Source: Ferruginibacter sp. (lineage in GTDB: Bacteria > Bacteroidota > Bacteroidia > Chitinophagales > Chitinophagaceae). Taken from it: a stretch of DNA of 64,000 nucleotides. The stretch spans positions 64,716 to 128,715 of the forward strand of contig JAGOAX010000010.1 in assembly GCA_017983695.1 (NCBI GenBank), in the 5' to 3' direction. The position numbers were made by a program, and so were the translations under genes. Each line of letters opens with the position of its first letter. Position 1 is the stretch's first letter. The notes beneath the pieces were generated by a model that searched no databases, had not been told where the DNA came from, and was given only the letters and a program-made list of their open reading frames with translations. Shown piece after piece: positions 1 through 64,000 of this stretch.

Positions 1-129
1 GATTTGTTTGATCAATATGTTATTATCCGCCGCTGGGACGATCTTGCAAAAAAAACAGAACAACCATTACCCGATTTGTCGCATTATAAACAACTGATAA
101 TTGAGCATCTTTCATTGCAGTATAATTAA
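1..129 (+). CDS. phnZ: 3' end of HD-domain phosphonate dioxygenase, PhnZ-like (partial; not in ORF track)
   Basis: Frame 1 reads DLFDQYVIIRRWDDLAKKTEQPLPDLSHYKQLIIEHLSLQYN*; RRWDDxAK...P.L.HY matches the PhnZ C-terminus; sits directly upstream of a phosphonatase-like gene. Confidence 0.7.
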   Translation, partial: DLFDQYVIIRRWDDLAKKTEQPLPDLSHYKQLIIEHLSLQYN

Positions 130-144
130 ATAAAAAAATAAGGT

Positions 145-813
145 ATGATAAAAATGGTTGTATTTGATATGGCCGGCACCACTGTGCATGAAAACAACGT
201 GGTGTACAAAACTTTGCAAAAAGTCATTAACGAAGACGGGTATAATTTTTCATTAGCACAAGTACTTGCAGAAGGCGCTGGTAAAGAAAAACTGCAAGCG
301 ATAAAAGATATTATTGCAATGCAAAACATTGCACCGGATGATGCTATTGCAAATAAAATATACGGCTTATTTGTGGATGAACTGGCCACAGCATATGATA
401 GTTTTGAATTAAAACCACAACCTGGTGCCGAAGAAACTTTTCAATCTTTAAGGGATAGAAATATTTTGGCAGTATTAAATACCGGTTATAATGAAAAGAC
501 CGCCGTAAACATTTTAGAAAAATTACGTTGGGAAACCGGGAAGCAAATTGACGGGTTGATTACGGCAAGTGATGTACAAAATAACCGTCCTAACCCTGAT
601 ATGATTATGCTGGCTATGCAGAGGTTTGGGATTGAAAATGCAAGCGAAGTGGTTAAAGTGGGAGATTCTATCATTGATATTGAAGAAGGTAAAAATGCAG
701 GCTGTAGCCTTAGCATTGGCATTACCACCGGCGCACATACTTACGAACAACTGGTATCAGCCAATCCTGATCATATCATTCATCATTTACAAGAATTGTT
801 GCCATTAATTTAA
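145..813 (+). CDS. Phosphonatase-like HAD hydrolase (PhnX-like)
   Basis: FDMAGT motif I as in phosphonatases, cap AGKEK with Lys at the Schiff-base position, RPNPDM, KVGDSIIDIEEG, GITTG. Confidence 0.85.
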   Translation: MIKMVVFDMAGTTVHENNVVYKTLQKVINEDGYNFSLAQVLAEGAGKEKLQAIKDIIAMQNIAPDDAIANKIYGLFVDELATAYDSFELKPQPGAEETFQSLRDRNILAVLNTGYNEKTAVNILEKLRWETGKQIDGLITASDVQNNRPNPDMIMLAMQRFGIENASEVVKVGDSIIDIEEGKNAGCSLSIGITTGAHTYEQLVSANPDHIIHHLQELLPLI

Positions 814-819
814 TGGATC

Positions 820-2133
820 ATGCCAGCCACCATTTCATTAACAGAAAACAATACCAGCCGTGTAAAGCTAAGCAGGCAACCGTTGCTGCTGGTTATTTAT
901 ATTTCTTTATGTGCCTTTGTAATTTACAGTTGCATGTATGGTTTTAGAAAACCTTATACTGCTGCTACATACAATAACATTTTCTTTTTAGGCATTTCTT
1001 ATAAAGTATGTTTGGTAATTGCACAGGTGTTGGGTTATATGTGCAGCAAGTTTTATGGCATCAAATTTATTTCGGGTATGAAGCCAGAGCTCCGCTCTGT
1101 TTACATTGTTTTATTTATAGGTATTGCATGGGCATCGTTATTGCTGTTTGCAATAATTCCGCCGCCATACAATATCATCTGTATGTTTATTAATGGCCTT
1201 CCGCTGGGTATGGTATTTGGTTTGGTATTTGGTTTTTTAGAAGGCAGGAGAACAACAGAATTGATGGGAGCCATTTTAGCTACCAGTTTTATTTTTGCAT
1301 CGGGCCTGGCCAAAACCATTGGCAAATGGTTGATACTTGATTTTAATTTCAGTGATTGGTGGATGCCTTTTACTGCCGGTGCTTTTTTTGTAATCCCCCT
1401 TTGTATTTGTGTAAAGCTATTGCACCAGGCACCGCCGCCCAGTGCAGACGATATTGCACACCGCACCATTCGTAAACCAATGACTGCTGCAGAAAGAAAA
1501 CAATTTATAAAGCAGTTTGGTTTTGCCATTACACCAATCATATTGGCGTATGCAGTATTTACTATCGTAAGGGATTTTGTAGAAGACTTTGCCAACGAGT
1601 TGTGGACAGAAACAGGCTTTCAAAATAATGCAGGTGTATTTGCACAAACAAGTACAACTATTGCATTAATTACACTGGCCATTATTGCCGGTTTCTTTTT
1701 AATAAAAAGTAATTACAAAGCATTCAGGTTAAGTCATTTTTTAATAATGGCCGGAGTATTGTTATCTGCCATATCCACTTTTTGTTTTAGCGCTCATTTT
1801 ATTACACCGTTTACCTGGATGTTGTTTAGCACCACAGGCCTGTACCTGGCATACCTCCCCTTTAATTGTATTTACTTTGAGCGCATGTTAGCCACTTACA
1901 AAATAAATGGCAATATTGGTTTTGTAATGTACATAGCCGATGCATTTGGGTATTTGGGTACTGTAGCTGTTTTGCTGATAAAAGAATTTATACCGATTAA
2001 ATACAGCTGGATAAATTTTTTCAGTTTTCTTTTTTATGCAGCGGCAGCTTTAGGTGTGCTGCTTATCATTATCAGTTTAAGTACACACAGTAAATTATAT
2101 AAAAATTTATGCAACAAAAATCAGCCATCGTAA
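820..2133 (+). CDS. DUF5690 family MFS-like membrane transporter
   Basis: About 12 hydrophobic segments; YSCMYGFRKPY, LEGRRTTE, FASGLAK, RDFVEDF, YIADAFGYLG motifs. Confidence 0.8.
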   Translation: MPATISLTENNTSRVKLSRQPLLLVIYISLCAFVIYSCMYGFRKPYTAATYNNIFFLGISYKVCLVIAQVLGYMCSKFYGIKFISGMKPELRSVYIVLFIGIAWASLLLFAIIPPPYNIICMFINGLPLGMVFGLVFGFLEGRRTTELMGAILATSFIFASGLAKTIGKWLILDFNFSDWWMPFTAGAFFVIPLCICVKLLHQAPPPSADDIAHRTIRKPMTAAERKQFIKQFGFAITPIILAYAVFTIVRDFVEDFANELWTETGFQNNAGVFAQTSTTIALITLAIIAGFFLIKSNYKAFRLSHFLIMAGVLLSAISTFCFSAHFITPFTWMLFSTTGLYLAYLPFNCIYFERMLATYKINGNIGFVMYIADAFGYLGTVAVLLIKEFIPIKYSWINFFSFLFYAAAALGVLLIIISLSTHSKLYKNLCNKNQPS

Positions 2134-3251
2134 TTGGTGCCGGCATTGTTGGCCTTGCCAGTGCAAGAGCTCTTGCACAAAAGGGTTTTAGTGTAAAAGT
2201 ATTCGACCGCCATCCGCAGGCGATGGGTGCATCGATACGGAATTTTGGAATGGTATGGCCCATTGGCCAGCCATCCGGCACTATGTACAACCGTGCCATG
2301 CGCAGCAGAACAATCTGGAAGACCATTGCTAAGGAAGCCAACATCTGGCACGAAGAAACCGGCAGTCTTCACTTAGCATACAATGCAACAGAGTGGCAGG
2401 TATTACAAGAGCTGGAAAATATTTTTAAACAGGAAAAAAGAAATGTTACGCTTTTAGATAAAAATAAAATTGTAACCCTGTATGAACATGTTAACGCTGA
2501 TAATTTAATCGGCGGGTTATACAGTGCTGATGAAATGCTCATAGACCCCAGAGAAGCCATTGCAGCATTGCCTGAATACCTGGAAGAAAAATATGCTGTA
2601 GAATTTTACTGGAACAATTGTGCAAGTTATATTGCTGACCAAACAGTGTATGTTGGTAAAGAAGAATATGAAGCTGATATAATTTTTGTGTGTAGTGGTG
2701 CCGATTTTGAAACACTTTATCCTGAAGAATTTTCAAAACTACCCATAACAAAATGCAAATTACAAATGCTGCGTACCGTTCCCATGCCGGAACGCTATCG
2801 TATTAAAACTGCAATTTGCGGCGGCTTATCTTTATTGCATTACAGCAGTTTTAAAGCTGCGCCTTCGCTACCGATACTGCAAAAAAAGATGGCGGAAGAA
2901 ATGAAGCCGTATCTGGATTTGGGCATACATGTAATGGCTGCACAAAATGGCAAAGGAGAAATTACCATTGGCGATTCGCATGAATACGGATTGTACCTTG
3001 ACCCTTTTGACAGGGCATCCACCAATAAGCTAATTCTGGAGTATTTAAAAAGTTTTTTAAATATCAACAATAATTCCATTGCCGAGACCTGGAATGGTAT
3101 TTATCCCAAGCTAACCAACGGCGATACCGAAATTTTCTTTTCGCCTGACCATGGCGTATATATTTTGAATGGTGTTGGTGGTGCCGGCATGACCTTATCT
3201 TTTGGCCTTGCAGAAGAAGTGGTAGACCAGGTGGTGATGGTGACTGCGTAA
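2109..3251 (+). CDS. TIGR03364-type FAD-dependent oxidoreductase (DAO family, phosphonate-associated)
   Basis: GAGIVG Rossmann motif, GASIRNFGMVWP, GEITIGDSHEY, GVGGAGMTLSFGLAE. Confidence 0.85.
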   Translation: MQQKSAIVIGAGIVGLASARALAQKGFSVKVFDRHPQAMGASIRNFGMVWPIGQPSGTMYNRAMRSRTIWKTIAKEANIWHEETGSLHLAYNATEWQVLQELENIFKQEKRNVTLLDKNKIVTLYEHVNADNLIGGLYSADEMLIDPREAIAALPEYLEEKYAVEFYWNNCASYIADQTVYVGKEEYEADIIFVCSGADFETLYPEEFSKLPITKCKLQMLRTVPMPERYRIKTAICGGLSLLHYSSFKAAPSLPILQKKMAEEMKPYLDLGIHVMAAQNGKGEITIGDSHEYGLYLDPFDRASTNKLILEYLKSFLNINNNSIAETWNGIYPKLTNGDTEIFFSPDHGVYILNGVGGAGMTLSFGLAEEVVDQVVMVTA

Positions 3252-3364
3252 AAATTATTTATACTCTTCCATAACCGGTTAAATACATCAATTACTGCAC
3301 ACCCGGATATAATCATTGCCTTTGCACTTTAAAAATTTTATAGGCAGGGCAATAATGTACCGTG

Positions 3365-3442
3365 GTAACAATTTGGTAACATTAAGGAAACAATTCATTA
3401 ATGCTGCGATAACATTGCAGTAATCTCAACAGCCTCTCTTTG
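3365..3442 (+). promoter_or_regulatory. Putative Pho-box array (6 x 11-bp period) plus degenerate -7 element
   Basis: gtaaca 3365, gtaaca 3376, gaaaca 3387, ttaatg 3398, ataaca 3409, gtaatc 3420; TTTG at 3439 (19 nt after last unit start). Confidence 0.75.
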
Positions 3443-3446
3443 CAGC

Positions 3447-6239
3447 ATGAAAATTACGAACATGAGAAGCTACATCTTTATACTTACGTTTATTAGTTTA
3501 TCGTTTACAGCTCTTGCACAAAAAGGAAAGATAGAAGGAAAAATTACTGACTCAAAAACCGGTAACCCGATAGCTGGTATTTCAGTATTTGTTAAAGAAA
3601 CAGGAAAAGGTATTGCAACAGATCTGGAAGGCCGTTTTTCTTTTACGGTGGAAACGGGAAAGAAATATACTATTACCCTAAGCTCTACTAATTACGAAGC
3701 TAAAGAAATTACTGAGGTAGAAACCGGTGCCGATGGTATTGCACACCTTGATGTTACCTTAATACAAAAAGCTAAAACCGGCGAAGAAGTTATTGTAAAG
3801 AGCAGCACTGCAAAGAAAGAATCGGTAAGTGCCTTAATAGCATTTCAAAAAAACACCAATACAGTAGCTTCAGTTATTTCCGCCGAAGCTATCAGAAGAA
3901 GTCCTGACAGAAACACAGGTGAAGTGTTGAAGCGTTTACCAGGTACCAGCATTCAGGAAGGTAAGTTTTTGGTGGTAAGAGGTTTGGCCGACAGGTACAA
4001 CCAGGCGATGTTAAATGGTATTTTATTAACCAGTACTGAGCCAGACCGCAAAACTTTTTCTTTTGATATTATACCCAGTAATATGGTAGATAATATTGTA
4101 GTAAATAAAGCTTTTGTACCAGAACTTCCCGGGGAGTGGGCTGGTGGTTTAATACAGGTAAATACAAAAGATATTCCTACTAAAAATTTTTTCAATATTC
4201 AATTAAGCAGTGGTTTTAATACACAAACTATTGGTAAAGATTTTTACGAAGATAAAGGTGGCAAAACAGATTGGCTGGGTATAGATGACGGTACCAGAAA
4301 TTTACCTGCTGCATATACTACAAAAAGTGGTTTTGATACAGCAAGTTTTGCAAGTAAAACAGCTATGGGTAAGTCGATGCGTAATGCATGGGCACCCACA
4401 AAAATTGCAGCTCCTTTTAATACTGCTTTTGAATTGAATGGTGGATTTAAAGGAAAAGTATTTGGAAAAACACTGGGGGGCATTTTTGGTGTTACTTACC
4501 GCAAAAACAACAGCATTCAGGATATCGTAAACAGGCATAATAATTTTGAAAACGGAAGAGAGTTTAAGAATACTGACATTGATTTTAATGACGAACGCTA
4601 TTTACAAAGCACTGCAGTAAGTGCAATAGCCAGTTTATCGATGCAGCTGAACAATCTCAATAAAATTTCTTTAAAAAGTATTATAAGCACCAATACAGCT
4701 AACAGTACCATTTTAAGAAATGGTTTAGATGATACCCGTAACGAAGACATTATGGCTTATGAATATAGTTTTAAGCAAAATACTTTTTTTACTACACAAC
4801 TTACCGGCCAGCACAGCTTAACCAAGAGTTTAAAACTCAATTGGAATGGTGCTTTTACTATTTTAGATGGTTATTCTCCAGATCAAAGAAGGTTACAGTA
4901 TTCCAGAACTACCGGAACCGCAGATCCTTACAGAGCTATTGTATCCAATAACTTATCGCAGGCAAGTGGCAGCAGAATATATCAGATTTTAAACGATTAT
5001 ATCTACACCACCGGTGGTGATTTAACCTATACTTTAAAAAACAAGCAGACTATTAAAGGTGGTTACATGTTCCAGGTAAGAGACAGGTTGTTTGATGCAA
5101 AACTGTTTGCCAATTATTTGCCGGTTGATAATGATGCATTGAAACTATTGACACCTGATAAAATATTTGCACCCGAAAATTTTGGAAACGGCACCGATAA
5201 CAAGATAGCATTTGATGCCATCAAAGGAAGTACTTTCCGCTATTTGGCCAACACCATTTTAAATGCAGGCTACCTGCAAATGGATAACGAATTGTTTGAT
5301 AAACTGCGTTTGGTATGGGGTGTAAGAGTAGAACATTTTGACCAGTTGGTAGGTAGTGTAAAAAAATGGGATCCCCGTCACTCTTACTCAAAAGTAACTG
5401 ACTTTTTACCCGGCTTAAATGCTACCTACAAAATAAATCCAAAAACGAATCTCCGTTTGTCTGCTTCGCAAACAGTAATAAGGCCGGAGTTGAGAGAGCT
5501 TAGTGCACTTAACCTGTACGATTTTGAATTGAATGCTTCGGTTAATGGTAATCCAAACTTAAAACGCACCAAGATTACCAATTTAGATTTACGTTACGAA
5601 ATTTATAACCGCCCCGGAGAAGTATTTAGTGCGGGTGTATTTTACAAATATTTTAAAGATCCTATTGAGCAATTATTTAATGAAGGTATTGGTGGTGCAA
5701 GTACATTTAATTTTCAAAATGCTGAAAAAGCATATTCTGCAGGTATTGAATTAGAAGTAAGAAAAAAACTGGATTTTATTGCTGAGAAGATGGAAAACTT
5801 TACGCTGCAATCAAATATTGCTGTAATAAAAAGTAAGGTAACAGATGCGAAATTTAATTTAGACAGAAGCTTGCAAGGACAATCTAACTACCTGCTAAAT
5901 CTGGGGCTTTTATATGATGTGCCAAAACACGGTATAAACGCCACGGTATTATTTAATTTAATTGGCGAAAGAATATTTTTAGTAGGCGATAAAGCAGCCG
6001 GTGCATCATCTCCGGATGTGTACGAAGCACCACGCCCTTTATTGGATTTTCAATTAGCTAAAAAAGTAGCTAAAGGTAAGGCCGAAATAAAATTGAATGT
6101 ATCCGACATCATAAACAGGGTACAATATTTTTATCAAAACGCCAACAGCTCCAACGCTTTTCAAAAAAATACCGATGCCTACCGTTTTACCAGGAGGTTT
6201 GGTACAGCATTTAACGTAAGTATTAATTACTCTTTATAA
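3447..6239 (+). CDS. TonB-dependent receptor with N-terminal carboxypeptidase-regulatory-like domain (start may be 3462)
   Basis: Signal peptide, plug motifs (VVRGLADRYN, FSFDIIP, GEWAGGLI), barrel motifs (NPNLKRTKITNLDLRYE), C-terminal INYSL. Confidence 0.92.
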   Translation: MKITNMRSYIFILTFISLSFTALAQKGKIEGKITDSKTGNPIAGISVFVKETGKGIATDLEGRFSFTVETGKKYTITLSSTNYEAKEITEVETGADGIAHLDVTLIQKAKTGEEVIVKSSTAKKESVSALIAFQKNTNTVASVISAEAIRRSPDRNTGEVLKRLPGTSIQEGKFLVVRGLADRYNQAMLNGILLTSTEPDRKTFSFDIIPSNMVDNIVVNKAFVPELPGEWAGGLIQVNTKDIPTKNFFNIQLSSGFNTQTIGKDFYEDKGGKTDWLGIDDGTRNLPAAYTTKSGFDTASFASKTAMGKSMRNAWAPTKIAAPFNTAFELNGGFKGKVFGKTLGGIFGVTYRKNNSIQDIVNRHNNFENGREFKNTDIDFNDERYLQSTAVSAIASLSMQLNNLNKISLKSIISTNTANSTILRNGLDDTRNEDIMAYEYSFKQNTFFTTQLTGQHSLTKSLKLNWNGAFTILDGYSPDQRRLQYSRTTGTADPYRAIVSNNLSQASGSRIYQILNDYIYTTGGDLTYTLKNKQTIKGGYMFQVRDRLFDAKLFANYLPVDNDALKLLTPDKIFAPENFGNGTDNKIAFDAIKGSTFRYLANTILNAGYLQMDNELFDKLRLVWGVRVEHFDQLVGSVKKWDPRHSYSKVTDFLPGLNATYKINPKTNLRLSASQTVIRPELRELSALNLYDFELNASVNGNPNLKRTKITNLDLRYEIYNRPGEVFSAGVFYKYFKDPIEQLFNEGIGGASTFNFQNAEKAYSAGIELEVRKKLDFIAEKMENFTLQSNIAVIKSKVTDAKFNLDRSLQGQSNYLLNLGLLYDVPKHGINATVLFNLIGERIFLVGDKAAGASSPDVYEAPRPLLDFQLAKKVAKGKAEIKLNVSDIINRVQYFYQNANSSNAFQKNTDAYRFTRRFGTAFNVSINYSL

Positions 6240-6269
6240 TTTTTAAAATTTTAAAACATAAAAAACAAG

Positions 6270-7709
6270 ATGAAAAAGTACATTTTAATTCTATCAGCAA
6301 TTGTTGCACTAAGCAATACCGCTTGTAGAAAGATTGAAACAGACGGACAAATACAAGTGGTTACCATTAACACCGGCGGTGGCGGTGGTACAACAGGTCA
6401 AACTATTACAGTAGAAGGACGTATTACTTCGGATACCACCTTTAAAAAAGCCAATACCTACGTCTTAAAAGGTTTAGTGTATATAGCCAATAATAAAACA
6501 TTAACAATTGAACCAGGTACAACCATTAAAGGTTCATTCAGTGGCAGCGATGTTGCTGCATTAATTGTAACCCGTGGTGCAAAAATTGTAGCTAATGGTA
6601 CTGCAACAGAGCCTATTATTTTTACTTCTGCAAGCCCTAACCCACAAAGTGGCGATTGGGGTGGTATTGTAATTTGTGGTAAAGCGCCTATCAATACCAG
6701 TTTTAATGGTACTGCAGGTTTGTTTGAAGTAGAAGGTGGTGTTAATAATGCCAGTGGTGATGGTTTAGCAGGTAGCGGCGATGCAGTTGTACCTACAGCT
6801 ATTGCTAACGATAGTTCTGGCGTTTTACGTTATGTAAGAATAGAGTATGCAGGTTATGCATTTCAACCTGATAAAGAAATTAACAGTTTAACTATGGCTG
6901 CAGTAGGCAGCAAAACTGTAATTGAAAATGTACAAACTTATTTAGCAAAAGATGATGCTTTTGAATGGTTTGGTGGCACTGTAAATTGCAAATACCTGGT
7001 AGCTTATAAAACACAGGATGATGATTTTGATACTGATAACGGATATAGCGGTAAAGTACAGTTTGGATTAGCTATCAGGGATTCAGTAATTGCAGATGCC
7101 TCAAGATCGGAAGCATTTGAAAGTGATAATAATGCAGGGGGTACTACTGTTACACCAAAAACATCTGTTGTATTTAGTAATATGACGGCGATAGGCCCAA
7201 GGGCTACTGCCACAAGCGTAGGAAGTTCATTGTACAGGGCTGGTGCACATATCAGAAGAAACTCTGAAATGTCTTTATTAAATTCAGTAATTATTGGATG
7301 GCCCTTAGGAATTGAGGTAGATGGTACTACGGGTACAGCAACCGGCGCAAATGTGGGTACAGGTTTAGTATTGGCTAACAATTTTTTAGGGGGTAACACA
7401 GATAGCATTAAATATTCTGCCCCTGCAGGTTCTACTTATACCACTGCAGACTTAGTAACTTATTTTAAAGCAACTGCACAGGCAAACACTATATTAAATG
7501 GTACATTACCTAATACATTGTTTATACAGCCTTTTAACTACGCTACTCCAGATCCAACTCCCTTTGGCAATGCAACTGCAATAGTAACAAAAGCAAGTTT
7601 CACTAATGCAAAAGTTGCTGATGCCTTTTTTACTCCAACTAATTTTATAGGCGCTATTGCACCAAACGGTGCATTATCAAGCTGGTGGAAAGGCTGGACA
7701 AGATTTTAA
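6270..7709 (+). CDS. Lipoprotein with predicted right-handed beta-helix, partner of the TonB receptor
   Basis: Lipobox NTA-C; LTIEPGT, GDWGG, SGVLRYVRIEYAG, EINSLT, DDAFEWFGG, DDDFDTDNG, FESDN motifs. Confidence 0.8.
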   Translation: MKKYILILSAIVALSNTACRKIETDGQIQVVTINTGGGGGTTGQTITVEGRITSDTTFKKANTYVLKGLVYIANNKTLTIEPGTTIKGSFSGSDVAALIVTRGAKIVANGTATEPIIFTSASPNPQSGDWGGIVICGKAPINTSFNGTAGLFEVEGGVNNASGDGLAGSGDAVVPTAIANDSSGVLRYVRIEYAGYAFQPDKEINSLTMAAVGSKTVIENVQTYLAKDDAFEWFGGTVNCKYLVAYKTQDDDFDTDNGYSGKVQFGLAIRDSVIADASRSEAFESDNNAGGTTVTPKTSVVFSNMTAIGPRATATSVGSSLYRAGAHIRRNSEMSLLNSVIIGWPLGIEVDGTTGTATGANVGTGLVLANNFLGGNTDSIKYSAPAGSTYTTADLVTYFKATAQANTILNGTLPNTLFIQPFNYATPDPTPFGNATAIVTKASFTNAKVADAFFTPTNFIGAIAPNGALSSWWKGWTRF

Positions 7710-7738
7710 ATTATAAATAAAGAAGCCAAAAAATACCT

Positions 7739-7768
7739 AATCCCTTCAACTTATTGAAGGGATTTTTT
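7739..7768 (+). terminator. Rho-independent terminator of TonB receptor-lipoprotein operon
   Basis: aatcccttcaa-ctta-ttgaagggatt perfect 11-bp stem then T run. Confidence 0.85.
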
Positions 7769-7769
7769 A

Positions 7770-7826
7770 ATAACATTAATATCATTTTTGAATAATTATT
7801 TGGTAATACTACAAGGGCATCTTGCA
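7770..7826 (+). promoter_or_regulatory. Putative Pho-box array plus degenerate -7 element with no downstream CDS
   Basis: ataaca 7770, atcatt 7781, ataatt 7792, gtaata 7803; CTTGCA at 7821 (18 nt offset). Confidence 0.45.
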
Positions 7827-7829
7827 CCC

Positions 7830-7927
7830 GTAAACATAAAGCAGTTTAGTTTAATTTCTTAAGCAATAAGCAAATAGTCACATGCTTGTAAACCACCCGT
7901 TAGTCTTATCTGGGTGGTTCATTTTTT
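7830..7927 (+). ncRNA. Candidate phosphate-regulated small RNA (about 100 nt; 5' end approximate)
   Basis: Lies between the putative promoter and a GC-rich hairpin aaccacccg...tgggtggtt (7891-7919) followed by T6; no credible ORF. Confidence 0.3.
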
Positions 7928-7938
7928 ATCATCCGGTA

Positions 7939-7966
7939 TGTTAAATTAAGGTTACCAAATTGTTAC
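7939..7966 (-). promoter_or_regulatory. Reverse-oriented Pho-box-like array (3 x 11 bp)
   Basis: tgttaa 7939, ggttac 7950, tgttac 7961 (reverse complements ttaaca, gtaacc, gtaaca). Confidence 0.55.
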
Positions 7967-8058
7967 TATGCACATTTAAATCACATTCTTTTGCACAGCC
8001 TTGATTTAAAAAATTATGAAATTATATTCACATTCTAAAAAAACAAAAACTATAGTTT

Positions 8059-8550
8059 ATGAAATGGGTTAGCGTAAACAATGGTACTTCAAACGAAAAC
8101 TTTGAATTGTGGGAAGCCGATAAAAAATTAGCGGTTATCTCATTTAGCAATACCACACGTATTGCAAGAATTGTAAGCAACTTAGGCAAGCGGCTTTTCT
8201 TTTTTGAGAAAAAAGGATTGCTCACGCCAAAAGCTGTATTTAAAAATGAGTATGGTATAAAAATGGGTAAGCTGGAGCTGGAAAAACCCGGTGCCCAAAA
8301 TGGCTACCTGGAAATTGAAGAAAAAAAATACCGTTATGTTTTTAATGCCAATAATAATGGCGAACTAAATGTATATAACGAAACGATGAGTGAAACACTT
8401 ATTACCTGTAATTTCCCTGCTCCATCAAATTCGGTATCTAAAAATTCGTCTTTTTTAGATACTAAATTATCGAGCCTGTTACTTATACTTTGCTGGTATT
8501 CTTTTCAGCCTAAAAACACACATACCCAGGTAATGGAAGCCATTGCCTGA
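8059..8550 (+). CDS. Hypothetical protein
   Basis: 163-aa ORF with A-rich initiation region, TTTG element at 7990 upstream and terminator downstream. Confidence 0.75.
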   Translation: MKWVSVNNGTSNENFELWEADKKLAVISFSNTTRIARIVSNLGKRLFFFEKKGLLTPKAVFKNEYGIKMGKLELEKPGAQNGYLEIEEKKYRYVFNANNNGELNVYNETMSETLITCNFPAPSNSVSKNSSFLDTKLSSLLLILCWYSFQPKNTHTQVMEAIA

Positions 8551-8585
8551 TACTGATTTATTATTGTCATTAACTTTCTCCTGGT

Positions 8586-8616
8586 AAAAGTCACTTGTTA
8601 TACAAGTGACTTTTTT
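8586..8616 (+). terminator. Rho-independent terminator
   Basis: aaaagtcacttgt-tat-acaagtgactttt perfect 13-bp stem. Confidence 0.85.
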
Positions 8617-8627
8617 ATATTTACAGC

Positions 8628-9032
8628 ATGATGATGAAATATATTCTTTTGCTTCTATTGCTCCCGGTGCTGTTTTCCTGCACAAACCCCACCGGCATTA
8701 AAGAAATAATTACAGGTGCCGATAGTGTAGCCATCAATTATTTTAAAGGCGATGGCACTGCGGATACTGTAGTTAATATGGCAATGCTGAAAGATAAAAG
8801 CCAGATCAATAAACTGGCCGGTTATGTTGAAGCCGCCAAAGCAGAGCAATACAAATGCGGTTACGATGGCTCCATTCATATATTTAAAAGAGATGTAGTT
8901 TTGCAGGACATCAATTTTAGTTTTAACGATGTGCAATGCATGCATTTTTCATTTCTATTAAAAAATCAATTATACAGCACAAAACTTTCTGCCGAAGCGC
9001 TGCAGTTTATTAAATCAGTTAATAAAAAATAA
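8628..9032 (+). CDS. Hypothetical lipoprotein
   Basis: Signal peptide II with LFS-C lipobox. Confidence 0.75.
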   Translation: MMMKYILLLLLLPVLFSCTNPTGIKEIITGADSVAINYFKGDGTADTVVNMAMLKDKSQINKLAGYVEAAKAEQYKCGYDGSIHIFKRDVVLQDINFSFNDVQCMHFSFLLKNQLYSTKLSAEALQFIKSVNKK

Positions 9033-9044
9033 TACTGCCGTTTT

Positions 9045-9100
9045 GTAACAATTAAGTAATACTGTGTTTACAGCAGGTTTACATAGCAGGTGTTTCTTTG
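9045..9100 (+). promoter_or_regulatory. Putative Pho-box array (4 x 11 bp) plus degenerate -7 element
   Basis: gtaaca 9045, gtaata 9056, tttaca 9067, tttaca 9078; TTTG at 9097 (19 nt offset). Confidence 0.7.
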
Positions 9101-9114
9101 TAAAACATCTGTAA

Positions 9115-10188
9115 ATGAAAATCGCTTATCTTCTGGCATTCTGCCTGTTTACAAAACAATTGTTTTGTCAACAGGATAAATCCCCAAACATTTTTATTAT
9201 TACCACCGACGGCTTTCGCTGGCAGGAAATTTTTAATGGTGCCGATTCCACCATTATGGATAACCCCAGGTACGTAAAGGATACTGCCCTGCTAAAGCAA
9301 ATGTATTGGCATAAAGACACTGATGAAAGAAGAAAATTACTGATGCCTTTTATCTGGAAAACCCTTACCAAACAGGGTACAATTTACGGCAACCGCAATT
9401 ATAATAATAAAGTATCAGTTGCAAATCCTTATCGTTTTTCTTATGCTGGTTACAACGAAATTTTTACCGGCCATGCAGATAATACCGTAATTACTAATAG
9501 CAAAAAGTATAACCACAACCAAACTGTTTTAGATTTTTTGAATGAACAACCGGAGTACAAAAACAATGTGGCCGCTTTTACAAGCTGGAATTTATTTGAA
9601 TATATTTTTAATAAAAAAGAAAGTGGCATTTATTTAAACAGTGGTTACCAAACTATAGCACATGATTCGCTTACTGCCACAGAAATTCTTGCAAACGGTG
9701 TACAGCAACATGCTGTAAACAATTTACTAAGTACCCGGAATGATATGCTGACTTTTGTAACTGCAAAAGAATACATACAAACAAAACACCCTAAAGTAGT
9801 GTATATTGGTTTTGGCGAAACTGACGAATATGCCCATAGCGGCAAGTATGACGATTACCTGCAAAGCGCCCACTTATTTGATGAATACCTTTCGCAGCTT
9901 TGGTACATGGTTAATAAAGATCCCTTTTATAAAAACAATACCAGCTTTATTATTACTACCGATCATGGCCGGGGCAGTAAAACCAACAGCTGGGTAAGGC
10001 ACGATATGTTTACAAAAGGCAGTAGCAATACATGGCTGCTGACTCTGGGCCCTAAATTTGAAGCAAGGGGTGAAATGAAAAATAATGAAGAGATTTTTAA
10101 TGATCAGCTGGCACAAACCATAGCCCGTTTATTAGGGCATGAATTTACAGCAGATCATTTTGTAGCTGAGGCAATATCCCTGCAATAA
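9115..10188 (+). CDS. Secreted alkaline-phosphatase-superfamily protein
   Basis: Signal peptide; TTDGFRWQE, GETDEYAH and TTDHGRG metal-ligand motifs. Confidence 0.8.
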   Translation: MKIAYLLAFCLFTKQLFCQQDKSPNIFIITTDGFRWQEIFNGADSTIMDNPRYVKDTALLKQMYWHKDTDERRKLLMPFIWKTLTKQGTIYGNRNYNNKVSVANPYRFSYAGYNEIFTGHADNTVITNSKKYNHNQTVLDFLNEQPEYKNNVAAFTSWNLFEYIFNKKESGIYLNSGYQTIAHDSLTATEILANGVQQHAVNNLLSTRNDMLTFVTAKEYIQTKHPKVVYIGFGETDEYAHSGKYDDYLQSAHLFDEYLSQLWYMVNKDPFYKNNTSFIITTDHGRGSKTNSWVRHDMFTKGSSNTWLLTLGPKFEARGEMKNNEEIFNDQLAQTIARLLGHEFTADHFVAEAISLQ

Positions 10189-10196
10189 TGGCTGTT

Positions 10197-10469
10197 TTAT
10201 TTGGCTTTTTTAAGCGCAGGTTTTGCAATTTTTTTCTTTACTGTCTTTGCTGATTTAGTAACCACTTTTTTAGTTGGTTTAGCAATTACTTTTTTAACTG
10301 GCTTCTTTTCTATCCCAGCTACCAGTAATTTTGCAGCCTTTTTGATTCTTTTGTTAAATTTCTTTTCGCCAAGTTGCACCTTTAAAGCAGTTAGAGTGGT
10401 ATGCAACTGTTCTGTAACTGTTTTCAATATTTTTTCGCCAGCAACTGTAGTTTTCTTTTCTTTTGACAT
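10197..10469 (-). CDS. Small Lys-rich protein with histone H1-like tail
   Basis: Start at MSKEKK; C-terminal half KKPVKKVIAKPTKK...KKAK. Confidence 0.7.
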   Translation of the reverse strand: MSKEKKTTVAGEKILKTVTEQLHTTLTALKVQLGEKKFNKRIKKAAKLLVAGIEKKPVKKVIAKPTKKVVTKSAKTVKKKIAKPALKKAK

Positions 10470-10619
10470 CTGTATTTTATTAAATGATAACACAAACTTA
10501 ATATAAGATCAGGATTTCCAATGTTAAGTTTTAGCAGCGGTACAACAATTGATGCATTGCACTATTTTCCTGTACCGGCATTGGGATGTACCGGATAATA
10601 ATTTTAGATGAGCAAAGGC

Positions 10620-10790
10620 CTATTTCATTTTTTCTTCAGTATCCACATCCCCTTCTTCATTTTTTACTTTGTGGTAATCATTGTTCTGCTGTTGTTCAAA
10701 TTCTTTTTCATCCTTTGCATTGCGCTGCACCAGAAAAACAATTAAAGCAACGAGTGCTATACCCACAATAATTATTACTGTCCAGTTCAT
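10620..10790 (-). CDS. Small single-pass membrane protein, 56 aa (not in ORF track)
   Basis: MNWTVIIIVGIALVALIVFLVQRNAKDEKEFEQQQNNDYHKVKNEEGDVDTEEKMK*: TM helix plus charged tail. Confidence 0.75.
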   Translation of the reverse strand: MNWTVIIIVGIALVALIVFLVQRNAKDEKEFEQQQNNDYHKVKNEEGDVDTEEKMK

Positions 10791-10871
10791 ACATTTAAAA
10801 TTTGACTAAAGTTAACCTGTTTTTTGGGTAACGCATATTAATTCCCCTGTTATTGCTCCAAAAAAACTATA

Positions 10872-10926
10872 GTAACATTGTCTTAATAGTGGGGTAATAA
10901 TTTAGTAAAACACCGCCGGTAATTTG
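10872..10926 (+). promoter_or_regulatory. Putative Pho-box array (4 x 11 bp) plus degenerate -7 element
   Basis: gtaaca 10872, ttaata 10883, gtaata 10894, gtaaaa 10905; TTTG at 10923 (18 nt offset). Confidence 0.7.
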
Positions 10927-10944
10927 CAGTATAAAAATCTGTTG

Positions 10945-11637
10945 ATGCAAACTAACCCATCTATGTTTCGCCAAAATAAAATATACTTTACCGGCCTTAT
11001 AGCAGTATTATTATTCAGTACCCTGTTTTTATTGATCAATGGTAAAGCTGCAGCTTTTATTTCGCTTAACAGCTACCACCCTTTTTTATTGAACGTTTTT
11101 TTTATCAATTATACTTTTATGGGTGATGGCATTTTTGCATTGTGCCTAACTGCCGCAGTACTTTTTTATTTTAAAAGAAAACAAGAGGGTTTAGCATTAT
11201 TGTATTCATTTTTAATCTCCGGCATTGCTGTACAAATAATAAAAAACCTGGTAAACAGCCCAAGGCCAAAATTATTTTTTGAGGCTGGTCAATATTTACA
11301 TTTTATTGATGGGGTAAGCCTTGCAAATAATTCCAGCTTCCCGTCGGGCCATACAGCTACAGCATTTGCAATTGCCACAGTAATGGTGGTAATGATGAAA
11401 AATAAAAGCTGGCAGTTGTTTATTTTGATTGCAACAGTACTGGTAGGCTATTCCAGGATCTATTTAGCGCAACATTTTTTACTGGATATAATAATTGGTG
11501 CAATAATCGGTAGTGCATCTGGTGTATTATCGGTTTACTTAGCCAAAAATATAAAAGGCATTAAACGATCCATTAAAAAAATGCATCGTTTGTCTCCCGA
11601 TACGGCACCATTACCATCTGCCATACAGCCCGTATGA
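10945..11637 (+). CDS. PAP2-family membrane phosphatase
   Basis: C1 KNLVNSPRP, C2 SFPSGH, C3 SRIYLAQHFLLD; track start 10924 lies inside the -7 element so ATG 10945 (or 10963) is preferred. Confidence 0.9.
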   Translation: MQTNPSMFRQNKIYFTGLIAVLLFSTLFLLINGKAAAFISLNSYHPFLLNVFFINYTFMGDGIFALCLTAAVLFYFKRKQEGLALLYSFLISGIAVQIIKNLVNSPRPKLFFEAGQYLHFIDGVSLANNSSFPSGHTATAFAIATVMVVMMKNKSWQLFILIATVLVGYSRIYLAQHFLLDIIIGAIIGSASGVLSVYLAKNIKGIKRSIKKMHRLSPDTAPLPSAIQPV

Positions 11638-12017
11638 ATACAATGATTGATACCCGGTTTTTAAAGTTTGGAATAGTAGGATTAAGTGGCATGGCAATAG
11701 ATTTTTCTGTTACCTGGTTTTGTAAAGAGAAGTTACGCCTCAATAAATACATTGCTAATTCCACAGGATTTTGCTGCGCTGTTATTAATAATTTTATACT
11801 AAACCGCTACTGGACGTTTGGCAGCAACGGACATCCATTTGCCGGACAGTTTGCAAAATTTATTTTGGTTTCTCTGACAGGACTACTTATCAATAATTTA
11901 TTACTTTATTGCTGCTCAAAATATATCAAAACCAATTTTTACCTCATAAAACTTATTGTAACCGGCCTTGTTTTTTTCTGGAACTACTTTATAAATTTTC
12001 TTTTTACGTTTAATTAG
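11634..12017 (+). CDS. GtrA family lipid-linked sugar flippase
   Basis: 127 aa, 4 TM, KFGIVG...NFILNRYWTF; ATGA overlap with upstream gene. Confidence 0.9.
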   Translation: MNTMIDTRFLKFGIVGLSGMAIDFSVTWFCKEKLRLNKYIANSTGFCCAVINNFILNRYWTFGSNGHPFAGQFAKFILVSLTGLLINNLLLYCCSKYIKTNFYLIKLIVTGLVFFWNYFINFLFTFN

Positions 12018-12024
12018 CTGCAAT

Positions 12025-13572
12025 TTGAATTATAAAAAGAAAACCTTACTGCTTATTGGCTTTGCTACTTTATTGCGCTGGATTACCGCAGGTTGTATTG
12101 AGTTGGGTAACGACGAAGTGTATTACCGTATGTATGCACAGCACCTGCAATGGAATTATTTTGACCACCCGCCAATGGTAGGCTGGCTTATCAGGTTTAC
12201 AACTGCCAATCTTTTTTTTGATAATGAAATATTCATAAGGCTTGCTGCAATTATTGCTGCAGCCTTAACCAGTTGGATTTTCTTCCTCTCCGGTAAAAAA
12301 TTAGGTAATGACTACACCGGTTTTTTGGCTGTGGCAATTTATACGGCTACTATTTACGGAAGTATAATTGCCGGTACCTTTATTTTACCTGATTCGCCAC
12401 AAATGGTTTGCTGGGCCGCAGGTTTATATTTATTAATTGATATTGCAAAGCACTCTGATATCACCCGTATTAAAAAAAAGAAAGTAGTATGGTTTGGCGC
12501 AATAATGGGTTTAGGGATGCTTTGCAAAATTCATACTTCGTTTTTATGGCTCGGGTTTTTATTGTATATCCTTTTGTACAACAGGCAATGGTTAAGGCAA
12601 CCTGTATTATATCTCTCCGGCATAATTACCTTACTATTTTTTTACCCGGTTATACAATGGAATATCGATAACCATTTTGTTACTTATCTCTACCACAGCA
12701 ACAGGGTAAACATTAGCAAAGCCGGAATTGATTTCACGTCGTTTTTAACTTTTGCAGCAGGGCAGCTATTTTACTACAACCCGGTTATTTTTATTTGTAT
12801 TATTATAGCAACTGTTGCCGCTATTAAAAATAAATTGCCTGTATTATCTTTCCAAAAAAGAATATTGCTGCTTTGTAGCTTACCATTAATAATTACTGCC
12901 ACTATTATTTCCTTATTTAAAAATGTATTGCCGCACTGGACCGGACCGGCATACAGCAGCCTTATATTATTAACGGCCTGCTATTTTGCAAAGCAAAAAA
13001 GTGATGAAAAAATAATGCCCCAGCCCATACTTTTTGCTAACGCTTTACTTATTGTAATAATTATCAGCGGCATTATGCTGGCAAATCTTTTACCCGGCAC
13101 ACTAGGCAAAAAAGATAAGCAATTGTATGGTGAGGGAGATTTTACTTTAGATATGTATGGATGGAAAAGTTTGAAATCCGATTTTTCAAAAATAGTTGAA
13201 GCTGATATAAAAAATGGACTGATGAAACCTGGAGCAGTTATCATCGGCAATAAATGGTTTCCGGCAGCACATACAGATTTTTATGTGGCCATGCCGCTAA
13301 AAAAAGATTTTATTGCTATTGGTGATACTAATGAAATACATCAGTACGCCTGGATAAACACACAAAGGAAAAAGCTGCAACCGGGTGATAATGCTTATTG
13401 TATAGTACCCTCTAATTACAATACCGATGTACAAGCCTTTTATGATGAAAATTTTACAACAATACTACCTCCTCAAGTAATTGAGCAAAAAAGAAATGGT
13501 ACTGTTTGCCGATATTTTTATATCTGGCGGCTACTGCATTTCAAACAAAATCAAAATCCCCTTTTAAAATAA
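12025..13572 (+). CDS. GT-C glycosyltransferase (ArnT/PMT-like, family 39/83)
   Basis: DEVYY and YFDHPPMVGW motifs, many TM segments, periplasmic C-terminal domain. Confidence 0.85.
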   Translation: MNYKKKTLLLIGFATLLRWITAGCIELGNDEVYYRMYAQHLQWNYFDHPPMVGWLIRFTTANLFFDNEIFIRLAAIIAAALTSWIFFLSGKKLGNDYTGFLAVAIYTATIYGSIIAGTFILPDSPQMVCWAAGLYLLIDIAKHSDITRIKKKKVVWFGAIMGLGMLCKIHTSFLWLGFLLYILLYNRQWLRQPVLYLSGIITLLFFYPVIQWNIDNHFVTYLYHSNRVNISKAGIDFTSFLTFAAGQLFYYNPVIFICIIIATVAAIKNKLPVLSFQKRILLLCSLPLIITATIISLFKNVLPHWTGPAYSSLILLTACYFAKQKSDEKIMPQPILFANALLIVIIISGIMLANLLPGTLGKKDKQLYGEGDFTLDMYGWKSLKSDFSKIVEADIKNGLMKPGAVIIGNKWFPAAHTDFYVAMPLKKDFIAIGDTNEIHQYAWINTQRKKLQPGDNAYCIVPSNYNTDVQAFYDENFTTILPPQVIEQKRNGTVCRYFYIWRLLHFKQNQNPLLK

Positions 13573-13581
13573 AAGGGGATT
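13555..13581. terminator. Hairpin terminator between convergent remodelling operons
   Basis: aatcccctttt-aaaat-aaaaggggatt perfect 11-bp stem overlapping the stop codon. Confidence 0.7.
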
Positions 13582-13706
13582 AGTTTTTACTTACTAAAAC
13601 TACCAGGAGAAAAACTTTGCTGTTTATCAAAGTAAAAGTAGTGTGTCATTTTCATTCTGCGGTTAAGCCAGCGTTATACAATTATTAATCTTCCCATTTA
13701 TATATA

Positions 13707-15071
13707 CTACGGTTGCAAAGAAACTACTCCTGTATTTGTTAAAAACCGGCCATACCAGTTGCCGGATTCTTTTACAATTCTTTGCTGCGTTTCAAAATCA
13801 ACATACACAAGCCCAAACCTCGGATGAAACCCTTCTGCCCATTCAAAATTATCCAGTAAGGTCCAAACAAAATAACCATTCACATTCACGCCTTCTTTTT
13901 TTGCCAGCAACACCTGCGCCACATGATCTTGCAAATAAGCCATCCGTTGCCGGTCGTTTACCTGGCCATTAACAGGTTCGTCTTTAAATGCTGCACCATT
14001 TTCTGTAACAATAATTTCTTTTATACCAACATACTGACCGATCCTTTTCAACGCTTCATAAATAGCAGGCGGATAAATTTCCCAGTTCATCAAAGTATGC
14101 TCCACATTCCGCTTGTTGGCCTTTATAATTTTAGCCCGTACAAAAGGCATAAAGGGTGCATAACTTACCAGTTCCCGGGTATAATTCTGCAAGCCAATAA
14201 AATCCATATCAAAAGCCAGTTTCCCCTCATCTCCCGGATACATAAACCGTTCTATCCTTTCTAATATTTTTAATTCTTTTGTGGGATAGCCCATGCCCAG
14301 CAATGGTTCAATAAACATACGGTTCAATAAAGCATCTACTTTTTTTGCTGCAGCAATATCCCGGTCGGTATAACTATAGGGTTCAATATGAGAATAAGAA
14401 ATGGTGGTGCCTACTTTACAATCGTTACGCAGGGTTTTTATTATGCGGCCACCTTCGGCCTGGCATAACGCAGCATGATGTGCTGCTGATAAAAAATTGG
14501 TCAAGCCTTTTTTACCCGGCGCATGTACACCTAAAAAATATCCGGCTCCGGTAAATACCATCGGTTCGTTTAATACCATCCAGTGCTTAACCCTGTCGCC
14601 AAATTGCTTAATGCAGCAATCAGTAAAATATCCAAACCAGTGTATCACTTCTCTGTTTGTCCAGCCGCCTTTCTGTTGCAATGCTTCCGGTAAATCCCAA
14701 TGGTATAAAGTAATCCATGGTTCAATACCAAGTTCAAGGCAAAAATCAATAATGCGGTTATAAAAATCTATGCCCTTATGATTGATGGGACCAATACCCT
14801 GCGGCAAAATCCGGCTCCAGGAAATGGAGAACCTGTAATTGGGAATATTGAGTTCATACATCAGGGCAATATCTTCTGCATAGCGGTTGTAAAAATCGCA
14901 GGCTATATTGCCGTTGTGGTTATCAATTATTTTTTTCTTTTTCTGGGCAAAAGTATCCCATATAGAAAGCCCCTTGCCATCTGCAATATGTGCGCCTTCT
15001 ATCTGGTAAGCTGCTGTAGAAACCCCCCATTTAAAATCTGCTCCAAAATCTTCCTTTGTAAATAACATCAT
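13707..15071 (-). CDS. GH1 beta-glucosidase, cytoplasmic
   Basis: AYQIEG, YRFSISWSRI, TLYHWDLP, NEP acid/base, TENG nucleophile, DNFEW; no signal peptide. Confidence 0.95.
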   Translation of the reverse strand: MMLFTKEDFGADFKWGVSTAAYQIEGAHIADGKGLSIWDTFAQKKKKIIDNHNGNIACDFYNRYAEDIALMYELNIPNYRFSISWSRILPQGIGPINHKGIDFYNRIIDFCLELGIEPWITLYHWDLPEALQQKGGWTNREVIHWFGYFTDCCIKQFGDRVKHWMVLNEPMVFTGAGYFLGVHAPGKKGLTNFLSAAHHAALCQAEGGRIIKTLRNDCKVGTTISYSHIEPYSYTDRDIAAAKKVDALLNRMFIEPLLGMGYPTKELKILERIERFMYPGDEGKLAFDMDFIGLQNYTRELVSYAPFMPFVRAKIIKANKRNVEHTLMNWEIYPPAIYEALKRIGQYVGIKEIIVTENGAAFKDEPVNGQVNDRQRMAYLQDHVAQVLLAKKEGVNVNGYFVWTLLDNFEWAEGFHPRFGLVYVDFETQQRIVKESGNWYGRFLTNTGVVSLQP

Positions 15072-16160
15072 TTAGCCCCCTATTTGATTTAATATTTTTC
15101 CGAGGCTGATGTCTTTTAATTTTTTGGCTGAATAGGCCGTTTCTCCCAACGCAGCAGCAGCAGGAGGTTTAACTGTGCCGTGTTTCTTTATAATGCCATT
15201 GATGATTTTTTCTGTAATGTTGGGATAATTAACAGAGAGGATCAATTTGGATGTTGTCCAGGCCTGTATTTTTTCGAGGTGTTTTTCTTTTAAACTTTTT
15301 ATTACCGGCACACCCATGGTTTTTAAAGCAGCAGCATTACATTGCTGTTCGTATTGTCCCTTCATAGGAATTACCATCAGTTTCTTTTTTAAAAACAAAG
15401 CCTCTGCCGGTGTTTCAAATCCTGCTCCGCAAAGTATGCCGGTACAGTTGATCATGCTGTCAATGAAAGCATCATTACTAATGGGGCGTATGTGTACGTT
15501 TTTTTCTGTGTACTCTTTTTTAGAATGCTTGCTGAACACCTGCCAGTTAATATTTTTTACCTGGCTCAATATTTTAACAATACGTTTATCATCATAAGCA
15601 GGAAGGTAAACTGTATAATGGCCTTTATTTTCTGCAACAGCTTTGCGTACCTGGCTTCTTATTACCGGAGTAGAAATATTTTTATCGTAAGCGCCAAAAT
15701 GAAAACCGTAGGCTTCGGTAACCGGTGCATAATTATGTAAGATGGCTTTACCTACAGGATCTTTCTTTTCGGGCTTAGGAGATTTTTTATTGATAACTGC
15801 GGCCTGGTGGCTTAAACCAATACATGTTTTATGTTTCATTTTACAGGCCCAGGCGCTTACGGGTTCAAAATCGTTTATTACAAGATCGTACTGCTCTACT
15901 GGCAAACTCTTAATTTCTTTATACAGTTTTTTTAAATTGCTCTTCCGGTAAGTTGCTAATAGATCAATGCCCCCCTTCTTACCAAAAATAAAACTCAACC
16001 CTTTAAATTTATATTTTACCGGATAAGGCAATTCCACATCGGCTTGTATGCCACTTACCAAAATATCCAGCTCCCCCTTTTGCTGCAATATGGGAATAAT
16101 ATCTCTTGCCCTGCTTAAGTGGCCGTTACCTGTGCCTTGTATGGCATATAATATTTTCAT
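15072..16160 (-). CDS. MJ1255/VC2487-family GT-B glycosyltransferase
   Basis: MKILYAIQGTGNGHLSRA, DFEPVSAW, AGFETPAEAL, GQYEQQCNA. Confidence 0.88.
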   Translation of the reverse strand: MKILYAIQGTGNGHLSRARDIIPILQQKGELDILVSGIQADVELPYPVKYKFKGLSFIFGKKGGIDLLATYRKSNLKKLYKEIKSLPVEQYDLVINDFEPVSAWACKMKHKTCIGLSHQAAVINKKSPKPEKKDPVGKAILHNYAPVTEAYGFHFGAYDKNISTPVIRSQVRKAVAENKGHYTVYLPAYDDKRIVKILSQVKNINWQVFSKHSKKEYTEKNVHIRPISNDAFIDSMINCTGILCGAGFETPAEALFLKKKLMVIPMKGQYEQQCNAAALKTMGVPVIKSLKEKHLEKIQAWTTSKLILSVNYPNITEKIINGIIKKHGTVKPPAAAALGETAYSAKKLKDISLGKILNQIGG

Positions 16161-17017
16161 CAGTTGCGCATTAAATTAAATTCCTCCACCATGTTATCAA
16201 ATAAGGTACTGTTATCCAATTCTTCCTCTTCAATTACAGACGCTTTCATTTTCAGCATTTCCTGTTCATCAAATTTATATATCTGCCATTCATTGTTTAC
16301 GTATTCCAAAGCTGTTAAATTTTCTATCCAGTCGCCACTGTTTAAATATAAAATTTTTCCATGCCCGTTTACAATTTCTCTCATCTCCGGCTGATGAATA
16401 TGTCCGCACACCACATAATCGTAATTATTGCTTATGCCTATCGCTGCTGCAGTATCTTCAAAATTGTTAATAAATTTTACTGCACTCTTTACACTATTCT
16501 TTATTTTTTTTGAGAGGGAAAGTTTTCCCCTGCCAAATATTTTTTCTGAAATAAAATTTGCCACCCGGTTAATTAAAATCAGGGTATCATACCCAACAGC
16601 TCCCAATTTAGCCAGCCATTTACTATGTTGCATGGTTACATCAAATACGTCACCATGAAAAAACCAGGCTTTTTTTCCATCATCCAAATCAAGCACCACC
16701 TTGTTTACAATTCGTAACGATCCCATTTTAAACCCTGCAAACTTCCGCAGCATTTCATCGTGGTTGCCGGTAACATAATACAGTTTTACCCCTTTGCTCA
16801 TCCAGCCCATAATATGCTTCACCACTTTCATGTGGCTTTTAGGCCAGTACCGTTTGCTGAACTGCCAAATATCAACAATATCACCATTTAAGACTACAAT
16901 TTTTGGTTTGATAGTTATAAGATAGTGTAATAGCTCTTTGGCATGGCAACCATAAGTACCAAGGTGAACATCGGAGAGCACCAGAATATCCAGTTTTCTT
17001 TTTTTAGTTGCCGCCAT
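16160..17017 (-). CDS. PlcP/LpxH-like metallophosphoesterase (likely phospholipase C by context)
   Basis: SDVHLG, GDIVDIW, GNHD, HGDVFD, GHIH, NSGDW; coupled to a glycosyltransferase. Confidence 0.85.
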   Translation of the reverse strand: MAATKKRKLDILVLSDVHLGTYGCHAKELLHYLITIKPKIVVLNGDIVDIWQFSKRYWPKSHMKVVKHIMGWMSKGVKLYYVTGNHDEMLRKFAGFKMGSLRIVNKVVLDLDDGKKAWFFHGDVFDVTMQHSKWLAKLGAVGYDTLILINRVANFISEKIFGRGKLSLSKKIKNSVKSAVKFINNFEDTAAAIGISNNYDYVVCGHIHQPEMREIVNGHGKILYLNSGDWIENLTALEYVNNEWQIYKFDEQEMLKMKASVIEEEELDNSTLFDNMVEEFNLMRN

Positions 17018-17118
17018 TAACCAATTTTCAAAAACTTAAATGGCGAGCTAAGGAAAGCAATACGAAATAGAAACAGCCGCACAATAAAACTCAGCAAAAA
17101 GAATTGAAGATTTTTCAT
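17017..17118 (-). CDS. Candidate 33-aa hydrophobic small protein coupled to the plcP-like gene (not in ORF track)
   Basis: MKNLQFFLLSFIVRLFLFRIAFLSSPFKFLKIG*; stop overlaps next ATG (TAATG); A-rich leader taatttcaaaATG. Confidence 0.4.
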   Translation of the reverse strand: MKNLQFFLLSFIVRLFLFRIAFLSSPFKFLKIG

Positions 17119-17176
17119 TTTGAAATTATTGGGTTAGTAAAAAATTATCAAATAAAAAATAAAGGAACACAAACTG

Positions 17177-17215
17177 TCTTACCTGAATGTTACGCTAACA
17201 TTAAGTAAGTGTTAA
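17177..17215 (-). promoter_or_regulatory. Putative Pho-box array facing the plcP-like operon
   Basis: Reverse units ttaaca (17210), ttaatg (17199), gtaaca (17188), gtaaga (17177), 11-bp period. Confidence 0.65.
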
Positions 17216-17238
17216 TGAATACGTAGCCGTATCAATAC

Positions 17239-17294
17239 TTAATGATTTCGCAATACTGGCTTAACACAGGCTTAATAATGCAAAGGCAATTTTG
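17239..17294 (+). promoter_or_regulatory. Putative Pho-box array plus degenerate -7 element facing the choice-of-anchor I gene
   Basis: ttaatg 17239, gcaata 17250, ttaaca 17261, ttaata 17272; TTTG at 17291 (19 nt offset). Confidence 0.65.
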
Positions 17295-17374
17295 CTCCTT
17301 GATTCTATTAGCAGCAATTGTGGATTTTAAAGTATTGCCACAGTATGTATCATCATTACAGAAATATTAAACAC

Positions 17375-18883
17375 ATGAAAAAAGCAGCAACAGCATTATT
17401 ATTGGTAACCTTATTTATGGCATGTAAAAAATCGGATGATGCCCCTGCAGAAGTAATTGTTAATGAAGACCCGGCAACTTATAAAGAAATTGCCTCCCTT
17501 AACCTGGGTGGTTTAGGCTCCGCAGAGATCACCACTTTTGATCCGCAAACCAAACGCCTTTTTGCTGTAAACAATGGAACACTAAATAAAATAGATGTCA
17601 TTGATATTGCCAATCCGGCTGTAATCAGTGTAATACATTCTATAAGTCTTGCTACTTATGGCGGCTATGTAAACAGTGTTGATGTTAGTAATGGAAAACT
17701 GGCCGCTGCCATTGAAGCTTCTAACAAACAAAACCCGGGAAAAGTAGTGGTATTTAATACATCTACTTATGCAGAAGAAAAAGTAATAACCGTTGGTGCA
17801 TTACCGGATATGGTAGTTTACAGCCCCGATGGTAAGTACATACTTACTGCTAATGAAGCAGAACCAGATGCAACCTATACCAACGATCCGGAAGGCAGTG
17901 TATCTATAATAAATGTGACTGACAATTACAGCGTAACTACGTTGAACTTTGCCTCTTTCGCATCTCAATTAACCGCTTTAACAACCAAAGGCTTTCGTGT
18001 GTTTGGTCCCGGAAAAGATATTATTAAAGATGTGGAGCCGGAGTACATTACTGTTTCTTCCGATTCTAAAACAGCATGGGTAACATTGCAAGAGAATAAT
18101 GCTATTGCTGTAATTGATCTTACCACAAAAGCAATTACCAAAATATTTCCATTAGGATTTAAAGATTATAATACTGCTGCCAACGCAATAGACCCTAGTG
18201 ATAAAGAAGGCGGCATAAACTTTACTCCTTGGAAAGCTTTTGGTACTTATATGCCTGATGCAATAACTTCTACCAATTATAATGGCACTACGTATTTATT
18301 TACAGCCAACGAAGGAGATGCAAGAGAATACACCGGCTTTAGCGAAATAAAAAGAATAAAGGATATTACATTAGATGCTACTGCTTTTCCTACTGCAGCT
18401 ACGCTTAAATTAGATGCACAACTAGGCAGATTGAATATTACGACCACTTTAGGCGATACTGATAATGATGGTGACTTTGATGCCTTATACAGTTTTGGTG
18501 CAAGATCATTTAGCGTGTGGAATGGCAGCACCGGCGAGTTAGTATTTGACAGCAAGAACGAACTTGATGTAAAAGCAAAAGAACTGGGTGTATATGATGA
18601 TAACCGCAGCGATGATAAAGGTGCTGAACCGGAAGCTATTACTTTAGGCAAAGTAGGTACAAAAACAATTGCTTTTGTAGGTATGGAAAGAGTAGATGCA
18701 GTGGTTGTGTATGATGTAACCAATCCAACAGCACCTGTATTTATAAAAATGTTTGCAACAGGTGATGCACCCGAAGGTGTGCTGTTTATTCCTTCATCTA
18801 AAAGCCCCATTGGCCAAAGCCTGGTAGTTGTAAGCAGCGAAAATGATGGTGTGATAAAAATATATAGGGCAGATAAATTATAA
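17375..18883 (+). CDS. Choice-of-anchor I family lipoprotein (alkaline-phosphatase-associated beta-propeller)
   Basis: Lipobox FMA-C at MKKAA start; VGALPDM, ANEAEP, EPEYI, ANEGD, GARSFS, RSDDKGAEPE motifs. Confidence 0.85.
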   Translation: MKKAATALLLVTLFMACKKSDDAPAEVIVNEDPATYKEIASLNLGGLGSAEITTFDPQTKRLFAVNNGTLNKIDVIDIANPAVISVIHSISLATYGGYVNSVDVSNGKLAAAIEASNKQNPGKVVVFNTSTYAEEKVITVGALPDMVVYSPDGKYILTANEAEPDATYTNDPEGSVSIINVTDNYSVTTLNFASFASQLTALTTKGFRVFGPGKDIIKDVEPEYITVSSDSKTAWVTLQENNAIAVIDLTTKAITKIFPLGFKDYNTAANAIDPSDKEGGINFTPWKAFGTYMPDAITSTNYNGTTYLFTANEGDAREYTGFSEIKRIKDITLDATAFPTAATLKLDAQLGRLNITTTLGDTDNDGDFDALYSFGARSFSVWNGSTGELVFDSKNELDVKAKELGVYDDNRSDDKGAEPEAITLGKVGTKTIAFVGMERVDAVVVYDVTNPTAPVFIKMFATGDAPEGVLFIPSSKSPIGQSLVVVSSENDGVIKIYRADKL

Positions 18884-18899
18884 ATGAGAGATATGTAGC

Positions 18900-19298
18900 A
18901 TCGCAAGGGTAGGTAGTGTGTCGCAGTTGGATTATTTTCTATCCAATGCTAATCAAACTTTAGTAACCTTATCTTCCGCATCAATTACACCAATGACCTG
19001 TGTAATTAAGCCCTATGCCAAAGTGGAATTTATTAAAGCCGAAGTAGAGTTTCTATCCAATAATCAAACTGCCGTAAAATATTATGCCTTATTCTTTGTA
19101 GATTACCAGGCATGGTTTGAATACAGGCGTACCGGAATGCCGGTATTACCAATTAATGCCGGTATGGTGGGTAAACAAATGCCTACCCGTTTTAAATACC
19201 CGATTGCAGTAAGAACTAATAACCCGGTAAATTATCAACTTGCCGTAACTTCAATGGGCGGCGACGATAACACTACCAAAGTGTGGTGGGAAAAATAA
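18900..19298 (+). pseudogene. C-terminal remnant of a SusD/RagB-like lipoprotein
   Basis: YAKVEFIKAE, YYALFFVDYQAWFEYRRTGMP, RFKYP, MGGDDNTTKVWWEK are SusD C-terminal motifs; no signal peptide, in-frame stop at 18885, no susC upstream. Confidence 0.8.
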
Positions 19299-19320
19299 TT
19301 TACTTCATAAAACAACAACA

Positions 19321-20811
19321 ATGGAAAGAAGAAGTTTTCTTAAAAATTTTAGTTTAGCGGGTGCTTTACTTACAGTACCGCCAGCATTGGCCGAAGCTGC
19401 AACTTTTGCAGCACCTGTAAAAAAAGATATCGGCAATATAACACTCAAAGGAAAAGTACAAAGTAAAGGAACTGGTATAGCAGGTATTGCGGTAACCGAT
19501 GGCAACAACATAACACTCACCGATAAAAATGGTAACTACGAATTACTGAGCAACAATACTGCAGAGTTTGTTTACATCAGTATGCCGTCGGGCTACCAAT
19601 TTACCAACGATAAAGGTATTGCTAAATTTTATGTGCCGGTTAATGCCAGCAGCAATATTTTTAAAGCCGATTTTGAATTAGAAAAATTAGCGGTTGATGA
19701 TAAACAGCATTGCTTTGTGGTATGGGCCGATACACAAATGATATCTGAAAAAGATGTGGAGTTGCTGAAATCACAATCGGTGCCCGACTTACAACAATTG
19801 GTAGCTGCTTATCCAAAGCAAACTCTTTTTCATGGTATTGGTTGCGGCGATTTGGTATGGGATAAGTTTGAATTATTTGAAGGTTATAAACAGGCCATCG
19901 ATAGCACGGGTGTAACTTTCTTTAATGTAATTGGTAACCACGATATGGATCTGGATGCCCGTACCGATGAATTATCTGCCAAAACATTTAAAAAACAATT
20001 TGGCCCCACCTACTATTCTTTTAACAGGGGCGATATACATTACGTGGTGCTGGATGATGTATTTTTTATTGGCACTGCCAAGCAATACATTGGCTACATT
20101 ACCGAAAACCAGTTGCAATGGTTAGAGCAGGATCTGCTGCAGGTAAAACCTGGCAGCACTGTGGTAGTAAGTTTACATATACCTACCAACACCGGTGCTG
20201 CAAGAAGAAATAAAAAAGACGCAGAACTGGGATCAGTAGTTGCTAACAGGAAACAGTTGTATAAAATATTATCGCCGTACAAAGTGCATATCATGAGTGG
20301 CCACACTCATTTTAATGATACCTGGGAAGAAAACAATATTATGGAACATAACCATGGTACTGTTTGCGGCGCCTGGTGGACCGGCCCTGTTTGTGGCGAT
20401 GGTACGCCAAACGGTTACGGTGTGTATGAAGTAAACGGCAGTGAAATAAAATGGTATTACAAATCAACCGGCTTACCTAAAACAAATCAATTAAGATTGT
20501 ATGGTAAGGGTAAATCAAAAAATAACCCTGATGAGATTGTAGCCAATGTATGGAACTGGGATGTGAAATGGAAAGTTGAATGGTTTGAAGATGGTGTAGA
20601 AAAAGGTGGCATGGAACAACGTGCAGCATTAGATCCATTGGCAGTGGAATTATATGCTGGCCCGGAACTTCCGAAGAAACATAAGTTTGTAGAACCTACA
20701 CTGGCTGATCATATTTTCTTTGCAACCCCATCGGCCAATGCCAAACAAATTGAAGTAAGAGCAACTGATCGTTTTGGAAATATATTCAGCGAAAAACTAA
20801 GCATTGCATAG
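19321..20811 (+). CDS. Tat-exported calcineurin-like phosphoesterase
   Basis: MERRSFLK twin-arginine signal; DTQ, GCGDL, GNHD, SLHIP, SGHTH, CGAWW motifs. Confidence 0.9.
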   Translation: MERRSFLKNFSLAGALLTVPPALAEAATFAAPVKKDIGNITLKGKVQSKGTGIAGIAVTDGNNITLTDKNGNYELLSNNTAEFVYISMPSGYQFTNDKGIAKFYVPVNASSNIFKADFELEKLAVDDKQHCFVVWADTQMISEKDVELLKSQSVPDLQQLVAAYPKQTLFHGIGCGDLVWDKFELFEGYKQAIDSTGVTFFNVIGNHDMDLDARTDELSAKTFKKQFGPTYYSFNRGDIHYVVLDDVFFIGTAKQYIGYITENQLQWLEQDLLQVKPGSTVVVSLHIPTNTGAARRNKKDAELGSVVANRKQLYKILSPYKVHIMSGHTHFNDTWEENNIMEHNHGTVCGAWWTGPVCGDGTPNGYGVYEVNGSEIKWYYKSTGLPKTNQLRLYGKGKSKNNPDEIVANVWNWDVKWKVEWFEDGVEKGGMEQRAALDPLAVELYAGPELPKKHKFVEPTLADHIFFATPSANAKQIEVRATDRFGNIFSEKLSIA

Positions 20812-20826
20812 ATCAATTTTTCAATC

Positions 20827-20860
20827 AGCTTTACCTGTACAAGTTATAGGTAAAGCTTTT
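20827..20860. terminator. Bidirectional terminator
   Basis: agctttacctgta...tataggtaaagct stem between convergent genes. Confidence 0.75.
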
Positions 20861-21908
20861 AATCTTTCTTTTTAGGTAATGTAAAACCAAAGGTGGTACC
20901 TACATCAATTTTACTGCGTACATGAATGGTCTGACCATGGGCTTCCACAATATGTTTGCAAATAGAAAGACCTAAACCACTACCCCCAACTTTCCTGCTT
21001 CTTGCTAAATCGGTACGATAAAACCTTTCAAATATCCTGGGTAAATGTTCTTCTGCAATACCGGAGCCATCATCACTGATCTCTATTAATATTCTACGAC
21101 CATCTATCCGGTAAAAGCTACTTTCTATTGTGCCATTTTGCTTACCATACTTGATCGCATTGTCTACAAGATTTATAAAAACCTGCCGTATTTTTTCTTT
21201 ATCGGCATAAACAGTTAATGGTTGTTCGCAGCCTTTTTTAATAATGCATTTAATTTCTTTTTCTTCTGCTTTAATAGCTAAGGTTTCATACACTTCCTTC
21301 AGCAGGTCCTGTATCACAAAATTTTGCTGGTACAGCAATTGTTCGCCACTTTCTAATTTTGATATTTCATCAAGGTCATCTACTAAATTCACCAGTCGGT
21401 CAACATTACGGGAAGTGCTGTTTAAAAATTTTTTATTTACATCAGGATTTTCCAAAGCGCCATTTAATAAAGTATCTACATAACCCTGTATGGCAAAAAT
21501 CGGTGTCTTTAATTCATGACTCAGATTTTGCAAAAATTCTTTGCGGTAAGTTTCGTTTTGCTGCAGTAATTCTATTTCTTCTTTACGCTGTATGGCCCAT
21601 TTTTCCACGTCTTCCCTTACTTCATCAATGCCTTTCTGGGGTAAAATATTTTTATAGTAAAACTCTTCTCTTTTGCTGGCCTTGGTTTGATAAATGAGTT
21701 TGTAAATGAGTTTTATTTTGCGGTAAATAAAAGTTTGCAGTGCGTAAGATATTAATGCATAGCTGCCCAAAAACATGGCTACAAATGAAACCAACGGTAT
21801 CCACCAAACCGGTTTAAAAATAAAAACCACAATTGCCACCGGCACCGATAAACCCAATGCCGTTAATGCAGATAATTGTTGTGGTGAAAGATTTTTTTGT
21901 GAAGGCAT
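20859..21908 (-). CDS. phoR: Sensor histidine kinase, PhoR-like
   Basis: Two N-terminal TMs, SHELKTP H-box, NLVDNAIKYG, DDGSGI, GGSGLGL; located in a phosphorus cluster. Confidence 0.8.
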   Translation of the reverse strand: MPSQKNLSPQQLSALTALGLSVPVAIVVFIFKPVWWIPLVSFVAMFLGSYALISYALQTFIYRKIKLIYKLIYQTKASKREEFYYKNILPQKGIDEVREDVEKWAIQRKEEIELLQQNETYRKEFLQNLSHELKTPIFAIQGYVDTLLNGALENPDVNKKFLNSTSRNVDRLVNLVDDLDEISKLESGEQLLYQQNFVIQDLLKEVYETLAIKAEEKEIKCIIKKGCEQPLTVYADKEKIRQVFINLVDNAIKYGKQNGTIESSFYRIDGRRILIEISDDGSGIAEEHLPRIFERFYRTDLARSRKVGGSGLGLSICKHIVEAHGQTIHVRSKIDVGTTFGFTLPKKKD

Positions 21909-21987
21909 ACACCTATCCCCTAAAGGAAAAATTTATTTTAGCGAAGATATTAAGATAACATCAATAACTCCCTTTCGGGGATGCGGT

Positions 21988-22662
21988 CTATATTTCAAAC
22001 TTATACCCTACGCCTTTTACAGTGCTGATGCAATCAAGGTCTAATTTTTGGCGAATTTTGCGGATGTGTACATCAATGGTACGGTCGCCAACTATAACTT
22101 CAGTGCCCCAAATAGTGTTCAATATTTCGTTGCGTAAAAAAACTTTGCCGGGTTTGCCAGCCAGTAAAGCCAGTAATTCAAATTCTTTTCTGGCCAGTAC
22201 AATATCGTTTCCTTTAAAATTGATCATATATTTCTCCCTGTCAATTTCAAGATCACCCACTTTTAACACTTTGGGTCCATCATTACTAAACCTTCTGAAC
22301 AAGGCATTTACCTTACTCACTAAAACTTTAGGGCTTATAGGTTTTGTCAGGTAATCATCGGCCCCACTTTCCAACCCTTTCACTTCGGTGCCTTCATCAC
22401 TCAATGCAGTTAAAAAAATAATAAGGGTATTTTTAAAAGCGGGCAGGCTGCGTAAAGTATTACAAACTTCCATCCCGGTTTTACCCGGCATCATAATATC
22501 CAGTATTATCAAATCCGGAAGGGTTCGTTTTGCTTTTTCGATGGCTTCGTTGCCGTTCTTTGCAGTAATCACTTCAAAACCTTCTCCCTGCAAATTGTAT
22601 TGGATGATCTCCAGGATATCGGGCTCATCATCGGCAATTAATATTTTTTTAACAGTACTCAT
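21988..22662 (-). CDS. phoP: OmpR-family response regulator, PhoP/PhoB-like
   Basis: DDEPDI, LDIMMP, GADDYLTKP, DRTIDVHIRKIR, VKGVGYKF; start moved to ATG 22662 because the -7 box overlaps 22680. Confidence 0.82.
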   Translation of the reverse strand: MSTVKKILIADDEPDILEIIQYNLQGEGFEVITAKNGNEAIEKAKRTLPDLIILDIMMPGKTGMEVCNTLRSLPAFKNTLIIFLTALSDEGTEVKGLESGADDYLTKPISPKVLVSKVNALFRRFSNDGPKVLKVGDLEIDREKYMINFKGNDIVLARKEFELLALLAGKPGKVFLRNEILNTIWGTEVIVGDRTIDVHIRKIRQKLDLDCISTVKGVGYKFEI

Positions 22663-22675
22663 AAGTAAAACGTTG

Positions 22676-22685
22676 TGCAAAAGTA
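22676..22685 (-). promoter_or_regulatory. Housekeeping -7 element of phoPR
   Basis: TACTTTTGCA on the minus strand, a perfect TAnnTTTG. Confidence 0.7.
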
Positions 22686-22727
22686 GTCTTAATCAATATT
22701 CAATAAATCAGTTTAAAGGCTTTGCTG

Positions 22728-22744
22728 TATTATCAAATTGTTAA
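22728..22744 (-). promoter_or_regulatory. Possible two-unit Pho box upstream of phoP (autoregulation)
   Basis: Reverse units ttaaca (22739) and ataata (22728), 11 bp apart; only two units. Confidence 0.3.
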
Positions 22745-22821
22745 GCCAAACAGGCATAGTTTATGTTGATAATTAAGCCTGTAGGCAACCCTAATCAAAA
22801 TTTCAGCATCTTTGCAGCTGT

Positions 22822-25050
22822 ATGACTATGACAAAGAATATTTTTTTAATCCTTTTACTACTTATTTGCCGGGTTACCAGCTTCGGAATACCTATCGATA
22901 CTATTAAAGTACCTTTTCAACGACAGATCTTTCATGATAAGATTAATGGAGAGCAAAAGCTACTGGATAAAGCCGATGGTAAAACTGACGGCATTATAAA
23001 AGTATCGTATGATAACGATATAAACCTGGCTGTTACCGATGCGATAATAAGGGGCATTAATGAACTGGAGGACTCCGTTGAAGTGAATAAAAAACTGGCA
23101 GGGCACCGGGAAAAAGTAATGTACCTAAATTATATTGAACGGGTGGTAAGGGAATTTAGAAACGGATGGAGGCAACAGCTGCTTGATCCATTATATGCCC
23201 CGATACTGATAGATAATTTTAAAAAGATTATGACTGCTGATATTGACAGCATGAGTATGGTGCCATTTATTGAGGCTGCCCCCTATGAAGTAGGCAGAAT
23301 TAATATGGAGATATTTTCGGCCAACAGCGGATATAAGCAAAGCAAAAACCTGGTGTATTTAAAATTTTGTACCCTCTATCCTGATAAAGTTTTATCAACT
23401 CTGGCACCATACGCTAAAGAAACATTTGCCGACAGCCTGGTTATCCTGGCCTGTAAAAATGATCCTTCGCAGGCCTATAAATTTGCACAGGATGTAGCAT
23501 CACCTGTTGGCAGGGTAATTCATAACAGTGCCGACCCCTTGGTAAAAACCATTGCCACACTGAGTAAGCTGCCGGGGGCTCTTTTATATTTCCCCTTTTT
23601 AGATGATATAGTAAGCGGTAAAAAACAAATTGATAGCCTGCATAAAATTATTGGCAGCGGCGAAAAAGGTTATGACAGTGTTGCGTATTATAAACTACTG
23701 GTGCAAACAGAAATTGAATACAGTAAAAGAATGAGCAGGGGCGATACCGCAACAGCATTATTTGGTGCCAACGGCCTTAGGGATTTACTTAAAAGAAAAG
23801 CACTGCAACATTTTATTACACCAATAAATGACCTGCACGAAAAACCCGAAGCTGTGCGGATGAAAGCAATAGACTCTTTAAGCCCTGCGGATATTTATTA
23901 CATGATTGTAACCAATGAAGATGTTATTTATACCAGCAGTTACAAGCATAGTTTTAACCGCATGTTGCAAAGGCTGGGCAAAACCCCTGCTACCGATTCT
24001 TTATTATTGGCCGTAAACTTCGATTACTTTAAAAAGTTTATTAAAATGGCAGCCAATTTTAATAAACTGGATACCTTTTTAAATTTAATGCCGCCATCAA
24101 GTTCCGAAACTTTAATGAAAGCTTTTGTAGGCAGACTGGAAACCAACAAAACCCTTGAAGATGCCGTTGATGTGGCAGATTCGTACAGCAGCATTAATAA
24201 CAAAAAACTGCTGGCCAATATTTTAAAATATGTAGATGATAATGAGCTACGCTGTGTAAAGAACAACAACAAACGTGGTAAGATAATTTACAGCCTTTTA
24301 AAAACAATTTTTCTTTCGGCCGATAGTACCAATAAAATTGATTTGAGTGCTGCGATAGGCATACCGCCGGTTTATACTATTGAAAACAAGGCGCTGATGG
24401 GAGATGGTGACAGCAACCGTATTGTGCAACAGGTTTTCTTTTATGGTGATGAGGATGGGCAAAAATTTTTTCCGCAATATGTCAATTCTTTTTCTGCTAA
24501 AGAATGGAAGGTCAACAGCAGCTTTAAAGAATGGGTGGAAATAAAATCGATAAAAGGCCCAAAGGTTTGGATATATGTAAACCGTCCTTTAAATAACGAC
24601 AGGAATTTAGATGACACCGCACAGATACACCTGAATCAATACCTTACAAAAAATAATCTTAAACCATCAATTGTAACACACCGTGGGCATAGTTACTGGC
24701 TGCCCCGTACCATCGAACGTATGACAGGCGATGCAAAAATTATTGTATTAGGTAGTTGTGGCGGTTACAAAAATTTAAACCAGTTAATTGAAATAAATCC
24801 TGATGCCCATATTATTTCCACCAAGCAAATTGGTACCGGCAACATTAACCAGATAATTACAAATAAATTAAACCAGGTATTGCTTGCCGGCAAAACAGTT
24901 GTATGGAAAACCATGTGGGATGATCTTTCTTTATTTTTTGCCAAACAACCAAAAGATATAAAAGAAGCCTGGGAAGATTATATACCACCGTATAAAAACC
25001 TGGGTGCTATTTTTATTAAAGCTTATAATAAAAAATCGGAGGGAGAATAA
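22822..25050 (+). CDS. Large exported hypothetical protein with possible C-terminal His-Cys dyad
   Basis: 742-aa ORF with signal peptide; THRGHS and VLGSCGG near C-terminus. Confidence 0.75.
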   Translation: MTMTKNIFLILLLLICRVTSFGIPIDTIKVPFQRQIFHDKINGEQKLLDKADGKTDGIIKVSYDNDINLAVTDAIIRGINELEDSVEVNKKLAGHREKVMYLNYIERVVREFRNGWRQQLLDPLYAPILIDNFKKIMTADIDSMSMVPFIEAAPYEVGRINMEIFSANSGYKQSKNLVYLKFCTLYPDKVLSTLAPYAKETFADSLVILACKNDPSQAYKFAQDVASPVGRVIHNSADPLVKTIATLSKLPGALLYFPFLDDIVSGKKQIDSLHKIIGSGEKGYDSVAYYKLLVQTEIEYSKRMSRGDTATALFGANGLRDLLKRKALQHFITPINDLHEKPEAVRMKAIDSLSPADIYYMIVTNEDVIYTSSYKHSFNRMLQRLGKTPATDSLLLAVNFDYFKKFIKMAANFNKLDTFLNLMPPSSSETLMKAFVGRLETNKTLEDAVDVADSYSSINNKKLLANILKYVDDNELRCVKNNNKRGKIIYSLLKTIFLSADSTNKIDLSAAIGIPPVYTIENKALMGDGDSNRIVQQVFFYGDEDGQKFFPQYVNSFSAKEWKVNSSFKEWVEIKSIKGPKVWIYVNRPLNNDRNLDDTAQIHLNQYLTKNNLKPSIVTHRGHSYWLPRTIERMTGDAKIIVLGSCGGYKNLNQLIEINPDAHIISTKQIGTGNINQIITNKLNQVLLAGKTVVWKTMWDDLSLFFAKQPKDIKEAWEDYIPPYKNLGAIFIKAYNKKSEGE

Positions 25051-25134
25051 AACTATTTTTTGCTCCGCAAAATTCATCCTTACCACTAAGCCCAAAATTT
25101 TAAACTAAAAATCTTTCCCCCTTACCTTTGCTTC

Positions 25135-26943
25135 ATGAGCGATTCGGGCACTAAAAAAAAGGTATTCAATTTTTCATTATTACGCAGGGTATTTTATTTT
25201 GCACGGCCATATAAAAATAAATTTTATGGCTCATTGGTACTGTCCGTTATTCTTGCGGCAATGGCACCATTACGGCCATTATTAATTCAGCTTACCATTA
25301 ACAAAGGCATAAAAGAAAATACCTTTGGCAGCTTTATTGATGGACCCGGTGGTTTTATTATTGAAATTACCATTATACAAATTGCATTACTGCTTTTAGA
25401 AACTGTCTGCCGTTTCTTTTTTACTTTTCTTACAGCATCGCTGGGGCAAAGTGTGGTAAAGGACCTGCGTACAACAATCTATAATAAGATCCTTCATCTT
25501 AATTTAAAACAGTTTGATACCACCCCCATTGGCACACTTACCACCCGAACTATAAACGATATAGAATCTGTTAACGATGTTTTCAGCGACGGGCTTATTC
25601 CAATCATTGCCGACCTGCTTTCTATTATTTCTGTATTGACTTACATGTTTATTGTTGACTGGCAGTTAACATTGGTTTGCCTGGCGCCTTTTCCTATCTT
25701 AATTATTGCCACTTATTTTTTTAAAGAAAGTGTAAATAAATCTTTTATACGGGTGCGTAATGCGGTTGCCAACCTTAATGCATTTGTACAGGAACATATT
25801 ACCGGCATGAGTGTGGTACAGGCTTTTGCTGCAGAGAAAAGAGAGTTTGATAAATTCAATACCATTAATAAAGAGCACCGCAACGCCAACATAAAAGCCA
25901 TCTTTGCTTACTCTGTTTTTTTCCCAATTGTGGAGCTGGTAATGGCATTATCAATTGGCTTGCTGGTTTGGTGGGCTGCAAAAGATGCTATAACACTTTC
26001 TGTAGATGAGAGAAATAATATTGCAGGCATAATAACTTCATTTATCATCTGCTTAAACCTCCTGTTCAGGCCGCTAAGGGTTATTGCCGATAAATTTAAT
26101 GTATTGCAAATGGGCATGATTGCCAGCGAACGTGTTTTTAAAGTGCTGGATAATGAAGATACCGCAGTTAATGAAGGCAATATTACTCATACTAAAATAG
26201 CAGGCGCTGTAGCATTTGATAAAGTATGGTTTGCTTATACCAACGAAAATTATGTTTTAAAAAATATTTCTTTTACCATTAATGCAGGAGAAACATTAGC
26301 AATTGTTGGGCACACAGGCAGCGGCAAAACATCCATCATCAGTTTATTAAACCGCCTGTATCATATACAAAAAGGATCCATCAAAATAGATGAAAAAAAT
26401 ATTGAGGACTACCAGCTGGATGCACTGAGAAGCCATATTGGTGTAGTGCTGCAGGATGTATTTTTATTCAGTGGCTCTGTTATCGATAATGTAACACTCC
26501 GCAACCCCGATATAAAAAAAGAGGATGTTATACAGGCTGCAAAACTTATCGGCATACATGATTTTATTATGCAGCTGCCCGGTAATTATGATTACAATGT
26601 AATGGAAAGAGGTGCTACACTTTCTCTTGGCCAGCGCCAGTTATTATCTTTTGTGAGGGCATTATTATACAACCCATCAATATTAATTTTAGATGAAGCG
26701 ACTTCATCGGTAGATACCGAAAGCGAAAACCTGATACAACATGCCATTGATACATTGATTGCCGGCCGTACCTCTGTTGTAATTGCCCACCGCTTAAGCA
26801 CCATCCGCAAAGCCAGTAAAATTATGGTGCTGGATAAAGGAGAAATTAAAGAAATGGGTACCCACGAAGAGCTGCTGGCAAAACAGGGTTTTTATTATCA
26901 GCTGCATAAAATGCAGTTTGAAAAGAAGGTAAAGATGGTGTAG
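25135..26943 (+). CDS. ABC exporter, fused permease/ATPase (MsbA-like)
   Basis: TM domain, GHTGSGKT Walker A, LSLGQRQ, ILDEATS; TACCTTTG -7 element at 25123. Confidence 0.95.
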   Translation: MSDSGTKKKVFNFSLLRRVFYFARPYKNKFYGSLVLSVILAAMAPLRPLLIQLTINKGIKENTFGSFIDGPGGFIIEITIIQIALLLLETVCRFFFTFLTASLGQSVVKDLRTTIYNKILHLNLKQFDTTPIGTLTTRTINDIESVNDVFSDGLIPIIADLLSIISVLTYMFIVDWQLTLVCLAPFPILIIATYFFKESVNKSFIRVRNAVANLNAFVQEHITGMSVVQAFAAEKREFDKFNTINKEHRNANIKAIFAYSVFFPIVELVMALSIGLLVWWAAKDAITLSVDERNNIAGIITSFIICLNLLFRPLRVIADKFNVLQMGMIASERVFKVLDNEDTAVNEGNITHTKIAGAVAFDKVWFAYTNENYVLKNISFTINAGETLAIVGHTGSGKTSIISLLNRLYHIQKGSIKIDEKNIEDYQLDALRSHIGVVLQDVFLFSGSVIDNVTLRNPDIKKEDVIQAAKLIGIHDFIMQLPGNYDYNVMERGATLSLGQRQLLSFVRALLYNPSILILDEATSSVDTESENLIQHAIDTLIAGRTSVVIAHRLSTIRKASKIMVLDKGEIKEMGTHEELLAKQGFYYQLHKMQFEKKVKMV

Positions 26944-27008
26944 ATTAGATGAATGAATGAATTGAAAAATGTGATTGCGATTTTGCTTTATGAATAATTA
27001 ATTAAACA

Positions 27009-28073
27009 TTGAAAACGATAATAAAAGGCACGGGCACCCATTTGCCGGAAAGAGTAATAGAAAACTCCTGGTTTTTAAACCGGCAGTTTATGGATGAAAA
27101 TGGAGTGGTAAGCGCCAAGCCAAATGAAGAAATAGTTGCCAAACTTGAAGCCATTACCGGCATCAAATCACGAAGGTATATTTCTGAAAAAGGAGATTCT
27201 GTTCCCCTGATGGTTGCTGCTGCCGCCAATGCTATTAATGACGCCGGTATTGATAAAAACCAAATTGATGGAATTATTATTGCACACAACGCCGGCAATA
27301 TGCTGGAAGATGGCAAAGGGTTTCATACCGTGCCTAATATGGCGGCACTTTTAAAAAACAGGTTGGCAATAACCAACTACCAATGTTTTGCCTACGATAT
27401 TTTATTTGGTTGCCCCGGCTGGTTGCAGGGTATTATACAGGCTCACCAGGCTATACAAATGGGTGATGCTAAAAATGTACTGGTAGTTGGTATTGAAGTT
27501 GCCTCCCGCCTTTTAGACCCACACGATTTGGATTCGATGATTTTAGCCGATGGTTGCGGTGCCGCTGTTATTTCCGGCTCTGATGATGGTAATGCAGGAA
27601 TCATTTCCTATGCTACATTTTCCCATGCACAGGAAGACCTGGCATGTATCTATTTAAGTGGCTCGTACAATAAAGCCCTTGATGCCCCCACTTTATTTAA
27701 AATGAATGGCAAAGATGTTTATAAATATGCCACCGTATGGGTGCCCAAAGTAATAAAAGCTGCTTTAGATAAAGCCGGGCTTACTGCTGCCGATGTTGAC
27801 ATGTTTTTATTTCACCAGGCCAATGGTAAAATGCTGCATGCTTTTGCCAATAATCTGGCTCAAATGTATAATATTGAAGGCCTGAATTTTGACACCAAAA
27901 TACCCACCACCATCGATTTTACTGGTAATACATCGGTTGCCACCATCCCTACCATGCTGGACCTTATCCTTAAGCATCAGCTGGGTAATTACAGCATCAA
28001 CCCGGGTATGAAAGTTGTAATGGCATCTGTTGGTGCAGGCATGCATTGCAATGCTATTGTGTACCAGTTTTAA
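27009..28073 (+). CDS. 3-oxoacyl-ACP synthase III family protein (FabH-like)
   Basis: GCPG, FHQAN, GNTS catalytic triad, SVGAG. Confidence 0.9.
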   Translation: MKTIIKGTGTHLPERVIENSWFLNRQFMDENGVVSAKPNEEIVAKLEAITGIKSRRYISEKGDSVPLMVAAAANAINDAGIDKNQIDGIIIAHNAGNMLEDGKGFHTVPNMAALLKNRLAITNYQCFAYDILFGCPGWLQGIIQAHQAIQMGDAKNVLVVGIEVASRLLDPHDLDSMILADGCGAAVISGSDDGNAGIISYATFSHAQEDLACIYLSGSYNKALDAPTLFKMNGKDVYKYATVWVPKVIKAALDKAGLTAADVDMFLFHQANGKMLHAFANNLAQMYNIEGLNFDTKIPTTIDFTGNTSVATIPTMLDLILKHQLGNYSINPGMKVVMASVGAGMHCNAIVYQF

Positions 28074-28171
28074 AATTAAACACTGTAACTACAATAATCC
28101 CCGATTTTATCCTCTTCAATTTTTAATTTCCCGCCTGTCGCCTTATCTTTGCGCCAAAATAAGGGATTTGT

Positions 28172-29275
28172 ATGCTTGATAAGTGTTTAAAATCGTTACT
28201 GGTACTGGCTTTCAGCCTTTTTTTAACTGTTTTTGCAAACAACAGTTTTGCGCAAGGACATGATAAAGAAGAACATGGCGAAAAAGAGAAGAAAGGATTA
28301 GATATGAAAGGGGTGATTTTTGGCCATATTATGGACGGCCACGACTTTCACTTTTTTGATATGATCCATGAAGATGGCAGCAAACACCCAGTTTCTTTGC
28401 CATTACCCGTTATTTTATACTCTCCGCAAAAAGGGTTTTCCATGTTCATGTCTTCTAAATTTGAGCATGGCCACCACGAAGTGGATGGTTATAACCTGGT
28501 TGAAGGCAAAGTAGTTCCAACAGACCCAACTGTAAAAGTGTATGATTTTTCTTTAACCCGTAACGTGGTGCAAATGATACTTGCCCTTTCATTACTTGTT
28601 TGGATAATGACCTCAATAGCAAAAAAATATAAAAACGGGCAAGGGGTTACTTCGGCACCAAAAGGAATGCAAAGTCTTATAGAACCGGTAATTACTTTTA
28701 TAAGAGATGAAGTGGCTAAACCTTACTTAGGTTATAAAGCGGGCAGGTATTTACCTTACCTGTTAACAGTATTCTTCTTTATTTTGATCAATAACATTTT
28801 TGGGTTAATACCCGGTACAGCCAATGTAACCGGCAATATTGCTTTTACAGTTGTGCTAGGTGTTATTTCTTTTATAGTAATGCTGGCCAGCAGCAATAAA
28901 CATTTCTGGTTGCATATTTTCAATCCTCCGGGAGTACCAGGCTGGGTTAAATTTATTTTAGTACCGGTAGAGTTTATGAGTTTGTTTTTAAAACCATTCT
29001 CATTGATCATCCGTTTGTTTGCCAACATGGTGGCAGGCCACATCATCATTATTTGTTTGATCTCGTTGATATTTATTTTCGGGCAAATAAACCCGGCAAT
29101 CGGATATGGTTCTACTATAATTTCCATTCCTTTTACCATTTTTATTTATTTTATAGAAGTGCTGGTGGCGTTTTTACAGGCGTTCATTTTCACTAACCTT
29201 ACAGCAGTTTTAATTGGCCAGGCAATTGAAGGCGATCACAGCCACGATGATGCTCATGCCACAACTGCTCATTAA
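28172..29275 (+). CDS. atpB: F0F1 ATP synthase subunit a
   Basis: IRLFANMVAGH, LQAFIFTNLT; His-rich N-terminus; TATCTTTG -7 element at 28144. Confidence 0.97.
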   Translation: MLDKCLKSLLVLAFSLFLTVFANNSFAQGHDKEEHGEKEKKGLDMKGVIFGHIMDGHDFHFFDMIHEDGSKHPVSLPLPVILYSPQKGFSMFMSSKFEHGHHEVDGYNLVEGKVVPTDPTVKVYDFSLTRNVVQMILALSLLVWIMTSIAKKYKNGQGVTSAPKGMQSLIEPVITFIRDEVAKPYLGYKAGRYLPYLLTVFFFILINNIFGLIPGTANVTGNIAFTVVLGVISFIVMLASSNKHFWLHIFNPPGVPGWVKFILVPVEFMSLFLKPFSLIIRLFANMVAGHIIIICLISLIFIFGQINPAIGYGSTIISIPFTIFIYFIEVLVAFLQAFIFTNLTAVLIGQAIEGDHSHDDAHATTAH

Positions 29276-29293
29276 TACAGAATCATTATTTAA

Positions 29294-29551
<258 letters not shown>

Positions 29552-29573
29552 TCATAATCGCTGCAACAATCTT

Positions 29574-29608
29574 TTCTGCATCCAACGCACAGGGCCGAGG
29601 ATGCAGAA
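29574..29608 (+). other. Intercistronic hairpin between atpE and atpF
   Basis: ttctgcatcc...ggatgcagaa 10-bp stem. Confidence 0.55.
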
Positions 29609-29697
29609 TTTTTAAAACAGATTTTAATACCGGCTTTTGTACTGCCAGATTTTTATTTTAAACAAGCCAGCAGTAAACAGCCATAATAAATAACACT

Positions 29698-30189
29698 ATG
29701 TTTTTAATACCAGAATTCGGTTTGCTTTTTTGGACGCTTTTAGCCTTCCTTGTTGTGTTTTTTATCCTTAAAAAATTTGCATGGCCTGCTATTGTAAAAG
29801 GATTGACAGACCGTGAAAATTCTATTACTGAATCATTAGCTACTGCTGAAAAAGTAAAGAATGAAATGGCGCAGCTGAAAAATGATAATGAAGCATTATT
29901 GGTAAGAGCCAGGGAAGAAAGAGCGCAATTGCTTAAAGAAGCCAAGGAAATAAAAGACAAGATTGTAAACGATGCCAAAGATGAAGCTAAATTTCAGGCT
30001 TCGAAAATTATTGCTGATGCACAGGCAACTATTCACCAGCAAAAAATGGCTGCGTTAACTGATTTGAAAAACCAGATTGGTAACCTTGTAATTGAAACCA
30101 GCGAAAAAGTATTGCGTAAAGAATTAAGCAATAAAGCTGAGCATGAAAATTATATTAAAACACTGGCAAACGAAGTGAAACTGAATTAA
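29698..30189 (+). CDS. atpF: ATP synthase subunit b
   Basis: N-terminal TM, KKFAWPAI, coiled coil; operon position. Confidence 0.95.
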   Translation: MFLIPEFGLLFWTLLAFLVVFFILKKFAWPAIVKGLTDRENSITESLATAEKVKNEMAQLKNDNEALLVRAREERAQLLKEAKEIKDKIVNDAKDEAKFQASKIIADAQATIHQQKMAALTDLKNQIGNLVIETSEKVLRKELSNKAEHENYIKTLANEVKLN

Positions 30190-30193
30190 TATT

Positions 30194-30757
30194 ATGAACA
30201 ATCCACGTTTAGCAGGAAGATACGCCAAAAGTTTACTGGACCTGGCAACAGAGCAAAACCAGGTAGATGCGGTATATAATGATATGAAATGGCTTAGCAG
30301 CATTTGCAAAAGCAATGCTGATTTTGTTGCTGTTTTAACAAGCCCTATCATTAAATCTGATAAAAAGCAGGCCATTATAGAAGCTATTACCAATGGCAGG
30401 GTTACGCCTTTAACTGCTGCATTTATTGTTTTACTGGTTAAAAAAACGAGGGAAAGTAACCTGCACGAAATTGTAAATGCCTATATCGACCAGTTTAATT
30501 TACTGCGTAACATTCAAAAAGTAAAGATCACCACAGCATCGCCTTTAAGTGACGAACTGAAGAGTGTGATAATGATTAATATTAAAAATGCATTGCCACA
30601 GCAAAGTTTTGAAATTGAAACTGCAGTTAAAGATGAACTGATTGGCGGCTTTACTTTGGAGACAAAAGGCCAATTGGTAGATGCAAGTATTTTACGTGAC
30701 TTAAAAGATATCAGGAAACAGTTTATGGATAATGAGTACCTGCATAAACTGCGTTAA
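30194..30757 (+). CDS. atpH: ATP synthase subunit delta
   Basis: RLAGRYAKSLL, LIGGF, DASI. Confidence 0.95.
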   Translation: MNNPRLAGRYAKSLLDLATEQNQVDAVYNDMKWLSSICKSNADFVAVLTSPIIKSDKKQAIIEAITNGRVTPLTAAFIVLLVKKTRESNLHEIVNAYIDQFNLLRNIQKVKITTASPLSDELKSVIMINIKNALPQQSFEIETAVKDELIGGFTLETKGQLVDASILRDLKDIRKQFMDNEYLHKLR

Positions 30758-30777
30758 TAAAACAATTTCAACTATTA

Positions 30778-30809
30778 AAAAAAGCTGTTACAATTGTAGC
30801 AGCTTTTTT
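30778..30809. terminator. Bidirectional terminator ending the atp operon after atpH
   Basis: aaaaaagctgttaca...tgtagcagctttttt. Confidence 0.85.
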
Positions 30810-30816
30810 ATTTGCG

Positions 30817-31560
30817 CTAAAACTTAACCACCGGCGTTTTAATATCATGATAAAATAAAAAGGTCCATTTTTTTTCCTGCCCCTCCTGCCACCATTGCTG
30901 GCGCAGCTCCATACATTTTTTTCCGTCATAATCATACTTGGCAACAAAACGGCTTTTCATTTGCTGCAGTTGTGGCGCCACATCACCGCCAAAAAAAGCT
31001 ATCTCACCGTCTTCTTCAATCCAGAACACCTGGTGGTAAGGACAGTGTGCGCCTGTTACTTCGTACTTAATATAGCTGTCAATGTACCCGTTACCCTGTG
31101 TAAAAATCACTTTATCTGAGTTACCCAGAATTTCAAACTCATCCGGCGTGTAAGAGGGTTTGCCCTTTGCCATTGCAAAATCAAACTCATCTTTGTTTAC
31201 ATAATACGTTGCATTGGGAAAACTGATAAACTTATGATGGAGTATTTTATCTTCTTTGCTTACGCCCCCACTATGGTCTTTATGCAAATGACTCATTAGT
31301 ACTTTGGTAACATCCATGGGATTAATACCATTATCCAGCAAATTCTGGTGTATTTGCAAACTCCCTTCTTTATTGCTAAACCCTAAACCGGCATCAATTA
31401 AAATAATATCGTTTTTGGTTACAATGCAAAAGGGTTGTATTTCTACAAGCAGGCTGCCTACAGGCCTTGCCTGCAAATCATCTTCATCTTTATTAAAAGG
31501 AATGAACTGCTTAGTAGTATCAATCGTAAATGCGCCTTCGCTTAGTGGAATAATTTTCAT
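30817..31560 (-). CDS. MBL-fold metallo-hydrolase
   Basis: SHLHKDHSGG motif, GAHCPYH, GGD. Confidence 0.9.
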   Translation of the reverse strand: MKIIPLSEGAFTIDTTKQFIPFNKDEDDLQARPVGSLLVEIQPFCIVTKNDIILIDAGLGFSNKEGSLQIHQNLLDNGINPMDVTKVLMSHLHKDHSGGVSKEDKILHHKFISFPNATYYVNKDEFDFAMAKGKPSYTPDEFEILGNSDKVIFTQGNGYIDSYIKYEVTGAHCPYHQVFWIEEDGEIAFFGGDVAPQLQQMKSRFVAKYDYDGKKCMELRQQWWQEGQEKKWTFLFYHDIKTPVVKF

Positions 31561-31576
31561 GTTGCCTGAGCCCCGG

Positions 31577-31747
31577 CCCCCTCTATCTCCCCCCGTGGGG
31601 GAGGAAATGGAAAAGATTATGGAGAATTTATACCCTGTTAATTGCAGAGAATTTGATTAATAAAAAATTTAAGTGTAAAAGTAATTGAAAAGATATTTAA
31701 TAAATCATACTATTCAAAGTCCCCTCTTTGGGAGGGGATTTAGGGGA
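31577..31747. repeat. GC-rich palindrome-ended MITE/REP-like element
   Basis: Left ccccctctatctccccccgtgggggag, right tcccctctttgggaggggatttaggggag; each end is a hairpin and the ends are inverted; AT-rich interior. Confidence 0.65.
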
Positions 31748-31752
31748 GATCC

Positions 31753-33120
31753 TTATCGCAACACCATCTGTCTGTCTTTATCCAGTTTAATTAAAATAAA
31801 AATAAGAATGGTAAAAGTTATTAAAGAAGAGCCACCATAACTTAAGAGTGGTAATGTAATACCGGGAGATGGTGCCAGCCCAATGGTCATACATACATTT
31901 AATGCCACATGAAAAAACAATATACCTGCCACGCAATAGGCATATACCCTGCTGAAAGTACTGCGTTGCCTTTCTGCTATAAAAACTATACGCAGCATTA
32001 ATCCAAAATACAACAACATTAAAACCATGCAACCAAAAAAGCCAAAACTTTCTCCAACAGAAGAGAATATAAAATCTGTGTTTTGTGCCGGTACAAAATC
32101 GCCACGGGTTTGTGTGCCCTTCATAAATCCTTTACCCCAAAAGCCACCGCTGCCTATTGCTATTTTAGATTGCTTTACGTTATAACTCTCTACTTTTTCG
32201 CCAGAATTTTTTTTAACCGTACCCAACTTGGCAAATTCTTTTTGGATTTCTGCTATACGTTCAGGGTCCTTAAATTTATAATCATCGATACCAAAAGTTG
32301 AAAATATACGCACTACCTGGTGTGGGCGCAATACCTTTTCAAATAAAGCCGGCACCAAAAATTTTTGTACCCCAACACTTAAAAGCCATATACCTGCAAT
32401 GACTATAAAAACAGATTTATCTCTTTTTATTTTTCTACGGAAAGAATAAACAGCAAGCGCTGCAATAACAGTAAGTGCTATAAATAAATTATTGGGTGGC
32501 ACAACTATGCTGGCAACAATTAAAATTGCGAACGAAAATAATAAAACAAGATAAAGTGCCGGCAGTCCTTCCCTGAAAAAAGCAATGGCAAAAGAAAAGT
32601 AAACAATGGCTGCACCTGGCTCTTTTTGTAATACAGATAAAATAGCCGGTGTAAATGCAATTGCTGCAGCTATAACCTGCGACTGTGATTTATGAAAATT
32701 AGTTTCGGGCAACGAAAGATATTTTGCGAGGGCCAGGGATGTAAATATTTTACAAACTTCCACCGGCTGCACATTCATAAAGCCCAATGGTATCCAGCTT
32801 TTAGAACCACCGACTTCTTTACCCACAACAAATGTGGCCAGTATTAATAATATGCCACCGGCATAGCCGAGATTAGCAGTTGCGGTAAAAAATTTACTGT
32901 CGGTTAATAAAATAAAAGTGGCTATAATGATGCAGGCAATAAAATAAAAAAACTGTTTACTGTATTCTTTTTTAAAGCCCAAAAAACTTTGCACTACACC
33001 ATCCGTACTTTTATACTCCACCGAAAAAATACAAAGCAGGCCAATAATTATCAGTATGGCGTAAAGCCAAACCAATATCCAGTCGATACCTTTTGATATG
33101 GAGGGATTTCTTTGATACAT
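31753..33120 (-). CDS. rodA: Rod shape-determining protein RodA
   Basis: GSKSWI, QPVE, AIGSGG, TDFIF, GITLPLLSYGGSS; start at MYQRN. Confidence 0.95.
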   Translation of the reverse strand: MYQRNPSISKGIDWILVWLYAILIIIGLLCIFSVEYKSTDGVVQSFLGFKKEYSKQFFYFIACIIIATFILLTDSKFFTATANLGYAGGILLILATFVVGKEVGGSKSWIPLGFMNVQPVEVCKIFTSLALAKYLSLPETNFHKSQSQVIAAAIAFTPAILSVLQKEPGAAIVYFSFAIAFFREGLPALYLVLLFSFAILIVASIVVPPNNLFIALTVIAALAVYSFRRKIKRDKSVFIVIAGIWLLSVGVQKFLVPALFEKVLRPHQVVRIFSTFGIDDYKFKDPERIAEIQKEFAKLGTVKKNSGEKVESYNVKQSKIAIGSGGFWGKGFMKGTQTRGDFVPAQNTDFIFSSVGESFGFFGCMVLMLLYFGLMLRIVFIAERQRSTFSRVYAYCVAGILFFHVALNVCMTIGLAPSPGITLPLLSYGGSSLITFTILIFILIKLDKDRQMVLR

Positions 33121-33124
33121 GTTA

Positions 33125-33204
33125 GTGAGTGGTGAGTGGTGAGTAGTCAGTGGTGAGGCGCAATTTAATACTGCTTTACTCACAACTGACTACTCACAAC
33201 TCAC
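33125..33204. repeat. Inverted heptamer-repeat hairpin between mrdA and rodA
   Basis: 33132-33157 vs 33179-33204: 26-bp inverted repeat with 2 mismatches built from gtgagtg/ctcacaa units. Confidence 0.85.
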
Positions 33205-35342
33205 GGTTTGTTCGCTGAGTCTTTAATTTCTGGTTTTTTCTTCTCATTTGGAAGAATGGCCTCTGTTTTAATAATTATTTCCCTATCGTTACTGTCTTTC
33301 TTTGGCTGTTCTTTTTTTAAATCTTCTTTATCTTTTTTTAATTTATCCAATGCCTCATCTTCATCACTTTCATCCATTCCCAGGGTGTCTTTTATAATCC
33401 TGATATATCCTTTTGCAATAAGATAGGCGGAGTCTTTAGAATGAGATAAAGAATCCTGCCTTTTCAATTCTGTATAAATACGGGTGGGTATTAAATTGAG
33501 TTTCGATAATCTTTCTATTTCTGCAATTCTTCTTGGTTCAGTAATAGAATCTTTAAGATATTTTTCAATCATCAATCCAACTATTGGTGCTGCATAGGTA
33601 CCTCCAAAGCGTCCGCTATTTTCTACTACACACATAATGGCAATTTTGGGATTTTCTCTTGGTGCAAAACCACAAAAGAAAGCATGATTGGGTTGTTTTA
33701 CACCCCTGTAATAGTTTTCTACTGTACCGGTTTTACCACAAATATTTATACCTGCTACTTTTGATGCTGCGCCTGTTCCCCTGTCAACTACTCCCTGCAT
33801 GCCATCATGAACGGCTTCAAAAATACTATCGGGTATATCAATTGCACTATGCCTTTCTTTAAATGCTGTCAGCATCTCAAAGGTATCACCACCTTCAATT
33901 GAGTCAACTAAATGTGGTGTTTTATACCAGCCTTTGTTAGCTATATAAGCCATTTCATTGGCAACTTGTATGGGTGTTACATCCACTTCACCTTGTCCAA
34001 TACTTACCGATCGGAAGGTGCAATAATTCCATTTACCCTGTCCATAGATTTTGTTATACAATGCAGGGCTTGGTATTAAACCTCTTTTTTCCGAAGGTAC
34101 ATCCACACCTAATTTATGCCCCAGCCCGAAAGCCTGCATATATCTGTTCCATACGTTTAAGCTGCTATCGATGTTTGGATATTTTGGATTGTTAATTACC
34201 CGTTGCATTACTGTAGCAAAATAAGTATTGTCTGAAATGGTAATGGCATTACGTAAATCAAATGTACCAAAATCCAAACAGCGCATTGGCTTACCGCCAC
34301 CGCAACCATAAAATGCACCGCTACAGGAAACCCTGAAATCAGTTCCTATTACTCCTTCATGCAAACCAACAAGCGCCTGTAAAGTTTTAAAAGTAGAACC
34401 TGGTGAGTAAGTAGCACCAACAGTTCTGTTTAGTAATGGTAGTGCAGGGTTCAATAATAATTCTGCAATATGTTTTTTTCTTTCGGCACCGGTAAGCAAT
34501 TTTGGTTTAAATGTGGGGCTGCTTACCATACAAATAATACCGCCGGTTTTAGGGTCTATCGCCACAATAGAACCTAATTTATTCTCCATTAATTTTTCGC
34601 CCAGTTCCTGCAATTCTATATCTAATGCAGTGTGCATATTTTGCCCGGCAATGGCAACGGTATCAAACCTGCCGTTTTCAATACGTTCTGTTAAGCGGTT
34701 CTTATTATCCCGTTTCCATAACTCAATACCCCGCTGGCCCATCAATACTTTTTCGTAGGTTTTTTCCATACCGGTTTTACCAATATAATCACCCATTACA
34801 TAGCCGGTGTATTTGGGATTTTTTAAAACATTTGAATCTACCTCACTTAAATAACCCAATATATTTCCAGCCGCATCAAATGGATAGTCCCTTACTGATC
34901 TTTCCTGCAGGTAATACCCCGGCGCAAATTTGTACAGGTTCTCGGTAAGTTTTGCCATTTTTTCGTTGCTTAACAAAGCTTCAAAAACCGAAGGCCGGTA
35001 ACTTTTATTTTTTATAATGGCGTTGATGATCCTTTTTCTAAATTCAGCAGTGTCAATATTTAAAATATTACACAGGGTTGTCGTATCTGTTCCTTTTATC
35101 TTTCCGGGTACCACCATTAAATCGTAAATAGTGGTGTTTTGTAAAATAGACCGTCCTTTACGGTCGTACACAATTCCCCTGTCGGGGTAAATCACTTTTC
35201 TAAAAGTGCCCTGGTCTTCTGCCTGTATTTTATATTTAGAAGAAAATATTTGTAGGTTTATCAACTGCAGCAAAATAATTACAAACATGCCGATGAAAAC
35301 CAGCATGATAACATTTTTTCTTGATTGGTTAAAGACGGACAC
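33201..35342 (-). CDS. mrdA: Penicillin-binding protein 2
   Basis: SPGSTFK, SDN, KTGT motifs; dimerisation domain. Confidence 0.95.
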   Translation of the reverse strand: MSVFNQSRKNVIMLVFIGMFVIILLQLINLQIFSSKYKIQAEDQGTFRKVIYPDRGIVYDRKGRSILQNTTIYDLMVVPGKIKGTDTTTLCNILNIDTAEFRKRIINAIIKNKSYRPSVFEALLSNEKMAKLTENLYKFAPGYYLQERSVRDYPFDAAGNILGYLSEVDSNVLKNPKYTGYVMGDYIGKTGMEKTYEKVLMGQRGIELWKRDNKNRLTERIENGRFDTVAIAGQNMHTALDIELQELGEKLMENKLGSIVAIDPKTGGIICMVSSPTFKPKLLTGAERKKHIAELLLNPALPLLNRTVGATYSPGSTFKTLQALVGLHEGVIGTDFRVSCSGAFYGCGGGKPMRCLDFGTFDLRNAITISDNTYFATVMQRVINNPKYPNIDSSLNVWNRYMQAFGLGHKLGVDVPSEKRGLIPSPALYNKIYGQGKWNYCTFRSVSIGQGEVDVTPIQVANEMAYIANKGWYKTPHLVDSIEGGDTFEMLTAFKERHSAIDIPDSIFEAVHDGMQGVVDRGTGAASKVAGINICGKTGTVENYYRGVKQPNHAFFCGFAPRENPKIAIMCVVENSGRFGGTYAAPIVGLMIEKYLKDSITEPRRIAEIERLSKLNLIPTRIYTELKRQDSLSHSKDSAYLIAKGYIRIIKDTLGMDESDEDEALDKLKKDKEDLKKEQPKKDSNDREIIIKTEAILPNEKKKPEIKDSANKP

Positions 35343-35347
35343 TTTTT

Positions 35348-35379
35348 AGTTATGAGTTATAAGTGATAAGTTATGAGTT
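35348..35379. repeat. Heptamer tandem repeat (agttatg-type)
   Basis: agttatg agttata agtgata agttatg agtt. Confidence 0.75.
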
Positions 35380-35421
35380 TGTCCTTTGTAATTTTTTTTG
35401 AATTTTTACTTTTGACTTTCC

Positions 35422-35955
35422 TTAAACCGTATTGGTTCTGAATTTTTGTTTACGCACAAATAACAACTCTGTAATTATTATAAGTAATAAACTGATTGCG
35501 GTTGATAATATTGTTTTTAATAAAAAATACCAGATGTTACCAAACTGCCAGGCTTCCAGCAAAAACAACCAGCCATGGTGCATAATTGTAAGTACGGCCA
35601 CATAAATAAAATAGGGTAAGATGCCGCCCATGCTTTTTATAGATGGTTCTTCATAGTTGCCGTCTGCACCCTCTTGTGGTATTAAAAGGTTAACCAGAAA
35701 AGGGCGTACATAAGCAATAAGCACACAGGCCGCAGCATGAAAGCCGGGGTTGTGGCGGAAACTATCTAAGGTAAAACCAAGTGCAAAGGCAATTATCATT
35801 TGCCAGCTACGACTCATGTTAAAGGGTAACCACAAAATAAATATGAAATACAGGTAAGGGGTAACCATCTGGTGCAGGTGTATTTTGTCTAAAACAAAAA
35901 CCTGTACCAGCATTAACAGTATAAACCTGATGATATTTTTTACCAATGTGCTCAT
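35422..35955 (-). CDS. mreD: Rod shape-determining protein MreD
   Basis: Hydrophobic 177 aa between mreC and mrdA. Confidence 0.9.
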   Translation of the reverse strand: MSTLVKNIIRFILLMLVQVFVLDKIHLHQMVTPYLYFIFILWLPFNMSRSWQMIIAFALGFTLDSFRHNPGFHAAACVLIAYVRPFLVNLLIPQEGADGNYEEPSIKSMGGILPYFIYVAVLTIMHHGWLFLLEAWQFGNIWYFLLKTILSTAISLLLIIITELLFVRKQKFRTNTV

Positions 35956-35973
35956 GCCTGTTTTGTAATCTCT

Positions 35974-36831
35974 TTATTTATTTTGTTGTTTAGTCTTATC
36001 CAGTAACTGGTTTATTGCCTCCTGTTGCCTGTTATCAATTACGTAAACATATTGCAGGCTGTGAAAGTCTGCTGCTGTTCTAAATTTTATGATGAAATTA
36101 TTGCTGCTCTGTTCCGGTATAACTGCGGTAACAAAACCAATCAACATGCCTTTAGGAAAAGTGGTGCTGTTACCACTGGTAATAATAGTGTCTCCTTTAG
36201 CTACTTTTGCACTTTTAGATATCCTGCTTATAGAAAGTATATTCGGTTCTACCCCATCCCAGGAAAGTGTACCTGTTTCGCCACCCTTTAATAATTTACC
36301 ATCAATATGGCTATCCTTGTGCAGCAGGCTCATTACAACCGCATAGTCTTTACTTACTTCTGTTATTATACCTGCCACTGCATTATTAATATCAACAACT
36401 CCCATATCTTTTTTTAATTGCTGTGCTTCGCCACGCCCTAATACAATATAATTGCTTTGAGAAGATACAGAATTAGAAATTACTGCAGCCTGCATATAAT
36501 CGTAACGCCTGTATTGTTTTATCGAATCTACCAGTACCGTATCAAACACAATTTTATTAAGCGTATCGGGTAACAGAAAATCTGCTTTTAACAGGTTTAA
36601 TAATTTCTCGTTGGCTTTAACCAGTGAATCGTTGGTCTTTTTAAGATGAAAATAATTTTCTACCTTATTATATTGTTCATTTATTTTACCCGTAAGCTGG
36701 TTGGCCGTATTGTTGAATACAGCATTATGATATTTGTTGTAATGAACGATTAAATAAATACTGAATCCCTGCAATAACAGGAAGAAGAGGAAAGTAAAAT
36801 ACCGGCGGATGAAAAGAAAAATATTACGCAC
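35974..36831 (-). CDS. mreC: Rod shape-determining protein MreC
   Basis: N-terminal TM, coiled coil, GDTIITSG, FPKG. Confidence 0.93.
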   Translation of the reverse strand: MRNIFLFIRRYFTFLFFLLLQGFSIYLIVHYNKYHNAVFNNTANQLTGKINEQYNKVENYFHLKKTNDSLVKANEKLLNLLKADFLLPDTLNKIVFDTVLVDSIKQYRRYDYMQAAVISNSVSSQSNYIVLGRGEAQQLKKDMGVVDINNAVAGIITEVSKDYAVVMSLLHKDSHIDGKLLKGGETGTLSWDGVEPNILSISRISKSAKVAKGDTIITSGNSTTFPKGMLIGFVTAVIPEQSSNNFIIKFRTAADFHSLQYVYVIDNRQQEAINQLLDKTKQQNK

Positions 36832-36839
36832 CTGTGCAA

Positions 36840-36925
36840 GGAATTAGGAATTAGGAGTTGGGAATTGGGAATGAGGAGTTGGGAATCGGGCTACCCTAAT
36901 TACCAATTACTAATTACAAATTCCT
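36840..36925. repeat. Inverted heptamer arrays between mreB and mreC
   Basis: Seven ggaatta/ggagttg units (36840-36890) facing ccctaat/taccaat/tactaat units (36894-36925). Confidence 0.8.
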
Positions 36926-36932
36926 CAAAAAA

Positions 36933-37958
36933 CTATCTCATCACAAACGGGTATCTGTCATAATGCTTTAAAGCAATACCAGTACCACGTACCACACTCT
37001 TCAACGGATCGTCTGCAACATGCACCGGCAATTTAATTTTTGCCTGCAATCTTTTATCTAATCCTCTTAACAATGCACCACCACCGGTAATGTATAAACC
37101 ACGACGGTAAATATCCGATGCCAGTTCAGGCGGCGTTGTTTCCAAAGCTTTTAAAATAGCTTCTTCAATTTTAAAGATGCTTTTATCAAGCGCTTCGGCC
37201 ACTTCCTGGTAACTCACCATAACCTGCTTAGGAATACCGGTTACCAAATCTCTTCCGTTTACGGGAATATCATCAGGAGGATTATCCAGATCTTTCATAG
37301 CTGCACCTACCTGAATTTTAATCTGCTCGGCAGTACGTTCGCCAATTAACAGGCTATGATAACGGCGCAGTGCTTCCATTATATCTGCAGTAAACTCATC
37401 ACCGGCAATACGAATACTCTGGTCGCAAACAATACCTGCCAGTGCAATTACTGTAATACCTGTTGTACCACCACCAATATCAATAATCATATTACCAACC
37501 GGTTCTTCCACATCTATACCAATACCCAAGGCCGCAGCCATAGGTTCATGTATCAAATAAACTTCTTTTGCTCCTGCCTGCTCAGCACTATCTCTTACTG
37601 CTCTTTTTTCCACTTCGGTAATTGAAGACGGGATACAGATCATCATACGCCAGCTTGGGGCAAACAATGGTTTTTTAGGATAGATCATTTTGATCATTTC
37701 CCTTATCATCAACTCGGCAGCGTTAAAATCCGCTATCACACCATCTTTCAACGGACGGACGGTACGGATGCTTTCGTGGGTTTTTTCATGCATCATTAAT
37801 GCTTTTTTACCCACCGCCAGAATATTCTTTGGATTGTTGCGGTCAAGTGCAACAATAGAAGGTTCGTTTACCACAACCTCATCATTATGAATAATGAGGG
37901 TATTTGCAGTACCCAGGTCAATCGCAATTTCCTGTGTAAAAAAATTAAAAAGGCCCAT
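36933..37958 (-). CDS. mreB: Actin-like MreB
   Basis: IDLGTANT, DIGGGTT, TGGGALL. Confidence 0.98.
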   Translation of the reverse strand: MGLFNFFTQEIAIDLGTANTLIIHNDEVVVNEPSIVALDRNNPKNILAVGKKALMMHEKTHESIRTVRPLKDGVIADFNAAELMIREMIKMIYPKKPLFAPSWRMMICIPSSITEVEKRAVRDSAEQAGAKEVYLIHEPMAAALGIGIDVEEPVGNMIIDIGGGTTGITVIALAGIVCDQSIRIAGDEFTADIMEALRRYHSLLIGERTAEQIKIQVGAAMKDLDNPPDDIPVNGRDLVTGIPKQVMVSYQEVAEALDKSIFKIEEAILKALETTPPELASDIYRRGLYITGGGALLRGLDKRLQAKIKLPVHVADDPLKSVVRGTGIALKHYDRYPFVMR

Positions 37959-38122
37959 ATTTATTAAAGTGAAAAGGGATGTAAATTAATGGAGGCAAAG
38001 TTGAACTAAATTATTTGAATTAACAACGGCAAATCCTTTATTTTCCAAAGTTTTACATAAATATTAGTTTTTCAAAAAAGTGAAAAAGGGAGTTGTATTG
38101 CCATCGTTGGTTTTTAAATAAG

Positions 38123-39409
38123 TTATACATCATTAAATTCATAGCCGATATCGCTGCGGTAATACATATCATCAAAATACAATTGTTCCAGCATATAATT
38201 AGATTGTTCTGCCGCTTCGGGAATATTATCACCAAATGAAGTAACTACCAAAACCCTGCCACCATTGGTAACTACTTTATTTTTTTCTGTTGCTGTACCA
38301 GCCTGAAACACCAGGCTGTTTTCTAAAACTTCATCTTCCAAACCGCTAATTGGTTTCCCTTTTTCAAAATCACCGGGATACCCGCCACTAACTGCAACTA
38401 CAGCTACAGCGCAACGGCTATCGGTTTCAACCTGTATTTTCTGTAAGCCCTGTTGTGCAGTAGCAAGCAGCAATTCTACAAAATCATTTTTTATCCGTGG
38501 AAGTACCACTTCTGTTTCAGGGTCACCCATGCGGCAATTGTACTCAATTACTTTTGGGGTACCATTGTCGTTCATCAATCCTATAAAAACAAAACCCTTG
38601 TATTCAAGGCTGTCTTTTTTCAGCCCTGCAATAGTTGGTATAATTATCTGCTCTTCTACTTTTTTCAAAAAAGATTCGTCTGCAAAAGGTACCGGACTTA
38701 CCGCACCCATACCACCGGTATTCAACCCGGTATCTCCTTCTCCAATTCTTTTATAATCCTTTGCTGACGGTAGCACTAAATAATTTTCGCCGTCAGTTAA
38801 TACAAATACACTCAGCTCAATGCCTTTTAAAAATTCTTCCACCACCACTTTTTTACCGGCCTCTCCAAATTTAGAGCGGTGCAGCATCAGCTCAAATTCT
38901 GATAACGCCTCTATATTATTCTGGCAAATTAAAACCCCTTTACCAGCTGCCAGGCCATCGGCCTTTAAAACTACCGGCAATGAATGGGCTTTGATATAAC
39001 TCATCCCCTCATCGTAATTATCGTTTGTAAATTCTTTATAGGTGGCAGTAGGAATGTTATGCCTGCTCATAAAATCTTTTGCAAATGCTTTGCTGCCTTC
39101 CAGCTGGGCAGCAGCTTTAGACGGACCTATCACCAATATATCTTTTGTAGCTGCATTGTTTTTAAAAAAATCATACACTCCTTTCACCAATGGCTCTTCG
39201 GGGCCAACCAAAATCATTTTTATATCGTGTTTAATGCATGCTGCTGCAAGGGTATCAAAATCGCTTACACCTATTGGCAGGTTGGTACCCTGTGTGGATG
39301 TACCGGCATTACCGGGGGCAATAAAGAGTTTACTACAGAGTGGGCTTTGTTTAATCTTCCAGGCAAAAGCATGTTCCCTGCCGCCGGAACCAATTAAAAG
39401 AATATTCAT
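38123..39409 (-). CDS. purD: Phosphoribosylamine--glycine ligase
   Basis: GSGGREH, KADGLAAGKGV, NTGGMG, RMGDPE, TNGGRV. Confidence 0.98.
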   Translation of the reverse strand: MNILLIGSGGREHAFAWKIKQSPLCSKLFIAPGNAGTSTQGTNLPIGVSDFDTLAAACIKHDIKMILVGPEEPLVKGVYDFFKNNAATKDILVIGPSKAAAQLEGSKAFAKDFMSRHNIPTATYKEFTNDNYDEGMSYIKAHSLPVVLKADGLAAGKGVLICQNNIEALSEFELMLHRSKFGEAGKKVVVEEFLKGIELSVFVLTDGENYLVLPSAKDYKRIGEGDTGLNTGGMGAVSPVPFADESFLKKVEEQIIIPTIAGLKKDSLEYKGFVFIGLMNDNGTPKVIEYNCRMGDPETEVVLPRIKNDFVELLLATAQQGLQKIQVETDSRCAVAVVAVSGGYPGDFEKGKPISGLEDEVLENSLVFQAGTATEKNKVVTNGGRVLVVTSFGDNIPEAAEQSNYMLEQLYFDDMYYRSDIGYEFNDV

Positions 39410-39635
39410 TTTGATGTTGGTTATAAAGGTTTAAGCATGCGAATTTAAAATTATAGCAGCTTATTACCATATTAATTTTATAAGTGGCAATACCTTATAG
39501 TTCTGATATATAGATAATAGGTACGGCGTTGGTTTATCATTTTAAAATAGAGAGCATAAATTATGCCGTTCTAAACAGAATTTCTGTATTTTGAGATACT
39601 AAAACGAACTATAAAGCATTTAAAAACTACTATTT

Positions 39636-41315
39636 ATGAACGAACAGGTAATTAAAAAGCAGGCCCACCCTAAAGGCCTATGGGTTTTGTTTGGCACAGA
39701 AATGTGGGAGCGCTTTAACTTTTACGGGATGAGGACTATACTTACCCTGTTTATTGTTAACGCTTTAATGATGAGTAAAGAGCAGTCTTCTATAATATAT
39801 GGAGGATTTTTGGGGTTGTGCTATTTAACGCCAATGCTGGGCGGCTTTATTTCCGACAGGTTTTTAGGTAACAGAAACTGTATCATGCTTGGGGGTTTGT
39901 TAATGGCGACGGGACAAATGCTGTTGTTTTTTAGTGCCAGTATATTCGGTTCTAACCTCGAACTGGCAAGGACATTACTTTATATCGCACTTGGAACTAT
40001 CATTTTAGGTAATGGTTTTTTTAAACCTAATATCAGCAGTATGGTAAGCAGTCTTTACCCACCTGCTGAAAGAAGTAAGCTGGATACAGCATTTACCATT
40101 TTTTATATGGGTATAAACTGCGGCGCTTTTCTTGGCCAGTTGATTTGTCCTATCATTGGAGATGTGGTGGACAAAAGCGGTGTAAGAGATATTCATGCTT
40201 TTAAATGGGGGTATTTAGCTGCTTCACTGGCTATGCTCCTGGGTGTTACTACCTTTTATTTTTTAAAAGATAAATATGTAAGAACTCCGGACGGAAGGCC
40301 AATTGGCGGACTACCTAAAAATAATACTGCGGAAGATTATGCTGAAGGCGAGGCACAAACTGCTAAATTCTCTAATACTGCTTTAGGTATTGCCATAGTG
40401 ATTTTTATCGGACTAGGATTATTATTCTTTTATGTGTTTGAACAAAATGTAATTTACTCCATCATTTATGCCAGCGGCTTAACGCTTGCCGGATTAATCA
40501 TTTCTGATGGTTCTATCACAAAAATCGAACGTGACAGAATATTGGTGATCTATATTGTTTCCTTTTTCATTATTTTCTTTTGGGCCGCTTTTGAACAGGC
40601 TGGTTCCTCACTAACTTTTATTGCCGACAACCAAACTGACAGAAACTTTTTTGGCTGGAATATGCCCCCATCAATGGTTCAAATTTTTAATGGCATATTT
40701 GTAGTTGCGCTTGCAATACCATTCAGTATTTTATGGGATAAATTAAGAGCAAAAGGAAAAGAACCTATTTCGCCTATGAAGCAAGCTATTGGGCTGGCTT
40801 TAATTGCGTTAAGTTATTTTATTATTGCTCACAATGTAAAAGATTTAGGTAACAGTGGTTTATTAGCTGTACAATGGTTAATTCTGCTTTATCTTATTCA
40901 GACTTTTGGTGAACTTTGTTTATCGCCTATAGGCCTTTCGTTGGTTGGTAAACTGGCACCTAAAAGATTCTCCTCTTTGTTATACGGTGTGTTCTTTTTG
41001 TCCAATGCATCAGGTTATGCTTTAGCCGGTACACTTGGCTCTATTTTGCCAGCAACCGGAGAACAATTTAGCAAAGCTAAAGAATTAGGTATAGACCTGC
41101 AGGGGGTTTTAGACAAAACCGTAACACCAACTGCTAATCAGCTGCAAATGCTTGTTACAAATAAGATCAGTGCAGTAAATCCAACTTTTGCCGGGTTCAC
41201 CATTCACAATCTATTTGAATTCTTTATGGTGTTTGTAGTGTTGTGTGGTGTTGCTTCGCTGTTACTATTTTCACTTACACCCTTTCTGAAAAAAATGATG
41301 CATGGTGTAAAATAA
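39636..41315 (+). CDS. POT/PTR oligopeptide:H+ symporter 1
   Basis: EMWERFNFYG, GNGFFKPNIS, FYMGIN, ELCLSPIG. Confidence 0.95.
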   Translation: MNEQVIKKQAHPKGLWVLFGTEMWERFNFYGMRTILTLFIVNALMMSKEQSSIIYGGFLGLCYLTPMLGGFISDRFLGNRNCIMLGGLLMATGQMLLFFSASIFGSNLELARTLLYIALGTIILGNGFFKPNISSMVSSLYPPAERSKLDTAFTIFYMGINCGAFLGQLICPIIGDVVDKSGVRDIHAFKWGYLAASLAMLLGVTTFYFLKDKYVRTPDGRPIGGLPKNNTAEDYAEGEAQTAKFSNTALGIAIVIFIGLGLLFFYVFEQNVIYSIIYASGLTLAGLIISDGSITKIERDRILVIYIVSFFIIFFWAAFEQAGSSLTFIADNQTDRNFFGWNMPPSMVQIFNGIFVVALAIPFSILWDKLRAKGKEPISPMKQAIGLALIALSYFIIAHNVKDLGNSGLLAVQWLILLYLIQTFGELCLSPIGLSLVGKLAPKRFSSLLYGVFFLSNASGYALAGTLGSILPATGEQFSKAKELGIDLQGVLDKTVTPTANQLQMLVTNKISAVNPTFAGFTIHNLFEFFMVFVVLCGVASLLLFSLTPFLKKMMHGVK

Positions 41316-41333
41316 TTTCATTAATAACTTTTG

Positions 41334-41363
41334 AAAAAGGCGATCTCTTAGTCGCCTTTTTTT
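41334..41363 (+). terminator. Terminator after POT 1
   Basis: aaaaaggcga...tcgccttttttt. Confidence 0.8.
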
Positions 41364-41391
41364 ATTTAACTTACCAATCTAAAATATCAGC

Positions 41392-43029
41392 ATGAGCAAT
41401 TCTCCGAAACATCCCAAAGCACTTCCTTTTTTATTCTTTTCCGAAATGTGGGAACGTTTTGGTTACTACCTGATGATCGGGATCTTTTTTTTGTACCTCA
41501 CAAATGTAGAGCATGGTTTTTCTATGACCAATAAAGATGCTGCAGACCTTTATGGTACATTTATAGCGTTGGTTTTTCTTACCCCTTTTATAGGCGGCCT
41601 TTTGGCAGACCGGTATTTTGGTTACAGAAAATCTATTATTGCAGGAGGTTTAATGATGGGAGGTGGTTATTGCCTTATGGCTGTACATAGTTTGCCGATG
41701 CTCTATCTTTCAATGGCATTGGTAATCTTCGGCAATGGTTTTTTTAAACCCAATATCTCTACCCTGCTGGGCAATTTATATTCTACCCCACAATTTGAGA
41801 AAAGAAAAGATGAGGGCTATAATATCTTTTACATGGGTATTAATGTCGGTGCCTTTATCTGTAACTTTTTCAGTGCAGCAATTATAAGCATCTGGGGTTG
41901 GAAGTATGCTTTTGTGGCTGCAGGCATAGGTATGTTCCTGGGGGTTATCATCTTTATGGTGGGTACAAAGCATTATATATCCGGCGATATACGGAAGCCC
42001 ATGAATAAAGAGGATATGCCTTTTTCAAAGATCGTCCTTACAATTTTTGTTCCCACAATTATTGTAGGTATCCTGGGCTGGATAATACGTGGAAATATTT
42101 TCGGTTCAGATAGTACCGATGCTTTCATCTTTGGCTGTATCCCTGTTATTTATTTTTATTCTTCACTTTATTTTAAAGCAGAAGCTTCTGAGAAGAGGCC
42201 TATTGCTGCCCTGTTGGCAATATTTGCAGCCGTAATTTTATTCTGGGCTGTATTCAAACAAAACGGCACTGCACTTACCATCTGGGCAGATAATTATACC
42301 AGCAGAGAGGTAAGTGGTACAACAGGTAATGTATTCAGAAGTTTACGACAGGCGGATGATATGGTATATAAAAAGGATTCGGTGAATTTATATGATCATC
42401 TTTTCCGCTTGCAAAAAAAAGACGGTGAAGTTTTAAAAGAATATAACTATCCAACGTATTTTAAAAATGTAGTACCGCAAAATTTACCTGCCGATGGTGG
42501 CAAAGCTACCTTATGGGCTACGCCTATCAGTCAATCTATAAATCCCGGCTGGGTAATTTTATTAACGCCGCTTGTAGTAGCCTTCTTTGCTTTTTTAAGA
42601 GGAAAGAAAAAAGAGCCCTCCACTGCAACTAAGATTGCTTTTGGTTTATTTATTTCTGCATTATCAGTATTGGTAATGGTGGCTGCTGTACATGTAAGCG
42701 GTAATGGTGCCGAAAAAGCAAGCGTGTGGTGGCTGATAGGCACTTATGGCGTAATAACAGTAGGTGAATTATTATTAAGTCCAATGGGACTTTCTCTTGT
42801 ATCAAAATTAAGTCCTGTTCGTTTAACATCGTTAATGATGGGAGGATGGTTTCTGTCTACTTCAATCGGGAATAAACTTTCGGGCATTTTGGCCACCATG
42901 TGGGACGGCTATGAAAACAAAGCCAGTTTTTTTTGGGTGAATTTTGTGCTGCTGCTGATTGCTACGTTTATCATTTTTGCCATGCTTAAATGGCTGAACA
43001 GAATTATGAAAGAAAAAGGAGTTAGCTAA
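41392..43029 (+). CDS. POT/PTR symporter 2
   Basis: EMWERFGYY, GNGFFKPNIS, ELLLSPMG. Confidence 0.95.
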   Translation: MSNSPKHPKALPFLFFSEMWERFGYYLMIGIFFLYLTNVEHGFSMTNKDAADLYGTFIALVFLTPFIGGLLADRYFGYRKSIIAGGLMMGGGYCLMAVHSLPMLYLSMALVIFGNGFFKPNISTLLGNLYSTPQFEKRKDEGYNIFYMGINVGAFICNFFSAAIISIWGWKYAFVAAGIGMFLGVIIFMVGTKHYISGDIRKPMNKEDMPFSKIVLTIFVPTIIVGILGWIIRGNIFGSDSTDAFIFGCIPVIYFYSSLYFKAEASEKRPIAALLAIFAAVILFWAVFKQNGTALTIWADNYTSREVSGTTGNVFRSLRQADDMVYKKDSVNLYDHLFRLQKKDGEVLKEYNYPTYFKNVVPQNLPADGGKATLWATPISQSINPGWVILLTPLVVAFFAFLRGKKKEPSTATKIAFGLFISALSVLVMVAAVHVSGNGAEKASVWWLIGTYGVITVGELLLSPMGLSLVSKLSPVRLTSLMMGGWFLSTSIGNKLSGILATMWDGYENKASFFWVNFVLLLIATFIIFAMLKWLNRIMKEKGVS

Positions 43030-43045
43030 AAATCAAACATTCTAA

Positions 43046-44527
43046 ATGGATAATGTAACAATAGTAAGCACCCACCAACCCAAACAATTATACCTTCTTT
43101 TCTTTTCCGAAATGTGGGAGCGGTTTTCCTTTTATGGCATGAAGGGCTTGCTGATTGCTTATATGGTAAGCCAGTTAGGTTATGATGATCCCAAAGCATA
43201 CACTATATATGGCTCTTACGCTGCATTGGTGTATACCATGCCTATGTTTGGAGGTTTTATGGCAGATCGTTTTATTGGTTACCAGCGTGCTGTTATGTTT
43301 GGTGGTATATTAATGACACTGGGACATTTTATTTTAGCAATACCCAACGACTGGAGTTTTTTTTATGGCATGGCTTTTATCATTTGCGGCAATGGATTTT
43401 TTAAACCGAATATCAGCAGCCTGGTAGGTACATTGTATGGCGAAAATGATCCCAAGAGAGACAGTGGTTTTTCTATTTTTTATATGGGTATCAACATTGG
43501 TGCTGCTATTGGTGGTTTTTTATGTGCTTATATTGGTACCCAAATTAACTGGCATTATGGCTTTGGCCTGGCAGGTATTTTTATGGCCATTGGTTTTATA
43601 GTTTTTGTGTTTGGGAAAAAATCTTTAGGTGACCGGGGGTTACCTCCCAATACCGAGGCTTTAAAAAGCCCGGTTGTTGCTTTTATAAAACCCGAGTACC
43701 TTACATATGGAGGCACTTTATTAATAGTACCATTGGTGGTTACTTTGTTTCATCAATATCATGTGATGGATTATATCATGTTTGGCCTGGGTGTAATTTC
43801 CCTGGTATATGTACTTGCAGTTGGATTAAAATTAGAAAAAGAAGTCAAACTGAAATTATTTGCCGCACTCACACTCATCATTTTCTCCATCGTTTTCTGG
43901 GCCATTTATGAACAGAACGCAGGCTCTATGAACCTGTTGGCAGAAAGAAATTCGAAAATGATTTTGTTTGGTATTGAATTACCCCCATTATCAATGAATA
44001 ATTTTTTACCACCGGGATGGGTGATCATACTTACGCTATTTGTTGCGCCCCTCTGGCCATGGTTAAATAAACGAGGTAAGGAACCGGGTACACCAATGAA
44101 ATTTGCCTTTGCATTTATTTTATTGGGTGCAGGTTTTTTTGCTTTTTACCTTGGCTGCCGGGCCAATATAAGCTCTGGTATCATTCCATTGTGGCCCTTT
44201 GTTTGGGGTTACTGTTTTATTATCCTGGGAGAGCTTTGTTTATCTCCTATTGGTTTATCAATGGTAACAAAACTGTCGCCGGCTAAAATGGTTTCGCTGA
44301 TGATGGGCATTTGGTTTTTTGGAACTGCTATTGGTGAATTCCTTGCTGGCAAGATCGGTTCGTTGATGAGTGTTCCGAAAGAAATTCTGGCTAAAAACGA
44401 TCCTGTACTTTCTCTACCCTATTATGCCGATATCATTTTTAAGATCAGCATAGCATCAGTTGTTATTGGAATAGTAATGATATTCACTGTTCCCCTTTTA
44501 AAGCGGTGGATGGGAAATGTGAAATAG
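43046..44527 (+). CDS. POT/PTR symporter 3
   Basis: EMWERFSFYG, GNGFFKPNIS, ELCLSPIG. Confidence 0.95.
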   Translation: MDNVTIVSTHQPKQLYLLFFSEMWERFSFYGMKGLLIAYMVSQLGYDDPKAYTIYGSYAALVYTMPMFGGFMADRFIGYQRAVMFGGILMTLGHFILAIPNDWSFFYGMAFIICGNGFFKPNISSLVGTLYGENDPKRDSGFSIFYMGINIGAAIGGFLCAYIGTQINWHYGFGLAGIFMAIGFIVFVFGKKSLGDRGLPPNTEALKSPVVAFIKPEYLTYGGTLLIVPLVVTLFHQYHVMDYIMFGLGVISLVYVLAVGLKLEKEVKLKLFAALTLIIFSIVFWAIYEQNAGSMNLLAERNSKMILFGIELPPLSMNNFLPPGWVIILTLFVAPLWPWLNKRGKEPGTPMKFAFAFILLGAGFFAFYLGCRANISSGIIPLWPFVWGYCFIILGELCLSPIGLSMVTKLSPAKMVSLMMGIWFFGTAIGEFLAGKIGSLMSVPKEILAKNDPVLSLPYYADIIFKISIASVVIGIVMIFTVPLLKRWMGNVK

Positions 44528-44529
44528 GT

Positions 44530-45723
44530 TTATACAAAATTCAAATACGAATATTTATTGCCCAGTATCATTTTGTCATCAGCCCCAAGCCACTTACTTA
44601 AAACGGTGGCATATACATTTTTAAAATCAACTTTGTGTTTTAAATCTCCTTCATTCAAATCTGCCAGGTCGGGCATAGCATTTAAAACACCTTTTTGTTT
44701 TAAACCGCCACTGATAAAAAACATGTTATTGGCTGTGCCATGATCGGTACCGCCACTTGCATTTTGAGAAACCCGGCGGCCAAATTCGCTAAAGGTCATC
44801 ATCAGCACATCATCAAAACGATTGTTCTTTTTAAGATCGCCGGTAAACGCTTTTACTGCATCATTCAGTTCGGTAAATAATCTTTTTTGCTGGCCTTCCT
44901 GGTTTACATGTGTATCAAAACTACCCAGGCTAACATAATATACTTTGGTATTGATATCAGAAAAGATAAGTGATGCAATGGTTTTTAAATCTTTTCCTAA
45001 GTTCGTATTCGGGTAACTTGCTGCAGAGGGATGTGCTTTACTTTGCTGGTAAATATAATCGGCACTGCTGATGGTTTCACTCATTGTTTTGTATAAGTAA
45101 TCGATGGTTTCTTCTCCCTGCTGATGATTGGCACTTACATCTTTTAAAAATTTTCCGTTACTGGTGTTATATAATTTTTTAGGATCTTTAAAAGCAAGCC
45201 CCTTGCTTTGTTCACCTTTTAGTGCAAGGCTCAGCACATCATCCAGTTCCATAGCCTGCGTTGGTTTATCGCAACCTTTGCATTGTGCATCCAGGTAGCG
45301 GCCAACCCATCCCGTATTTACATATTCGTTACTGGCACTGGCACTATGCCATATATCCATACTTCTAAAATGCGAACGGTCGGGATTTGGATAACCTACA
45401 CTATTTAATATGCTTAAACTGCCATCGTCATACAATCCTTTAAAAGCTTCCAGCGCCGGATTCAATCCAACCTCATCGGTTATTATTAAAGATTTATCTT
45501 TTGCAATACCCAATTTTGGTCTTGCCTTATAATAAATATCATTCCGCACGGGTATCACTGTATTTAAACCATCGTTACCACCACTAAACTGGATAACTAC
45601 AACCACCTTATTGCCCGGTGGCACCATCATTGGTCTTTCAAATGCCTTTAAAAATTTAGGCAGCATAAAAGATGCTGTTGCCAATGAACCGATCTGTAAA
45701 AATTCTTTACGTTTTATTACCAT
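44530..45723 (-). CDS. DUF1501 family protein (Tat-like signal)
   Basis: GGNDGLN, PDRSHFRS, FDTH, SEFGRR, GTDHG. Confidence 0.92.
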   Translation of the reverse strand: MVIKRKEFLQIGSLATASFMLPKFLKAFERPMMVPPGNKVVVVIQFSGGNDGLNTVIPVRNDIYYKARPKLGIAKDKSLIITDEVGLNPALEAFKGLYDDGSLSILNSVGYPNPDRSHFRSMDIWHSASASNEYVNTGWVGRYLDAQCKGCDKPTQAMELDDVLSLALKGEQSKGLAFKDPKKLYNTSNGKFLKDVSANHQQGEETIDYLYKTMSETISSADYIYQQSKAHPSAASYPNTNLGKDLKTIASLIFSDINTKVYYVSLGSFDTHVNQEGQQKRLFTELNDAVKAFTGDLKKNNRFDDVLMMTFSEFGRRVSQNASGGTDHGTANNMFFISGGLKQKGVLNAMPDLADLNEGDLKHKVDFKNVYATVLSKWLGADDKMILGNKYSYLNFV

Positions 45724-45728
45724 GATAA

Positions 45729-45746
45729 TGAGTTATAAGTTATAAT
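45729..45746. repeat. Short agttata-type heptamer repeat
   Basis: tgagttataagttataatt, same family as 35348. Confidence 0.55.
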
Positions 45747-47194
45747 TAGCAAAGCTGATATTCCGGTGTGCTCATCAGGTTTACAATAGCGCTTTTAATA
45801 AAATTTTCCCTGTTTTCGCTGTTAACATATTTTTCCAGCAATGTATCGGGTACATGGCCTTTTGTTTGAAGCAGGGTATCGGCTATTTTTTGCAATAACT
45901 TTTCCCTTGGTATTTTTTCAAAAATTGCAGCAGCCAGGCTCCAGTCAATTTTTGCAGTACCGCCTTTAGTTACATCTTTTAATTTTTTTGCTGCCATTTC
46001 CATCATCCCGCCCTGCACATCATCATCTGTTTTAGGCATAATATCCATTATATCGTTGGCCGATAAAATCTGGGGAATCCGTAAACGCAACATCAGGCTG
46101 CTGCTGTCTATCCATGTTTTGCCACCAGGCCACCCGGCTACATTGGGTGGGTAAAACAATATTTGCCCAAGTGTTTTTTGAAACAATATTTGCGCCTGGT
46201 CATTCTCCATTTCCATGGGCAGCAACCTTCTTATACCTGCTAGTAATTCAATCGGCGATTTTATTTTTGTGCCGATATTTTTTTCTTCATAAAACCAATC
46301 GGCAGTAAAAATATCTTCCAGCAGTTTTTTAATATCATAATCACTCTGATAAAACCTGTTGCTCAACCACTCCACTTTTGCATCATCAGCCTTATCATTT
46401 ACAAAGTACCTGTATATTTTTTTGGTGATATATTTTGCCGTTTGTTTTTGTTCCAGTAAAATATTCAATACATCATCGCCATCAAAATTGCCGGTTTTAC
46501 CCAACACTGTTTTTTTATCATCATCGTGTTGAAATTTCCGGAATTCGAATTCACCTTTAAGGTTAAAGCCCCAACCGGTAAATGCCCTTGCTGCTTCTTT
46601 AATATCTGTTTCGGTATAATTGCCCCTGCCCATGGTAAACAATTCCATTACCTCACGGGCAAAATTTTCGTTGGGTTTTTTCTTCCTGTTTTGCTGGTTA
46701 TTTAAAAAAGAGATCATGGAGGGACTTTTACTTACCGCCCTCAACATATCTTTAAAATTACCCAACGCATTTTCTCTGATGGTCTGTAACAATTCCTGCT
46801 GAAAATAACTATTGATAACCCGGCAGGCAAAATGCCCATGCCAGAACAAACTCATTTTTTCTCTTAACTGGGCTTCGTTGTTGATCATTTCTTCCAGCCA
46901 GCGGATGTTCAGGTTTTTAAGATCCTCACGGGATTGTTCCCGCAGTTGTTTTTTCTGATCGTTGGTTAATTCGGGCTTTTGCATCTGGGCCACATCCTGT
47001 ATCCCTTTATACAAACCATCAACAAGGTTTTGGGCCACATTAATTTTTTCAGGTTTCTTTGCAGAAGTTTTCTGCAAAAGGCCCCATAATTCTTTTTGAG
47101 AAATTTTATCGAGGTCTGCTGCGTTTTCGGCCATAGGACCAAAACCTGCACGCCACAATAAATGTTGATTTTTTAAACGGTTGGAAACTGCCAT
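45746..47194 (-). CDS. DUF1800 family protein
   Basis: LREKMSLFWHGHF, PNENFAREVMELFTMG, PPNVAGW, PEYQL. Confidence 0.92.
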   Translation of the reverse strand: MAVSNRLKNQHLLWRAGFGPMAENAADLDKISQKELWGLLQKTSAKKPEKINVAQNLVDGLYKGIQDVAQMQKPELTNDQKKQLREQSREDLKNLNIRWLEEMINNEAQLREKMSLFWHGHFACRVINSYFQQELLQTIRENALGNFKDMLRAVSKSPSMISFLNNQQNRKKKPNENFAREVMELFTMGRGNYTETDIKEAARAFTGWGFNLKGEFEFRKFQHDDDKKTVLGKTGNFDGDDVLNILLEQKQTAKYITKKIYRYFVNDKADDAKVEWLSNRFYQSDYDIKKLLEDIFTADWFYEEKNIGTKIKSPIELLAGIRRLLPMEMENDQAQILFQKTLGQILFYPPNVAGWPGGKTWIDSSSLMLRLRIPQILSANDIMDIMPKTDDDVQGGMMEMAAKKLKDVTKGGTAKIDWSLAAAIFEKIPREKLLQKIADTLLQTKGHVPDTLLEKYVNSENRENFIKSAIVNLMSTPEYQLC

Positions 47195-47323
47195 AGTAAA
47201 ATGTATGATATTAAAACAATAACGACGGTTCGACTGATTTAATTACAACAAGTTTAATCTTTTATTTATTAATTTTAATATTGTCTTTTTAAACTGCCTT
47301 TTTTCAGGAATCTGTAAACATAA

Positions 47324-48376
47324 ATGAATATTAAAGCTTTTAAATACCTGTCGCCGGTTATTGTTTATGTATTAGCCTGGCTGGCCTTTACACAAACCGG
47401 ATGGCTTACCTGGTGCCCCATGCTTTACGCATGGGTTTTGCTACCGCTTGCGGAATTATTTATTGATGCCGATGCCAAAAATATGAGTGCCGCAGAAGAA
47501 GACCTGGCAAAAAAAAATCGTATGTACGATTACATGCTGTATATAATTGTGATATTACAGTTTGCTATGCTGTATAAATTTTTAAGCGTAATAGAGCAAC
47601 CCCATTTGCAGTGGTGGGAAATTATTGGGCGGGTTTGGACGATGGGTTTACTGTGTGGTACTTTTGGTATTAATGTTGGGCATGAGTTGGGGCACCGTAT
47701 AAATAAATTTGAACAGGCTTTGGCAAAAGCTTTACTGCTTACATCTTTATACCAGCACTTTTTTATTGAGCATAATAAAGGCCATCATAAAAATGTGGCT
47801 ACCCCACAAGACCCCAGCAGTGCAAGAATAAATGAACCCATCTATACTTTTTATTTCCGAACAATTATTTTCTCTTATTTATCTGCCTGGAAAATTGCCA
47901 ATGAAGAAATGAGAAAAAAAGGGCTTTCAATTTTTAATATCAAAAACGAAATGGTGCAGGCGCACTTTATTCAATTGTTGTTTTTGGTGGTAATACTTTC
48001 TGCATTCAGCTGGGCTGTTACACTTTATTTTTTATGTGCTGCCGCTATCGGTATCCTGCTTTTAGAAACTGTAAATTATATTGAACATTATGGCCTGCAA
48101 CGAAAACAAATTACCGAAGGAAAATATGAAAGAGTCCTGCCGGAACACAGCTGGAACAGCAATCATATTTTAGGAAGGCTGATGTTGTTTGAATTAAGCC
48201 GGCACAGCGATCATCATTATCTTGCCAGCAGAAAATACCAGGTATTGCAACACCATGATGATGCACCGCAGTTACCTACCGGTTACCCCGGCAGCATGAT
48301 ACTGGCTTTATTTCCTCCAGCCTGGTTTTATGTAATGAATAGAAAAATAAAACAACTGCAACCCAGTAATGAATAA
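47324..48376 (+). CDS. alkB: Alkane 1-monooxygenase, membrane diiron
   Basis: HELGH, EHNKGHH, NYIEHYGL, LSRHSDHH boxes. Confidence 0.88.
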   Translation: MNIKAFKYLSPVIVYVLAWLAFTQTGWLTWCPMLYAWVLLPLAELFIDADAKNMSAAEEDLAKKNRMYDYMLYIIVILQFAMLYKFLSVIEQPHLQWWEIIGRVWTMGLLCGTFGINVGHELGHRINKFEQALAKALLLTSLYQHFFIEHNKGHHKNVATPQDPSSARINEPIYTFYFRTIIFSYLSAWKIANEEMRKKGLSIFNIKNEMVQAHFIQLLFLVVILSAFSWAVTLYFLCAAAIGILLLETVNYIEHYGLQRKQITEGKYERVLPEHSWNSNHILGRLMLFELSRHSDHHYLASRKYQVLQHHDDAPQLPTGYPGSMILALFPPAWFYVMNRKIKQLQPSNE

Positions 48377-48378
48377 TA

Positions 48379-48828
48379 TTACTTTTTAGCATTTGCCCTT
48401 ACATATACCAACACGTTTTCTTTTTCAACATCAGTTAAACGTGCTTTTGATGCCATTACCTGCATAATGCTTACCCAGCGGTCAGACGTATAATCTGTTG
48501 TAACTTTTAATCCGTGACAACTGCCACATTTAGCATTATAGGTAGATTGGCCTTGTACTGCTGGGGAAGCTTTTGCCGGGTCAACAGGCAAGGACCTACT
48601 GCCTGCCGGAGTTGCCGGAACTGTACCTGCAGGAACTTCTTTAGTACCAGGTAGTGTTCCGGATTCTGATTTGCCAGAGGGTGTACCGGCAGGAACAGGT
48701 GGTGTAGCAGAAACGGCACCACTTGAAGAAGTACCGGAACCAATACCAGAACCGGCTGGTGCAGCAATTTTTTTAGCACATCCCCAAACCAATACTGATA
48801 CTGTAATAATGGTAAATATTTTTTTCAT
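48379..48828 (-). CDS. Monoheme cytochrome c lipoprotein with P/G/T/S linker
   Basis: VWG-C lipobox, low-complexity linker, CGSCH, candidate distal Met. Confidence 0.8.
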   Translation of the reverse strand: MKKIFTIITVSVLVWGCAKKIAAPAGSGIGSGTSSSGAVSATPPVPAGTPSGKSESGTLPGTKEVPAGTVPATPAGSRSLPVDPAKASPAVQGQSTYNAKCGSCHGLKVTTDYTSDRWVSIMQVMASKARLTDVEKENVLVYVRANAKK

Positions 48829-48901
48829 GTCTAAAATGTTTTAAGAAGAATAAATATAAGTTGTTTCTATAAAAACAATACAGCAACAACAATATTTTTT
48901 G

Positions 48902-50170
48902 TTAATGAATAGTTGTGGTACCAAAATAAGTATGTAACACCTGCGGTAAATTTATGCCGGTTTCAGTTTGATTATTTTCTAAGAGGCAGGCTACTATTCT
49001 TGGCAACGCCAATGAAGAGCCGTTAAGAGAATGTACCAATTGTGTTTTATTGCTTTCATCTTTAAAACGGATCTTCATCCGGTTTGACTGGAAGGTTTCG
49101 AAATTGCTGACACTACTCACTTCCAGCCATTTTTGCTGTGCTGCACTGTACACTTCAAAATCGTAAGTTAATGCACTGGTAAAACCCATATCGCCGCCAC
49201 ATAACCTTAAAATACGGTAAGGCAATTGTAATGTGTTTAAAAGTGTTTCAATATGTGCCACCATTTCTTCAAGCACTATATAACTTTTATCGGGGTGTAC
49301 CAGTTGTATAATTTCAACCTTATCAAACTGGTGTACCCTGTTCAATCCACGTACATCGCTGCCAAAACTTCCTGCTTCTCTTCTAAAACATGGTGTATAT
49401 GCTGTCATTTTAATTGGCAGCTCATTTTCCTTAACTATTTCATCACGGTAAATATTTGTTACCGGCACTTCTGCTGTGGGTATTAAATAAAATCCATCTG
49501 CAGTTGCATGATACATCTGTCCTTCTTTGTCCGGCAGTTGCCCCGTTCCATAAGCAGTTGCCTCGTTAACCATTAAAGGTGGCAGGTATTCAGTATATCC
49601 TGCGGCAATATTATAATCTAAAAAATATTGTATCAATGCTCTTTGCAATTTTGCTCCTTTTCCTTTATACAAAGGAAAACCGCTGCCTGTAATTTTTACA
49701 CCGGTTTCAAAATCCACCAGGTCATATTTTTTAATCAGGTCCCAGTGTGGTGTTGCTGTTGCAGGCAATATTGGCTTTATCCCCCCTTCTCTTACCACTT
49801 CATTATCCTCAGGTGTTTTTCCTATAGGTACAGTTATGTGAGGAAGATTAGGTAGTTTAAGAATAAGATCTTGCCAATGTGAATAATTATTTATTTCTTC
49901 TGAGCTTTCATTATATAGTTTTTTCAACTTTGCAATTTCAACTTTGCATTCTTCTACCAATCCAGAATTACCTTTTTGCATTTCAATGCTAATCTGCTTA
50001 TTCTTTTGGTTTAATAGCATCTTGTAATGTTCGATCTCTGCTTTAGTTGCTATAAATAGAGTGTGTAATCTTACGATTTCGTCAACCAATGATAAATCGT
50101 TAAAATTTTTTACACTTAACCTCTCTTTAACTAATTCAACATTCTGCTTGATAAAATTCACCTGTAACAT
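48902..50170 (-). CDS. serS: Serine--tRNA ligase
   Basis: GTGQLP, PTAEVP, FRREAG, GLNRVHQFDKVE, EVSSVSN; start at MLQVNF. Confidence 0.97.
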   Translation of the reverse strand: MLQVNFIKQNVELVKERLSVKNFNDLSLVDEIVRLHTLFIATKAEIEHYKMLLNQKNKQISIEMQKGNSGLVEECKVEIAKLKKLYNESSEEINNYSHWQDLILKLPNLPHITVPIGKTPEDNEVVREGGIKPILPATATPHWDLIKKYDLVDFETGVKITGSGFPLYKGKGAKLQRALIQYFLDYNIAAGYTEYLPPLMVNEATAYGTGQLPDKEGQMYHATADGFYLIPTAEVPVTNIYRDEIVKENELPIKMTAYTPCFRREAGSFGSDVRGLNRVHQFDKVEIIQLVHPDKSYIVLEEMVAHIETLLNTLQLPYRILRLCGGDMGFTSALTYDFEVYSAAQQKWLEVSSVSNFETFQSNRMKIRFKDESNKTQLVHSLNGSSLALPRIVACLLENNQTETGINLPQVLHTYFGTTTIH

Positions 50171-50219
50171 CTTATTAAAAATTTTGGCAAAGGTAAGGTT
50201 TTGATCTTTTTGCGAAAAG

Positions 50220-50304
50220 ATAGAACACAGATGGCGCTGATGAAACAGATAAAAAACAGATTGATCAGTGTAAACCAGTCCGATCCGTTTCATCTGTGTT
50301 CTAT
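50220..50304. repeat. Inverted-repeat element between divergent promoters
   Basis: atagaacacagatg (50220-50233) / catctgtgttctat (50291-50304) perfect 14 bp, internal acagat repeats. Confidence 0.8.
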
Positions 50305-50320
50305 ACTTTATATTTGCAAA

Positions 50321-50674
50321 ATGCAACATGTTCGGGACGATTTACAGGTGAGGTGGTTAAAGCTCCGCATTAAACTAAAAGAGCGCTTTGGCATAAAGCC
50401 CGATATGGATGGTGTGTTGCTGTTAATTGGTGTACAGGAACTGGGTGCCGGGCCACAAAAATTTACCAAGGAAGAAAAACAGGACCTGATGCATATTGCA
50501 GTATGTACTGTACTTTCGGCCAGTGGTTATTACAGTTTAGAAGGGCACGATGAAGAAGGCTGGCCGCATTTTATACAACTAAAAGAACTGCCCGGCTTTG
50601 TGATGATGGAACAGGAAAATTTTTTAAAAGACCACATACTTTTATATTTTCAAAACCAAAAATTTATCGACTGA
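50321..50674 (+). CDS. Hypothetical protein
   Basis: MQHVRDD start follows TATATTTG at 50309; DLMHIAVC...GWPHF. Confidence 0.8.
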   Translation: MQHVRDDLQVRWLKLRIKLKERFGIKPDMDGVLLLIGVQELGAGPQKFTKEEKQDLMHIAVCTVLSASGYYSLEGHDEEGWPHFIQLKELPGFVMMEQENFLKDHILLYFQNQKFID

Positions 50675-50680
50675 TCATTT

Positions 50681-51421
50681 ATGAACAAATTAAAAGTTTT
50701 AATCCCGGTTTTATTACTTACACTATTTGCTGTTACTGTAACTGCACAGGTTAAAAAGGCTCCGGTAAAAAAGAAACCGGTACCAGTAAAAAAAACAGTT
50801 AGTTTTAAACCTCCTGTAATTAAAAAAATTCCGGGTATCAGGGTTAAGCTTACAACAGACTCCGGCATAATTGTAATCCGCCTGTACGATTCCACACCGC
50901 TGCACCGTGATAATTTTGTAAAACTGGTAAATGAACATTTTTACGATAGCCTTTTATTTCACCGTGTAATAAAAGGGTTTATGATACAGGGCGGCGATCC
51001 GCTAAGTAAAAATGCTGACTCTGCAGCCATGCTGGGCATGGGTGGTGGCGATATGACAAGAATACCTGCAGAATTCAGAACTACACTGTTTCATAAAAAA
51101 GGTGTTTTAGCTGCTGCAAGAGATGGCAACCCGGAAAAAGCCAGCAGTGCCTGCCAGTTTTATATTGCACAGGGAAAAAAATATACTGATGCAGAACTGA
51201 ATATGCTGGAAGGGCAGATGGGACAAAAGTTTTCTGCTGCCAAACGATTAGCTTATAAAACTGTTGGCGGTATACCGTTTTTAGATATGAACTATACCGT
51301 GTATGGCGAAGTGGAAACCGGGCTTGAAGTAGTTGATAAAATTGCAGGCGTACCTACAAGCGGCGATCCTTTCAACAGGCCATTGGGCAATGTGAGAATG
51401 AGGATGGAAGTGGTAAAATAA
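50681..51421 (+). CDS. Cyclophilin-type peptidylprolyl isomerase
   Basis: FHRVIKGFMIQGGD, SSACQFYI, YTVYGEV. Confidence 0.95.
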   Translation: MNKLKVLIPVLLLTLFAVTVTAQVKKAPVKKKPVPVKKTVSFKPPVIKKIPGIRVKLTTDSGIIVIRLYDSTPLHRDNFVKLVNEHFYDSLLFHRVIKGFMIQGGDPLSKNADSAAMLGMGGGDMTRIPAEFRTTLFHKKGVLAAARDGNPEKASSACQFYIAQGKKYTDAELNMLEGQMGQKFSAAKRLAYKTVGGIPFLDMNYTVYGEVETGLEVVDKIAGVPTSGDPFNRPLGNVRMRMEVVK

Positions 51422-51423
51422 AA

Positions 51424-51455
51424 ATTTAGAGGTTTAGGCATTTAGAAGTTTAGGC
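51424..51455. repeat. Octamer-period repeat
   Basis: atttagag gtttaggc atttagaa gtttaggc. Confidence 0.65.
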
Positions 51456-51519
51456 TTTGTTACTGAAAAACTTTAATTTGCGCCATAATTAATTTATTAA
51501 AATATTTAACTGATAACAA

Positions 51520-51897
51520 ATGACTTTTCCAGCAAACCTGCGCTATACCAAAGACCACGAATGGATTTCTTTAGAAGGTAATGTTGCCACAATTGGTATT
51601 ACCGAATTTGCCCAGGGCGAACTGGGAGATATTGTTTATGTTGACATTAGCTCAAAAGGCAAAAGCTTTGGTGCAGAAGAAGTATTTGGAACTGTGGAAG
51701 CTGTAAAAACGGTAAGCGATCTTTTTTTACCGGTTAGCGGAACCATTACAGAAGTAAACCCTGCATTGGAAGCACAACCTGAACTGGTAAACACCGACCC
51801 ATACGGGCAGGGTTGGATGATTAAAATGACGGTAGATAATATTGAAGCCGTGGAAGCGTTATTGAATGCCGAAGCATATACTGCTTTGGTCGCTTAA
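51520..51897 (+). CDS. gcvH: Glycine cleavage system H protein
   Basis: YTKDHEW, VEAVKTVSD lipoyl-Lys motif, DPYGQGW. Confidence 0.97.
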   Translation: MTFPANLRYTKDHEWISLEGNVATIGITEFAQGELGDIVYVDISSKGKSFGAEEVFGTVEAVKTVSDLFLPVSGTITEVNPALEAQPELVNTDPYGQGWMIKMTVDNIEAVEALLNAEAYTALVA

Positions 51898-51905
51898 TAT
51901 AAAAA

Positions 51906-52322
51906 ATGGCAACTCAAAACAGTTCTCCCTTTTGGGGTATAGGTATTAAAAAATTTATTCCAGGCATTGCCTGGTTTTTTCTTATTCTCATTGCTGTATG
52001 CACACCTGGCGGGGATTTACCCAAAATGGGAGGATGGTTTACCCAGGTAGATTTTGATAAACTCATTCATGTAGGATTGTTTGCAGTACTGGCCTTTTTA
52101 TTTATGTACCCGTTTTCAACCACGGCATTATCTAAACAACAAAAATGGCATTATTTTATAAAGATTGCCATTGCCAGCTCCCTTTGGGGTTTAACCTCTG
52201 AATTGATTCAACGGTATTTTATACCCGGCAGAAGTTTTGACCTTTTTGATTGGGGAGCTGATAGCCTGGGCGGTCTTATTGCCATGGTGTTTTGCAAAAT
52301 AAAATTTTTAAACCGGGCTTAG
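51906..52322 (+). CDS. VanZ family protein
   Basis: DKLIHVGLF, SELIQ, IPGRSFDLFD. Confidence 0.9.
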   Translation: MATQNSSPFWGIGIKKFIPGIAWFFLILIAVCTPGGDLPKMGGWFTQVDFDKLIHVGLFAVLAFLFMYPFSTTALSKQQKWHYFIKIAIASSLWGLTSELIQRYFIPGRSFDLFDWGADSLGGLIAMVFCKIKFLNRA

Positions 52323-52387
52323 CGGCATATAGCTATACTATACAGCCACAGCTTGTTTCCTCCACTTTAACTGCTTATATTTGTACA

Positions 52388-53143
52388 ATGCTAAATGTTG
52401 ACAACATGGAATACAACACAGGTAGAAACCACCTGATGATGAAGGAGTACGGACGCCACATCCAGAAAATGGTTGAATATCTTTTATCAATACAGGATAA
52501 GGAAGAACGCCAGCGGAATGCTTACGCTGTTATTGAATTAATGGGCTTTTTAAACCCACACTTAAAAAACGTGGAGGATTTTCGCCATAAACTATGGGAT
52601 CATCTTTTTTTAATAAGTGATTTTACATTGGATGTGGAAAGTCCCTATCCCATCCCCACCAAAGAAACTTTAAAAGCTAAACCGGAGGTATTAAGGTATC
52701 CAAAAAAATACCCCAAGTTCAATCACCTGGGTAAAAATATTGAAGTAGTAATTGATAAAGCACTTAAAGAAGAAAATCCCGACAAAAAACAGGGCTTTGC
52801 AAATGCTATTGCTTACTACATGAAATTGACGTATAGCAACTGGCATAAAGAGCTGGTGCATGATGATAATATTCAGAGTGAATTATCTACCATTACACAG
52901 GGCGAACTGGAATTTAACAACCGTCCATTTGTAAAACACCGTACCGATAACCGCAGCGAAGATGATTATGGTGGAGGAAGAACAAATAACTACCGTAAAA
53001 ATTTTGGTGGCAGAGATAATAACCGGAACAGAGGCGGCAGCGATAACAGGAATAACAGGGGTGGTAGCGATAACAGGAATAACAGAGGTGGTGGTGGAGA
53101 TAACCGGAATAATAATAACAGAAATTTTAAGAAAAGATATTGA
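52388..53143 (+). CDS. DUF4290 family protein with N/R/G-rich tail
   Basis: MEYNT, EYGRHIQKM, HKLWDHL; start at MLNVDN or MEYN. Confidence 0.88.
   Translation: MLNVDNMEYNTGRNHLMMKEYGRHIQKMVEYLLSIQDKEERQRNAYAVIELMGFLNPHLKNVEDFRHKLWDHLFLISDFTLDVESPYPIPTKETLKAKPEVLRYPKKYPKFNHLGKNIEVVIDKALKEENPDKKQGFANAIAYYMKLTYSNWHKELVHDDNIQSELSTITQGELEFNNRPFVKHRTDNRSEDDYGGGRTNNYRKNFGGRDNNRNRGGSDNRNNRGGSDNRNNRGGGGDNRNNNNRNFKKRY
53039..53092 (+). repeat. 27-bp coding tandem repeat (SDNRNNRGG x2)
   Basis: agcgataacaggaataacagRggtggt twice, with degenerate flanking copies. Confidence 0.9.
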
Positions 53144-53145
53144 CA

Positions 53146-53279
53146 ACACGAATTAGGCTAATTGCACTAATTACACGAATTAAAATAATTACCTGATGTA
53201 TTTACGTCAGGTTTTTTATTTGTTATTTTTAATTCGTGTACTGAGCTTGTCGAAAGTATTAGTGGCTTAAATTCGTGTA
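53146..53279. repeat. acacgaatt/aattcgtgt inverted element enclosing a terminator, with a 17-nt REP-like insertion
   Basis: Left cactaattacacgaatt; right aattcgtgta[ctgagcttgtcgaaagt]attagtg. Confidence 0.75.
53191..53217 (+). terminator. Terminator after the DUF4290 gene
   Basis: acctgatgt...acgtcaggt plus T run. Confidence 0.75.
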
Positions 53280-53291
53280 ATAAAAAATAAT

Positions 53292-54596
53292 ATGCAATCA
53301 TTTGAAGTAAGAGGCGGTAAAAAATTATCAGGAGAAATTACTCCGCAGGGTGCAAAGAACGAAGCGCTGCAAATTATTTCAGCAGTATTACTTACTGCCG
53401 AAAAAGTAACCATTAAAAATATCCCAGACATTATTGATGTTAACTTGCTGATTGACCTGTTGGGGGAAATGAACGTAAAAACAGAACGCATAAGCCGGGA
53501 CACCTGCATTTTTCATGCTGATAATGTAGATGTGGAATATTTACACAGCGAAGCTTATCATAAAAAAAGCGGTAAACTTCGTGGCTCTGTAATGCTGGCC
53601 GGGCCAATGCTGGCAAGATTTAAAAAAGCCTACATTCCAAAACCCGGTGGCGATAAAATTGGCCGCAGAAGATTAGATACACATATCATCGGTTTTGAAA
53701 AATTAGGCGCCGCCTTCTCTTACCACGAAGATGGATTTTTTCATTTGCAGGCAAACGAATTAAAAGGCACAGCTATTCAACTGGATGAACCCAGCGTAAC
53801 CGGCACTGCAAATATTGTAATGGCAGCGGTTTTAGCAAAAGGCACAACCAGTATTTATAATGCCGCCTGTGAGCCTTACCTGCAACAGCTTTGCCGTATG
53901 CTTAACCAAATGGGTGCAAAAATATCGGGCATTGGCAGCAATCTTTTAATAATTGAAGGTGTGGATACTTTGGGCGGCACCACCCACAGCATGTTGCCCG
54001 ATATGATTGAAGTAGGAAGTTTTATTGGCCTTGCCGCCATGACGCAGAGCGACATCACTATAAAAAATGCAGGCATACAGCACCTGGGCATTATTCCCGA
54101 AAAATTTCAGCAGCTGGGTATACAAATGAATTTTAATGGCGATGATATTCATATTCCATCGCAGGAAATATATGAGATCAATAAATACATGGATGGTGGC
54201 GTGCTTACTATTTACGATCACCCCTGGCCGGGCTTTACACCCGATTTACTGAGCATCGTTTTAGTAACAGCCATACAGGCAAAGGGTAGTGTGCTCATTC
54301 ATCAAAAAATGTTTGAGAGCCGGTTGTTTTTTGTAGATAAGCTTATAGATATGGGGGCACAAATTATTTTATGCGATCCTCACCGTGCTGTGGTAATTGG
54401 TTTAGAAAGAGAACAACAGCTCCGTGGCATTACTATGAGCAGCCCCGACATACGTGCAGGTGTGGCTTTGCTAATTGCCGCATTAAGTGCACAGGGAAAA
54501 AGCGTAATTCAAAATATTGAGCAGATAGACAGAGGCTACCAGAATATTGATACCAGGCTAATACAATTGGGTGCAGATATTAAAAGGATAAATTAA
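53292..54596 (+). CDS. murA: UDP-N-acetylglucosamine 1-carboxyvinyltransferase
   Basis: GAKNEAL, PGGDKIGRR, HPWPGFTPD, DIRAG, IDRGY. Confidence 0.97.
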   Translation: MQSFEVRGGKKLSGEITPQGAKNEALQIISAVLLTAEKVTIKNIPDIIDVNLLIDLLGEMNVKTERISRDTCIFHADNVDVEYLHSEAYHKKSGKLRGSVMLAGPMLARFKKAYIPKPGGDKIGRRRLDTHIIGFEKLGAAFSYHEDGFFHLQANELKGTAIQLDEPSVTGTANIVMAAVLAKGTTSIYNAACEPYLQQLCRMLNQMGAKISGIGSNLLIIEGVDTLGGTTHSMLPDMIEVGSFIGLAAMTQSDITIKNAGIQHLGIIPEKFQQLGIQMNFNGDDIHIPSQEIYEINKYMDGGVLTIYDHPWPGFTPDLLSIVLVTAIQAKGSVLIHQKMFESRLFFVDKLIDMGAQIILCDPHRAVVIGLEREQQLRGITMSSPDIRAGVALLIAALSAQGKSVIQNIEQIDRGYQNIDTRLIQLGADIKRIN

Positions 54597-54605
54597 ACAG
54601 TTGTT

Positions 54606-55028
54606 GTGAAAAATATCATTTACTTACTTATTGCATTTTTTGCTGTCACGTTTCTTTTTTCCTGCCAAAGCAAAACTATAAAAATGCTTGTAAAAAAATG
54701 GGATTGTGTACAGATTGAAAACCTGGCACCCATTGATAAAAATTTTGCAACACCACAGGATTCGGCTGCAGCAATAAAAATAGAAACAGCACTTAAGGCT
54801 TTAACATGGACCTTCAACAGCAATTACACTTACGATTGCAGTGTGGGTAACAGCATTACTGTGCAGGGCACTTACGAAATTACACCCGACGATAAAACAC
54901 TTATACTCACACCGATTTCTAAAAACAATATTAACAGGTATACCATCACTACAGTATCTGAAAATGAATTGACATTAAGCAGTACCGGTACTACATTGCC
55001 ATTAATTCTTCATTTCAGGCCACATTAA
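54606..55028 (+). CDS. Lipocalin-like lipoprotein
   Basis: LFS-C lipobox, KKW, GTY, ENELTL pattern. Confidence 0.65.
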   Translation: MKNIIYLLIAFFAVTFLFSCQSKTIKMLVKKWDCVQIENLAPIDKNFATPQDSAAAIKIETALKALTWTFNSNYTYDCSVGNSITVQGTYEITPDDKTLILTPISKNNINRYTITTVSENELTLSSTGTTLPLILHFRPH

Positions 55029-55051
55029 AACAAAAAACATTTTCTTTGCAC

Positions 55052-55627
55052 ATGGCTTCAGCAAAAAACAAATTATTGATTATTACTGCCCCTTCCGGGG
55101 CAGGTAAAACTTCTATAACCAAACACCTGATGCAGCATTTTCCGCAGCTGGCTTTTTCGGTTTCTGCCGCTACACGCCAACGCCGGGGTATGGAAAAAGA
55201 TGGTGTGGATTATCATTTTATAAGCACCGAAGATTTTAAACAAAAAATACAACACAACGAATTTATTGAGTGGGAAATGGTGTACGAAGGAAAGTATTAC
55301 GGCACTTTAAAAACAGAGTTGGAAAAAATATGGGGGCAGCATAAAATCCCTGTTTTAGATATTGATATTAAAGGCGCCATTCATGTACAGCAGCAATTTC
55401 CCGAAACTTCTTTAAGCCTGTTTATTGAACCCCCATCAGTAGATGAATTAAAAAAAAGACTGCAAAGCCGTGGTACCGAAACTGCAGAATCGTTGGCGGC
55501 AAGGGTTAATAAAGCATCTTATGAGTTGTCTTTTAAAGATCATTTCAACAAAATAATTGTAAACGATGATTTACAAAAGGCCTGTGCCGCAGCGGTAAAT
55601 ATTGTTGGTGATTTCATTAAATCATAA
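55052..55627 (+). CDS. gmk: Guanylate kinase
   Basis: APSGAGKT, SATTR, YYGT, LDID. Confidence 0.97.
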   Translation: MASAKNKLLIITAPSGAGKTSITKHLMQHFPQLAFSVSAATRQRRGMEKDGVDYHFISTEDFKQKIQHNEFIEWEMVYEGKYYGTLKTELEKIWGQHKIPVLDIDIKGAIHVQQQFPETSLSLFIEPPSVDELKKRLQSRGTETAESLAARVNKASYELSFKDHFNKIIVNDDLQKACAAAVNIVGDFIKS

Positions 55628-55692
55628 TCTCCCTTTAACCCGCTTTACACCCCCGAAAAAACGAATTGTTTTTTCTTCCTTATTTTTATAGT

Positions 55693-56979
55693 ATGGACTG
55701 GATGGCACTTATTGCAATTATTGCGTCTTTAATGCTTATCGGCTTTTTTTCCGGTATAGAAATAGCTTTTATATCGGCCAATAAATTATCTATTGAATTA
55801 AACCGTAAGCAGGGTACACACAGCGGTAAAATATGGGGCGCTTACTCCGATAACCCCACCCGCTTTATAGGCACTACTTTGGTAGGCGTTAATATTGTAA
55901 TGGTGGTGTATGGCTTACTTATTGGAGGTATGCTTACCCCGATTTGGGAGTGGTTTGAAAAGCAACTATCTAATTCACTTACTGAATCTGTTAAATACAT
56001 TAAACTTTTTGTAGAAACACTGCTCTCCACCTTTATATTACTATTTGTGGAGTTTATGTTTAAGGCATTTTTCAGGGCAAGAAATAATGAAATATTAGGC
56101 AATGGTTTCATTAGTTATATTGTTAGTTTTCTTTACTGGCTGCTATCTTCTCTTGCCGCATTTTTTGTAAACACCGCCGAATGGATGTTAAAGAATTTAT
56201 TTGATGTAAAGTTGAATGAAAAGAAAGATGTGTTCAGTAAAATTGACCTGGAACATTTTATGCAGCAAAGTAAAAGCCATGAAGAAGAAGATACCAGTGA
56301 AATAAATAAAGAGTTATTTGATAATGCCTTATCACTAAGTGAAATAAAATTAAGGGAATGCCTTATTCCCCGCCGGGAAATTGAAGGAGTTGACAGTAAA
56401 ACCCCTATTGAAGAAGTAAAAGCAAAATTTATTAGTACCCAGCTTAGTAAGCTGGTAGTGTATGAAGGTAATATCGACAGTATTACAGGATATATTCACC
56501 AGTTGGATCTTTTTAAAAATCCTGCTACTGTAAAAGAAGTATTACTTCCTATTCCCACAGTTCCGGAAAGTATGAGTGCCACCGACCTGATGAATAAATT
56601 CAGTAAAGAAAGAAAAAGTATTGCGTGGGTGATAGATGAATTTGGCGGCACTGCCGGTATTGTAACAATGGAAGATATACTGGAAGAAATTTTTGGCGAC
56701 ATTAAAGATGAATATGACACGGAAGAGTTTGTTGAAAAACAACTGTCTGCCAATGAATTTATTTTTAGTGGTAGGCTGGAGCTGGATTATATTACCGAAA
56801 AGTACAAGCTGGAATTTCCCGATGATGACAATGCGGAAACACTATCAGGTTACATTATTCAAAACAATGAAGCTATTCCTAAACAAAAAGAACGTATCAT
56901 TTTTGGTAATTACGAATTTGATATTTTAAATGTAAGCGACACCCGTATTGAAACGGTAAAAGTAAAAGTGCTGAAATGA
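55693..56979 (+). CDS. Hemolysin/CNNM family protein (DUF21-CBS-CorC)
   Basis: FFSGIEIAF, CBS pair, DEFGGTAGIVTMEDILEEIFGDIKDEYD. Confidence 0.92.
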   Translation: MDWMALIAIIASLMLIGFFSGIEIAFISANKLSIELNRKQGTHSGKIWGAYSDNPTRFIGTTLVGVNIVMVVYGLLIGGMLTPIWEWFEKQLSNSLTESVKYIKLFVETLLSTFILLFVEFMFKAFFRARNNEILGNGFISYIVSFLYWLLSSLAAFFVNTAEWMLKNLFDVKLNEKKDVFSKIDLEHFMQQSKSHEEEDTSEINKELFDNALSLSEIKLRECLIPRREIEGVDSKTPIEEVKAKFISTQLSKLVVYEGNIDSITGYIHQLDLFKNPATVKEVLLPIPTVPESMSATDLMNKFSKERKSIAWVIDEFGGTAGIVTMEDILEEIFGDIKDEYDTEEFVEKQLSANEFIFSGRLELDYITEKYKLEFPDDDNAETLSGYIIQNNEAIPKQKERIIFGNYEFDILNVSDTRIETVKVKVLK

Positions 56980-58103
56980 CAATTGCTGTTAATGCCTGTT
57001 TTTTGAATGATAACCATCTTACCAATAATGGTAATTTTATTTTTGAATGTTTCAGCAGGCTTGCCAAAAAATTTCCTCAACATCAGTTTCTTTTTATAAG
57101 CGATAAAGGAATTAACCAACAATATATTTCAGCTAACAACATACTGCCTGTTATTGCCGGGCCAAAAATTAAAAACCCGTTATTGCTGCAATACTGGTTA
57201 AACTTTAAAGTACCTGCTATATTACGTAAACACAAAGCCGATGTGTTTGTAAGTATTGGTTACTGTTCACAGCGTACAAAACTGCCGCAATGCCTGGTAA
57301 TAAATGAACTTTCTTTTTTACATCATCCACAATTTTTTACCCGGAGCTGGTTTCGTTTTTATAAAAAAAATACACCCGGTTTTTTGAACAAAGCAACAAT
57401 TATTACAACTGCTGCCCAGTTTTTAAAACAGGATATTATTGAAACCTATAAAATGAATGCCGGTAAAATTGATGTAGTATACCAGGGCACCAATAAAATA
57501 TTTACTCAGGCCGATTGGCAACAAAAAGAAAATAGTAAAGCAGCATACACATCAGGCAAAGAATATTTTTTATACACAGGCGAAATTAACAGCAATAAAA
57601 ACCTGGTAAATTTATTAAAAGCATTTTCGTTTTTTAAAAAACGTCAAAAAAGCAATATGCAGTTGGTGCTGGCAACAACAACCGTTTTTACAGATGCTGC
57701 TTTTACAAAAAGCTTGGCTGCCTATAAATACAGGGAAGAGATAAAGCTGCTGGATAAGTTATCCTCTGAAACACTTGCAACAATTACAGCAGCTGCCTAT
57801 GCATTGGTGTACCCGGTTTTTTACGACGGCTTTTGTACACCAGCCCTTGAAGCCATGCAGGCCGGTGTACCAGTTATTACAAGTAATAAAACTGCAATGC
57901 CCGAAATTTGTGGTAATGCCGCTTTATATATTAATCCTGACGATTTTAATGATATTGCTGATAAAATGATGCTGCTTTTTAAAGATGAAAATAAGCGTAA
58001 CGAACTTATAGCAAGTGGACTGCACCAGGTTGCAAAATATAATTGGCCTATAACGACAGAACTGCTTTGGCAGGCAATAGAAAAATGTAATACGGCAGTA
58101 TAA
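56976..58103 (+). CDS. GT4 glycosyltransferase
   Basis: KNLVNLLKAF, YPVFYDGF...ALEAMQAG (Asp at the usual EGFG Glu). Confidence 0.88.
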   Translation: MTIAVNACFLNDNHLTNNGNFIFECFSRLAKKFPQHQFLFISDKGINQQYISANNILPVIAGPKIKNPLLLQYWLNFKVPAILRKHKADVFVSIGYCSQRTKLPQCLVINELSFLHHPQFFTRSWFRFYKKNTPGFLNKATIITTAAQFLKQDIIETYKMNAGKIDVVYQGTNKIFTQADWQQKENSKAAYTSGKEYFLYTGEINSNKNLVNLLKAFSFFKKRQKSNMQLVLATTTVFTDAAFTKSLAAYKYREEIKLLDKLSSETLATITAAAYALVYPVFYDGFCTPALEAMQAGVPVITSNKTAMPEICGNAALYINPDDFNDIADKMMLLFKDENKRNELIASGLHQVAKYNWPITTELLWQAIEKCNTAV

Positions 58104-58199
58104 TAATTACCTACGCCTGTTATACCATTCTTTTTCACAAACCAGTTAACTTTGCTCCCGGTTAGCATAGTAGCTGATTATCAAACCAGATTATTTTTT

Positions 58200-58544
58200 A
58201 TGAATCAATCAACAATAAAAATTGATGTATTACTTGACCCAAACAAAGTGCCTGAGCAAATAAGCTGGAATGCTACAGACAGCAGCGCCGACATGGCACA
58301 AAAAGCCAAAGCTATGTGTATTGCTTTTTGGGATGGTGCTGATAAAACCGCCATGCGTATTGACCTGTGGACAAAAGACATGATGATGGATGAAATGGCC
58401 GATTTTTATTACCAGATGCTGATGGGCATGGCCGACTCGTTTAAAAGAGCTACGCAACAACAGGAAATGAGTGATGACATGAAAAAATTTGCCAAGCATT
58501 TTTTTGATACTTTCAGGGCTATACAATTGAAAGAGAATAAATAA
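58200..58544 (+). CDS. gldC: Gliding motility protein GldC
   Basis: LDPNKVPEQISW, MRIDLWTKDM, ADSFKRAT. Confidence 0.9.
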   Translation: MNQSTIKIDVLLDPNKVPEQISWNATDSSADMAQKAKAMCIAFWDGADKTAMRIDLWTKDMMMDEMADFYYQMLMGMADSFKRATQQQEMSDDMKKFAKHFFDTFRAIQLKENK

Positions 58545-58571
58545 ACAAATTAACCAGTTAACTATATTACT

Positions 58572-59024
58572 ATGGCATTAGAACAACAAATAATGGCAGA
58601 AATGAAAGATGCCATGAAAGCGAAAGATGAAGCAACTTTAAGAGGATTACGTGCTATTAAAGCCGAAATTATTAAAGCCAAAACAGAACCCGGCGCCGGT
58701 GGCGAAATAGATGAGGCCACCGAGCAAAAGTTTTTGCAAAAGATGATGAAACAACGCAGGGACTCTTTGGAGATTTTTGAAAAACAGGGCCGTGCCGACC
58801 TGGCTGCAAAAGAAAAAGAAGAGATGGCAATAATTGAAAGATTCTTACCAAAGCAACTAAGTGAGGCTGAATTAAAAACTGCCATAGAAAAAATTATTGC
58901 AACTACAGGCGCTGCTTCGCCGGCAGATATGGGTAAAGTAATGGGAGTTGCCAGCAAACAACTGGCAGGCCTTGCCGATGGAAAAACCATCAGTAATATT
59001 GTAAAAGAATTATTGAGCAGCTAA
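58572..59024 (+). CDS. GatB/YqeY domain protein
   Basis: MKDAMKAKD, GRADLA, DMGKVMG, ADGKTIS. Confidence 0.95.
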   Translation: MALEQQIMAEMKDAMKAKDEATLRGLRAIKAEIIKAKTEPGAGGEIDEATEQKFLQKMMKQRRDSLEIFEKQGRADLAAKEKEEMAIIERFLPKQLSEAELKTAIEKIIATTGAASPADMGKVMGVASKQLAGLADGKTISNIVKELLSS

Positions 59025-59039
59025 TACGCAGCACTATAA

Positions 59040-59576
59040 ATGATAGATATAATTTTTGCCATAATCATTATCATTGCATGTATTAAAGGGTATCAAAAGG
59101 GCTTGATAATAGCAGTATTTTCTATCATCGCTTTTATTATTGGCCTGGCAGCTGCATTAAAATTATCTGCAGTTGTTGCCGGATGGTTGAACGGGCAGGC
59201 AAATATTTCTGCAAAATGGCTGCCTTTTATATCATTTGCATTAGTGTTTTTTGTTGTGGTATTGCTGGTACGCATGGGTGGAAAACTGATTGAAAAAACT
59301 TTTCAAATGGTATTGCTGGGCTGGGTAAACCGCTTAGGTGGCATTGTTTTTTATGTTGCTTTATATATTATCATTTTCAGTGTTTTTTTATTTTATGCCG
59401 AAAAGGGTAAGCTCTTGCAACCATCCACCATACAATCCTCGCAAACCTATAACTTTGTACAGCCCTGGGGGCCATTAGTGATTGATAATTTTGGAAAAAT
59501 AATACCGTTGTTTAAAGATATGTTTACCGATCTTGAAGCGTTTTTTAGTACCGCAGGTAACAAAATGCAGCATTAA
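59040..59576 (+). CDS. CvpA family protein
   Basis: Hydrophobic, KGYQKGLI, NRLGG. Confidence 0.9.
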   Translation: MIDIIFAIIIIIACIKGYQKGLIIAVFSIIAFIIGLAAALKLSAVVAGWLNGQANISAKWLPFISFALVFFVVVLLVRMGGKLIEKTFQMVLLGWVNRLGGIVFYVALYIIIFSVFLFYAEKGKLLQPSTIQSSQTYNFVQPWGPLVIDNFGKIIPLFKDMFTDLEAFFSTAGNKMQH

Positions 59577-59655
59577 TTTTTAAGCTTATTTTATTTAACG
59601 TATTTTGCAGTTACTGAACCAATTAAAGCAACGGGTAAAACCATTTAACTAACGG

Positions 59656-60432
59656 ATGAGCTACCAAATAAAACAAGACGGCAAATTTAAATTTATAGAA
59701 GAAGGAGAAGGCGAACCGCTGATGCTGTTGCATGGATTGTTTGGCGCATTAAGTAACTTTCAGGACCTGATAACACACTTTAGCAAAACCAATAAAGTAG
59801 TGGTGCCGATATTACCATTGCTCGACCTTGATCTGCTACACACTTCTGTTGGCGGGCTGCAAAAATTTGTACACCGTTTTATAGAACATCGTAATTACAA
59901 AAACATTCACCTGCTGGGTAATTCTCTTGGCGGACATGTGGGATTAGTACTTGTTTTAAAACATCCCGAGCATATTAAATCTTTAATACTTACCGGTAGC
60001 TCTGGCCTGTTTGAAAATGGTATGGGAGACAGCTACCCCAAACGTGGCGATAAAGAATACATCCGCAAAAAAACACAGCTTACTTTTTATAATCCCGATC
60101 TGGCAACTGAAGAGCTGGTAAATGAAGTTTTTGAAATTACCAATAACAGGCTGAAAGTGATAAAAATTATTGCATTGGCAAAAAGCGCCATTCGTAATAA
60201 TTTAGGCGAAGAATTAAACCAGGTAAAACAACCTACCTGCCTCATTTGGGGCAATAATGATACCATTACCCCTCCATTTGTAGGCAAAGAATTTAACCGC
60301 CTTTTACCCAATAGCGAACTCCATTTTATAGACAAGTGCGGCCATGCCCCAATGATGGAAGTGCCGGTGGAATTTAACCAGATACTGGAACAGTTTTTAA
60401 ATAAAATAAAAGCTCCTGCTGCAACAGTTTAA
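59656..60432 (+). CDS. Alpha/beta fold hydrolase
   Basis: LHGLFG, GNSLGG, CGHAPMME. Confidence 0.93.
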   Translation: MSYQIKQDGKFKFIEEGEGEPLMLLHGLFGALSNFQDLITHFSKTNKVVVPILPLLDLDLLHTSVGGLQKFVHRFIEHRNYKNIHLLGNSLGGHVGLVLVLKHPEHIKSLILTGSSGLFENGMGDSYPKRGDKEYIRKKTQLTFYNPDLATEELVNEVFEITNNRLKVIKIIALAKSAIRNNLGEELNQVKQPTCLIWGNNDTITPPFVGKEFNRLLPNSELHFIDKCGHAPMMEVPVEFNQILEQFLNKIKAPAATV

Positions 60433-60518
60433 CAAAAATTTGTGTCTGCATACTATTAACTATTAGCATTCGTTATCATCTTAATATCAGTAGCAGTAAT
60501 AAATCTTAAATAACAGCA

Positions 60519-61178
60519 ATGTTAACCGTAGAACTTATAAACAACAATATCCCCCGCTTAAAACTGCAGGATACCGCAGGTAAGGCGCTGCAGTTGATTA
60601 ACGACTTTCGTGTTACACACCTGCCTGTTATTGCCGATGAAAAATACCTTGGTTTAATAAGTGAAGAAGATTTACAGGATGCAGATGAAAAAATGCCAAT
60701 TGAGTTAATGCAGGAAAACTTTATTGATGCAGCTGTTCATGAAAACGAACATTTTTTAACTGCTGTTAACTGCTGTAATCAATACGATACTACTGTGGTA
60801 CCCGTAGTTAATGAAGAAAAAGAACTGGTAGGTGTTATAACATCACCCGACCTGTTAAAGGCACTGGGCAATTTTGCAGGCACCAACGAAATTGGCGGCA
60901 TTATTGTACTGGAAATGGAACGCAGCCAGTTTGCCATTTCGGAAATCAGCCGCATTGTAGAAAGTAATGATGCCACTATTTTACATTTAAACACTACTGT
61001 TCATCCCGAAACCGGCATGTTAACAGTTACCATTCATGCCAATAAAAAAGAAATTGCAGCCATTGTTGCTACTTTTGAAAGATATGAATATGATGTCATA
61101 TACTTTTTTGGCAATGAAAATTTTGAGAATGAAATACATTCCAACTATCGCCACCTGATGAATTATCTCGATATTTAA
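60519..61178 (+). CDS. CBS-domain protein
   Basis: Two CBS repeats plus ACT-like C-terminus. Confidence 0.88.
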   Translation: MLTVELINNNIPRLKLQDTAGKALQLINDFRVTHLPVIADEKYLGLISEEDLQDADEKMPIELMQENFIDAAVHENEHFLTAVNCCNQYDTTVVPVVNEEKELVGVITSPDLLKALGNFAGTNEIGGIIVLEMERSQFAISEISRIVESNDATILHLNTTVHPETGMLTVTIHANKKEIAAIVATFERYEYDVIYFFGNENFENEIHSNYRHLMNYLDI

Positions 61179-61256
61179 TTATTGAAACAGTTTGCTGTTT
61201 AATTTCATCTGACAAAATTTATTCATCACCAGCCGCTATTATGAAGTAACGAAGCA

Positions 61257-62714
61257 ATGCCAGGTCTCAAAAAAATATCCCTTAGCATACTGTTACTTTT
61301 AGTTTTCTCATTTGCAAGAGCACAGAACCAAAACAAAGTACTTCTTACCAACACAGCAATACCTTTACAGGACAGTACCGGTAAACTTCATGTTAAAGAC
61401 ATCATCATTAAAGGCAATAAGCAAACAAAATCCTACATCATTCTTCGTGAAATACATTTTAAAAAAGGCGACTCTCTAATTATAGCATCATTGAATAAAG
61501 AACTGGAGCAGGCCAGGCAGCAGGTGTATAACACCACTTTGTTCAGCGAAGTAAAATTTGAGCTGGTGGTGCTTTCTGCTTATGACATCATGCTTATTGT
61601 AGATGTAAGAGAGCGCTGGTACATTTACCCGGTGCCGCAATTTAAACCTGTTGACAGAAATTTTAATGAATGGATTAAAACCTATAATGCCAGTTTAAAA
61701 AGAGTGAACTACGGATTAAAATTTGTGCATTACAATTTAAGTGGCCGCCGGGATCAATTACGTATTTATTTATTAAACGGCTTCAGCAGGGATTTTTCGT
61801 TTAGCTATTCTGCACCTTACAGCAACAAGGCGCTAACAGAAGGTTTTGTGGTAGGTGCCGGTTACTCTCAAAAAAAAGAAATACCCTACAAAACAGATTA
61901 CAATAACAAGCTTTTGTTTTATACTTCCGACAGCCTGCGCAGCAAATTTGTAGGCAGTACATTTTATATCAATGCTGGCTATACCATGCGTAAAGGTTTT
62001 TTTGTAAAGCAATTTTTTAATGCTTCCTTTTCCACCATAGCTGTAACAGACAGTATCTTATCACCAAAAAATAATCCCAACTATTTAAACTCAATTAAGC
62101 CTTCGGTAAATATTTTTGAAGTCTCTTATGCCTACCAATATGTTAATGTAAATAATGTATTGTATGCCACAAAAGGAAAATCATGGTTTGCTGCTGTTTC
62201 AAAAAGAGGGCTGGGCTTTACAGGAGGCATTAATGCATTAACCATTGAAGCCGCGTTAAACAAATATTTTGACATGGGTAAAAAATGGTACAGCAGCATT
62301 CAGCTAAATGGAAAATTGCGGTTGCCTTTACGTCAGGCTTATATTAATCAAAGAGGATTGGGTTATGGCGATAGTTATTTAAGAGGGTTGGAATATTTAG
62401 TTATTGATGGTGTGGGTACAACCTTAGTAAAATCAACATTAAAAAAGAAAGTGGCTGAATTTAAAATTCCTGTACCCTTTAAACTTAAATCACTCTCACA
62501 CATTCCATTTACCATATTTGCAAAAACCTATGCCGATTTTGGATATGTGTACAATAAAAAAGAATTTGACACTTATCTTAGTAACAGGCTACTTTATACC
62601 GGAGGTTTCGGTATTGACATACTCACCTTTTACGATATAAACCTGCGATTCGAATACAGTTTTAACCAATTAAACCAAAAGGGACTATTTTTACATACCC
62701 AAAGCGGATTTTAA
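61257..62714 (+). CDS. POTRA/Omp85 (BamA/TamA-like) outer membrane protein
   Basis: GNKQTKSYIILRE, VRERWYIYP, LRGLEY, C-terminal Phe. Confidence 0.85.
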   Translation: MPGLKKISLSILLLLVFSFARAQNQNKVLLTNTAIPLQDSTGKLHVKDIIIKGNKQTKSYIILREIHFKKGDSLIIASLNKELEQARQQVYNTTLFSEVKFELVVLSAYDIMLIVDVRERWYIYPVPQFKPVDRNFNEWIKTYNASLKRVNYGLKFVHYNLSGRRDQLRIYLLNGFSRDFSFSYSAPYSNKALTEGFVVGAGYSQKKEIPYKTDYNNKLLFYTSDSLRSKFVGSTFYINAGYTMRKGFFVKQFFNASFSTIAVTDSILSPKNNPNYLNSIKPSVNIFEVSYAYQYVNVNNVLYATKGKSWFAAVSKRGLGFTGGINALTIEAALNKYFDMGKKWYSSIQLNGKLRLPLRQAYINQRGLGYGDSYLRGLEYLVIDGVGTTLVKSTLKKKVAEFKIPVPFKLKSLSHIPFTIFAKTYADFGYVYNKKEFDTYLSNRLLYTGGFGIDILTFYDINLRFEYSFNQLNQKGLFLHTQSGF

Positions 62715-62739
62715 ACAATAAGCTTAAAAAGGTACAGGA

Positions 62740-63618
62740 ATGAAAATAGCAATTTACAGCAGGGGTTTAGAAGAGAATCAGCATAAAGAGATCAATTCTT
62801 TAATAACTGAATTGGTACAGCATAATGTGGAGCCGGTTTTTTACCAGGATTTTTTTAATAAATTTTATTCTGCTGTTGATCTCAAGTCGAAATATTCAAC
62901 ATTCAATTCATCCGACGACCTGGATGATACTATTGATTGCATGATAAGCCTTGGCGGCGATGGCACTTTATTAGATACGGTTACTTTGGTACGGGATAAA
63001 GGCACACCGGTTTTAGGTATTAATTATGGCAGACTTGGTTTTTTAGCCAACATTGGTAAAGGCGATTTAAAAACAGCAATAGATGCATTGGTAAGCCGCA
63101 CCTATGTTATTGATAAAAGAACATTAATTCATTTAGATGCCAACGTGCCATTGTTTGGTGACGTGCCATATGGCTTAAATGAATTCACTTTATTAAAGCA
63201 GGATTCTTCTTCCATGATAAAAATTCATACCTATTTAAACGGAGAATTTTTAAATACGTATTGGGCAGATGGCCTTATTGTGGCAACACCAACAGGTTCT
63301 ACCGGCTATTCACTCAGTTGCAATGGCCCGGTTGTTTTTCCTGACAGCGGAAGCTTTGTAATAACTCCAGTAGCGCCGCATAATCTTAACATCCGCCCAA
63401 TTGTAGTACCCGACGATACCATTATTTCTTTTGAAGTGGAAGGCAGAACAGATGCCTTTTTATGTACACTCGACAGCCGCAGGGAAATTGTTACCAAAGA
63501 AATTCAGTTAGCTGTACGTAAAGAAAATTTTGGCATAAACCTTATCAGGCTTAATGAAAATAATTTTTTACAAACGCTGAGGAATAAATTGAGTTGGGGA
63601 TTGGATGTGAGGAATTGA
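62740..63618 (+). CDS. nadK: NAD kinase
   Basis: SLGGDGT, GRLGFL, LNE, TPTGSTGYSLS. Confidence 0.97.
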   Translation: MKIAIYSRGLEENQHKEINSLITELVQHNVEPVFYQDFFNKFYSAVDLKSKYSTFNSSDDLDDTIDCMISLGGDGTLLDTVTLVRDKGTPVLGINYGRLGFLANIGKGDLKTAIDALVSRTYVIDKRTLIHLDANVPLFGDVPYGLNEFTLLKQDSSSMIKIHTYLNGEFLNTYWADGLIVATPTGSTGYSLSCNGPVVFPDSGSFVITPVAPHNLNIRPIVVPDDTIISFEVEGRTDAFLCTLDSRREIVTKEIQLAVRKENFGINLIRLNENNFLQTLRNKLSWGLDVRN

Positions 63619-63718
63619 TTTTTTGTAACGGATTTTTTATGGTATTTCCGACTGAACAAATTCATTTGAGCAGGGCTGTATAGCATTCTTTTATTACTTA
63701 TTATTGTTCATTTTTATC

Positions 63719-64000
63719 ATGCACAGCAAAATAAAAAGACTACGCTCTATCTTTATCATTTACTGGATTTTACTGGCCTATATTATTGCAGCATTAGTAT
63801 GGTGGTTTATTGCATTAAACAGGCAAAACGAACAGATGGCCAATTATAAAATACAGGAACTTAAAACAGAGGAGCCGTCATATAAAGAACGATTAGCTAA
63901 AATTGAGGACGTAGAAAAAAGAAAAACAGCCCAATACATCGGCGAGGGTGTCACATTCTTTTTACTGATAGTTGCAGGTGCTGTTTTTGTTTTCCGTGCT
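63719..64000 (+). CDS. N-terminus of membrane sensor histidine kinase (partial; not in ORF track)
   Basis: MHSKIKRLRSIFIIYWILLAYIIAALVWWF...KTAQYIGEGVTFFLL, two-TM sensor start running off the window. Confidence 0.65.
   Translation, partial: MHSKIKRLRSIFIIYWILLAYIIAALVWWFIALNRQNEQMANYKIQELKTEEPSYKERLAKIEDVEKRKTAQYIGEGVTFFLLIVAGAVFVFRA

Follow-up and report, generated by a model that had tools for sequence, protein, structure and literature searches.

The three genes at positions 10945 to 13572 of the window (the whole stretch of 64,000 nucleotides analysed here, from the 4.48-Mb genome of a wastewater Chitinophagaceae bacterium) could form a module that swaps phosphate for sugar on an envelope lipid under Pho-type control. 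The acceptor would most likely be lipid A, and we give this reading, drawn from sequence and predicted structure, a probability of roughly 0.45. The gene content and structure of the operon, the family and fold assignments of its products, the conserved array in front of it and its linkage to phosphoesterase and Pho genes are established here. The operon and its control region consist of the following features:

10872..10910, plus strand: candidate PhoB-type binding array, four hexamers in 11-bp phase (motif counts, conservation)
10919..10926, plus strand: Bacteroidota -7-like promoter element GTAATTTG with a TTTG core, of putative function (sequence reading)
10945..11637, plus strand: PAP2 membrane lipid phosphatase, LpxE-like (PF01569, PDB match, motifs)
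11634..12017, plus strand: GtrA-family small membrane protein, putative polyprenyl-phosphate-sugar flippase (PF04138)
12025..13572, plus strand: GT-C fold glycosyltransferase, PMT_2/GT39-like, ArnT-like by structure (PF13231, predicted model)
13555..13581, no strand assigned: bidirectional hairpin terminator, common to the operon and a convergent GH1 gene (stem and T-runs)

The initial annotation had placed an intact PAP2 phosphatase, a GtrA flippase and a GT-C transferase in one operon behind a four-unit array, and the ORFs of the window, the Pfam scores and the gene spacing all agree with this. The three genes are intact and tightly packed on the plus strand in the order PAP2, GtrA, GT-C, the GtrA start overlapping the PAP2 stop by 4 nt (ATGA at 11634-11637) and the GtrA stop lying 7 nt from the TTG start of the GT-C gene. 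On the 5' side the operon is bounded by the array starting at 10872, and on the 3' side by the hairpin, which has a 12-bp stem and T-runs on both strands and overlaps the GT-C stop. The sequencing runs containing the operon sequence are DNA runs only.

In the mechanism that we propose, the module would be controlled by a PhoB-type regulator and induced by low Pi. On the periplasmic side of the inner membrane, PAP2 would hydrolyse phosphate off a membrane-anchored envelope lipid. Its likeliest substrate would be lipid A, at the 1-phosphate (or 4'-phosphate), in the manner of LpxE/LpxF, and the Pi thus released would become usable by the cell. Undecaprenyl phosphate would be charged with a sugar by an ArnC-like GT2 whose gene lies elsewhere, GtrA would bring the charged carrier over to the periplasmic side, and the ArnT-fold GT-C would attach the sugar to the hydroxyl left exposed, just as galacturonic acid is transferred by RgtF/RgtD in Rhizobiales and Aquifex. 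Phosphate removal would probably come before sugar addition.

The first gene product clearly belongs to the PAP2/LPT family. It matches PF01569 with 97 bits (cut-off 27.2), and the three parts of the LPT-family motif, KX6RP / PSGH / SRX5HX3D (PMC6581854), are all intact in it, as KNLVNSPRP, PSGH and SRIYLAQHFLLD. Its best match among solved structures is Aquifex aeolicus LpxE (6EBU; E 2.7e-19, 37% identity, residues 42-201 aligned against 24-173), and by this measure no other protein of the genome is more closely related to a lipid A 1-phosphatase of characterised function. The match owes something to the limits of the database, since the two small PAP2 paralogues in the genome also match 6EBU best (about 1e-9). 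None of the NCBIfam LpxE models matched the protein; its best NCBIfam matches are Und-PP phosphatases, far below their cut-off (59.5 vs 250 bits). Orthologues of this PAP2 are also found without a GT-C gene, and the phyletic profile of the family is blurred by a continuum of paralogues. In omics data from Flavobacterium johnsoniae (PMC8115612), the PAP2 protein Fjoh_4469, which has neither GtrA nor GT-C as an evident neighbour, was seen via a single peptide.

The GT-C protein (515 aa) is the only PMT_2 protein of the genome (PF13231, 84.4 bits). Its N-terminus, MNYKKK from the TTG start, is conserved among homologues, the motifs LGNDEVYY and NYFDHPP are invariant, and so is D30-E31, a DE-type acidic motif in the first periplasmic loop. 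The AF2 model, of moderate confidence (pLDDT 75, pTM 0.76), has the arrangement of a TM domain and a C-terminal periplasmic domain expected of an ArnT-like GT-C fold. Its top Foldseek match is ArnT (5EZM; E 1.7e-8, TM 0.60/0.58 over about 575 columns), followed about three orders of magnitude behind by AglB (3.9e-5), with Pmt structures ranking well under ArnT. The resemblance to ArnT (5EZM/5F15) extends to the acidic loop-1 motif and to the presence of ArnC-like GT2s in the genome, but it is not found at the level of sequence: searches of all PDB chains, 5EZM included, with phmmer and with a 36-sequence profile gave no match up to E 10, NCBIfam gave none either, and membership of the ArnT (GT83) family by sequence was therefore rejected. 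The systems also differ in that ArnT decorates phosphate, whereas the phosphatase partner in the operon implies phosphate removal, and in that the arnBCADTEF systems are PmrA/PhoP-controlled, whereas control of the operon appears to be of the Pho type. The GT-C protein also passes the Pfam PMT model (protein O-mannosyltransferase, PF02366) with 29.7 bits against a cut-off of 22.7, with partial profile coverage only. This match and the Und-PP phosphatase matches of PAP2 would both fit an operon of co-regulated genes with independent functions, PAP2 acting as a Pi-scavenging or Und-PP phosphatase while GT-C and GtrA glycosylate protein, LPS core, O-antigen or another glycan, an explanation which we consider unlikely and to which we return below.

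The second gene encodes a GtrA-family protein of 127 aa (PF04138, 91.7 bits vs a cut-off of 26.1, covering profile positions 1-117 of 117). Only one other GtrA domain is encoded in the genome, by a gene (C8:97574-98062) with neither a GT2 nor a GT-C neighbour. The GT2 donor synthase lies outside the cluster, as initially annotated: both the ORFs of the window and the neighbourhoods of relatives bear this out, no GT2 being found within 6-8 kb of the GT-C gene in about 100 loci. Two ArnC-like candidates for this role, each with two C-terminal TM helices, are encoded elsewhere in the genome. One is an orphan gene (C1:379969-380913) present in 148/151 genomes of the family, so that its phyletic profile carries no signal on the donor, and the other (C32:315042-315977) sits within an ArnB-like / GT-C-like cluster of its own. 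A GtrA flippase and a GT-C enzyme with a separately encoded GT2 synthase are likewise found in the GtrA/GtrB/GtrC systems (and in CsbB/GtcA/YfhO); those systems, however, have no phosphoesterase, modify O-antigen or teichoic acids, and usually keep the GT2 gene in the cluster.

The same gene set, PAP2 with GtrA and GT-C, is known from mycobacterial arabinan synthesis, where the PAP2 enzyme Rv3807c dephosphorylates decaprenyl-phospho-5-phosphoribose, which is then used by a GtrA-like protein and GT-C enzymes. The phosphatase of the operon might by analogy mature the donor rather than the acceptor, but this is very improbable: genes for a UbiA-type phosphoribosyltransferase or an epimerase are absent in and near the roughly 100 loci, and such a role would leave the Pho-type control and the GDPD partner described below unexplained.

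The region upstream of PAP2 supports control of the Pho type through a candidate PhoB-type array. Its four units are GTAACA (10872), TTAATA (10883), GTAATA (10894) and GTAAAA (10905), in keeping with the four-unit array of the initial annotation, and nowhere else in the 4.48-Mb genome is there an exact match to all four. The array is also the best-scoring phased array of the genome (score 26.8), under a model trained on the arrays of this window. With four-unit arrays and a weight matrix, period 11 is enriched relative to periods 8-16; a strict three-unit regular expression gave no enrichment of period 11. A looser array pattern is found 7 times in the window, where 0.21 occurrences would be expected, and 0/100 shuffles reached that number. 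Arrays of similar type precede PlcP, an AP-superfamily enzyme, a choice-of-anchor I gene, a TonB receptor and a porin-like gene, and phased direct repeats thus occur at the operon's promoter in a form common to PlcP. The TTTG element GTAATTTG lies 18 nt past the last unit, an offset identical at the other arrays of the window and at orthologous loci. The PAP2 reading frame is open from TTG 10924, but ATG 10945 (230 aa) is more likely to be its start, because TTG 10924 falls within this promoter-like element.

An array of the operon's type is kept upstream of orthologous operons, many of the high-scoring loci belonging to one clade. Among 75 named Bacteroidota loci an upstream array scoring at least 12 was found in 24/42 PAP2-led operons, 0/9 GtrA-led operons and 1/24 lone GT-C genes. 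Such arrays are thus almost confined to loci in which PAP2 leads the operon, and before PAP2-led operons they are conserved across several families. A search for pst genes with which to compare the putative Pho box found no orthologue of PstB in the genome (the best match has 30% identity to generic ABC ATPases), and a literature search for a Bacteroidota Pho box returned nothing specific.

The operon lies in an island with further phosphate-related genes, among them the following:

15072-16160, minus strand: Agt-like glycosyltransferase (Pfam, NCBIfam matches)
16160-17017, minus strand: PlcP-like metallophosphoesterase (Pfam, NCBIfam matches)
20859-21908, minus strand: PhoR-like histidine kinase (best match PnpS/PhoR)
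21988-22680, minus strand: PhoB-like response regulator (NCBIfam best matches)

The regulator at 21988-22680 is the top-scoring PhoB-like regulator of the genome, with 222 bits to PhoB (TIGR02154) and 202 bits to Bacteroides PhoB (NF053854), both scores being under the cut-offs of these models. The PhoB/PhoR-like pair probably regulates the arrays, and its orthologues adjoin the GT-C module in other genomes. The earlier proposal of control by phosphate starvation is supported in silico by this pair, by the conservation of the arrays and by the type of array common to PlcP and phosphatase genes. PlcP and Agt are cytoplasmic enzymes of glycerophospholipids that draw on nucleotide sugars. In the window this pair is preceded by an array of its own (17215-17177, minus strand), and it resembles the operon in sharing the island and the array type and in replacing a lipid phosphate by a sugar; it differs in that the operon enzymes are periplasm-facing and need a polyprenyl-phosphate sugar donor. 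The pair is known for lipid renovation under phosphate starvation (PMC4796936). In other genomes the module adjoins PlcP-Agt, phosphonate genes, PhoBR, pstB or PhoD/MauG in rearranged contexts, the operon standing beside PlcP-Agt in at least 17 loci.

The partners of the GT-C gene were compared in 78 named Bacteroidota loci, where it is accompanied by both PAP2 and GtrA in 31, by PAP2 only in 13, by GtrA only in 10 and by neither in 24; it is thus flanked by one or both in 54/78. Cultivable carriers of the full operon include Ferruginibacter sp. SUN106, Flavobacterium aquicola DSM 100880 and Pedobacter sp. UC225_65, while Pedobacter soli DSM 18609 has PAP2 and GT-C only. Elsewhere, a PHP-like phosphoesterase (model pLDDT 90, Foldseek match 3E38 at 6e-11) is fused to members of the GT-C family or encoded next to them, and 15 members from independent assemblies are fused to GDPD (PF03009, 7e-38). 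One GT-C family is therefore paired with three unrelated phosphoesterase folds, PAP2, PHP-like and GDPD. The two steps seem separable, because PAP2 orthologues occur without GT-C and GT-C occurs without a phosphoesterase in 24/78 loci.

These pairings weigh against independent functions for the genes of the operon, as three unrelated phosphoesterase folds beside or fused to one GT-C family are hard to explain without a common substrate. Such independence would suit the many loci in which GT-C is on its own or has GtrA as its sole partner, and in which the array is lacking. GtrA-type systems, however, use polyprenyl monophosphate donors and release Und-P rather than Und-PP, so that no pyrophosphatase would be needed, and Und-PP phosphatases are, to our knowledge, of another kind than PHP-like and GDPD enzymes. 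On these two grounds the alternative raised in the initial annotation, a PAP2 that recycles Und-PP next to a protein-glycosylating GT-C, is weakened.

The GDPD partner suggests a glycerophosphodiester substrate rather than a classical lipid A substituent. It could hence be that the same chemistry has a different phospholipid of the periplasmic side as its substrate (phosphatidic acid, PGP, ceramide phosphate or phosphoglycerol ceramide) and yields a phosphorus-free glycolipid that complements PlcP-Agt. The neighbourhood of PlcP-Agt, the occurrence of PAP2 orthologues apart from GT-C, and the acceptance of PGP and C55-PP by Aquifex LpxE (PMC6581854) would all suit this explanation, to which we nevertheless give only a small share of the probability: the solved structure that the GT-C model matches best is that of a lipid A enzyme, and lipid A is the target of the only phosphatase and GT-C gene pairs known (PMC7663294). 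We know of no GT-C enzyme that glycosylates diacylglycerol or ceramide.

Lipid A is thus our best guess for the target of the phosphate-for-sugar swap, at somewhat less than even odds. The closest precedent is LpxE/RgtF of Mesorhizobium, Oligotropha and Aquifex, in which a PAP2 phosphatase gene lies beside a GT-C gene whose product uses a polyprenyl-phosphate sugar, phosphate going out and sugar coming in; in Oligotropha rgtE, lpxE and rgtF are consecutive (PMC7663294). The operon may be a variant of this type of lipid A remodelling, with GtrA in place of the GT2 RgtE. The known systems differ in being constitutive and structural, in belonging to Proteobacteria and Aquificae and in not being known to be Pho-regulated, and the likeness established between RgtF/RgtD and the operon's GT-C, a member of a Bacteroidota-wide family, is one of gene order, with PAP2 beside GT-C. 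The initial annotation had proposed that lipid A is dephosphorylated and glycosylated under phosphorus starvation. The starvation control and the chemistry fit the Pho-type arrays, the identity to LpxE, the ArnT-best model and the lpxE-rgtF precedent; lipid A as the substrate is less secure, given that the paralogues match LpxE too, that Aquifex LpxE takes other substrates and that the GT-C protein is not an ArnT by sequence.

That membranes are renovated to spare phosphorus is well established for phospholipids, through PlcP-Agt and through betaine and ornithine lipids. Our literature search found no report of starvation-controlled phosphate replacement in LPS or lipid A, and a phosphate-for-sugar swap on an envelope lipid would be a phosphorus-saving route undescribed for Bacteroidota. 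With lipid A as the target, it would extend such renovation from phospholipids to LPS. It is conceivable, although we lean against it, that many Bacteroidota strip phosphate from lipid A (or lipid A-Kdo) under PhoB control and cap the site with a sugar from Und-P, one GT-C family having recruited three phosphoesterases. The charge of the outer membrane, sensitivity to polymyxin and recognition by TLR4 would then depend on phosphate supply. If our model of the operon is right, a large fraction of the Bacteroidota in soil, freshwater and wastewater would alter their outer-membrane charge and lipid A with phosphate, affecting susceptibility to cationic antimicrobials, recognition by phages and predators, and the immunological activity of environmental LPS. 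The operon would also supply candidate genes for a sugar-substituted lipid A already known chemically in the Bacteroidota genus Echinicola, in which GalA replaces phosphate on the non-reducing glucosamine, the 4'-phosphate side (PMC8707317), and its three genes are a directly testable target in cultivable strains. Whatever the acceptor, the pairing of GT-C with three phosphoesterase folds offers an annotation rule for thousands of 'GT39/ArnT family' proteins; the relatives of the operon's GT-C are publicly annotated as 'ArnT family' or 'GT39'.

The PAP2, GtrA and GT-C genes that the initial annotation had placed behind a four-unit array are all present in this stretch of a Ferruginibacter-like Chitinophagaceae genome, tightly packed and supported by Pfam:

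from 10872, + strand: four-unit hexamer array, read from the sequence
10945-11637, + strand: PAP2 gene (Pfam PAP2, 97 bits), more probably starting at ATG 10945 than at TTG 10924
11634-12017, + strand: GtrA gene, its start overlapping the PAP2 stop (Pfam GtrA_DPMS_TM, 91.7 bits)
12025-13572, + strand: GT-C gene, 515 aa, TTG start (Pfam PMT_2, 84.4 bits; PMT, 29.7 bits)
13555-13581: hairpin terminator

ATG 10945 is the more plausible PAP2 start, as the TTG opening the longest ORF falls within a promoter-like TTTG element; the leader would then be only about 10 nt long. The GT-C N-terminus, MNYKKK, is kept in homologues, and this enzyme is the only one of PMT_2 type in the genome. The NCBIfam profile search gave no name to any of the three proteins, PAP2 reaching only 59.5 bits on the Und-PP phosphatase model (cut-off 250), and PAP2 retains the complete KX6RP / PSGH / SRX5HX3D catalytic motif (as defined in PMC6581854). 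Divergent from the PAP2 promoter lies a 56-aa single-TM ORF (MNWTVIIIVGIALVALIVFLV...; 10620-10790, - strand), adjoined by a 98-aa lysine-rich, histone-H1-like ORF (10197-10493, - strand); in a relative of 73% identity (locus L031), ORFs of 56 and 90 aa are called at matching relative positions.

The array units are GTAACA (10872), TTAATA (10883), GTAATA (10894) and GTAAAA (10905), with the TTTG element 18 nt past the last. The exact four-unit pattern has no other match in the 4.48-Mb genome, and this array has the highest phased-array score there by weight matrix. Ten arrays score at least 20 at period 11, against 1-4 at each other period from 8 to 16, an excess that is partly by construction, the matrix having been trained on arrays of the same window. 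With a loose IUPAC pattern the window yields 7 matches, where shuffled sequence would give 0.21. Further arrays are located as follows:

3365: upstream of a TonB-dependent receptor
9045: upstream of an alkaline-phosphatase-superfamily enzyme
17215, - strand: upstream of a PlcP-like gene
17239: upstream of a choice-of-anchor I protein
14 kb upstream of the window: before a porin-like gene

PlcP-Agt is a phosphorus-deficiency lipid-renovation pair established by experiment (PMC4796936), with induction seen in Flavobacterium too (PMC8115612). A histidine kinase and a response regulator are encoded in the same island (20859-22680); their best NCBIfam matches, PhoR/PnpS and PhoB, fall short of the equivalog cut-offs, and the regulator has the top PhoB-like score in the genome. 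In silico, Pho-type control of the operon appears well supported. A PstB orthologue was not found in the 99.6%-complete source genome, where the best tblastn match, at 30% identity, is to generic ABC ATPases. The usual pst control for a Pho box is therefore unavailable, and high-affinity Pi uptake may proceed by another route. In a related MAG (L062), pstB directly adjoins the PAP2-GtrA-GT-C operon.

The GT-C family is large (over 2800 matches in a word-indexed search; 305 clusters at 50% identity with E 1e-30 or better), and all named matches are from Bacteroidota (Chitinophagaceae, Sphingobacteriaceae, Flavobacteriaceae, Weeksellaceae, Spirosomataceae, Saprospiraceae, Cyclobacteriaceae and Bacteroidales), including about a third of Chitinophagaceae genera (47/151). 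Its immediate neighbours at 78 named loci are PAP2 and GtrA (31), PAP2 only (13), GtrA only (10) or neither (24). Across Chitinophagaceae and Sphingobacteriales the contexts of the module are rearranged, yet always phosphorus-related: PlcP-Agt(-GH1), the AP-superfamily enzyme, the PhoBR-like pair, pstB (one genome) or the phosphonate-type genes DUF5690 and TIGR03364 oxidase, which lie in the window at 820-3251.

When array scores were taken upstream of the first operon gene for each architecture, PAP2-led operons had a median of 12-15, with 24 of 42 scoring at least 12, a count that overstates independence because a single clade of the GT-C tree supplies many of the high scorers. Among these 24 are operons of Flavobacterium, where a two-unit site is conserved, and of Pedobacter and Sphingobacteriales, and PAP2-linked operons form at least two well-supported clades across several families. 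The separation between architectures is sharp: this score is reached by none of 9 GtrA-led operons and by one of 24 lone GT-C genes. Close PAP2 orthologues without GT-C have moderate arrays or are located in a Pho island. It therefore looks as if the phosphatase step is the phosphate-starvation-specific part. Three supported clades emerge in the GT-C tree (77 loci), with distinct partner habits: one nearly always has PAP2, another has PAP2 or GtrA, and the third usually stands alone or beside PHP. Since Ferruginibacter and Pedobacter each occur in more than one clade, paralogous subfamilies or transfer are suggested, possibly with different acceptor sites.

PAP2 is not the only phosphoesterase associated with this family. 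Several members of about 920 aa (P0137, P0146, P0170, P0185, P0251 and P0263/P0404 in the representative search) carry an N-terminal domain of about 400 aa. The same domain family is found as a separate 394-aa ORF ahead of GtrA-GT-C, or of GT-C itself, in Ilyomonas, in a Chitinophagaceae MAG and in Dyadobacter arcticus; source annotations name it CehA/McbA metallohydrolase or PHP. Its invariants are HxH, E, H, H and DDxH, and its model (pLDDT 90) matches the PHP-like metal-dependent phosphoesterases 3E38 (E 6e-11) and 2ANU (1.5e-6); TM helices on either side are consistent with a periplasmic site. The D. arcticus GT-C (L113:5860-8205, 781 aa) is extended by a further C-terminal domain of some 250 aa (…GGGYAGIHSAGDTEHHWPWY…); ahead of the gene lie the PHP-like gene and, 18 nt before CTTTG, an array-like site of two units. 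Another member (756 aa) ends in a GDPD domain (PF03009, 7e-38), a fusion found in 15 near-identical members from independent assemblies; its neighbours are another PHP-like gene, a MauG-like gene and two PhoD phosphatases. That PHP-like gene (L144:10268-11551, - strand) has QVQ in place of the metal-binding HxH that is otherwise invariant, and may be inactive, its role having passed to the fused GDPD domain. As one GT-C family is thus partnered by three unrelated phosphoesterase folds (PAP2, PHP-like and GDPD), the simplest interpretation is a transferase acting on the product of a dephosphorylation.

The best solved-structure match of PAP2 is Aquifex aeolicus LpxE (6EBU; E 2.7e-19, full length, 37% identity), followed by B. 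subtilis YodM (E 7.5e-7). [quoted passage not shown] Two other small PAP2 proteins of the genome likewise match 6EBU best (about 1e-9), and sequence does not reveal substrate range. For GT-C, neither single-sequence nor profile searches found a PDB relative; its AlphaFold model (pLDDT 75, pTM 0.76) best matches ArnT of Cupriavidus metallidurans (E 1.7e-8, TM 0.60), ahead of AglB, ALG12, Pmt4, STT3, AftA and PimE. Family invariants are an acidic LGNDEVYY in the first loop and NYFDHPP.

The probable function (roughly 0.65), in our view, is a Pho-controlled exchange of phosphate for sugar on some envelope lipid that faces the periplasm. The initial annotation had proposed such a swap on lipid A, or another envelope lipid, under phosphorus starvation; the Pho-type arrays, the LpxE-like PAP2 and the ArnT-like GT-C model speak for it, and the missing sequence match of GT-C to solved structures weakens it. 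Lipid A is the best-supported acceptor, at somewhat under even odds, because of the LpxE similarity, the ArnT-like fold, the precedent of lpxE-rgtF(-rgtE) clusters (PMC7663294) and a Bacteroidota lipid A with GalA where phosphate would be (PMC8707317). The GDPD partner and the PlcP-Agt neighbourhood point instead to another lipid, which seems unlikely.

GtrA and the GT-C fold imply a polyprenyl monophosphate sugar donor, releasing Und-P. It is doubtful, then, that the genes act independently, as a Pi-scavenging or Und-PP phosphatase beside protein or glycan glycosylation: with such a donor no carrier-recycling pyrophosphatase is needed, and PHP or GDPD partners would be unfit for that role. 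Maturation of the donor by PAP2, as in mycobacterial DPA synthesis, is very improbable, no UbiA-type gene being found in or near about 100 loci. Neither a GT2 nor any further family recurs beside GT-C at about 100 loci, in agreement with the earlier observation that the donor synthase lies outside the cluster.

PAP2 removal of lipid A phosphate and GT-C sugar addition are already known. New elements would be the Pho-type control, the operon conserved across Bacteroidota, GtrA replacing GT2 in the cluster, a GT-C family without sequence kinship to ArnT, and interchangeable phosphoesterase partners; our literature search found no paper on any of these.

Candidate donor synthases are two ArnC-like GT2s, each with the usual pair of C-terminal TM helices. 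One is uninformative, being present across the whole family (148/151 Chitinophagaceae genomes); two thirds of these genomes have it without a PMT_2 enzyme. Its locus (contig C1:379477-385316) places it between a DUF4199-like membrane protein and a GT4. Behind the GT4 come apparent heptose-nucleotide synthesis genes, whose sequences we read as those of a GHMP kinase, an SIS isomerase, a nucleotidyltransferase and an HAD phosphatase. The second lies in its own ArnB-like cluster, a self-contained polyprenyl-phosphate-sugar cluster outside the window (contig C32:311468-318689), which may be an Arn-like amino-sugar modification system. There the ArnC/PgfS-like GT2 (311 aa) is accompanied by a methyltransferase, a DegT/ArnB-like aminotransferase and three large proteins with multiple TM segments (518, 401 and 476 aa), unrecognised by Pfam PMT_2.

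Follow-up and report, generated by a model that had tools for sequence, protein, structure and literature searches.

The window analyzed here is a 64,000-nucleotide stretch from the genome of a wastewater Chitinophagaceae bacterium (4.48 Mb, 99.6% complete). It contains four cistrons on the minus strand, in the order small leader ORF (17017..17118; 33 codons; MKNLQFFLLSFIVRLFLFRIAFLSSPFKFLKIG), plcP-like metallophosphoesterase gene (16160..17017; 285 aa), GT-B glycosyltransferase gene (15072..16160; 362 aa), and cytoplasmic GH1 beta-glucosidase gene (13707..15071; 454 aa). An initial annotation of this DNA described the last three as tightly coupled, and the junctions confirm it: plcP and the glycosyltransferase gene meet at AAC TGA TG AAA, where the stop codon TGA and the start codon ATG have 1 nt in common, and at the next junction (GGC TAA ATG ATG) the stop abuts the GH1 start. 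The 33-codon ORF at 17017-17118, which heads the unit, was overlooked in that annotation; its TAA overlaps the plcP ATG (TAATG). On direct reading, no signal peptide is apparent at the N-termini of the plcP, glycosyltransferase, and GH1 products, and gene content and family matches reveal no sugar transporter or kinase within the operon. Metatranscriptome contigs of 90-100% identity, which derive from close relatives and may include DNA, span plcP, glycosyltransferase, and GH1 and cross both junctions. We consider the operon to be, with a probability of roughly 0.6, a four-cistron phosphate-starvation unit for membrane lipid renovation.

Regulatory features

Upstream of the operon is a Pho-box-like array (17177..17215, minus strand; TTAACACTTACTTAATGTTAGCGTAACATTCAGGTAAGA) of four [GT]TAA[CT]A hexamers repeated every 11 bp (score 22/24), which reads TTAACA-N5-TTAATG-N5-GTAACA-N5-GTAAGA from 17215 to 17177. 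This array, already noticed in the initial annotation, is real: the 4.48-Mb genome holds 14 four-repeat arrays where a Markov null predicts approximately 0, and a phosphorus island around the operon accounts for 8 of them. This island also carries phosphonate genes, TonB receptors, phosphoesterases, and a PhoB/PhoR-like pair. The strict two-repeat pattern matches 9 times in the window vs 1.8 expected, and 11-bp-phased direct repeats precede TonB receptors, phosphoesterases, the PAP2 operon, plcP, and the regulator gene. Among relatives, a same-strand array (score >=20) is found upstream of plcP in 39/78, compared with 0/78 coding controls and 2/78 on the opposite strand. The hexamer does not match the E. 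coli-type Pho box consensus CTGTCAT, and the [GT]TAA[CT]A array can serve as a working model of the Pho box in Chitinophagaceae and related Bacteroidota.

Directly 3' of the array, CAGTTTGTGTTCC (17164..17176, minus strand) has a TTTG core and, as read from the sequence, is a candidate Bacteroidota -7 promoter element; the array-then-TTTG layout recurs ahead of other island genes. A PhoB-like response regulator of the OmpR family (21988..22680, minus strand) may be the protein that binds the arrays. Among NCBIfam models it scores best on PhoB (TIGR02154, 222 bits; NF053854, 202 bits), without reaching either cut-off, and its partner, a PhoR/PnpS-like histidine kinase (20859..21908, minus strand), scores best on PnpS and PhoR, again short of both cut-offs.

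A PAP2-GtrA-PMT_2 operon is convergent with the plcP operon, as initially annotated, and a bidirectional terminator-like hairpin with a 12-bp stem (13555..13581) lies between the two. The further proposal that both operons form one six-gene system did not hold, with the PAP2 operon facing the trio in just 5 of 80 related loci. It has its own conserved array and is probably a co-regulated neighbor, not part of one system.

The phospholipase-like enzyme and the glycosyltransferase

The plcP product matches PF00149 (Metallophos) and PF12850 and has the full metal-ligand set (motifs SDVHLG, NGD, GNHD, HGD, and GHIH; residues D16/H18, D46, N85-H86, H121, and H206/H208). Sequence identity across Bacteroidota orders is 66-87%; the Robiginitalea homologue is 71% identical, within a range of 56-71% over Flavobacterium and Robiginitalea. 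A MED193 PlcP query retrieved Robiginitalea, Cytophaga, and other Bacteroidetes at E <1e-40 (PMC4796936). Low phosphate induces the Dokdonia plcP and F. johnsoniae Fjoh_4577, and in Dokdonia MED134 under low phosphate it was aminolipids that rose, not glycolipids, which speaks against the glycolipid reading proposed below.

The identification of this gene as plcP in the initial annotation was borne out by scores on the LpxH models that fall far below the cut-offs (44 and 33.5 bits, cut-offs 134 and 190). A search for a separate housekeeping lpxH located a better-scoring paralog on contig C34 (104.5 and 91 bits on the same models; 24% identical to the plcP product), and because of this paralog the operon enzyme is not the housekeeping LpxH; a PlcP-type enzyme is supported. 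It is very improbable that the product is instead an LpxH isozyme in a unit that modifies lipid A precursors rather than phospholipids. LpxH proteins are its sole named sequence relatives (PDB LpxH matches at E 1e-7 at best) and a lipid A-type PAP2/ArnT-like operon adjoins, but its bit scores amount to a quarter of the LpxH cut-offs, the genome has the better paralog, plcP homologues are phosphate-regulated and classed as PlcP, and the adjoining operon is not syntenic in most relatives.

The glycosyltransferase is the only PF13528 (Glyco_trans_1_3) protein of the genome. PF13528 is its only Pfam match (121.4 bits, cut-off 25), and it scores 165.4 bits on TIGR00661 (MJ1255/VC2487), whose cut-off is 195.9. 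The top 50 PDB fold neighbors of its AlphaFold model (pLDDT 87.8) are all GT1 UDP-glycosyltransferases or MurG, the closest being the small-molecule/natural-product UDP-glycosyltransferases YjiC, YojK, OleD, and CalG. Membership in GT4 (Agt) or GT21 (Pgt) was rejected given the sole Pfam match and the GT1 and GT28 fold neighbors. The GT1 and GT28 families invert configuration, and the modeled enzyme resembles them and is presumably inverting; a product with a beta linkage would be a fitting GH1 substrate.

The same fold neighbors would also fit a transferase and GH1 that glycosylate and deglycosylate a non-lipid small molecule, on the model of the macrolide-glucosylating GT1 OleD, with PlcP as an unrelated neighbor, and GT-GH1 pairs do occur without an adjacent plcP. 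We regard this as improbable: a PF13528 transferase adjoins PlcP in most PlcP-bearing genomes of the phylum, the unit is probably under phosphate-type control, and no biosynthetic or efflux genes lie nearby.

The GH1 enzyme

The GH1, the only one in the genome, scores 553.8 bits on TIGR03356 (cut-off 478.5) and falls under the cut-offs of all 6-phospho-beta-glycosidase models. The initial annotation, which described a cytoplasmic third-gene GH1 with its NEP and ENG residues intact, was correct (NEP, acid/base E169; TENG, nucleophile E357), and DNFEW (E410), the glucose-binding motif of the non-phospho enzymes, is present as well. It is an ordinary BglA-type enzyme (approximately 421 bits to Thermotoga BglA), soluble and without a membrane segment. 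At a glance, no lipid-binding feature is evident in it. All operon-linked GH1s form one clade, distinct among Bacteroidota GH1s. Flavobacterium members of the clade have 450 aa and 51.0-51.4 kDa, and by name and mass F. johnsoniae Fjoh_4857, a 51.2-kDa 'Beta-glucosidase' for which low phosphate gave 14, 11, and 13 peptides and every other condition 0-1, is a probable orthologue. This low-phosphate-specific 51-kDa beta-glucosidase sits unremarked within the published F. johnsoniae proteome tables.

The GH1 had been suggested to make the lipid switch reversible, deglycosylating the glycolipid once phosphate returns so that the diacylglycerol could go back to phospholipid. The stereochemistry fits, with a maker of beta-glycosides beside a beta-glycosidase, and the GH1 protein could outlast starvation. 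Nevertheless, the GH1 gene is co-transcribed with those of the synthetic enzymes from the shared putative starvation promoter and abuts the transferase gene translationally, its probable orthologue in F. johnsoniae is restricted to low phosphate, and synthesis and hydrolysis together at full rate would be futile. The promoter and the low-phosphate-only orthologue are the reasons for which we place GH1 activity in starvation and not in re-feeding, and we consider reversal unlikely, though less so than the small-molecule pairing above.

Conservation and linkage

The trio is retained in approximately 63 of 80 related loci, across several orders. Clade GH1 abuts the PF13528 transferase in 5 of the 8 sampled genomes holding both (p ~2e-13), twice without an adjacent PlcP, and the adjacency occurs in >60 further species; the two are often fused tightly, with 1-nt gaps, including at the plcP-less loci L088 and L089. 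Across 201 evenly sampled Bacteroidota genomes, PlcP is present in 12/13 with clade GH1 vs 59/188 others (p = 1.8e-5). These observations support a link between GH1 and the transferase that is not due to chance. Of the 71 genomes with PlcP in the even sample, only approximately 4 carry an adjacent GH1, and most PlcP-GT Bacteroidota have no GH1 whatsoever; GH1 is therefore dispensable for the basic pathway. Stand-alone clade GH1s have their own array in 26/74 vs 0/74 and also carry the small ORF.

The small ORF follows GH1 in its distribution, rather than PlcP or the transferase. Its family HMM matches at 35/80 trio loci and 75/80 stand-alone GH1 loci and at 0/20 PlcP-GT loci without an adjacent GH1, and when the trio-set loci with sufficient flank were rescanned from stop to stop, it was present in 33/61 loci with GH1 and 0/6 without; further trio loci carry divergent variants. 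The ORF is unique in its own genome (E 3e-14, next best 0.28), has a codon-position entropy of 3>1>2, and has no match in Pfam or Rfam.

This distribution bears on whether the GH1 belongs to the lipid pathway. It is conceivable that it is a co-regulated passenger, a starvation-induced cytoplasmic beta-glucosidase that acts on soluble beta-glucosides (cellobiose, laminaribiose) and not on lipids, possibly with hydrolysis replacing phosphate-consuming phosphorolysis when phosphate is scarce. We hold this only tentatively. A typical, soluble BglA-type enzyme above the TIGR03356 equivalog cut-off would fit such a role, as would its absence from most PlcP-GT operons and the many clade members that lie apart from PlcP and the transferase with the array still present. 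Pulling the other way are the repeated tight fusion to the PF13528 transferase even without plcP, the strong co-occurrence with PlcP, and the lack of a sugar transporter or kinase in the unit. Also against a passenger role, Bacteroidota normally use beta-glucosides through periplasmic GH3 enzymes, whereas here the cytoplasmic enzyme is the sole GH1 of its genome.

Proposed mechanism

For the lipid-renovation unit, we infer every enzymatic step and the GH1 substrate as follows. Phosphate scarcity would turn the operon on through a PhoB-type regulator, which probably binds the hexamer array phased at 11 bp. On the inner face of the cytoplasmic membrane, PlcP would remove the phosphate-bearing head groups of phospholipids to give diacylglycerol, to which the glycosyltransferase would add a sugar from a UDP-sugar with inversion of configuration; the expected product is a glycosyl-diacylglycerol with a beta linkage. 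This beta-glycoside is the most likely substrate during starvation of the GH1, a retaining beta-glucosidase, which may adjust the head group through removal of surplus sugars, through turnover, or through lipid-to-lipid sugar transfer, and would not reverse the switch upon re-feeding. The small ORF is predicted to be translated and functionally paired with GH1, either as an expression-tuning leader peptide or as a small partner peptide.

A more specific possibility, which we put forward as tentatively as the passenger role, is that the small ORF and clade GH1 constitute a Bacteroidota module, so far unrecognized and specific to phosphate starvation, for editing the head groups of beta-glycolipids at the cytoplasmic membrane. 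Editing could proceed by SFR2-like transglycosylation or by trimming that controls how much mono- relative to oligo-glycosyl lipid is present, and the micropeptide might recruit or activate GH1 on the membrane or serve as a regulatory leader. If true, membrane lipids would be demonstrated as substrates of a bacterial GH1 for the first time. Replacement of phospholipids by sugar lipids is a major bacterial response to phosphorus scarcity in oceans, soils, and wastewater. The GH1 is a concrete candidate for the missing step of glycolipid control or turnover because it is probably phosphate-regulated, has a PlcP-tied distribution, and is repeatedly fused to the presumed lipid glycosyltransferase; a conserved small ORF, predicted to be translated, travels with it.

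Comparison with known systems

PlcP-Agt and PlcP-BtaAB renovation is described in Proteobacteria, in S. meliloti (SMc00171), Phaeobacter (MED193_17359), SAR11 HTCC7211 (PB7211_960), and P. aeruginosa (PMC4796936, PMC8528852). As is proposed for the present operon, these systems are PhoB-controlled, are led by an LpxH-like phospholipase C gene, and follow it with a gene whose product turns the released diacylglycerol into a phosphorus-free lipid (PMC4796936, PMC8528852). They differ in the transferase (GT4 Agt or GT21 Pgt, vs the GT1/GT28-like and presumably inverting PF13528 enzyme here) and in the repeat hexamer (CTGTCAT vs [GT]TAA[CT]A), and the GH1 and the leader small ORF are additions here. 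For SAR11 Agt, glycosylation of diacylglycerol has reportedly been demonstrated in vitro or with E. coli as host.

Closer relatives were catalogued by Sebastian et al. 2016 as Bacteroidetes plcP with an 'uncharacterised glycosyltransferase' (PMC4796936, Table S2), and F. johnsoniae Fjoh_4577 and Fjoh_0541 were reported by Lidbury et al. 2021. These share the PlcP branch and the adjacent transferase family; the relevant text of the two reports includes no GH1 or small ORF, and the words 'glucosidase' and 'hydrolase' are absent from it (Sebastian et al. 2016; Lidbury et al. 2021). The initial annotation regarded the locus as a candidate undescribed system, which is not supported as stated: the pairing of PlcP with a glycosyltransferase was already listed (PMC4796936), and only the GH1 and small ORF are new. 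Neither of the latter is described in this setting in the literature searched.

Among GH1 enzymes, plant SFR2 is a galactolipid:galactolipid galactosyltransferase that remodels head groups under stress by transglycosylation, releasing diacylglycerol, and human GBA3/KLrP is a cytosolic glucosylceramidase; both handle membrane beta-glycolipids from the cytosolic side. SFR2 is membrane-anchored whereas the GH1 here is soluble, and the likeness is one of GH1 family, lipid activity here being hypothetical. The best single-domain PDB matches of the enzyme are to Thermotoga maritima BglA and other bacterial GH1 beta-glucosidases, at approximately 421 bits over the full length and with identical catalytic motifs. 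Bacterial GH1 beta-glucosidases such as BglA serve in the catabolism of cellobiose and other beta-glucosides, whereas the clade GH1 is probably under phosphate regulation and has links to lipid genes and to a small leader ORF.

Operon organization and gene assignments

The trio ORFs lie in tandem, all on the minus strand: a plcP-like gene 1 (16160-17017, 285 aa), a PF13528 glycosyltransferase gene 2 (15072-16160, 362 aa) and a GH1 gene 3 (13707-15071, 454 aa). The tight coupling described in the initial annotation was read at both junctions: plcP and the transferase gene meet at AAC-TGA-TG-AAA, with one base common to stop and start, and the transferase gene and GH1 at TAA-ATG-ATG, with stop and start abutting. 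The three genes stand as annotated, and a fourth cistron, absent from that list, heads them: a 33-codon small ORF on the same strand (MKNLQFFLLSFIVRLFLFRIAFLSSPFKFLKIG; 17017-17118) whose TAA stop overlaps the plcP ATG. All three genes are covered, and both junctions bridged, by environmental metatranscriptome contigs of 90-100% identity, and the sequence occurs repeatedly in wastewater and activated-sludge metagenomes. Judged by its best relatives, the organism belongs to Chitinophagaceae, close to Ferruginibacter and Sediminibacterium. Rfam gave no match in the operon or its leader, and a sigma-70 promoter scan was uninformative (16 matches vs 14.4 expected). None of the three N-termini is signal-peptide-like.

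Gene 1 encodes a calcineurin-like metallophosphoesterase with complete metal-ligand motifs and a weak likeness to LpxH (44 and 33.5 bits with models whose cut-offs are 134 and 190; LpxH matches in PDB only as good as E 1e-7). The initial annotation had allowed for gene 1 being the sole LpxH; a second paralog in the same genome, on contig C34, scores 104.5 and 91 bits with the same models, and since it outscores gene 1, that objection falls away. Gene 2 is the sole PF13528 glycosyltransferase of the genome. A PDB sequence search found no relative, so a structure model and fold search were used instead: the AlphaFold model, from 57 homologues, is confident (pLDDT 87.8, pTM 0.85), and the 50 PDB structures closest to it in fold comprise only GT1 UDP-glycosyltransferases and MurG. 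The GT1 and MurG (GT28) families are inverting glycosyltransferases, so the modeled fold leads us to expect a beta-linked product.

Gene 3, the only GH1 in the genome, scores above the TIGR03356 beta-glucosidase cut-off and below those of all 6-phospho-glycosidase models. The catalytic residues E169 and E357 are present, as first described, together with a DNFEW motif. The top PDB match, 8in1 (502 bits), was discounted as artefactual, the sea-hare enzyme in question having two domains.

Distribution of the GH1 and the small ORF

Among the 80 loci closest to the gene 1 PlcP, a set biased by how it was gathered, 63 have a transferase and long GH1 in the fetched flank; the trio loci come from Chitinophagales, Bacteroidales, Lentimicrobiaceae, Cytophagales, Sphingobacteriales and Flavobacteriales. 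Because of this bias, 201 Bacteroidota genomes drawn evenly were added, of which 24 have a GH1, 71 a PlcP (E<1e-40) and 109 a PF13528 protein. The full trio is found in only three of the 201 (the genome studied here, G016 and G154); in two others, G158 and G062, the transferase and GH1 genes are 1 nt apart and plcP is not adjacent, and in G170 one deviant GH1-like gene is convergent on PlcP-GT. From these even-sample counts, the GH1 is an accessory in a minority of PlcP systems.

In a quick maximum-likelihood tree, all linked GH1s form one clade on a long stem (SH-aLRT 99), which includes eight unlinked members, e.g. from Flavobacterium and one genome of the same genus; the remaining Bacteroidota GH1s fall outside it. 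Of the 13 genomes with a clade GH1, 12 also have PlcP, vs 59 of 188 others (Fisher p = 1.8e-5), and the clade GH1 adjoins the transferase gene in 5 of the 8 genomes holding both (chance ~2e-13). A shortened GH1-like family (~390-415 aa) was also seen in G170, G110, G166, G078 and G150; their match to the GH1 model is confined to two separate segments (~4-228 and 286-451), and the G170 gene (locus L092, contig C125 285-1463) lies directly beside the PlcP-GT pair.

The small-ORF profile was built from plcP-leading peptides and a 27-29-residue peptide (MKFFNLNFLVSFKEWLFLRAMQSSFLH) encoded ~120 nt ahead of stand-alone GH1 genes, the two sources sharing the core R/K-x-[WF]-L-F-L-...-S-x-F-...-[IL]-H. 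It matches 35/80 trio loci, 75/80 stand-alone GH1 loci and 0/20 PlcP-GT loci without adjacent GH1, orphan Flavobacterium plcP included. A stop-to-stop rescan of the trio-set loci with enough flank gave the small ORF in 33/61 with GH1 and 0/6 without, and in still other trio loci divergent forms end in YYPxLKH. Where the small ORF is present, 180-260 nt separate array and plcP, against 60-100 nt in PlcP-GT operons without GH1. In G158 the small ORF is retained before transferase-GH1, with a TAATGG remnant at the would-be plcP start; at this locus (L088, 4987-7562) the order is small ORF, transferase, GH1 and plcP is missing, and the PlcP of that genome (48% identity) lies 0.4 Mb away. By its distribution across loci, the small ORF goes with the GH1 rather than with PlcP or the transferase. 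A general Pho leader was rejected because the genome has no further copy of the peptide. No Pfam or Rfam family was matched. In three length classes, codon-position entropy is highest at position 3 and lowest at position 2 (3>1>2), a pattern that marks a translated peptide under selection; the peptide would serve either as a leader in regulation or as a small partner.

Pho-like arrays and neighboring genes

The spacer before the trio (17215-17177) reads TTAACA-N5-TTAATG-N5-GTAACA-N5-GTAAGA, and then a TTTG element. In the window, nine sites match the strict two-repeat pattern vs 1.8 expected, all within 3365-22744, and four-repeat arrays occur 14 times in the genome vs ~0 in a Markov null. Upstream of plcP, 39 of 78 related loci have a same-strand array score of at least 20 (controls: coding 0/78, opposite strand 2/78), which bears out the Pho-like array first noted before the trio. 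We read it as a putative local Pho box, with a hexamer unlike the E. coli consensus. Neither the 9-mer TTAAGCCAG common to the upstream and downstream spacers of the operon (30 vs 23 expected, one mismatch) nor the stricter pattern TTAAS-N6-KTAAS was enriched, so the hexamer-array model was adopted. Arrays also precede GH1s away from the operon: an unlinked clade GH1 in G001 has a score-22 array and then a CTTTGCA element, and among 74 stand-alone copies (Flavobacterium, Mucilaginibacter, Pedobacter and Taibaiella) 26 score at least 20 (controls 0/74). Judging by these arrays, unlinked clade GH1s still look phosphate-regulated.

Eight of the 14 four-repeat arrays lie within 32 kb (C33:50267-81954), a phosphorus island. 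Its phosphonate genes are PhnX-like, HpnW-like and DUF5690; it also has TonB receptors paired with SusD-like proteins, metallophosphoesterases, a choice-of-anchor-I protein, a response regulator (21988-22680) matched best by PhoB models and a kinase matched best by PhoR/PnpS, in each case below cut-off. In the 99.6% complete genome the best PstB candidate scores 155 bits with TIGR00972, under the cut-off of 343, so this genome may lack the classic pstSCAB transporter for high-affinity phosphate uptake.

Several further genes nearby were observed. What looks like a 2-aminoethylphosphonate-type utilisation cluster (145-3251, plus strand) includes a PhnX-like hydrolase (TIGR03351) and a HpnW-like FAD oxidoreductase (TIGR03364), both above cut-off, and a DUF5690 membrane protein. 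The divergent choice-of-anchor-I beta-propeller gene (17239-18883, plus strand, 521 aa) has its own four-repeat array (17239-17277) and may be of the same class as F. johnsoniae Fjoh_3414, reported as a strongly phosphate-induced "hypothetical lipoprotein - putative phosphatase". Between it and a metallophosphoesterase gene, a 126-aa ORF (18918-19298, plus strand) matches only the SusD-like C-terminal end (profile ~372-495) and looks like a truncated remnant or mis-started gene. A 742-aa ORF without Pfam or NCBIfam match (22822-25050, plus strand) is transcribed away from the PhoB-like regulator gene, with TTAAGCC repeats and a CTTTGCAGC element in front of it; this ORF may code for an uncharacterised member of the Pho regulon. 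Upstream of the window (C33:50267-56000), more four-repeat arrays extend the island, preceding a 435-aa outer-membrane-type protein (no Pfam match) and a SusC/SusD-like pair.

The trio is convergent with a plus-strand operon (10924-13572) encoding a PAP2 phosphatase, a GtrA-like protein and a PMT_2/ArnT-like protein, with a hairpin of 12-bp stem (13555-13581) between the two. Its array (10861-10910) has the highest score in the genome (23) and is conserved in 4/5 relatives with that operon. Since the annotated TTG start (10924) is only ~14 nt past the array, the true start may be further downstream. The initial annotation joined both operons in a six-gene system, a proposal not sustained by the related loci, as convergence is kept in only 5/80. 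The PAP2 operon is probably a separate Pho-regulon member; its role is plausibly lipid A dephosphorylation and glycosylation, and the operon with its array suggests phosphate-regulated lipid A or undecaprenyl-phosphate-linked glycosylation.

Proposed mechanism and comparison with known systems

The observation of the trio holds and is well supported. In the proposed model, the PhoB-like regulator would activate the operon when cells are starved of phosphate, PlcP would free diacylglycerol from phospholipid, the inverting GT-B transferase would make beta-glycosyl-diacylglycerol, and the retaining GH1 would act on the beta-glycoside during its synthesis (by trimming, turnover or transglycosylation), thereby setting head-group composition. 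We give this whole mechanism a probability of roughly 0.6. The PlcP and transferase steps, from homology, context and literature, are quite likely. That the GH1 has a lipid substrate is proposed tentatively, at slightly under even odds, because the stereochemistry fits and because of a transferase fusion and co-occurrence across genomes. The last two points count against the main rival, that the GH1 is a soluble beta-glucosidase which simply shares the regulation of its neighbors; this would agree with the arrays and the TIGR03356 match, and we consider it unlikely.

The initial annotation had the GH1 reverse the switch upon re-feeding. An F. johnsoniae protein bears on this: Fjoh_4857 ("Beta-glucosidase", 51.219 kDa), in supplementary table S2 of PMC8115612, has 14, 11 and 13 peptides in three low-phosphate samples and 0-1 per high-phosphate, low-iron, low-nitrogen or rich-medium sample (LFQ intensity ~28.5 vs ~22.8, row flagged significant). 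F. johnsoniae-group clade GH1s are 450 aa, 51.0-51.4 kDa and named "GH1 family beta-glucosidase", and Fjoh_4857 is, by name and mass, a probable orthologue. If so, starvation is the specific condition under which the clade GH1 is produced, which argues against a role confined to recovery. Reversal fits poorly with co-transcription and a low-phosphate-only protein, and we regard it as highly improbable; the "reversible" part of the earlier proposal is therefore dropped in favor of GH1 action during synthesis.

Literature searches yielded no relevant paper on the function of PF13528/MJ1255, on Fjoh_4857, or on GH1 combined with glycolipids of phosphate starvation. Lipid renovation in Proteobacteria is driven by PlcP, phosphate starvation induces the plcP gene in Dokdonia, a flavobacterium, and many Bacteroidetes have plcP beside an "uncharacterised glycosyltransferase" (Sebastian et al. 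2016, PMC4796936, Table S2). According to a later study, low phosphate induces Fjoh_4577 (PlcP) and Fjoh_0541 (pf04101, MurG-like transferase) in F. johnsoniae (Lidbury et al. 2021, PMC8115612). From these reports PlcP plus transferase is an already catalogued pairing, so the initial claim of an undescribed system does not extend to this core. Neither the GH1 nor the small ORF is mentioned in the relevant text of PMC4796936 and PMC8115612 or in the other papers found. The core is thus a known kind of system, to which the GH1 and the small ORF are new and testable additions.
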